A program made the position numbers and the translations under genes. From Nemertoderma westbladi (lineage: Eukaryota; Animalia; Xenacoelomorpha): a DNA stretch of 41,734 nucleotides. Positions 1-41,734 of this stretch are shown in pieces. The number at the start of each line of letters is the position of its first letter. Within the stretch, counting starts at the first letter, position 1. Below the pieces are notes generated by a model, which had not been told where the DNA came from, made no database searches, and saw only the letters and a list, made by a program, of their open reading frames with translations. The stretch spans positions 1 to 41,734 of the forward strand of contig JAUCBJ010003696.1 of the NCBI GenBank assembly GCA_032718475.1. Direction: 5' to 3'.

Positions 1-951
1 ATACTAAACGCAACGATACCGCTTATGATTAAAGTATAAGGCGTATTCTTTAGGAAATACTTTGTTACCAATCACAATCATGCACACTATTCTGCCGACC
101 GTCAGTAGATTTGATCACACATAAAGAGAGCAGCAATTGACTCATGTAGGGTCTGCTAAATAACATTAGATTCAATACACACCACATTAATATAAATCGC
201 AATTGTTATGTATAGCCTGTCTCTCTAACCTGTAGTGTATCAAGAAAATTGGGAATTTTGGGTGATTTATCCGTATTCTCCAAAGAGCAATAATTCATCA
301 ACAAATAGATACAATTAATAACTGACGGTAAATAACAGTACAAACAATATGATTAGTGCAGTTAAATTAAATGATTGAGACTAGTTAAGTTCGTTAGTTA
401 AGTGAGGTAACAGTTATACTTTCGGTAATTTAAGCAGTTTTACTAGAGTTCTTCCCAAAAGCCGGTGTTATGGCGAAAAATGGGAACATAACAACAGAAT
501 CATATGAAGAATCATATGACTAGAATAACTATACGAGGATACCAACTACCCTTATTCCACGAAGCTCCCGTTCAACACAGAGGATGAGCATAGAGATAGG
601 AAATTCAGTTCAGTAGCGCTGGGATAGGTCGAAATCAACGCCCACTCAAATTCTATTGGCCGACACGGACAGCAGGGCAGAGGCAACCTCCCTAAGCTGG
701 TTGGCCGATTAAACTGAGCCCAGATATCTCCGTACAGCACATCAGCCAATAAGCTGGTAGCTTGCACTATTTTAGTTATAAATCCCTTTGAGAGTATTCT
801 AGCGACCGGGGGGGAACTGGCCAGCAAAGGCAAACGTATCAGTTATCCCACAAAAGCTTTTACAGAAAGTAACAATGTGGGGCGAGCCACGAAGTTGGCG
901 GAGCCTTAGCGAATTGACACTGTTAGGGGGTGGGTCAATTTATGCAAATAG

Positions 952-1003
952 TTGTCGTCGTCGTCGTCGTCGTCGTTGTCGTCGTCGTCGTTGTCGTCGT
1001 CGT
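952..1003 (+). repeat. (GTC)n microsatellite inside the MITE
   Basis: Direct reading: gtcgtcgtc run with occasional gtt. Confidence 0.95.
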
Positions 1004-1256
1004 TACGATTTTGACATGCTAATAACTTTGTCGGATTTAAAGCTGCCAAGTTGAAAATTTGTAGGTATCAATATGAGCAAAAGTTGAGATTTTTGAGAGA
1101 CTTTCAGACACCATCAGTGCAATGGTCTCCCGCTAGAGGGCCACATGTCTAAACATTAAATGCCCTCCCATTTCTTTGCTTTTAATCCGTTTAAGCTGAA
1201 ACTTGGCAGATATGTATTAGACCATTAGCTGTGACTTTCAAGGGAGGCGAATCCAT

Positions 1257-1288
1257 CTGCAGTTCTCCAGTCTGCCGCTAGAGGGCCA
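1257..1288 (+). promoter_or_regulatory. Extended CTCF-like motif (upstream module plus core); second core at 1130-1143
   Basis: CTGCAGTTCT-CCAGT-CTG-CCGCTAGAGGGCCA; identical core CCGCTAGAGGGCCA at 1130-1143. Confidence 0.5.
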
Positions 1289-1436
1289 ACGTGACTATTT
1301 GCATAAATTGACCTACCCCCTAACAGTGTCAATTCGCTAAGGCTCTGCCAACTTCGTGCTGCGCGAAGTCCCCACTTCGTGTATTATAAGTATGACTTAA
1401 CTATTGCATATTTATTCAAATTTTATACAGTAGAGT

Positions 1437-1745
1437 AATGCATTTTCTACATTCTTCGATCACTTAAGAGGGGGGGGGGGGGGGGGGGGGGGGGAATAGA
1501 GGTAGGTTTGTAATTCGTGTAAATACAGTATGTAATAATTGTCAATAATTCTCTTATCTTAGGATTGATTTTTTTATGTGTTATATAATGCATTTTCTAC
1601 ATTCTTCTATCACTTAAGGGAGGGGGGGGGGGGGGGGTAGAGGTAGGTTTGTAATTCGTGTAAATACAGTATGTAATTGTCAATAATTATCTTATCTTAG
1701 GATTGATTTTTTATTTAATGTGTTTAATGCATTTACTACATTCTA
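1437..1745. repeat. ~150-bp tandem duplication (2 copies plus a partial third), each full copy with a poly-G tract
   Basis: aatgcattttctacattctt...(G)n...tagaggtaggtttgtaattcgtgtaaatacagtatg...cttaggattgattttttt at ~1437 and ~1587; start repeated again at ~1726. Confidence 0.9.
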
Positions 1746-1889
1746 GCAGTGTAATTCTTTGTTATTCTGAACTCTACTTGAGAAATACATCAATACTTTC
1801 GAATTTAATTATATTAACCAAACATATTGGAATTAATGCGATTACTAAAATTATGTTAAAATTGCTCGCTAAAATGTGACCTGATAAAA

Positions 1890-2180
1890 GTAAAATAAAT
1901 AAGTAAATAGATTGCATCGAGTTATAAAATAATGAAATAACAGTTGTCCATCGTAATGCAGAACATCGTCCCGTGATAAGCGACCTCCACGTCTGAATTT
2001 AACAACTTTTATTTTTGAGCTATTGACTGTTAGGTCGTGGTCTCTGCAGTAGTCAAGTAATGCATCGAGTCCAATCTGAACTTGCGCAATGGAATTTCTA
2101 CAAATAACTAGATCGTCGGCATACATGAATATAAGGCATCCAGTTGCTATAATAACTGCAGGGAGGTCGGAAACAAACAA
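1890..2180 (-). pseudogene. Non-LTR retrotransposon reverse transcriptase fragment
   Basis: ORF contains FVSDLP...MYADDLV...LDALLDYC...LTVNSSKIKVVKF, i.e. LINE RT motifs 5-6. Confidence 0.85.
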
Positions 2181-3305
2181 GATGAATATGAGAGGGTATA
2201 GCTCAGTAGCATGTCAGCTTGAATAACTCCAATGGTCTGTGTGAGTGTGATCGGTTCCAGAACATAAATCCCAATTAATATACAAACAAAGTTTATTGCT
2301 AGTATGGCCCAATCACGGTGATACATTTTCGACTGATGCCAAATGCCAAGACGGCAATACATTAATACTTAATAAATCCTGAACATTATTGTGTGCTGAT
2401 GGCCTAATTGTTGTATCATACAGTATGTAGCATGTTAAGTGAGCTCAAAACAAAATTATTTCCTGGCGTGCATATATTCTTAACTGGCGCCGAATGTATT
2501 TTAATTTGTATGCTACATTTTTTCTGGCGCACATCAATTTATAGAGTTCAGAGTGTTGGCGCGGCGCGATTTCCAATATTACTAGGCGCGGCGCGATTTT
2601 CATAATATCTGGCGCGTTATCCGGCGCGCTTTTTGTAAGGATTCCACTAGGGCCCGCACCCTGAAAAAATTACAATTTTTTTTTATATTTTGGTTGAAAT
2701 CATTAAATCAATGGCGCTGAAAACGTCACATTGTCCTGTAATCAGGCTGTCAGGTACTGCATAGTGCAGTAGTGTCACGTGGAATTGCCCTATAAATGAT
2801 AGCAAGACAGCAAGACACACAGAAAAACCGGGTTTGGTAACACACCATCTGACCATGCCATGACCAGACCATGCCTGCCTGCCTGCCTACATCATACATA
2901 TACATCCACCAGTCCACCACACCATTACAGCATTAGACTCTATCTGTCTACTGTCTATGCCTGTATGCCTTAGGCCCTACACCTTATACCAGTATACCTG
3001 TGTAGACCTAAACAGGATGCAGGACAGCAAACCCCACCACAAAGCCGTTTCTACTCGGGCAGTCGGGGGTGGGGTGGGGGGGGGGGGGGGTGTTCTAACT
3101 CTTACATTCCTGCCAGCCTGCAGCAGTGCAGTCTAATATCAAATTAACTAAATCAGAATATACGTCTGTACGATATGGACAGGACAGCCGGATATGAATA
3201 GGCCTAAGTATGAAGTATCGGTACCGGTAAATTACAGTTTCGGTTTCGGCTGACCGGTACAGTACAGCAGACTAGCAGAGTAGGCCTACCGGCTGACCGG
3301 TAAAC

Positions 3306-3413
3306 GGACAGGTTGTATCCAGACAAGTTGTATCCAGACAAGTTGTATCCAATTTCCTATTCTTAGCTTACAAAAGGACATTTTGTATCCCGATTTTCGG
3401 ACATGTTGTATCC
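3306..3413 (+). repeat. 15-bp repeats forming the probable left terminus of the MULE
   Basis: RGACAdgTTGTATCC-type units at 3306, 3321, 3336, 3376, 3399; matching right end not found. Confidence 0.65.
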
Positions 3414-3781
3414 AACTTATTTACGTTGTAAATTAACTGTAATTCTATCCTATTGAATAATATAATTAACTAGGCGATCCATAATCATAATACTGTACAT
3501 TATACGATTAATTAGTTCAGAGCATTTCTTTCTTTCTCCAATCAGGATTTCTCACTTTAATAGCATTGTGTAATGGAGGTCAAACAAATGACACTGCATC
3601 ATGAATATGTAGAGGAGGTCAAACAAATGACACTGCATCATGAATATCAACTGTAAATCCATGTAGTAACAGTTTAATATTTTAGCGATCTCGATTATAT
3701 GTTCAATTTGTAAATTACATTTTAATTAATTGAATTTTTAGTTATTGTACCAATACATTCTTCCTTGTATCAAAAAACTCC

Positions 3782-5005
3782 ATGGCCGTGTATCAAAAAA
3801 CTATACACGGTAATTCTAAACTTTGCCATGATGGCAAAATGTATTCCAAACGGAAAACCAACAAGGATGGGTCTGAAATGTGGGTTTGTACCAAACGACC
3901 CCACTGTATTGGTTCCGTAAAGACATTGACTCCACACTCAACCGAAGTCATTACTAGTAATCCCCATAACTGTATCGATTCTCCGATTGTGGAATTGTCA
4001 GAATTCCGACAGAGAATAGCGGACCAGGCCTCATCATCCCATACCAAACCCACCCAAATCTATTGTTCCTCACTTCGGGATCTTGATTCAAAGTTGCACA
4101 CCAGTTTGCCGCAACGTGCATCACTGCTGCGGCAGATACGTCGTGTAAGATCACGCCACCTTCCCCCGGATCCGAAATCACTAAAGGAACTCTCATTCCA
4201 TGGTGACTCCATCATAGATTTTATAACTTCAGATAATGGAGGAAAGTTCCTCCAATATGACAATGGTGTCAATGCTGATGAGAGAATTGTGGTATTCTGG
4301 ACCGATGAATCTATGAAATTTCTACGTAGTTCGTCAGAATGGGGAGTTGATGGCACATTTGCAATCGCTCCCAAACCGTTTTACCAGTTATATATAGTCT
4401 GTGCCAAGGTGTACACTCGTATGCTGCCACTGCTTTATGCATTTCTCGAACGCAAAACAGAAACTACTTACTCGGAGTTATTCAATGTGATCGCCATGCA
4501 AGGGGCTTCACCTTCGGTTGTCCACGTGGACTTTGAGAAGGCGGCACACAACGCAATCATTGCGGCTTTCGGCGACAGTGTGACGTTTGTTTTCTGTTAC
4601 TTCCATCTCCGGCAAGCGATTAACAAGCGCATTCAAGAGCTTGGATTGAAATCTCACTATCAGTCTAATTTGGAGTTTAGGTTATGGGCCTCCAAGATTT
4701 CTTCACTTGCTTTGCTGCCAACAGATAAAGTGAAAGATGGGTTCCGCATAATACAAGACATTGCCCCCAGGGAAGGCGCCGAACTGTTAACCTACTTCGA
4801 CCGAACCTATCTGAGTGGACCTCGACGTATTCGTAGCGACAGCAATGGCCTTGTCTCGAAGATACGTTCTGCGGGACCCTTATTTGCAGTTGAGAAGTGG
4901 AATGTTCATGCAGCCACATTAAATGACTTTGGCAGAACTAACAATGCTTCAGAGGCTGTTAATCGTGATATTTCTACCATTATGCCATTTATACCATTAT
5001 GCTGA
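3782..5005 (+). CDS. Mutator-like (MULE) transposase with N-terminal FLYWCH-type zinc finger, 3'-truncated
   Basis: W-x-C...C...HNC finger; VDGTF, VHVDFEKA, CYFHLRQ, RTNNASE motifs (D, D, E present); similarity ends just after the catalytic E. Confidence 0.9.
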   Translation: MAVYQKTIHGNSKLCHDGKMYSKRKTNKDGSEMWVCTKRPHCIGSVKTLTPHSTEVITSNPHNCIDSPIVELSEFRQRIADQASSSHTKPTQIYCSSLRDLDSKLHTSLPQRASLLRQIRRVRSRHLPPDPKSLKELSFHGDSIIDFITSDNGGKFLQYDNGVNADERIVVFWTDESMKFLRSSSEWGVDGTFAIAPKPFYQLYIVCAKVYTRMLPLLYAFLERKTETTYSELFNVIAMQGASPSVVHVDFEKAAHNAIIAAFGDSVTFVFCYFHLRQAINKRIQELGLKSHYQSNLEFRLWASKISSLALLPTDKVKDGFRIIQDIAPREGAELLTYFDRTYLSGPRRIRSDSNGLVSKIRSAGPLFAVEKWNVHAATLNDFGRTNNASEAVNRDISTIMPFIPLC

Positions 5006-5336
5006 GTCAGTCAGTCAGTCAGTGAGTTGTTCAGTTGTTTGTGCTATAGTAGCCTGTCAGCCTGTACCGGCTCGGCTCTCACTCTCAGTATTGCGCTTGC
5101 GCTGTATACAGGCAACAGCTGAACAGGTTAACAGGCTGACAGGTATAGGCCCTCCCATTTTTATATAAAATATAAAGGATTTTATGGACAGATGGATGCT
5201 CATTTAAACATTTTATTCATGTAGGCCTACTACAGTACTATATCGAATAAGCTAGTGAATTTTATTAACAGGTACACAGTAGGCCTATTAATTATAGGCC
5301 TACATTTAAATCTAATTAAAGAGTTGTTTCCATGTA

Positions 5337-6932
5337 ATTGATTACTTTGCATCGTTCCGTCAGGCCGCAACGCTGGCAGCTGGCAGCGTTACCAGTGATA
5401 TCTTGACACGGGGAATTAAAAAATGTAATCATCAATTATTATTTTTTTATTCTAACCAAAACAATATAGGCCTACGAAATTTAGGGATATGGACTGATGG
5501 AAATACACCTTACATCAATCACTGAATAAGGTTGACTTATATTGCCAGTGCAAACAAGTTCACTGGGTTTAGTAGAGAACTGCAGAACTGTGCGCGTACG
5601 GCACCGGTAATATTCTAACCTATAGCAAAGCAACCACACCACGACCAGTCGGCTTTGTTTTATTTTTTTTGCTTTACTGGTTGGGATTGGGTAGTTGTAC
5701 ATGTACAATATGTATGTACCTCGCGCTCGTACTGCGTACGCGTTCCTGCAGCTGTAATACTAAGGTCTAAACAGCTAAATGGAGTCAAAAACAGTAAATA
5801 ATAAAATATTCAATAAAAATATGTAATACATGTTAGCGGTAGCCTATATGCCTGTTGCTGTTATGAACTGAACACTATACTGCACATAAAGCACAGTCTG
5901 ACAAATGATAGCAGATAGCACCATAAAAGATAAATATGTCATAATGTTGGCAGCAATTTGAGGTCGGCTACTTTATAGAGTTACTACTGGCCAGACTTTG
6001 AACTTACTAGTATGGATTAATTTACTTTACTTTATTAACCAATGAATGACGCCAACGTCATGAATTTTCATGGAATTATTACATTAGTAGAATATGACTC
6101 ATTAGCCATATGTTTGCAAACTCTACGTCATTTATTTCCATCATCATTCATTCTAGCATTCTCTAGATTATTCGCGTGTTCCCATGGAGTTCGCACATAC
6201 TTAATCGATCACGGTTTTCTTATCTTAAGAATTCATAAATTCTTGCTATTAATTTATCGTTTCACAAACTCTATAGAACAAATTACTGTATATTGCAGTA
6301 CTCTTCTATGAATTTATCATGTGTACAGGGCTGCTTCAACGCCTCCGCATTTTAGGCTGCAGCCTAGGGGCCTCGGCTTGATAGGGGGCCCCAAATTTGA
6401 AAATAACCAACGAGTGTAGATGTGTACTCCAAAAGTAATCCTTAAAAAAAGGCCCAACTCGGCTCCTAACTTCTACAGTATTTTATATCATAAAAGTATA
6501 AAAAGGTTTGTAAAAAAATATCCGCTCGCTTCGCTCCGTGTTTACAATGTGAGACAAAGCCACGAAGTCTAGGAGCCTTTGTGTAACTGTATAATCAGTG
6601 AACCGTCGGTGGTCGACATTTAAAATGTTTCAACGCAAATAAGTCGGTAAATCATGGATGAACATGAAATAGAACCATACTTGATACATCGGAATGATGT
6701 ATGAAGTTTGGTTCTATTTCATGTTCATCCAGTAATAATTATTCAGTATTGTAAACAATATTGATTCAGTAATAATAGTAATATATTTTGTTACATTATG
6801 TCAACTTAACAGCGTTCTGGTGAATTACTCGTAACGCTGCAATGTTTAACTTGTTATAAAAATATGTTTAAATATGTTTAACTACTTTGCAGCGTTGGGG
6901 CCTATAGGACGAAACGCTGCAAAGTAATCAAT
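5337..6932. mobile_element. Degenerate non-autonomous TIR element
   Basis: attgattactttgcatcgttccgtcaggccgcaacgctg (5337-5375) is an imperfect reverse complement of ~6890-6932; TSD not readable. Confidence 0.55.
6655..6731. other. 77-nt near-perfect hairpin (36-bp stem, 2 mismatches, 5-nt loop)
   Basis: 6655-6690 vs reverse complement of 6696-6731; loop ggaat. Confidence 0.9.
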
Positions 6933-7904
6933 GACGGCACTACTACAGTATGTGTACCCCTGCTCGGGATTTTTTTTGTAGTAGCTAGTTTTTGCTACAT
7001 TTTTTTCTTAAATGTTCTATGTCATATTAGCTATAGTTTTGTAAAAAAAATGTTCTAGAACAAATATTTTTTGTTCTAGAACATTTTTTTAAAAATTTAT
7101 AATTCCTAATAATACACCTTAAAATGTTAATATGTTACCTTTAAATACTTCATAATATTATTCTAGAATGTTTTTAATGTTTACAGTGTAGTAGGTTCGC
7201 TTTAACTGTTTTCATTAAATAAAATGCCACGTCACGAAAACAAAAAGTGCTCTAAAGATCCAAATATTATTGACATTTCCAAAGAATAGTATAAAAGAAA
7301 AGTATAATTTTGAAAAAAATTTTTTTTTTTTAATAATAGCTAACTTGGAAAATCACCAGCTAGCTAGCCTGATAATTTGTAATTGTTTTAAAAAAATTTA
7401 AATGTTTATAAATGATAAACAAACTATTTATTACACGTAGTTACTAATTTTTAATAAATTTTTTTTAATTTCTTTAAAAATACTAGCTAATTTGGAAAAT
7501 CACTAGCTAGCCTGATAATTTGTATATTTAATGTTTATAGATAAATAAACTATTTATTACACATAATAACTAATTTTTAATAAATTTTTATTTTTAAATG
7601 TTCTAGAACAAAACATATTTGTTCTACAGTAGAACATAATTTTTTAAACCTTTTTTAACTTTTGCCCGCGCTATTAACCTTTTCTCCATCAGCTGCTTTC
7701 GGTAAATAAAATGCCTTGAGAATAGTGAAAAAAAAGTTCCACCTTTTTTCTAATGTAATAAATAATTATAGTTTTATTGTAATGAAAAATACTTTAGTTA
7801 TAAAATAAAAATATAAGTATTGAGCAAACATGAATTTTTTTTATTATATGAAAACAGCATAGCTATATAAAAGTTGATTTTATACGACGTTTAAAAGAGT
7901 TATC

Positions 7905-9219
7905 CCCATTGGAAACAGGAGACATCCTGTTTTCCACGGACATACCCTGTAGTGTCGCTTTATACCAGTATCCCCGTAGGAGAAGCTATCGATGACGTCA
8001 CAGACTTCGCTAATAAACATAAACATAGTATCAACTTGTTTGGACTCAGCATACCTGAATTTTATGGATTATTACAACTCGTTATAGATTTTAGCTATTT
8101 CGAGTTCGACCATAAATTTTATAAACAAAAAGATGGGATGGGTATGGGGAATAGGGCGGCGGCACCTTTTGCCATCATTTACATTCATATAAAAGAATCT
8201 CAGTACCTTAACACGTACCGACTAACACCAGAGTGTTGGTATCGGTTCTTGGACGATGGTTGGTCAGTGTGGAAACATGGGGAGGAAGAGTTGGGACAAT
8301 TTCTAGATTTTATAAACGCACAACACATAAACATACAGTACACGATGGAACAATCTTACACCGGACTATAATTTTTAGACGTATACACCAAAGTCAATGA
8401 CCAAGGAACCATAGACATAGAACCGTAGAGAAAACCCACAAACGCTGGTATCATACTGAACTACAATAGCCACCACCCGAAGTCAGTGATACTCAATACG
8501 GCTAGGAACCTAATACATAAAACGATCTTACACAGCTCTACAACGGTCGCCAAGCAACACGCCATACAAACCAACAGACAGTTACTCCACCAAAACAACT
8601 ACCCTCCAGCAGTGGTCAATAGACTCATCACCCAATCTGACTCACCCGCATACCACATCCCTTCACAACGTACTCCACCCACAGCAGACAATCAACCGAA
8701 ACACCCAATCATACTCCCCCACATCAACGAGGACGTTCGCAGGAAGGTAAAGGAGATATTAGAAGGTCTCCGTTTTCTAGAACCACCAGGGTTGTGTTCA
8801 CACCGGGACGGAAATTAAAAGATATATTAATACAAACACGGCTCAACAAACCCAAATGCCCCAAACTACCTAACACAATATGTTACACATGTTCCCCCGG
8901 TACACGCAACTGCACAAAAAAGAACGTAATTTACCAAACTACGTGCAATTTATGCAAAGAGAGATACATAGGCGAAACATATAAACCCATTAGGATACGC
9001 ACAATGGCACACAGGAACGCGGTACGAAACAATAACAAATCACGAAGGAGCTCCGTGGCGGCACACTACCTAGCCAGACATGGTCCATGGTCAGATGGCG
9101 CTCAACCACCAGGTCCTCCGCCGGTGCAGGAATTGGCCCGACAGGAAGATCAGCGAGAATGTATTGATACACCACCTGAACCCAGAAATAAACATACAAC
9201 ACCCCTCAGAATACGATAG
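7905..9219 (+). pseudogene. Penelope-like retroelement, 5'-truncated: RT plus Cys linker plus GIY-YIG endonuclease
   Basis: SLYTSIP, YKQKDGMGMG, YRFLDD (PLE-type RT); CPK..CYTC..C linker; NVIYQTTCNLCKERYIGET..R...H (GIY-YIG); internal stops and a frameshift near 8800. Confidence 0.92.
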
Positions 9220-9648
9220 CGGATGGTAACCGCGTACAACTACGCGTAGGCACATAGCACACCAGTTAAGTACTTACACAAAACATACAGTAGACACAGC
9301 ACGCACGGTATATACACCCACGCACCCCAAAGCACACAGCCAGGGAGTACTACGGGGGGGGGGGGGGGGGGGGGCATTAGTTGAGTTATTTTGCACACAT
9401 TTTTATACAGTAGCTTTAGTTCATTAATTCGTATATTATGTTCAGTTCTATCAATTTGGTGTAATTTAGTAGTATTTTAGACAGCCGTACCACCAACCAA
9501 TAGGAAGCAAAAACAAGGGGAGGGGGGGTTGCATGCAACCCACCACTTACCGGTAAGGAATCACAGACTGTCCTGTAGTAGTTTAGCCCTGTAGTAGTTT
9601 AGTCCTGTATGTACTTCTGTACTTTACACCTGCATGCAGTCTAACTGA

Positions 9649-9688
9649 ATTGAGTTGATAAAGGGCTGTTGCCCGAAATATACTCGGT
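9649..9688 (+). ncRNA. Minimal type I hammerhead ribozyme (U3-A8 variant) in the Penelope 3' region
   Basis: attgag-TTGATAA-a-gggc-tgtt-gccc-GAAA-tata-ctcggt: stem I attgag/ctcggt, stem II gggc/gccc, very short palindromic stem III. Confidence 0.7.
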
Positions 9689-10023
9689 TATTTCATTTTA
9701 AATCATATTTTTGGTCACTTAGAAAAAGGTCCTTCTAAACGCACTAACTCATTGTCTATTATTAATCGATTCGAGTGAAGCTTTAGGGCGAACAAACCGT
9801 ACAGAATCTGATCATGGAAGATTTACCTCTAGTCTTAAAACTTCTGAGAGTTGTGATAACATTACCTTTTATTTGACAAACGTATTTCATTGGTCAACAT
9901 ACTGTAGCATGATGATATTAAAACAATTTGTTGATCAATAAAGATATAAATAATACATGATATATTTGCCATTCCTCATAACATTTGGAATAGCAACGAT
10001 TGTAGTTGATGGATCACAAAAAA

Positions 10024-10148
10024 TTATTTGCCTTTCTTCTTTCGTTTGGTCATTTTTCTATTTGTTTTCGAGTCTACAAGCATCTGTCCCTGTCGTTTAA
10101 TGTCATCTCTGCTCAATACGTCATCGTCATCTCCAGAATCATCTTCAT
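10024..10148 (-). CDS. CCDC151: CCDC151/ODAD3 terminal coding exon
   Basis: ctttcctttatAG acceptor; (D)EDDSGDDDDVLSRDDIKRQGQMLVDSKTNRKMTKRKKKGK*; phase matches upstream exon; AATAAA on minus strand at 9868-9873. Confidence 0.85.
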
Positions 10149-10481
10149 CTATAAAGGAAAGACAGCAAATACAAATGTATAGAGTATATTTAAAATATAA
10201 AAAAAAAACGGACATAAACCCAATAAATTTTGATTAAATGTGGCACGAAAGAAAAACGTCAATAAAAGAAAGTTGTGACGAATAAATAAGCTGATTATAG
10301 TGATAAACTAATATACTTTTTACTTGTTCTTTTTAAATACAATTTTCTCTTTTGAACTCGTTTTCTCCTCGTATTCAGCCCCTCCCCTCCTCCTCCTCCT
10401 CCGGAAAATGAAAAAGGCCGCACCCTGCCTCTTAAACATCTACAGCTCGGTAGTGAATATAATCACTTAACCGTAACTTAC

Positions 10482-10566
10482 CATCATAAGGTTTATCAAC
10501 TGCTTTTACGGGAAGTTTCACTCTTACATTGTAACGCGGTTGTCTCTCTTCTAAACTAGCGATATA
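10482..10566 (-). CDS. CCDC151: CCDC151/ODAD3 penultimate exon
   Basis: tttttAG...G|GTAAGT; 85 nt encoding YIASLEERQPRYNVRVKLPVKAVDKPYD, resembling vertebrate LASLEGRLPEYNTRIALP. Confidence 0.85.
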
Positions 10567-10897
10567 CTAAAAAATAACAAAATATTATAGAACCAATAAG
10601 TCAGTCCCCAATAGGAACAAATCAAACTATGTCCACCCAATATGATCATGTCAACGCCATCAAATGTAGAGGAATCCCGTCGAACGAAAGATACCCTGTC
10701 AACCCACGAGGGATCCCAACAATTAAATGTGGATCCTCTCAATACAAGAAATTGTTTAATATTTCAAAAATTGAACTTTATAATCAGTTGGGGGTTATCA
10801 GTTCATAAACCTAAATAAACGTCAGACAAGCAATGAGCAGACTGAATGAAGGGTAGGATAACTTCTGTAAACTTCATACAAATCAATAGAATACATA

Positions 10898-11220
10898 ACT
10901 AGAGACGGCATCAAGACGCCGTTAAGCAAGTCGGAAGTCATCAATCAAATGTAAATTCCATCAACAAGCTGTCATTGGTGTTATTTTACCATTGCGCCTA
11001 TGGCGTTTTTTCGTTAATCTCTATTTTTCGAGCCCACGGCTCATGGACGAAATAGCGGAACATACCAGGGACCTTAGAATCGCGGTATCTAGCCGCTGTG
11101 AAAATTTCATCAAAATCGTTAGAGTAGTTTAGGCTGTAGATCAGTCAGCCAGCCAGTCAGTCAGCCAGTCAATCAATCAGCCAACAATTCTTACAGTAAT
11201 CAAGTCCTACGACTTGCTAA
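10898..11220 (-). mobile_element. Helentron-associated non-autonomous element (HINE/DINE-like), copy 1
   Basis: Sub-terminal IR agcaagtcg (10925-10933)/cgacttgct (11210-11218), hairpin caagtc-ctac-gacttg, stem-loop acggc..gccgt next to ACTAG, internal (cagc/cagt)n microsatellite; body shared with 29868-30087. Confidence 0.7.
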
Positions 11221-11420
11221 TGATAATAATATCGTAGAGAATCAAGATTACTTACTGCAGCGTTTTCCAACTATAATTCAGCGGCATAAAAAACAATTAA
11301 TAAAGTTAAGCAAAATAAATTGAAATAATTTATTATTCACTGACGGCAGTCAGTAAACATTAAATATAATAATAAATATAATATAATATATAATTATAAA
11401 ATATAAAATATAATAAATAT

Positions 11421-11492
11421 AACAATAATATCCCTAACCTCATCAACAATAATATCCCTAACCTCATCAACAATAATATCCCTAACCTCATC
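11421..11492 (-). repeat. 3 x 24-bp tandem repeat spanning the exon/intron junction
   Basis: Minus strand (GATGAG|GTTAGGGATATTATTGTT)x3. Confidence 0.95.
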
Positions 11493-11642
11493 TTGCTCCA
11501 TTTGTTCTCGAAGTTCCTCTAAGTTTTCCGGTTCTAATTCTTCGTCTAACTTTAGCAATTTATCTTCACAAATCATTAATAAATCCAAAACATACTCATC
11601 GCTATCCTTAGGGGCCTGCGTAGGTGGTTGGTCTCCTTTGGC
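11487..11642 (-). CDS. CCDC151: CCDC151/ODAD3 internal exon
   Basis: cttatAG...GAG|GTTAGG; 156 nt, phase 0/0: AKGDQPPTQAPKDSDEYVLDLLMICEDKLLKLDEELEPENLEELREQMEQDE. Confidence 0.85.
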
Positions 11643-12882
11643 CTATAAGTTTATAAGTAAACAACGTACTGCAATGGGTGTGTTGTGAGTCAATACCAAT
11701 TAATAGCAGAGCGACAGAGATGAGTTATTGAAAATGGAATGTAATTAACAATATAATTCATAATAAACTACCCTTCAATTCAATGAATTACAATCGTATG
11801 CGATTTGCAGGACACTGAAGACTATACAGATACGGAACCACATTATGTCCACCAGTTGATCTTTATAGTATAAATTATTTTTGAAATATTTTGGAAGATC
11901 CGCATTCTTTCTGCTATTACTGCTATATAATTATTTTAAAGGACAATGAATTTAATATTATCCGTTACCATGGAAACGATCACAGAATCGACATTGTTAC
12001 AACTTTATCAACATAACATTGGTGGTAAGGGTTGGTAAGGGTTGCCATTAAAAAATTTTGTTTTGTGTCAATGCAGTAAAATGTAAATGATATTCATGTA
12101 CTCAACTTACAATACTTCGTCCATATTTCTAAGCAGCAATAAATATATTTAATAAAAACAAATTAAAATTAAAGTAAAGTAAATCATTAAATCATGGGGA
12201 ATCCCACCACCCCAGAGGAGAGTTGTTCAATGGGGTAGACGACTCTGAAATTTTTTTTCGATTTTTCGTTGGTTTCATGTGAAAGAGCATGTGAAAAAAC
12301 CCCAGAGAGCAATTTTACATCAGAAAAAAATAATATTGGCCGAGTTATTGAGTGGCAATTTTAAAACGCAAAATTAGCAACATCGAAAAATCAGGCCGTT
12401 TCAGCTGAAACTGCACGAGTGACGTCAGCCATAACACAGCAACAGTTGTCAAGCGCAGTTGATTGGCTAATATCAAGTATAATATTGCAGTATCTAAAAT
12501 AAAACAAATAATAAATGTAGCTAAAAATTTATTTGGATGTGTATTTATGTTGTGTTAAGAATCGATTATAGGATAGCGGTATGGAGGCGATTATTCTAGA
12601 ATAATATTTATTTCGCCCATACCTGTACCGTAGAGCTGTATGTAGCTAAAAACAAATATAGCTAGCTAAATATTGCCAGGCGTTTCATTAATCGATTTTT
12701 TAATCGTTTTTACAGCGAACAATGCGGGATCGGTAGATTAGCACTAGATGGAAATTATTTAGTTTTTTTGTCTAGTTATTTAGCTAGCTGGTAAAAATTC
12801 TAGAATTTTAAGGAGCATTTTTTTTCAATAGTGGCTACAGCGGTACAAGTAAACGTTATTATACAGTTACCATCAAGGTGTA

Positions 12883-13010
12883 ATGGAGGCCGGTTTCGAA
12901 AAAGCGGACAGGAGAAACCTACCGGCTTTAACCTATGCTGCAATATTTCACTATACTTGTAGCAAACCAGAGAAAATAAGCCCGGAGTTCAGGAACGTGA
13001 ATACCTTGAG
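12883..13010 (+). pseudogene. First exon of a probable transposon accessory gene (SWIM/YqaJ-type, as in Kolobok elements)
   Basis: ATG...AG|GTTAGT encodes MEAGFEKADRRNLPALTYAAIFHYTCSKPEKISPEFRNVNTL, recalled as similar to N-termini of insect SWIM-YqaJ proteins; no downstream exons seen. Confidence 0.45.
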
Positions 13011-13077
13011 GTTAGTTAAATTATGGTAAATGGTAAGTTAACCTATATATTATCTTCAAATCTTTTCAAGTAGATTC

Positions 13078-16000
13078 ATTAAGTCATTAAGTAGGTCATA
13101 GTTAAGTCACAAGTAGTACAATACAAAATGAGTCACACGTGGTTCAAAGTGAGTCACAAGTGGCGCAAAGTGAGTCATAAGTAAAAGTGTCTGAGTCTGT
13201 ACTCCCAGATATTCCCATTGGCGATATCTCCTTTGCAGAAGTGAAGGCTGCTGCAAAGAGCATTAAGACCAATCGTGCCAGTGGAGTAGATGGTGTTCCC
13301 CCTGAGGTCTTTAAAATACCTGAGTGTTTAAAGCTCATCTATCCCATCATAGTAGACATGTACCGAACAACAAGAGTCCCACAAGAAATGAAAACAAATA
13401 AGTTGGTGCCAGTTCCCAAGAAGGGCAACCTAACACTCTATGGTTCTTTTCGGGGAATCTCATTGATCTCGATTGCTGCAAAGCTATACAATAGGATTCT
13501 ATTAAATCGCATCAGGGATCCCATTGAGAGACTGCTCCGTGGAAATCAGAATGGGTTCCGTAAAGGTCGTGGGACCATGGAGCCCATTTTGGCACTTAGA
13601 AGGATAATTGAAGAGTTATCAAAAAAGAAAGACAGGCATCTGGCTGTTATCTTTGTTGACTTCTTCAAGGCCTTTGATTCAGTCTCTCGCTAACGTATGT
13701 TCAGCATACTTTCATTATATGGGATTCCTGATGAAATTATTGCAGCAATCAGATCAGTATATGATGGTTCGACAACATTTGTGTCTACTGTTGACGGTGA
13801 CACAGAACCATTTGAAGTGTTATGGGGCGTCCTCCAAGGAGACACACTTGCACCATTCTTATTCATTATTGTGGTTGACTATGTTCTACGCATGTCCTTA
13901 GATCATTATAATGATGATGGGGTGATGATAACTCCACCTACTGGCTCCAGAAGTCGAGGAAATCCTGCCAAGTACCTAACTGATCTAGACTTTGCTGATG
14001 ACTTAGGAGTACTCTCAGAATCATTAGAGGGAGCCCAACGGCTCCTCAGCTCATTAGAACATGCTGCTTCTAGTGTTGGTCTTTTTATTAACTCCAGAAA
14101 GACCAAAATTCTGACAGTTAACTTTGAAAGTCCTCAGCAAGTCTCTGATCGGATGAGCATAAGCTCAAAGGATGGTATGCTTGAGCATGTGGACGACTTC
14201 TGTTACCTGGGATCATGGATCCGGAAGTCAGGTGAGGACCTTCGAATACGTAAGGGAAAGGCATGGGCAGCCTTGAATAGGCTTTCCAGGATTTGGAAGT
14301 CACCGAGAATTAATCGGAAACTTAAGGTCCGATTATTTAGAGCAGCAGTAGTTCCAGTACTCCTCTACGGGAGTCCATGCTGGGCTCTAACTGCTGAGGA
14401 CACCAAATCTCTGGATGGCACATTCACAAGAATGCTACGCCGGGTTCATTGTGTCAAGTACAATGCACACATCTCCAACCAGACACTATATAACATTGGA
14501 GGTGTCTCATTGGTTCCCCCAAGCTTGACACTAGAACAAAATCGCCTCCGCTTTGCAGGACATTGCTTTCGCCGTGAGGACCAGCCAGTGCATAATCTTG
14601 TACTTTGGCAGCCTCATGGAGTGAATAAGCATGGTGGACAGCCCATGACTTTCTTGAGACGCATCTTAAAGGACACTGGCCTTAAAGATGCGGATGATCT
14701 AGCAAGTGTCATGGGTGATAGGGAGTTGTGGCGGTGCAATTTTGTTGACAAGCCGGCACAGCATTCTTAAAAATGCAGCTGCAATGCAGCATGCCGATCC
14801 TAGTAGTAGAGTCATAAGTAGTACAAAATGAGTCACAAGTAGTACACAGTTGGTCATAAGAAGTTCATAGTTAAGTCACAAATAGTTCAAAGTGAGTCAC
14901 ACGTGGTTCTAAGTGAGTCACAAGTAGCGCTAAGTGAGTCAAAAGTAGTACAAAGTGAGTCACAAGTAGTACAAAGTGAGTCACAAGTAGTACAAAGTGA
15001 GTCACAAGTAGTACACAGTAGGTCATAAGAAGTTCATAGTTAAGTCACAAGTAGTTCAAAGTGAGTCACAAGTAGCGCAAAGTGAGTCATAAGTAGTACA
15101 AAGTGAGTCACAAGTAGTACAAAGTGAGTCACAAGTAGTACACAGTAGGTCATAAGAAGTTCATAGTTAAGCCACAAGTAGTTCAAAGTGAGTCACACGA
15201 GGTTCTAAGTGAGTCACACGTGGTTCTAAGTGAGTCACAAGTAGCGCAACGTGAGTCATAAGTAGTACAAAGTGAGTCACACGTGGTTCTAAGTGAGTCA
15301 CAAGTAGCGCAACGTGAGTCATAAGTAGTACAAAGTGAGTCACAAGTAGTACAAAGTGAGTCACAAGTAGTACAATATAAGTCATAAGTAGTACAAAGTA
15401 AGTCATAAGTAGTACACAGTAGGTCATAAGAAGTTCATAGTTAAGTCACAAGTAGTTCAAAGTGATTCACAAGTAGCGCAAAGTGAGTCATAAGTAGTAC
15501 AAAGTGAGTCACAAGTAGTACAAAGTGAGTCACAAGTAGTACACAGTAGGTCATAAGAAGTTCATAGTTAAGTCACAAGTAGTTCAAAGTGAGTCACAAG
15601 TAGCGCAAAGTGAGTCATAAGTAGTACAAAGTGAGTCACAAGTAGTACACAGTAGGTCATAAGAAGTTCATAGTTAAGTCACAAGTAGTTCAAAGTGAGT
15701 CACAAGTAGCGCAAAGTGAGTCATAAGTAGTACAAAGTGAGTCACAAGTAGTACAAAGTGAGTCACAAGTAGTACACAGTAGGTCATAAGAAGTTCATAG
15801 TTAAGTCACAAGTAGTTCAAAGTGAGTCACAAGTAGCGCAAAGTGAGTCATAAGTAGTACAAAGTGAGTCACAAGTAGTACAAAGTGAGTCACAAGTAGT
15901 ACACAGTAGGTCATAAGAAGTTCATAGTTAAGCCACAAGTAGTTCAAAGTGAGTCACACGAGGTTCTAAGTGAGTCACACGTGGTTCTAAGTGAGTCACA

Positions 16001-17410
16001 AGTAGCGCAACGTGAGTCATAAGTAGTACAAAGTGAGTCACAAGTAGTACAAAGTGAGTCACAAGTAGTACAATATAAGTCATAAGTAGTACAAAGTAAG
16101 TCATAAGTAGTACACAGTAGGTCATAAGAAGTTCATAGTTAAGTCACAAGTAGTTCAAAGTGAGTCACAAGTAGCGCAAAGTGAGTCATAAGTAGTACAA
16201 AGTGAGTCACAAGTAGTACAAAGTGAGTCACAAGTAGTACAAAGTGAGTCACAAGTAGCGCAAAGTGAGTCATAAGTAGTACAAAGTGAGTCACAAGTAG
16301 TACAAAGTGAGTCACAAGTAGTACACAGTAGGTCATAAGAAGTTCATAGTTAAGTCACAAGTAGTTCAAAGTGAGTCACAAGTAGCGCAAAGTGAGTCAT
16401 AAGTAGTACAAAGTGAGTCACAAGTAGTACAAAGTGAGTCACAAGTAGTACACAGTAGGTCATAAGAAGTTCATAGTTAAGCCACAAGTAGTTCAAAGTG
16501 AGTCACACGAGGTTCTAAGTGAGTCACACGTGGTTCTAAGTGAGTCACAAGTAGCGCAACGTGAGTCATAAGTAGTACAAAGTGAGTCACAAGTAGTACA
16601 AAGTGAGTCACAAGTAGTACAATATAAGTCATAAGTAGTACAAAGTAAGTCATAAGTAGTACACAGTAGGTCATAAGAAGTTCATAGTTAAGTCACAAGT
16701 AGTTCAAAGTGAGTCATAAGTAGTTCATAGTTAAGTCACAAGTAGTACAAAGTGAGTCACACGTAGTTCTAAGTGAGTCACAAGTAGCGCAATATGAGTC
16801 ATAAGTAGTTCATAGTTAAGTCACAAGTAGTACAAAGTGAGTCACACGTGGTTCTAAGTGAGTCACAAGTAGTACAAAGTAAGTCACAAGTAGTTCATAG
16901 TTAAGTCATAAGTAGTTCATAGTTAAGTGACAAGTAGTTCAAAGTGAGTCACACGTGGTTCTAAGTTAGTCACAAGCAGCGCAAAGTGAGTCATAAGTAG
17001 TACAAAGTGAGTCACAAGTAGTACAAAGTGAGTCACAAGTAGTACACAGTAGGTCATAAGTAGTTCATAGCTAAGTCACAAGTAATACAATACAAAATGA
17101 GTCACACGTGGTTCAAAGTGAGTCACAAGTAGCGCAAAGTGAGTCATAAGTAGTACAAAGTAAGTAATAAGTAGTTCATAGTTAAGTCTCAAGTAGTACA
17201 ATACAAAGTGAGTCAAACGTGTTCAAAGTGAGTCACAAGTAGCCCAAAGTGAGTCATAAGTAGTACAAAGTGAGTCACAAGTAGTACAAAGTAAGTCATA
17301 CGTAGTTCATAGTTAAGTCACAAGTAGTTCAAAGTAGGTCACACGTGTTTCTAAGTGAGTCACAAGTAGTTCAAAGTGAATCACAAGTAGATAAAGAAAG
17401 TCACACGAGT
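13078..17410. repeat. 21-bp minisatellite (~125 units), interrupted by a LINE at 13184-14808
   Basis: Consensus aagtgagtcacaagtagtaca with recurring variants; short left arm 13078-13183 and main array 14809-17410. Confidence 0.95.
13184..14808 (+). mobile_element. 5'-truncated RTE-clade LINE with one premature stop, (TAG)3 tail and TSD
   Basis: RT motifs ASGVDGVP, FRGISL, QNGFRKGR, FVDFFKAFDSV, GVLQGDTLAP, DFADD; in-frame TAA at 13691-13693; gagtcataagta at 13172-13183 and 14809-14820. Confidence 0.92.
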
Positions 17411-17429
17411 ATACGGGGTGTTGATTTGA

Positions 17430-19531
17430 CTTTAACAATAACAGAGTAACAATAAACACTCATCCCTTTAACACTAACAGAGTAACAATAAACACTCACC
17501 ACTTTAAGTAACACTAACAGAGTAACAATAAACACTCACCCCTTTAACACTAACAGAGTAACAATAAACATTCACCCCTTCAACACTAACAGAGTAACAA
17601 TAAACACTCACCCCTTTAACACTAACAGAGTAACAATAAACACTCACCCCTTTAAGTAACACTAACAGAGTAACAATAAACACTCACCCCTTTAACACTA
17701 ACATAGTAACAATAAACACTCACCCCTTTAACATTAACAGAGTAACAATAAACACTCACCCCTTTAACACTAACAGAGTAACAATAAACACTCACCCCTT
17801 TAACACTTAACAGAGTAACAATAAACACTCACCCCTTTAACACTAACAGAGTAACAATAAACACTCACCCCTTTAAGTAACACTAACAGAGTAACAATAA
17901 ACACTCACCCCTTTAACACTTAACAGAGTAACAATAAACACTCACCCCTTTAACACTAACAGAGTAACAATAAACACTCACCCCTTTAACACTAACAGAG
18001 TAACAATAAACACTCACCCCTTTAACACTTAACAGAGTAACAATAAACACTCACCCCTTTAACACTAACAGAGTAACAATAAACACTCACCCCTTTAACA
18101 CTTAACAGAGTAACAATAAACACTCACCCCTTTAACACTAACAGAGTAATAATAAACACTCACCCCTTTAACACTAACAGAGTAACAATAAACACTCACC
18201 CCTTTAAGTAACACTAACAGAGTAACAATAAACACTCACCCCTTTAACACTAACAGAGTAACAATAAACACTCACCCCTTTAACACTAACAGAGTAACAA
18301 TAAACACTCACCCCTTTAAGTAACACTAACAGAGTAACAACAAACACTCACCCCTTTAACACTAACAGAGTAACAATAAACACTCACCCCTTTAACACTA
18401 ACAGAGTAACAATAAACACTCACCCCTTTAACACTAACAGAGTAATAATAAACACTCACCCCTTTAACACTAACAGAGTAACAATAAATACTCACCCCTT
18501 TAAGTCACACTAACAGAGTAACAATAAACACTCACCCCTTTAAGTCACACAAACAGAGTAACAATAAACACTCACCCCTTTAACACTAACAGAGTAACAA
18601 TAAACACTCACCCCTTTAACACTTAACAGAGTAACAATAAACACTCACCCCTTTAACACTAACAGAGTAACAATAAACACTCACCCCTTTAAGTAACACT
18701 AACAGAGTAACAATAAACACTCACCCCTTTAACACTAACAGAGTAACAATAAACACTCACCCCTTTAAGTAACACTAACAGAGTAACAATAAATACTCAC
18801 CCCTTTAAGTAACACTAACAGAGTAACAATAAACACTCACCTCTTTAAGTAACACTAACAGAGTAACAATAAACACTCACCCCTTTAAGTAACACTAACA
18901 GAGTAACAATAAACACTCACCCCTTTAAGTAACACTAACAGAGTAACAATAAACACTCACCCCTTTAACACTAACAGAGTAACAATAAACACTCACCCCT
19001 TTAACACTAACAGAGTAACAATAAACACTCACCCCTTTAACACTAACAGAGTAACAATAAACACTCACCCCTTTAACACTAACAGAGTAACAATAAACAC
19101 TCACCCCTTTAACACTAACAGAGTAACAATAAACACTCACCCCTTTAACACTAACAGAGTAACAATAAACACTCACCCCTTTAACACTAACAGAGTAACA
19201 ATAAACACTTACCCCTTTAACACTAACAGAGTAACAATAAACACTCACCCCTTTAACACTAACAGAGTAACAATAAACACTCACCCCTTTAAGTAACACT
19301 AACAGAGTAACAATAAACACTCACCCCTTTAACACTAACAGAGTAACAATAAACACTCACCCCTTTAACACTTACCCCTTTAACACTAACAGAGTAACAA
19401 TAAACACTTACCCCTTTAACACTAACAGAGTAACAATAAACACTCACCCCTTTAAGTAACACTAACAGAGTAACAATAAACACTCACCCCTTTAACACTA
19501 ACAGAGTAACAATAAACACTCACCCCTTTAA
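17430..19531 (-). repeat. 36-bp minisatellite (~57 units; 37- and 40-bp variants) made of the exon end plus 5' splice site
   Basis: Minus-strand unit TTAAAGGG|GTGAGTGTTTATTGTTACTCTGTTAGTG; first unit is continuous with the exon ending at 19524. Confidence 0.95.
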
Positions 19532-19680
19532 GATGCCCTAGTTTATGATCTAGATGATCCACTCCCGCTTTGACATCAACTAGGATCGATGATTTGTCTG
19601 TAAATTCGTCTTCTAAATCGTCTCGCCTCAACTCTTCTTTCTCAAGGTGCTCTTGAAATTCTTCCAGCATTTGCTGCCCT
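19524..19680 (-). CDS. CCDC151: CCDC151/ODAD3 internal exon (most upstream found)
   Basis: attttAG...GGG|GTGAGT; 157 nt: GQQMLEEFQEHLEKEELRRDDLEDEFTDKSSILVDVKAGVDHLDHKLGHLKG, coiled coil matching the CCDC151 ...EHLASKL region. Confidence 0.85.
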
Positions 19681-19737
19681 CTAAAATATTAAATATGAAA
19701 TGAAAGATGATTAAGTAGCAATGAATGATATTTTATA

Positions 19738-19740
<3 letters not shown>

Positions 19741-19768
<28 letters not shown>
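19741..19768 (+). repeat. Poly-G tract (one of seven poly-G/C tracts in the window)
   Basis: Others at ~1470, ~1622, ~3075, ~9354, ~22391 and poly-C at ~31117. Confidence 0.95.
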
Positions 19769-20610
19769 TATAGTACGATGAACGGTACTTTCCGTAGTAA
19801 ACATTCAATTTCTTCTGTTTAGTGACGGCGTATTACCTACAGCTTCTTTGCAAAACTGTGCCCAACAAAATTATCATAATATTTCCAAGGTGGATCAGTG
19901 GAGAAATAATTATTGGATGGCGCAGGTAATAATGGGCGGAGATAATGTACTAGTTAAGATTTAAGAAACCATTAATTAGTAATTTTCTATTCGTCGAGTC
20001 TTCTCAGTCATGTATAATGTGGTTGTCTGGCGTATCCGTCCAAATACTAAACATATCACGCTAATTAGCTATTAACCCAATAACCTCGCTACGCTCGGTA
20101 AATAAAATATCTCGAGGATAAATTGTGAAAATAACATTCTACATTATTTACCATGCAATACATTATTATTATTATGTAATATAGTTAATATAGTCAACAA
20201 GCTAAAGACTCTCAAATCGTTAAATTCATCGTTATTCAACAACGTACGAAATTTAAATTCTATTTAAATAATTTGTGATTTAATTTTAATCTTGAATGCC
20301 CCTCTCTGTTTCCGACGGTATAAGGTGTTCGTGTCTAACTGACTGTCAACCTTTACAATTTAATTACTTAAATGTCTATAGGTTTATAAGTTTACCAAAA
20401 GATATATAATATCTTGGGTGATGGCAAAATTTACCTTTAACGAAATAAAAAATATGCTGGATATTTACTGCTCGATTGTTAAAATACAAAAACTGTTGTT
20501 ACCTTACAGCTACACGGATTGATTGGATTATGACTGATTAGACTGGAATAATTAGACACGTTTCACAAGATACGATTTGTAGATTGTATCAGAGATACAG
20601 AACTAGAGAA

Positions 20611-22296
20611 CTAGAAGAGAGATGTAGAACTTGAATATCTGAAATACCGCAGCATTCTACTTCGTTTCCACACCGATTTGGCTAATCTTTTTGATACGTC
20701 CAATATCAAGAAATCAAAACTAAGCAAATCAAAGGACTCTAGATTATCGAAAGAACCAGAATCCGCAATCTCAGAGATGGTTCCCAACAAGTGTTCGGTA
20801 TCCTCTTGAACTAGTTTATATAGAACAATCGTAAGTTTAATTATACTAGGCAGAGATCGCAGCACGTTCATCAGACTTCCGCATTTCTTTGTAGTTAAGT
20901 GGAGAGTTTGGATCTTTATATTTATAGCGTGGTCTATAGAGTCTGCTAACAGCGTCAACTTGATTACGTTTGGAAATATGTTTCCTAAATCAGCCAACGA
21001 CAATGGATCATTGTCGGCCTTCTTAACATGGAAGGTCAAGTCTGTGACTTGAGGTAAACTAATTCCTCTACGAACAGTTTGCCAAAGAGAAACTGGAACA
21101 TTATCAACCCAATTCCAGATTAACACCAACCGAGTCAAGTTGGGTAACTCTTTGAGTTGATCAAATAATTGGACAACGTCCTGGTCATTAGTGACTTTCA
21201 ACACGAGCGTCTTGATTGTTTCTCTGCAATAAGGAATAAGGAAGTCCCTAACCTTCTGAGTAACTTCTGAATTAATGTTGAAAAATCGGAAGCGGAAGTC
21301 ATTGGAAATTTGACGGTCGATAAAATACTGGAGTACCTCAAATGAATTTTCTGTATTAATCTCGAGATGTGGGAGCGTTATCTGTAACTCGACTAGATGA
21401 GCCACTGAAATGTTGTCACAAAACTTTAAATAGAGCTTCTGTAATTCCTTCAGACGAGTTACACGTCTTAGTTTGGTGATGGTGATCTCGGATGTTGACA
21501 CATCCAAAACTTTTAATTTCTTGCACCTTTTTATAATAGCAGCGAGAATTGTATCATTTATGTCGATTATCATTATAGATGTGAGCCGTGAAAACCGAAC
21601 TCCTCTTCCAAAAACGTTTTTTATTCTTCTTCTATATCCATCCCTATCATCTTCATAGACCAATGAAATCTCTAAAAATGTCAAGACACCTGACATTCTT
21701 GGGATCCACTTTAATAGTGTAAAATAAATATCTAGAGAAAATTCCCTCACAAACTCGTTGTCTAGGATAAGTTCGAATGTTCTAAAATCCCATTTCCAGC
21801 TCAGATAAATATCACTATAGGTGTCCATGACACCGGCCAACTTCGGTTCCTCTAGACCCCTTAGATGATCGGGTGACATGGGAGATAAAAAAACTGTGAA
21901 CTTTAATAGCAACTCTTCAAACGCCATAACGTAGGCGTGCAGAATATATCGACGTATGCCAAGTTCAAGGGCCGGCGGCGTCATCACACTTGCTATGGTA
22001 CCCATCCAGGCGTTGAGGTCGGCCAAATCGCGGTCGGCTTCGTAACCAACCGAGGTGTTCGACCTTAATGTGGGGAGTCGCGGCAGACAGTCAGACATAC
22101 TCAGACAGTTGCGTGTGCGCACCGCCACAGATGGTTGCGTTACGGGTGAGCTGCGCTGGAAATGCCTTTCCCATCTTCGAACTTCTGTGTTGACCATCCC
22201 TTTAACAAACGCTCTGACTATAGTGGCGATGGAAACTTCTGTCAATGTTAACATTCGGCAGTCCTTGTTTAGAATAACCCGTGGTATTTTTTCCAT
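20611..22296 (-). CDS. Intronless 561-aa leucine-rich-repeat protein (RNI/FBXL-like LRRs, possible N-terminal BC-box)
   Basis: Long uninterrupted ATG ORF; repeats CKKLKVLDVS, LQKLYLKFCDNIS, LPNLTRLVL, FPNVIKLTL, LPSIIKLTI; N-terminal TLTEVSIATI. Confidence 0.75.
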   Translation of the reverse strand: MEKIPRVILNKDCRMLTLTEVSIATIVRAFVKGMVNTEVRRWERHFQRSSPVTQPSVAVRTRNCLSMSDCLPRLPTLRSNTSVGYEADRDLADLNAWMGTIASVMTPPALELGIRRYILHAYVMAFEELLLKFTVFLSPMSPDHLRGLEEPKLAGVMDTYSDIYLSWKWDFRTFELILDNEFVREFSLDIYFTLLKWIPRMSGVLTFLEISLVYEDDRDGYRRRIKNVFGRGVRFSRLTSIMIIDINDTILAAIIKRCKKLKVLDVSTSEITITKLRRVTRLKELQKLYLKFCDNISVAHLVELQITLPHLEINTENSFEVLQYFIDRQISNDFRFRFFNINSEVTQKVRDFLIPYCRETIKTLVLKVTNDQDVVQLFDQLKELPNLTRLVLIWNWVDNVPVSLWQTVRRGISLPQVTDLTFHVKKADNDPLSLADLGNIFPNVIKLTLLADSIDHAINIKIQTLHLTTKKCGSLMNVLRSLPSIIKLTIVLYKLVQEDTEHLLGTISEIADSGSFDNLESFDLLSFDFLILDVSKRLAKSVWKRSRMLRYFRYSSSTSLF

Positions 22297-22929
22297 CTTG
22301 CTACTTTATTTATAAATCATCTTATAATGCGAAATTGCGTAGTATTATACTAGTTAGTTATGGTGATTTTTTAAAACATACAAGAGATATGGGGGGGGGG
22401 GGGGGGGATGACTGGAAACTGGACTCAAGGTACTAATGCAGTATGCGTACCGTACACCCTCCACCACTTTTTCTTAGTGGCTAGTTTTTGCAAATTTTTA
22501 AGGAATACGTTCTATAACAAAAATCCTAAATTTAAAAAAAATTCATGTTCTAGAACAAATATTATTTATTCTAGAATATTTAATGAAAAATGCTATCCCA
22601 GCCAAATCTTTTACACAAGCTAGTGTTTGCTACATATTTATGATAATGTTCTAACACATGAAAAGTATTTTCTAATAAAAATATTCGTGTTCTATAACAA
22701 ATATTTATGGTCTTGAAAAGTTTTCAAAGTACGCCGGGATTATTTTTAAATCCGATTTCTAAGGCCTGAACATCTACCGAAGCCATATATAATATAAAAT
22801 ATCACTCACAACATAACATTCGTAATAATAAATGAATAATAAATAAATAATTTTTAATATTATTTATGTTTTTCTTATCGAGTCTCAGACCCTTGCTCCG
22901 GCACTTATTATTTATATTTTTGGTATCGA

Positions 22930-23095
22930 GACATACACGCCCTTTCGAAGACATCAGTGTGGACGTCTTTGCCCTAGGTAAGAAGCACTTACTCGCTTTG
23001 GTGGACCGGTACTCCAGGTTCCTGCCACCTGACGCCACAGCAACGATTGTGGCGCTAAAAAACTGGTTCGTCTAATATGGTCTACCTATGCGGAG
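22930..23095 (+). pseudogene. Ty3/Gypsy integrase fragment
   Basis: RPFEDISVDVFALGKKHLLALVDRYSRF...TIVALKNWFV*YGLP, rve core start with internal deletion. Confidence 0.75.
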
Positions 23096-24476
23096 TGGTA
23101 ATGCGGTTGTGACTGGCGAGACCTGCTACCCGGCGAGACCCCTTGGTTACGGAGACCGAGGGGGTCCCAGACACGGAAATCGTTCTCGGACACCGGGCCC
23201 TGAATCCGTACCAGACTCAACCGGAATCCGAAATCGCTATCCGGACAGAAACCGGAAAATTCCCAAAGATATGGCTCTACACCAGGCACATCCGCAATAC
23301 CAATGGTAAACTCCCCTGGTTCAAAGGCACCATCTAACGCCAGTGATACTTATAAAACTTTTCACACGTTTATTGTGAACAAGTGTCGACTTAAAACGGG
23401 CACTTATCCCCTACGGTCATATGTGGAACAGCTAATATAATGGTCTCTCTAGGAAAGAAATAGAATGCAAAGGCATCAAATCCACTGCGGTGTTGTCTAA
23501 AATTCTATATTCAAGAAGAATAAATACAGTAAAGACACTAGGTAGTGTTAAAAAATGTATATATATTAGATTTTATAAGTAAGAGTAAGTCTATTTGGTT
23601 GCATTTTAAGAATTGTTAGTTTTCAAAGCCTTATATTTTCTGGTTCACAGGTTATCACTGTTTGAAAAAAATATTTTCTGGAAGTAAAATTTATCACTCC
23701 TCTACAACATGATCATTGAAAATTAATGTTAACATCTACTTTGGGATGTGTAGAGCGAAAAATAGTGGTATTCCATATATGGCACAGTATGCACTCATGG
23801 TAACAGTAAGTTTTAAACCTAAGTGCATACAGGTCCATGACGTGGAACACCATAGTGGTTTAGCCAATCAGAGCCTCTATCTGTTGAACCCACCATAGTA
23901 CTTATTAGCCTGCTACAATCTTTCTCCCCTGTCACTTAACTACTTCATTATATTAGCTCCTGTCAAAATTAATAACTACTGAATCATTTATTTAAAAAAT
24001 TGTTATTCTAGAATTATAACATTTTTGTTATTTAGTAATATTGCTGGTTACTGTAGAAAACCTAAGATGTACTTGTTTTATATAGACTGTCTTTCTTTCT
24101 AGGTGTTGCCCAGCAAATATTATATACAATACATGAACTACATTGTATATGGATTATATATTTTCATTATGTTGTAGAAATAATAATTACAAAATGTTAA
24201 TTTAATTTTTTTTTGATTGTATGCCTATTCAATTCTATTTTCGTGTGAGGATAACGGTGTTATTCAACATCTAAACATTCCCCATTAAAAATGATTCTGA
24301 CTTGTAATTCGGATGAATCTATTTCTACGACCGAATTTTTGAGGTTCCAGTAGTAATTCCGTTGAGGAGATTTTATGGCTCTCGACTTCAAGAAACACCC
24401 CAAGGGCTCACATAATCAGAAACAATACCGAATTACACATCAGAGACATCTGGGGAGTAGGAAGGGATATTCAAAA

Positions 24477-27400
24477 TGAAAACCAAGGGGGTGCTATCAG
24501 TAGAGGAAGGAGACGATGAAATCCAAGGGGGTGCCATCAGTAGAGGAAGGAGACGATGAAATCCAAGGGGGTGCTATCAGTAGAGGAAGGAGACGATAAA
24601 AACCAAGGGGGTGCTATCAGTAGAGGAAGGAGACGATAAAATCCAAGGGGGTGCTATCAGTAGAGGAAGGAGACGATGAAATCCAAGGGGGTGCTATCAG
24701 TAGAGGAAGGAGACGATGAAATCCAAGGGGGTGCTATCAGTAGAGGAAGGCGACGATGAAATCCAAGGGGTGCTATCAGTAGAGGAAGGAGACGATGAAA
24801 TCCAAGGGGTGCTATCAGTAGAGGAAGGAGACGATGAAATCCAAGGGGTGCCATCACTAGAGGAAGGAGACGATAAAATCCAAGGGGGTGCTATCAGTAG
24901 AGGAAGGAGACGATGAAATCCAAGGGGGTGCTATCAGTAGAGGAAGGAGACGATGAAATCCAAGGGGGTGCTATCAGTAGAGGAAGGCGACGATGAAATC
25001 CAAGGGGTGCTATCAGTAGAGGAAGGAGACGATGAAATCCAAGGGGTGCCATCAGTAGAGGAAGGAGACGCTGAAAACCAAGGGGTGCTATCACTAGAGG
25101 AAGGAGACGATGAAATCCAAGGGGTGCCATCACTAGAGGAAGGAGACGATGAAATCCAAGGGGGTGCTATCAGTAGAGGAAGGAGACGATGAAATCCAAG
25201 GGGTGCCATCAGTAGAGGAAGGAGACGATGAAATCCAAGGGGGTGCTTTCAGTAGAGGAAGTATACGATGAAAACCAAGGGGTGCTATCAGTAGAGGAAG
25301 GAGACGATGAAATCCAAGGGGTGCCATCAGTAGAGGAAGGAGACGATGAAATCCAAGGGGTGCTATCAGTAGAGGAACGAGACGATGAAATCCAAGGGGT
25401 GCTATCAGTAGAGGAAGGCGACGATGAAATCCAAGGGGTGCCATCAGTAGAGGAAGGAGATGATGAAATCCAAGGGGGTGCCATCAGTAGAGGAAGGAGA
25501 CGATGAAATCCAAGGGGTGCTATCAGTAGAGGAAGGAGACGATGAAATCCAAGGGGGTGCTATCAGTAGAGGAAGGAGACGATGAAATCCAAGGGGGTGC
25601 TATCAGTAGAGGAAGGAGACGATGAAATCCAAGGGGTGCCATCAGTAGAGGAAGGAGACGATGAATTCCAAGGGGGTGCTATCAGTAGAGGAAGGAGACG
25701 ATGATATCCAAGGGGTGCTATCAGTAGAGGAAGGAGACGATGAATTCCAAGGGGGTGCTATCAGTAGAGGAAGGAGACGATGATATCCACGGGGTGCTAT
25801 CAGTAGAGGAAGGAGACGATGAAATCCAAGGGGTGCTATCAGTAGAGGAAGGAGACGATGAAATCCAAGGGGGTGCTATCAGTAGAGGAAGGAGACGATG
25901 AAATCCAAGGGGTGCCATCAGTAGAGGAAGGAGACGATGAAATCCAAGGGGGTGCGCTATCAGTAGAGGATGGAGACGATGAAATCCAAGGGGTGCCATC
26001 AGTAGAGGAAGGAGATGATGAAATCCAAGGGGGTGCTATCAGTAGAGGAAGGAGACGATGAAATCCAAGGGGTGCTATCAGTAGAGGAAGGAGACGATGA
26101 AATCCAAGGGGTGCCATCACTAGAGGAAGGCGACGATGAAATCCAAGGGGTGCCATCAGTAGATGAAGGAGACGATGAATTCCAAGGGGGTGCCATCAGT
26201 AGAGGAAGGAGACGATGAAATCCAAGGGGTGCTATCAGTAGAGGAAGGAGACGATGAAATCCAAGGGGGTGCCATCAGTAGAGGAAGGAGACGATGAAAT
26301 CCAAGGGGTGCCATCAGTAGAGGAAGGAGACGATGAAATCCAAGGGGGTGCTATCAGTAGAGGAAGTATACGATGAAAACCAAGGGGGTGCTATCAGTAG
26401 AGGAAGGAGACGATGAAATCCAAGGGGTGCCATCAGTAGAGGAAGGAGACGATGAAATCCAAGGGGTGCTATCAGTAGAGGAACGAGACGATGAAATCCA
26501 AGGGGTGCTATCAGTAGAGGAAGGAGACGATGAAATCCAAGGGGTGCTATCAGTAGAGGAAGGAGACGATGAAATCCAAGGGGGTGCTATCAGTAGAGGA
26601 AGGAGACGATGAAATCCAAGGGGGTGCTATCAGTAGAGGAAGGAGACGATGAAATCCAAGGGGTGCCATCAGTAGAGGAAGGAGACGATGAATTCCAAGG
26701 GGGTGCTATCAGTAGAGGAAGGAGACGATGATATCCAAGGGGTGCTATCAGTAGAGGAAGGAGACGATGAATTCCAAGGGGGTGCTATCAGTAGAGGAAG
26801 GAGACGATGATATCCACGGGGTGCTATCAGTAGAGGAAGGAGACGATGAAATCCAAGGGGTGCTATCAGTAGAGGAAGGAGACGATGAAATCCAAGGGGG
26901 TGCTATCAGTAGAGGAAGGAGACGATGAAATCCAAGGGGTGCCATCAGTAGAGGAAGGAGACGATGAAATCCAAGGGGGTGCGCTATCAGTAGAGGAAGG
27001 AGACGATGAAATCCAAGGGGTGCCATCAGTAGAGGAAGGAGATGATGAAATCCAAGGGGGTGCTATCAGTAGAGGAAGGAGACGATGAAATCCAAGGGGT
27101 GCTATCAGTAGAGGAAGGAGACGATGAAATCCAAGGGGTGCCATCACTAGAGGAAGGCGACGATGAAATCCAAGGGGTGCCATCAGTAGATGAAGGAGAC
27201 GATGAATTCCAAGGGGGTGCCATCAGTAGAGGAAGGAGACGATGAAATCCAAGGGGTGCTATCAGTAGAGGAAGGAGACGATGAAATCCAAGGGGGTGCC
27301 ATCAGTAGAGGAAGGAGACGATGAAATCCAAGGGGTGCCATCAGTAGAGGAAGGAGACGATGAAATCCAAGGGGGTGCTATCAGTAGAGGAAGTATACGA

Positions 27401-27860
27401 TGAAAACCAAGGGGGTGCTATCAGTAGAGGAAGGAGACGATGAAATCCAAGGGGTGCCATCAGTAGAGGAAGGAGACGATGAAATCCAAGGGGTGCTATC
27501 AGTAGAGGAACGAGACGATGAAATCCAAGGGGTGCTATCAGTAGAGGAAGGCGACGATGAAATCCAAGGGGTGCCATCAGTAGAGGAAGGAGATGATGAA
27601 ATCCAAGGGGGTGCCATCAGTAGAGGAAGGAGACGATGAAATCCAAGGGGTGCTATCAGTAGAGGAAGGAGACGATGAAATCCAAGGGGGTGCTATCAGT
27701 AGAGGAAGGAGACGATGAAATCCAAGGGGGTGCTATCAGTAGAGGAAGGAGACGATGAAATCCAAGGGGTGCCATCAGTAGAGGAAGGAGACGATGAATT
27801 CCAAGGGGGTGCTATCAGTAGAGGAAGGAGACGATGAAATCCAAGGGGGTGCTATCAGTA
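24477..27860. repeat. 39/40-bp minisatellite (~85 units) with a 1027-bp higher-order duplication
   Basis: Unit gaaatccaagggg(g)tgctatcagtagaggaaggagacgat; near-identical ORFs recur at +1027 (25858/26885, 26015/27042, 26373/27400). Confidence 0.95.
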
Positions 27861-28520
27861 GGAGGAAGGAAAGGGTAATAATAAGGGAAGGAGTAAGGGT
27901 AATAAGGGAAGGAGAAAGGGTAATAAGGGAAGGAGAAAGGGTAATAAGGGAAGGAGAAAGGGTAATAAGGGCAAGGAGAAAGGGTAATAAGGGAAGGGAT
28001 AAAGGGTAAATAAGGGGAGGAGAAAGGGTAATAAGGGAAGGAGAAAGGGTAATAAGGGGAGGATAAAGGGTAATAAGGGGAGGATAAAGGGTAATAAGGG
28101 TAATAAGGGATAATAAGGGAAGGAGAAAGGGTAAAAAGGGAAGGAGAAAGGTAATAAGGGAAGGATAAAGGGTAATAAGGGAAGGAGAAAGGGTAATAAG
28201 GGAAGGAGAAAGGGTAATAAGGGAAGGAGAAAGGGTAATAAGGGAAGGAGAAAAGGGTAATAAGGGAAGGAGAAAGGGTAATAAGGGAAGGATAAAGGGT
28301 AATAAGGGGAGGATAAAGGGTAATAAGGGAAGGAGAAAGGGTAATAAGGGAAGGAGAAAGGGAAATAAGGGAAGGAGAAAGGGTAATAAGGGAAGGAAAA
28401 AGGGTAATAAGGGAAGGAGAAAGGGTAATAGGGGAAGGAGTAAAGGGTAATAAGGGAAGGAGAAAGGGTAAAAAGGGAAGGAGAAAAGGGTAAAAAGGGG
28501 AGGATAAAGGGTAATAAGGG
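27861..28520. repeat. 21-bp purine-rich minisatellite (~31 units)
   Basis: Unit gggtaataagggaaggagaaa. Confidence 0.95.
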
Positions 28521-29150
28521 AAGTGTTTACTGTGAAAGATCACCCATGGTGGAGAACAGGTATTCCTTTTAGGAAACAGACTGGAAATGTTTACTGTGGA
28601 TGATCCCCCATGGTATGGTGGTGAACAGACATTCCTTTAGGAAACAGAGTGGAAGGGTTTACTGTGCAAGATCACTCATGATGGATAACAAGCATTCCTT
28701 TAGGAAACAAAGTGGGAGGGTTTATTGTGGAAGATCAATCAAGTTTGTGAACAGGAATTCCTTTAGGAAACAGAGTGGAATGGTTTACTGTGGAAGATCA
28801 CCCATACATGGTGGTGAACAGGCATTCCTTTAGGAAACCAGTGTGGAAGAGTTTACTGTGGAAGATCAATCAAGTTTGTTAACAGGCATTCCTTTAGGAA
28901 ACAGAGTGGAAGGTTTTACTGTGGAAGATCACCCATGGTGGTGAACAGACATTATTTTAGGAAACAGAGTGGAAGGGTTTACTGTGGAAGATCACCCACA
29001 CCCATGCATGGTGGTGAACAGGCATTCCTTTAGGAAACAGAGTGGAAGGGTTTACTGTGAAACATCGAATAAGTTGGTGAACAGGCATTCCTTTAGGTAA
29101 CAGAGTAGAAGGGTTTACTGTGGGAGGTCTCCCATGGTGGTGAACAGGCC
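28521..29150. repeat. ~62-bp diverged tandem repeat (~10 units)
   Basis: Unit ggcattcctttaggaaacagagtggaagggtttactgtggaagatcacccatggtggtgaaca. Confidence 0.9.
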
Positions 29151-29342
29151 AGTTCCTTGGCTTAAGGGGGGGTACACCATTATGGTCCAAAATACTGTAT
29201 GTCGAAATTTTTTTTATGCTCTATTATAATGCACCATTGAATGGTGTTTCCAAATCTGAAAAACCGCTATTTAATAGCTCTTTAGTTTTCAAGTTATGAC
29301 AATTTCCATTTAGGGAATCCTATTGAAATTACTATTACTATG

Positions 29343-29428
29343 TATAATGAAAGTATGCTGAACATACATGAGCGAGAGACTGAATCAACGGCCTTGAAGA
29401 AGTCAACAAAGATAACAGCCAGATGCCT
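29343..29428 (-). mobile_element. Short fragment of the same RTE LINE family as 13184-14808
   Basis: Reverse complement matches ~13635-13720 with few substitutions. Confidence 0.9.
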
Positions 29429-29867
29429 TGCCTATGGTCAGAGAATGATCCAACTCTGTAACTTGGCAATCGCTCAAATCCATCCAGCTGAATGGCACAG
29501 TAGAGTAAACTAAAGTATATTCCCTATACAATGTTCTGAAGGGGAGACTGACAGAGAGTCCAACAATAAAACATTTTGCAATAATGTTGACATTAATGTA
29601 GCCAACTCACTGTGTACTTAAGTCATTCAGCTTACATTAGCAGAGGGAGATATTCCCATAGAGTGCGCATTGGGAAGAGTAATTCAGCTGAGGCAATAAT
29701 AGATTTCAAAACTAAACCAACCAGTTAATATTTGCTTTGACAGAGTGTCCTAGGGCCTAAACAAACAGTATGGGTGTACTAAGTACAATAATCTTGGCAA
29801 CCTCATCGATTTATACTAAGCCTTGTGTAGAAATCCCATTACATAAGCCATTTTTCATCACGACACC

Positions 29868-30138
29868 AGCTGTTATTGGTGTTATTTTACCATTGCGCCT
29901 ATGGCGTTTTTTCGTTTATGTCTATCTTTTTCGAGCCCACGGCTCATGGACGAAATAGCGGAACATACCAGGGACCTTAGAATCCGGTCAGCCAGCCGCT
30001 GTGAAAATTTCATCAAAATCGTTAGAGTAGTTTTGGCTATAGATTAACCAGCCAGCCAGTCAATCAGCCAACAATTCTTACAGTAATGAACCTCTCGGTT
30101 CCTAACTAGTGACGGGCCCAGGTCAAACGGAACCGAGA
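29868..30138 (-). mobile_element. HINE-like copy 2 plus the terminus of an adjacent tandem unit
   Basis: Body highly similar to 10967-11200; hairpin gaacc-tctc-ggttc (30088-30101); then ACTAG, tgac..gtca stem and ggaaccgaga (30129-30138), complementary to 30093-30102. Confidence 0.65.
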
Positions 30139-30253
30139 AGAAGCTGGCCCATCACAGCAACCTCCTGGTCCAGAACCTAATTCCCAGCGATCTGACAGCT
30201 CCAGTAATTCTGATACTGTAGAGCTGACCCCCGAACGCAAAGTGGAGACATTG

Positions 30254-30598
30254 GATCCCTACTGGATGGCCCCTGAGATGATTCAAGGGCAGCAGTACGA
30301 CGAGCGCGTCGATGTGTTCTCCTTCGGGATCGTTGTCGCGGAGATCGTCGGACGGATCTACGCGGACCCGGACATCCTCCCCCGGACGGACCACGATTAT
30401 GGACTGGATCGGCCGCGTTTCTACGATAAGTTCTGCCACAACTGTCCCGAGCCGTTGTACAAGCTCGCCTTCCTGTGCTGCTCGTTGGATACGGAACGGC
30501 GGCCGCCGTTCCAGCTGTTAGAGGCGTGGTTCGTTTCGCTCGGATCCTGGTTGGATATCGGCAGACCCCCTCCTCCCCCGATCTCCAACACGAACTAA
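30254..30598 (+). pseudogene. LIMK: LIM-kinase C-lobe fragment (subdomains VIII-XI) followed by AT-rich UTR-like sequence
   Basis: PYWMAPEM...YDERVDVFSFGIVVAEIVGRIYADPDILPRT..DYGL...KFCHNCPEP..KLAFLCC.LD.ERRP; lacks RYTVVG and no N-lobe exons were found upstream. Confidence 0.8.
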
Positions 30599-31115
30599 CT
30601 CTGGTTCACACCGACGACCAAGAGAAATCCCTATAATTATTTCCCCTTAAGGTCTTCTTCTCTCTATTGTGCCGCTAATATTATTAGAGTAACAATATAT
30701 TTTAATTTCTAACAGTAAACTGACTCAGTATGGATTGTACCAGTAATAATAATATGAAAGAATTAATTGTGCATTGTGATTTATTAATATGAGGGTGCTA
30801 CGCTAATATAGAGTGTTAGTCAAACAAATATTTAGCCATAACTTAGTTGTAATGAATATACTATTTATAATTTCTGTAGTTTTACATTTTGCTAATATTC
30901 TTTAATTTGTATGTTTGATAATTAATTTGCTTCTGATTAGTTTCTATAGGTTTATCTTTAACTTTCTATTTTTTTCTAACGATTATTTAAAAGTATTTGT
31001 AACATATTAAATTAATAATTAAATCAATCATTTAGTTATAAATTATCAAGTAGAAGGAAATGTTTATGATTGACAAAACAATTACCGGCATGTAAATAAT
31101 CCGTATGTAATAGCC

Positions 31116-31147
<32 letters not shown>

Positions 31148-34100
31148 ACAAAAATTGAATAGGTGAGAATCGAACCAACGACCACATACTCTTGTAACTC
31201 AACGTGTTACCCTCTACGCTAATTTGGTTTTTAACTTTATAATTAACATGTCGGGCTTTCATGTTACAAGGATGTTCTAGAATATTTAAATACTGTATGC
31301 ATAATTACAAATAATTCCCTACAAATAAATAAAATAAGATTTGCCATAGTTCATGTTTAGCACATAAAACTTTTACGGCCTTATCGCTCGAATCGCGAGT
31401 AATAACCTTTTAAAGTGGTATTTTATGAACAATGACGTATATAATTATGTAAAAAATATCGCCTCTACCAAAACTGTGTGTTACAATGATTGTTGGTGAG
31501 TGCGAGTCTGTAGGCCCAACTGCCTGAACCGGTACTGCTGTAGGTCTGTAGGCCCAACTGCCTGAACCGGTATCCTGCTGTAGGCCCGTAGGCTCAACTG
31601 TCCTAACCGGTACTTCCAGTACAGTATGACTAGTTTACAAATTAAAATTGTCTTTCTAATTATACCAAATCTCAAAACAATATGGACATTTTCCAAAACA
31701 TTCATAAAAGACAATAATTGCAAATGAATCATTTATAACATGAAATTTATTAAAAACTATAAAATTAAAATGTTTGGAGACACTAAAAGCAGGAGTTTTC
31801 TATTGCAACGATATCATTCAAGACCCATGGCAATCTTAAGTTAGTGTAATTTTAAATGCTTTAAAATGCTAAAAAAAATTTATTCTTAAAATTAATTATT
31901 AATGCACCTTTCTAAAACCCTTGTTACTTCACAAACTGCCGCAGGTGGTTCCCATAGCAACATAATTGTTTCCAACAAGTTTCTTTCATTAAGTTAGCAC
32001 TCTAGCTTTCTAATGATACCAATAATCCCGAATTTTATTAAGGTGCAGCGGAGTTATTTGAAAACGAAACCTAACCGTGTCAAATTTTGTGGGACACCCT
32101 GTATATGTTTATTGAGTAACCTAAACAGCCATAATCGCGGGGATTATAGTCTACCAGTCAACCCTGACCCCCATCTGCCCCTCTTTATCAACCGTATAGC
32201 CGCGGACAAAATATCCTATATTTTTCTTAATTTATGGGATAGCCTATTCATGCAATACTTACTGGTACCTGTAGTATAGTTACTGTATGGTTTGGTGCAG
32301 TTTTCCTTGTGGTAATTGAGTTGGGAGCACTAAAATCGATGGTATTTCATTTTTTAATAGGCCTTTGTGCCTGAGTACTAACAGTGGCCCAAGTGGCAAA
32401 AATCAGAAAGTAGGCTTCAACTGGTATTTCCGAATAAGCAGTTTCCAGTCAGCCAGTCCTGTTATCAATTAATATTGTAGAAGTCCATGGTTAGAGAAAA
32501 TGCGCACCACTGTAAGCTTCTGCTTTCCATTGATAAAGAAATCTAATTTCGTGTATTGTTTTGGTTAAAATACACCGCCACAGTAACCTGCTCCTTTCCC
32601 TTAAATTGTCCCAGAAGTGTGCATATGACCGATACCCGGGTTTGACTTTACTGCGTATACGTAGGCCTACGCGTAGCTACGCGTAGGTTTATGCGTAGGC
32701 CAGAATTGTCTTTTGGCGTAGGAATTTCTTGCGTAGGTGCTTGCCTATGAACCAATCACAAGGACGTTTGTTGTGTATATTGTAGTGGGAAATTTAAATT
32801 TAGATTTATTATCATAATAATATGACATAGCCTTTGCAGGGGTAGCCCGGCAGCCCGGGCACTACAGCAATGGCTGTCTGCTGGATGTTGTACCGGTAGC
32901 GGTAGTATGGATGGATACGCGATACGCTACTGCCTGACACCAGTCACAGCAGTAGACAGGTACCGTCAGACCGTAGGTTCACGTCAGGTTCGTCAGACCG
33001 TTCGTCTTGCAACGCGAAGAAGTGTAGCTCTTGTCAGTATATTTTCAAGGAGGAGAAAGTTATAGTTAAATATTGGGGAACAATTACGTTTCAATTAAAT
33101 GGTTTGTCAGAACTCCAAACAGCCAACTGGCCAAACCTGGGTATCTATACGCTCATTTCAATGATCTTTGTTGTCGTCGATACTTAGAAAATACTAAATC
33201 GGTGAAAATATCAGAACCGGCTAGAACCATGCTGTCTCCCCAGGACCTAAGTGACTTGCAAGAGAAAGGAATTCATTTTGAAGAATAGGTTCACTATTCA
33301 GTTTCATTCACCTGTTAGACTTATTTGCTTTACCCCAAGCAGTAGTTAGTTGCAATAATTGTGAAATTGAAGTAACTTGTTAATTAAATTAAATCGTGTT
33401 GATGTTGAATTAAAATATAAAAAGCAAACTTTTCAAACTGAAAGTAATTACGACCGAAATGTAGGCCTACTTCAGTTAGGTACAATGGCCAAATCTGGCA
33501 ATGATTGTGATTGCCATATTTGGCAACCAAGCAAAATCTGGCAACATTTCTGATTGCCTGATTTGGCAACTATATAAAGCCGTTGTTGCCATATTTGGCA
33601 ACTTAACTAACTCATTGAATGTGGATTATATGGTTCTGCGTCATTAAGTCCTTCTATGGCAGTATGGTCATTCCTTAGATACTGAAATGTTAATGTTAGG
33701 CCTAGAAAAAAGGCAAAGGGGTAGGGCCAGGTTACAGGTTATACTTATACCAGTAGTGGCATATTCTAAGTTCTAACCAATACAGCAACATATCCTAATA
33801 AATGAGGTGAGAATGAGAGTCAATAACACAAACACAGACTGACTGGTGATAGTTTTTTTGCTTTTTTTTTGACATTTTTGCTAGTAATCTCTGGCGCTGC
33901 TTGGGGAGGCAGGGAGGTGGTTGATTGTTGTTTGTACCAATAATACATAATAGTTTAGTAGTTAAAGATTGTAACTGTGTAATGCTGATACAATTGCCCA
34001 GCAATCTAAATCATCCTTCACTCTATATCAGTTCAGTATACTGGCTGACTGGTATCAGGGTATATCTATCTTTCCATTCCTACATCAGTATTCAGTACAT

Positions 34101-34400
34101 ACAGACATATAATGAAAATAATTTCATCCCGTTTTTCATTAGCTGATTAGGGCCTACTAGAAACAATTTGTTGAATCCCTTAACCTGTTAACACGCGTTT
34201 TGGTTTTCTCAGTCTTTCTAAATTTTTACACTATTTTTCTTCCGTCACGCCGTTTCTCAAACTATAATGCCCCCTTGCCTTCTTGCTGCCTTTTGGTGAT
34301 GTTAACGTTCTGACGTTGTCAAATATTATTACGTTTATTTCCATTTCAGCCTTTGCAGCATGTGATTCTTTAGATTTGTTTATGCCTATACCAGTATACC

Positions 34401-36193
34401 CGGTCCTACTAATTACCCAACTTTACCCAAATCTACCCAACTTTACCCAAACTTACCCAACTTTACCCCACTTTACCCAACTTTTTACCCAACTTTACCC
34501 AACTTTACCCCACTTTACCCAATACCACCCAACTTTACCCAAGTTTACCCAATCGAATACCCAACTACCTATCTGCCGACCAGTGATGCAATACAGTACA
34601 GCAGAAGGCTTACTTACTTACTACAGTACCGGACCAGTAGGCCTACTGTCTGACAGTAGCATTCCAGCAGTCTGTCAGACTGTACAGCTGTAATACAGTA
34701 GGTCATAGTAGGAATGGTTTGTATCAGTGTAGGCCTATCTGCCTATGCAGCTATGGCTATGGCTTCATGTTTATAGCTGTATGTATAGTCAGATAGTCAT
34801 ACTCCAGTCAGCCAGTACTTATAATTAGGGTTCGATCGGTGCACCGGCACCGGCACCGGTATTGCCGGTGTTTGGCACCACCGGCACCGGCACCTGCACC
34901 GGCAAAAACATTGCCGGTGCCGGTGTTTTTTAAAATGATTGGCTGCTGTTAAAATTGAAGCCTACTGCAGTACCGGTACTGCAGACAGCCTGGCTAAGCT
35001 ATCAGTCAGCTACAAGGCAGCAAGGCTATAGCTGTTTGACTGTCTGTCTACTGGTCTAGCAGTCTAGTGACTTGACTAGTGGTAGGGTAGCCCAGAATCA
35101 TAACGCCTTACTTAGTGTAAAACTGATACACTATGTTATTTCTGTATTTTATGTAATATATAAATACTGTAGGCCTACTGTAACTGTACACATATAATTT
35201 TAATGCAATCGTTTTATTTAAACTTTTATATTCATTTTATTGTAAATCTAAACCATTTTATATAAATGCGTGACATCATAATTTTACAGTATTGTAGAAT
35301 TGTACGTACTTGTTGCTCTGCTGCTGTACCCGTGTGCTGGACAGCTAGCTGGGTTAAGCTATTACAATATTAATTCAGAAATTGATCAGTACATAGTCGG
35401 CCAGCTACTGAGCTACTGTACCTTCTGTCAATCTGTGACTGTGGTACTTTACTGCATCACTGCCTCATTTCTGTTAGGTGACAGGGTTAGGTGTGCGTGT
35501 GGCCTAATGTAATAGACATAGATTACACAAAAATTTATATTATTTCGTTTTCAAATAGAATTACGCCAAATTTGCCCAACATTTAAAAACACCGGCACCG
35601 GCACCTGCACCGGCATTTACAATGTGACACCGGCACCGGCACCGGCACCGGCAAAATTTTGGCACCGATCGAACCCTACTTATAATCATAACATAACACA
35701 TCCAGACATCAATAAAATGATCAATATGGCTGTATGAGGGTGCATTTCGGGGTAGTGATGTTCTATAGAATAGACTTTAGTTTATTGTTTTGGTTAGAAT
35801 AACGTGCCACTATAACCTGTTCCTTTCCCTAAATTGAGAATTTAACATTCAGGTTGAGATATGCATCAAGTTTCCCTCTGCAGCCTTGCCTCCACTCCAA
35901 TCAGCCATTGGCAGATTGGATATGGTAGATAGCAGGATAGGCCTAACTACTGAACTAATTGATTAGGCCTGATGATGGATTGATGGATTGAAATGATTGG
36001 GTAAAGTTGGGTAAAGTTGGGTAAAGTGGATTGGGTAATTGATTGGGTGAAGTTGGGTAAAGTTGGGTGGTATTGGGTAAAGTGTGGTAAAGTGGGGTAA
36101 AGTTGGGTAAAAAGTTGGGTAAAATTGGGTAAAGTTGGGTGAAGTTGGGTAAAGTTGGGTGGAGTTGGGTAAAGTTGGGTATTTAGTAGGACC
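34401..36193. mobile_element. Fold-back/MULE-like element whose TIRs are 10-bp tandem arrays, 8-9-bp TSD (layer 3)
   Basis: ggtcctactaa-(ttacccaact)n at 34402-34570 vs (agttgggtaa)n-ttagtaggacc at ~35995-36193; cagtatacc at 34392-34400 and 36194-36202. Confidence 0.85.
34826..35678. mobile_element. Non-autonomous hAT element, 17-bp TIRs, 8-bp TSD (innermost layer)
   Basis: tagggttcgatcggtgc / gcaccgatcgaacccta; TSD cttataat at 34818-34825 and 35679-35686; (caccgg)n sub-terminal repeats. Confidence 0.92.
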
Positions 36194-37777
36194 CAGTATA
36201 CCAGTCAGCCAGTCTACCAGTACGGTATCTGTTACAGACTCATCCATCTGTCCATTAACATATTATTAACAACATATCAAATAGGCCTACATTCTGACAT
36301 TTCATCAACTAATAACAGAATAATGTTTATAAATCATCACAACTCGACAAGGGTAAGCAAGCAGTAAGCAATTTTGAAGTAACAGAGTAATTTACAATGA
36401 CAGGGTTACTGACAGGGCTGCACAATAATAGGCCTAATTGTTGCCAAAAATGGCAACCATTATTTTTCTTTAATTCTAATGGTTGCCAAAAATGGCAATA
36501 ATTATTTTAGGCACATTTCGGCCTATTGCTAAGAGAAATTCAGACGATGATTTTTTTTCTTATACGGTCAATTATATTAAAATTTCGCGCTCTTTTCACT
36601 TAACTATTTACCAAAATGCGATTTTGCTTCTGGGCGTGCGAAAATTAGAAAAACCAAAAGTTGCCAGATTTGGCAATAAACATTGCCATATGTGGCAACT
36701 TTTGAGGTTGCCAGATTTGGCCATTGTACCTAACTGTACTTAAGTAAATATTAAATAAGTACAGACTGACATACGATTATGACATTTATACATTACGACA
36801 TGACATTTATTTATTTATTTTACAATATTATTTTAATATTTATTATTTTATTATTTATTTATTTATTTTTACAAACGATATAGTTTAAGAATATAGTTAA
36901 TATTATTGAATGTGTATCGTGTTGTAATTGAATGTGTGAACTTGTATGTATGTTTCGGAATCTTAGTTGAATCCTCGTTGGTTCTCGTTCTCGTTGAACT
37001 CGTTTGTGTAGTCGCGCCAACGTCACGTACTAAATAATCGTTGGTTACGCTCGTCCTTACGCGGACTCAGCTACTCCGGGGACCATGTGGAACTCTCGCG
37101 TAACTTCGTCGCCACGTTGAACAACCTCGGCTCAGCAGCTACTACAGCGGTCGCCCCGGTGCGCCTCCACGATCTACGAACCCCGTGAGGGTGAGCGCGT
37201 CCTGTAGCTCGCTCCCCCGCTCTACTCGGCTACCGTCGACCAGTCGCCCTGCATGGAGGCCGACAAAGGAGATTCGAGGCGATTCTGGTCACCGCACAGG
37301 CACACCGGGAACCCGACAATCGAGACTCCGTGACCACGTATACGACGTACTCGCCCGCGCTCCAGTCCTCGTCGACATCATATATACTAGTCAGCTGATA
37401 AAGCCCTATGCCGCTATCAGCTTAAGCTACATTATATTACTACAGTATTATTATATTACGGGTACATCTAAATTTAAATTTCCCACTACATACAAGAAAC
37501 ACAACAAACGTCCTTGTGATTGGTTCACAGGCAAGCACCTACGCAAGAAATTCCTACGCCAAAAGACAATTCTGGCCTACGCGTAAATCTACGCGTAGCT
37601 ACGCGTAGGCCTACGTATACGCAGTAAAGTCAAACCCCCGATACCCGGCATCCCGGATTTTTATAGACATTTCTTAATTTTCGTACAGTACGTGTGTTAT
37701 TACAGTATGACTGCAGGACTGCCGGTGCCATGCCCGTGCCGTACCGGTATTAATGATCGGTAGGCCTATCTGTAATA

Positions 37778-38407
37778 ATGTTTGTAAGTTCGTTAACGAA
37801 AACGATATCGCGAAACCGACCCACGAGTAGCGGTACCGGTACCGGTAGCCTTTCTAAATTACAGACTCCACGCTGTATTCATCGATATTTATCGGGAAAA
37901 ACGTCTGACGTCTCCCACGGGAACTCAAAAGTGATCCAGGGGGACCCAGTTCCTGGTAAACTAGAGGATCCACCGTGGTCCATCGAGGATTCTAAATTTA
38001 CCGCCAGAGACTTCACCCTCGGAAAAAAAATCAACTTAACCGAAGAAGAATTGAAAGCGTTGAGCCCAGAGGATAAACTTAGAATTATCTATACATTTAA
38101 AGGGGAAAAGGAACATTACTTAAAGGAAGTTTGGTTTATACGAAAACCTTTCTTCGCCCCCGGCGCCAAGGCTAAACGCTTAGCGGACAGAATACACTTG
38201 ACGGTCCTTTTCCTTATTAAGCTGTGTCTCGCTTATTCGTGCTTTGCGCTTATCGGTGCTAGCGTGTTATTCTTCAAGCGAATGCGAGAGAATAAAAAGA
38301 ACCAGGTGGAACCAATTCCGTCTAACATTGTGTTAGACAGAGAGAGTTTGATATTGGAGGCTCTTCAATCAGGCGAACCAGTCTCCCCCCATCTTATCAA
38401 CCGCTAA
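37778..38407 (+). CDS. Intronless 209-aa hypothetical single-pass membrane protein, possibly mitochondrial
   Basis: ATG ORF; acid-free S/T/R/K-rich first ~40 aa; hydrophobic segment LTVLFLIKLCLAYSCFALIGASVLFF followed by KRMRENKK. Confidence 0.55.
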   Translation: MFVSSLTKTISRNRPTSSGTGTGSLSKLQTPRCIHRYLSGKTSDVSHGNSKVIQGDPVPGKLEDPPWSIEDSKFTARDFTLGKKINLTEEELKALSPEDKLRIIYTFKGEKEHYLKEVWFIRKPFFAPGAKAKRLADRIHLTVLFLIKLCLAYSCFALIGASVLFFKRMRENKKNQVEPIPSNIVLDRESLILEALQSGEPVSPHLINR

Positions 38408-38708
38408 TAATTGCAATTGAGTTTAAGTCCAATCTTAGCTATATAATTACATAATTATACCATTCTTTACTCCTTTTACTTGAGTTTTAACTCCATTCTA
38501 CAGACATTCTACATTCTATAGAATATTGCTTGGATTAAATAGAAAACTTTTTTAATATTTCATGCATCTATATCTCTACGTCATCTAGATAACAATTTAC
38601 AATTGAACTTTATAGTTAAATTCCAGTACTGCTGTCTGGCTGTACAACTGTGTAATCAACCCAATTACTTATCACAGTAATATCAGATTATTCGGGTTAT
38701 AAACTGGA

Positions 38709-41107
38709 ATGGGGAAACACTGTTGTGTGTATGGATGCGATGGCAACTACGAGGGAAGAACTGTACGAACTGTCAAGCTCCCATTCGGCGTGGAACGTCA
38801 GCAATGGATTGCTGCTCTTCCAAAGCGGTCTGCTCCTGATGGATCGCCCATAAAGTAGGCCTATGCGCCGATGCTGTTATTTGTATACGACATTGGCCAG
38901 GATTCCCGCAGGATATCCCTCATCGGAAGGTTCCCGGAGGAGCGTTGCGGCCGACTATCCCGCCATTCTTCTTTCCTGGGGTTCCAGCATCCTGTGTTCC
39001 TCCGCCACCAGGGAAGTTACGAGCGGAGCCACCGATCGAAGAGCGACAGGTTCAATCGCTAAACCGCCGGGATGTAATTGGCGGGTTCGATATCTTCCGT
39101 GGCGATGTCGAAACGTGGATTCACAACGATGTTCGTGTTGAATCCGTCGATATATTTGTTAAGCTAACTGCTGATTTCATTATGCTGTATGTTTTTGTCA
39201 GCGATTCCTACGCTGGCAAAATATGTATTGAAACGAGGAAGCTTCTCTGCAGTGATATCTATGTTACTGCGTTTAATCCTACTAACAAACGTATATCGCT
39301 CAACTATTGCCTCGCTCCTAACGCGCAGCTCATTCGCTGGTCCCAGCTGTTGGAGGTTATTGTCGCAGTTAAACGAAGCGTGGTAGGAACGACCGAGAAC
39401 TTGCTGCTGAAAGCCCGAGAGTTGATTGATGACGCTATCGCCTCCAGCTCTGATTATAAATACAAAACCCAGCTGGAGTTTATATCCCATCAGTTGCAGC
39501 TGCATTGTAGCGGTTCGAAGTGTTACTCACAGTCGGATTATCTACTGGCTGTTCAGGGCTACCCGCGTCTGCCATATAGTATACTGCGGCAGATTGCTAT
39601 TCTTCCATGCGAAAGGAAGATAAGATCGCTAAAACAGGGAGTCACCAGTGATTTGCTCATAGAAACGGCCATTCGTAAAGCAAAGAACAGCTTACCAGCT
39701 GGTACGCCTGCTGCCGAATCCCCAAAGGCGATTCTTATAACGGACGAAGTAAAGGTGGTTCCCAAACTATTGTATCAAGGACATGGAGTGTTCGGCTACG
39801 CTAAGGATGACCCATCGGAGTTGGCCAACTCAGTCCTCTGCTCGATGGTTAAGATTTTATACGGGGGACCTTCAGTGATGGTGCAGATGATTCCAGTTCA
39901 TTCCATGACAGCCCTATTTGCCCATACGTGTATCAAGGAAGCAATTACCTCTTTCCACAAACATGGCGGTGATATTGTTGCTTTGGTTAATGACAACCTC
40001 CGGGCCAACAATTGTTCGAACGATCTATTTCGTGACGAAATAGAGGATAAGGACAGACTAGAGCTATGGAAAGTACGTCATCCTTTGGATTCAACTCGAC
40101 AACTATTCTTGATTCCTGATCCCGTCCATGTGTTAAAGTGTATCCGCAACAATTGGATAACTGAGAAGAATCGGGAGCTCAAATTTGGTTCCGCTATCGG
40201 TAAATGGAGTGATATAGTGGACTTGTACGAGGAAGACAAGTCCAGAGTCTTACGTCTTACGTCACTAACAAAGGCAGCTATCAGCCCATCCAACTTACAG
40301 AAGCAGAATGTCAACCATGTGCTTTGCGTTTTTAACGACCGTGTTGTAGCTGCGTTGTTTCTTTCGAGTAGATCTGGTACTGCGGAAGTGTTAGAACAGG
40401 TATGTAAATGCGGATGGGCCTAGGCACCTTAGTAAAATATTAATAATGTATTAATGATGTTCGGATGTCTGCGTGGTATGACCGGTTCTAACCAGTCAAT
40501 TACTGTAAAGGATATTGAATCTGGGATGCGTCTACGTAGCCTTCTAGCATTCGTAAAGATGGGTGAAATGCCAGATGTGTTGACGGCCATTAAACACCCT
40601 ATTGAATGTACAGGTTGCGTAACCCCATTTACCGAAGAATCCCTTGTCCTTATAGATCGTTTGGGTGAACTTGAGGCTACTGTTGGTGAGCGGCATGCTG
40701 CTGCCTATGTAGCTGGTTATATCATTCGTGTAATTCCAGAGATAGAAGTATCCGGTAACACCATCCAGGCCGATAATGCATTTATCCAGACGCTATCTAG
40801 GGGTGGATTACAGCTGCCATCACATGAGTTGGTTTGGTGGGTAATGGCGTCAGCGACATGGGTAGATTCGGTACCTGATGGAACCATACTGTGCTACCGT
40901 CAATTAGCCCAGGTGGTCAAAACCATCGCTGTACAGTACGATATAATACCAGCGCCCCCCGCAGCTGCATGTACCACCCTTGCGAACACACTGTTAAACG
41001 GAATGCAGAAACGCTCCAGCATGATGTGCTCTGAAAAGCGATCTTCCGAAGGTCACGGAACCAACAGGAAATTTCTCCGCATTGCCGGTCTGGATAAAGG
41101 ACATTAA
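38709..41107 (+). pseudogene. THAP-domain P-element-family (THAP9-like) transposase, disrupted
   Basis: MGKHCCVYGC...P...RQQW...ICIRHW THAP finger; ITDEVKV, VNDNLRAN, DPVHVLKCIRNNW, KQNV, FGCLR, YVAGYI, LSRGGLQLPS; stop plus frameshift at 38856 and deletion near 40410-40455. Confidence 0.88.
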
Positions 41108-41734
41108 TCTTCTGTAGTGAAGATTGACTATTCGACTATCTATTAATTTAATTGTAATTAATTTTGATAATTCAATATGCCTACAGACACATGTCACATA
41201 CTGTAATACAACTCAACCCTAATGCCCCTTTTAAGGGCCAATTGCTGTTGTTATTTTGAATCGAGTAGCTACCTACACTGCCGTCAATTTATACATATAA
41301 AAACCATTGCAGATTGAAATAGCAGCTGCTGGAAATAAATAAATTTTCTAATCGTTATTTAATATTCATTTTGCGTGTTAAAATTTATAATCTAAAATTG
41401 CAGATCATAAGAATGTCAACATTATTAAATCTGTACGGTAAAGCTTCAACCACTACGTGGCTCGCCCCACTAAGATGTTTAATTAATGTATTGGGCTGGG
41501 CTGGTGGCGAGAGTAGTGGGCGGTGCCGGTGGTGTCTGAATTTATTATGCATAGTGCATGGGCACGATTACTACCATACAATATTATGGTATATGGACTA
41601 TCACTGGCTTAGCAATAATTATATCAGCCTCAAACGTTAAAGCAGGCAGCGAGGCAGGTTTGAGGTGCTAGGTTCGTCATAAACACATAAGAAGAATAAA
41701 TAACAATTTATCTGTGAGAGAAAATTGAAAATTT

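What the first reader, a model, noticed from the sequence alone, without database searches (positions are those of the whole stretch)
17430..19531. A 5' splice site amplified ~57 times: satellite built from the CCDC151 exon/intron junction
Seen: on the coding strand the 36-bp unit is the last 8 exon nucleotides (TTAAAGGG) plus the first 28 intron nucleotides starting GTGAGT, so about 57 near-identical donors (a few are GTAAGT) run 2.1 kb into the intron. The first extra donor is in frame and stop-free (+12 aa); the next lies beyond a 40-bp variant that introduces TAA. Known: isolated junction-spanning VNTRs exist (e.g. human CBS). Inference: either exon definition selects only the first donor, or the array acts as a U1-binding array, a decoy/NMD rheostat or a recursive-splicing ladder.
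Basis: partly seen in the sequence, partly recalled or inferred. Interest (0 to 1): 0.85.

Follow-up and report, generated by a model that had tools for sequence, protein, structure and literature searches.

The report
Splice-donor "mirage" repeat in CCDC151
In an animal's cilia gene CCDC151, the end of one exon and its splice signal are copied about 57 times in a row into the next intron, yet the one assembled transcript seen is cut at the first signal, so this is likely a tolerated example of a repeat type already known from lancelets and human genes.

Summary
The array has 57 units: 56 with a GT donor and a last one with AT. The first unit spans a CCDC151/ODAD3 exon end.

A 1,610-nt spliced contig from run X4 joins the first donor (19523) in frame to the next exon, and no X4 contig lies on the array. 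Two DNA runs from different studies hold the head-to-tail unit, so it is not an assembly artefact. The copy number was not checked independently.

The donor position is ancient, but 0 of 29 orthologous genomic donors are repeated. This is a junction-spanning minisatellite of the human F7 intron 7 / lancelet "mirage" kind (PMC1557585, PMC3087553). It was likely seeded at a TTAAAG microhomology and is tolerated because the upstream donor wins. Decoy, NMD-rheostat and recursive-ladder roles found no support.

The scan has already noted many larger arrays of this kind on other DNA of this genome (unchecked notes). The open question is why they are so frequent here, not this locus.

The parts
19524..19680 (-). 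CCDC151/ODAD3 coding exon (157 nt), ends at a codon boundary; its donor GT starts at 19523
   Evidence: tblastn of 131 full-length homologs, 131 hits here; covered exactly by spliced contig of X4; Pfam ODAD1_CC weak, E 0.007
17430..19531 (-). 36/40/37-bp minisatellite, 57 units of 8 exon nt + 28 intron nt; 56 GT donors including the real one; begins and ends on the hexamer TTAAAG
   Evidence: head-to-tail 66-nt contigs in DNA runs X1 and X2
19482..19487 (-). second donor; use would add 12 residues in frame; no use seen
11643..19523 (-). host intron, 7,881 nt: donor array, then 21-bp array, then LINE fragment
11487..11642 (-). next CCDC151 exon (156 nt); joined to donor 19523 in the X4 contig
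   Evidence: loose end of X4 contig matches the start of this exon; tblastn
11421..11492 (-). second junction repeat: 6 exon nt + 18 intron nt, three exact copies; donors at 11486, 11462, 11438, all in frame and stop-free (+8, +16 aa)
   Evidence: which donor is used was not determined
10482..10566 (-). CCDC151 exon (85 nt), donor not repeated
10024..10148 (-). last coding exon to the stop codon

Best explanation
This is an intronic minisatellite whose first unit spans the donor of a CCDC151 exon; the assembled transcript uses the first donor, and the 55 further GT copies are likely silent passengers of a likely neutral tandem expansion. Shown: the array, the intact reading frame, the first-donor join in one spliced contig, and the unit in two independent DNA runs. 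Inferred origin: one 36-bp duplication by slippage or template switching between two TTAAAG hexamers, one at the exon end and one 36 bp into the intron, followed by expansion through unequal exchange or slippage, which spread the 40-, 37- and 15-bp variants. Inferred tolerance: the first copy keeps the original junction intact, and the most upstream of identical donors wins, as shown for human F7 intron 7 (oriented scanning or exon definition). Rare use of donors 3-56 would give a premature stop and likely be removed by NMD.
For: Spliced join: X4 contig (1,610 nt, depth 1226) lies only on 19523-19682. Its loose end is the start of exon 11642, and its other loose end reads as the conserved upstream exon. 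X4 has zero depth on 19460-19519. X4 holds 0.29 of the words of 9850-11700, close to the exonic share, so it behaves as RNA. Ancient donor position: 43 of 48 homolog hits run from the same residue into V, as read-through of GT would give, and 29 of 41 related loci have GT there. Array not conserved: 0 of those 29 repeat the junction. No insertion at this junction in 131 of 131 homologs. TTAAAG stands at both ends of the array. No structural masking: fold z -0.96, and the first donor is no more open than the next 27. A quarter of the window is tandem repeat, 16 arrays. Precedent: PMC1557585 (abstract, introduction, discussion read), PMC3087553 and PMC3902484 (passages read).
Against: The RNA evidence is one contig from one run listed as 'DNA?'. 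Contigs drop rare isoforms and a filter omits some records, so minor use of internal donors is not excluded. CBS and IFI6 do use their first pseudo-sites (PMC1557585 introduction). Two of three donors of this gene in the window are repeated, more than random seeding predicts (P about 0.02 for the other donors, 0.06 for all other sites), against 1 clear case in 55 candidate donors in other animals, so blind duplication is probably not the whole story. In locus L015 (another animal), old copies of a donor have diverged to 25-35 of 55 flanking nt yet all four keep CAG|GTA, a hint against pure neutrality (one locus, noticed post hoc). The TTAAAG end could also be a later truncation, and the 24-bp repeat shows no microhomology.
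Confidence: 0.78

Rival explanations
1. The array is an alternative-donor or NMD rheostat: donor 2 gives a +12-residue isoform, and donors 3-56 give stop-containing RNA that tunes CCDC151 dose.
For: The donors are identical to the real one. Donor 2 is in frame and 54 others share one premature stop. Human CBS and IFI6 use proximal pseudo-sites (PMC1557585 introduction). An unchecked note on GALNS in this genome reports use of an internal copy.
Against: No X4 contig on the array, and an unbranched contig across the first-donor join. No insertion here in 131 of 131 homologs. Array absent at 29 of 29 orthologous donors.
Confidence: 0.11
2. The array works without being spliced: a U1-loading strip that protects or speeds transcription through a repeat-swollen intron, or a recursive/micro-exon ladder. 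Each unit has a U-rich stretch and TAG 10 nt before the next donor.
For: 55 GTRAGT in the first 2.1 kb of a 7.9-kb intron. Decayed copies in L015 keep the donor core. The TAG-10 nt-GT layout is visible in the unit. U1 telescripting is established (abstract of PMC5499120 in listing).
Against: Only 1 of 56 donors has AG directly before GT, so it is not a classical recursive site. The micro-exon route would leave 10 or 14 nt, and the contig shows a direct join. Only 3 AATAAA in the other 5.8 kb of the intron. No sparing of donor positions among 17 substitutions. Not conserved.
Confidence: 0.08
3. The array is an assembly artefact or is greatly inflated, or the gene is a pseudogene.
For: The copy number of 57 rests on the assembly alone; short-read contigs collapse the array.
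Against: The head-to-tail 66-nt contig is in X1 and X2, from two samples and two studies, depth 222 and 250 (one may be the assembly's source). The array has many distinct unit variants. The frame is intact and a spliced contig exists.
Confidence: 0.03

Closest known systems
Human F7 intron 7 37-bp VNTR (Borensztajn et al. 2006, PMC1557585; abstract, introduction and discussion read)
   Same: The first unit spans exon end and donor (4 exon + 33 intron nt, against 8 + 28 here). Unit size is nearly the same, the pseudo-donors are identical, and only the most upstream donor is used.
   Different: 5-9 copies against 57. Polymorphism and pseudo-site competence were shown by mutagenesis there and are untested here.
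Human IFI6 (6-16) intron 2 (25 pseudo-sites), CBS intron 13 (15-20), LMNB2 (10-15), PDGF intron 4 (16-18), as cited in the PMC1557585 introduction (primary papers not seen)
   Same: Donor-reiterating minisatellites at exon-intron boundaries.
   Different: IFI6 and CBS use two pseudo-sites as well. No such use was seen here, but only contigs were available.
Lancelet 'mirage' minisatellites: Adh3, globins BflGb6/BflGb9, troponin C, PGBD5 (PMC3087553 and PMC3902484, matching passages read; the Adh3 and TnC papers not seen)
   Same: Tandem copies of exon-intron boundaries in an invertebrate, several per gene (PGBD5 has two), units 10-160 bp, normal splicing kept, origin stated as unclear.
   Different: The copy numbers given in the passages read (2-7) are far lower than 57. 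Length and somatic instability were shown for Adh3 and are untested here. This animal's group was not determined.

Membership tests
Junction-spanning minisatellite ('mirage' / F7-type) | Head-to-tail repeat whose terminal unit spans a true exon-intron boundary | tested here: met
   boundary confirmed by spliced contig and orthologs
Junction-spanning minisatellite ('mirage' / F7-type) | Splice signal reiterated in the units | tested here: met
   56 of 57 units keep GT
Junction-spanning minisatellite ('mirage' / F7-type) | Normal splicing at the authentic site is kept | tested here: met
   major form only: one contig of run X4
Junction-spanning minisatellite ('mirage' / F7-type) | Length varies between haplotypes or cells (VNTR) | not testable with these tools
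   only collapsed short-read contigs were served
Junction-spanning minisatellite ('mirage' / F7-type) | Pseudo-sites are competent when the first site is mutated | not testable with these tools
   needs a minigene; shown for F7 in PMC1557585
Recursive splice sites (definition recalled) | AG directly followed by GT, behind a pyrimidine tract | tested here: not met
   1 of 56 donors has AG|GT
Regulated alternative donor / NMD switch | Internal donors used in RNA; layout conserved | tested here: inconclusive
   no use seen in contigs, which cannot show rare forms; not conserved, 0 of 29
CCDC151/ODAD3 (host gene) | Collinear homology to named CCDC151/ODAD3 proteins with an intact frame | tested here: met
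   for the last four coding exons; upstream exons lie outside the window

The most novel reading that the evidence does not exclude
In this animal, exon-intron borders are preferred seeds of tandem duplication. Splice-site satellites are then a genome-wide, intron-building repeat class made by a process tied to the junction itself, for example repair or recombination tracts that start in conserved exon and switch template on meeting divergent intron, or splicing-coupled DNA damage. Old copies may even be kept as U1-binding cores. This locus would be one sample: two of three donors hit.
Probability: 0.3. Interest if true: 0.6.

Novelty: new member of a known kind. Interest (0 to 1): 0.22.

Why it matters
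Taken alone the locus is ordinary: a larger-than-human example of a described, tolerated repeat, and smaller than others this scan has noted in the same genome (hundreds to about 2,100 copies; unchecked notes). Its value is as a data point. It supports upstream-donor dominance outside mammals against 55 near-identical competitors. With the second triplicated donor, it hints at a junction bias in how tandem duplications arise, a mechanism that PMC3087553 calls unclear. A genome rich in such arrays would make that question, and the proposed link to intron gain, testable by simple counting.

Tried and rejected
No whole genome is held, so no genome-wide count was possible.

Single-exon homolog search gave 0 hits among 17 candidates; the profile-library search gave 48. 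The organism's own full-length protein was not among the 131 full-length proteins compared (top identity 57.5%). No RNA holder was listed as such, and X6 laid nothing: no evidence either way.

Donor use at the 24-bp repeat is open, because no reads were laid there. The X4 contig length fits either the first donor plus a short poly(A) or the second donor without it (arithmetic).

RNA structure masking the pseudo-donors was rejected. Clustering of unit variants was not significant: 37-mers p 0.08, 40-mers p 0.93 and 0.31.

Two of my own slips: one search used a wrong last-exon boundary and its stop positions are void (redone); double-counted the array and used multimer periods (redone).

Literature searches for a genome-wide description returned only F7, the two lancelet papers and a human tandem-repeat/splicing catalogue (PMC10078293, passages read, no donor-array mechanism seen in them). 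on CCDC151 splicing listed nothing on such an array (listing only). The library lacks most subscription papers, and no supplements were opened.

The upstream exon is not in the window.

Full report
Observation. On the - strand the array runs from 19531 to 17430. It holds 56 GT donors, the first at 19523, and a final copy that reads AT: 57 units. Spacings are 36 bp (34 times), 40 bp (15), 37 bp (5) and 15 bp (1). Three donors are GTAAGT. The unit is 8 exon nt plus 28 intron nt. Using donor 2 (19487) adds 12 codons without a stop; the other 54 GT donors all meet the same premature stop in the first 40-bp unit.

Host gene. Four exons lie on the - strand: 19680-19524, 11642-11487, 10566-10482 and 10148-10024. 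They join to an open frame of 173 residues plus stop. This model hits all 131 full-length proteins compared (best E 2e-47); most of those that carry a name are called CCDC151/ODAD3. No upstream exon lies in the window, so the preceding intron exceeds 22 kb. The donor position is old. In 43 of 48 hits to the exon the next residue is V, as read-through into GT gives. In 41 related loci, 29 have GT at the same codon boundary and 12 continue in coding sequence. None of the 29 repeats its junction. Several of these loci are near-duplicates, two have under 70 nt downstream, and short-read contigs may break at arrays, so this shows lack of conservation, not a frequency.

Reality and splicing. Seven runs were listed, six holding the stretch or a part. 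Four were laid on 19460-19740. X1 and X2, from two samples and two studies, each hold a 66-nt contig of the head-to-tail unit (depth 222 and 250); one may be the assembly's source. X4 is labelled 'DNA?' but behaves as RNA. One 1,610-nt contig (depth 1226) lies only on 19523-19682 and continues on one side into the start of exon 11642 and on the other into sequence that translates like the conserved upstream exon. This is the first-donor join, in frame. X4 has no depth on the array. X6 laid nothing. Contigs show presence, not absence, so minor internal donor use remains open.

Second repeat. The next exon's donor is also duplicated: 11421-11492, 6 exon + 18 intron nt, three exact copies, all in frame and stop-free. 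Of 130 homologs covering that junction, 128 show no gap and two a one-residue gap. Which donor is used was not determined. The other donor and the four acceptors are single-copy (the last acceptor was probed two bases off). The window has 16 arrays of period 10 or more, covering 25% of it. Leaving out the array that brought the window in, a simple random-seeding model gives P 0.022 that one of the other two donors is hit, or 0.064 over six other splice sites. In related loci of other animals, 2 of 55 automatically picked candidate donors (some surely wrong) had a downstream copy above 60 shuffles, one clear and one marginal. This is a weak but real hint of junction bias.

Mechanism. The array starts and ends on TTAAAG. 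This suggests, by inference, a first duplication between an exonic and an intronic copy of that hexamer 36 bp apart, then expansion by slippage or unequal exchange. The 24-bp repeat has no such microhomology. Tolerance follows because the first copy leaves the junction untouched and the upstream donor wins. Structure does not explain this: fold z -0.96, and the first donor is no more accessible than the next 27. For human F7, mutagenesis showed competent pseudo-sites and strict choice of the most upstream one (PMC1557585). That the same rule acts here is inference.

Functional rivals. Only 1 of 56 donors has AG before GT, so these are not classical recursive sites. Each unit does carry a U-rich TAG 10 nt before the next donor, but that route would leave 10 or 14 nt that the contig lacks. 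Of 17 substitutions, 4 fall in +1..+6 against 2.8 expected (one more in the 15-bp unit was missed by the aligner), so the donors are not visibly spared; power is low. The rest of the intron has three AATAAA. One result points the other way. In L015, an ortholog from another animal, the previous exon's donor has four decayed copies at 64-72 bp spacing. With the core masked they match 35, 31, 27 and 25 of 55 nt (shuffle 95th percentile 27, maximum 30), so two are individually significant, and all four keep CAG|GTA. I noticed this after the fact and at one locus; it is a lead only.

Known kinds. Human F7, IFI6, CBS, LMNB2 and PDGF carry such donor-reiterating minisatellites (PMC1557585 introduction). 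In lancelets they are called mirages, occur at donors and acceptors, leave splicing normal and have an unexplained origin (PMC3087553; PMC3902484; passages only). The three features I could test are met; length polymorphism and pseudo-site competence could not be tested. Searches found no genome-wide account in the open library.

Earlier scan notes. The scan has noted the same thing many times on other DNA of this genome (TFG, GALNS, tensin, PRPF8, MPDZ, beta-catenin and others, up to about 2,100 copies). 59 findings in at least 17 genomes hold the search words (nothing near this locus). These are unchecked AI notes that I could not test. They gave me the lancelet papers, which I then read, and they frame the novel case; they are not counted as support. 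One note guesses a marine acoel as the host; I did not test that.

Verdict. Real, transcribed, spliced at the first donor; a new member of a known kind, most likely neutral (0.78). Interest 0.22 for the locus. The most novel reading not excluded is a junction-biased duplication process across this genome (probability 0.3, interest 0.6).

Noticed in passing
window 11421-11492 (-): The next CCDC151 exon's donor is triplicated (24-bp unit, in frame, +8 or +16 aa if used); usage not determined.
   Followed up: partly
L015 1078-1499 (+): In another animal's CCDC151 ortholog, an intron is largely built from 4-5 decayed copies (64-72 bp apart) of the preceding exon end and donor; flanks are 45-64% identical but CAG|GTA is kept in all. 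TRF misses it. Possible old mirage with a spared core.
   Followed up: partly
window 13124-17405: A 21-bp minisatellite (122 copies) begins 25 bp after the donor array and continues on both sides of a 5'-truncated LINE reverse-transcriptase fragment (about 13181-14810, + strand, one stop, short TAG-repeat tail), so the LINE appears to have inserted into it. The RTE-like label is recalled, not tested.
   Followed up: partly
window 20611-22305 (-): Intronless 564-codon ORF with weak leucine-rich-repeat Pfam hits (E 0.02-0.06), on the same strand inside the more than 22-kb upstream CCDC151 intron.
   Followed up: partly
window 24476-29158: Three abutting arrays (39 bp x86, 21 bp x31, 63 bp x10). 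The 39-bp unit has a pyrimidine-rich stretch ending in TAG on the - strand, acceptor-like, but no exon was found next to it.
   Followed up: no
window 30113-30598 (+): Isolated protein-kinase C-lobe fragment (Pfam PK_Tyr_Ser-Thr, E 5e-12), antisense within the upstream intron.
   Followed up: partly
window 17430-19523 (+ strand): Each unit carries AATAAA on the antisense strand (55 copies); probably incidental.
   Followed up: no
window 3734-5005, 7895-9219, 38840-41107 (+): ORFs that look like transposon remnants (MULE-like, Penelope-like and P/THAP-like; labels recalled, not tested).
   Followed up: no
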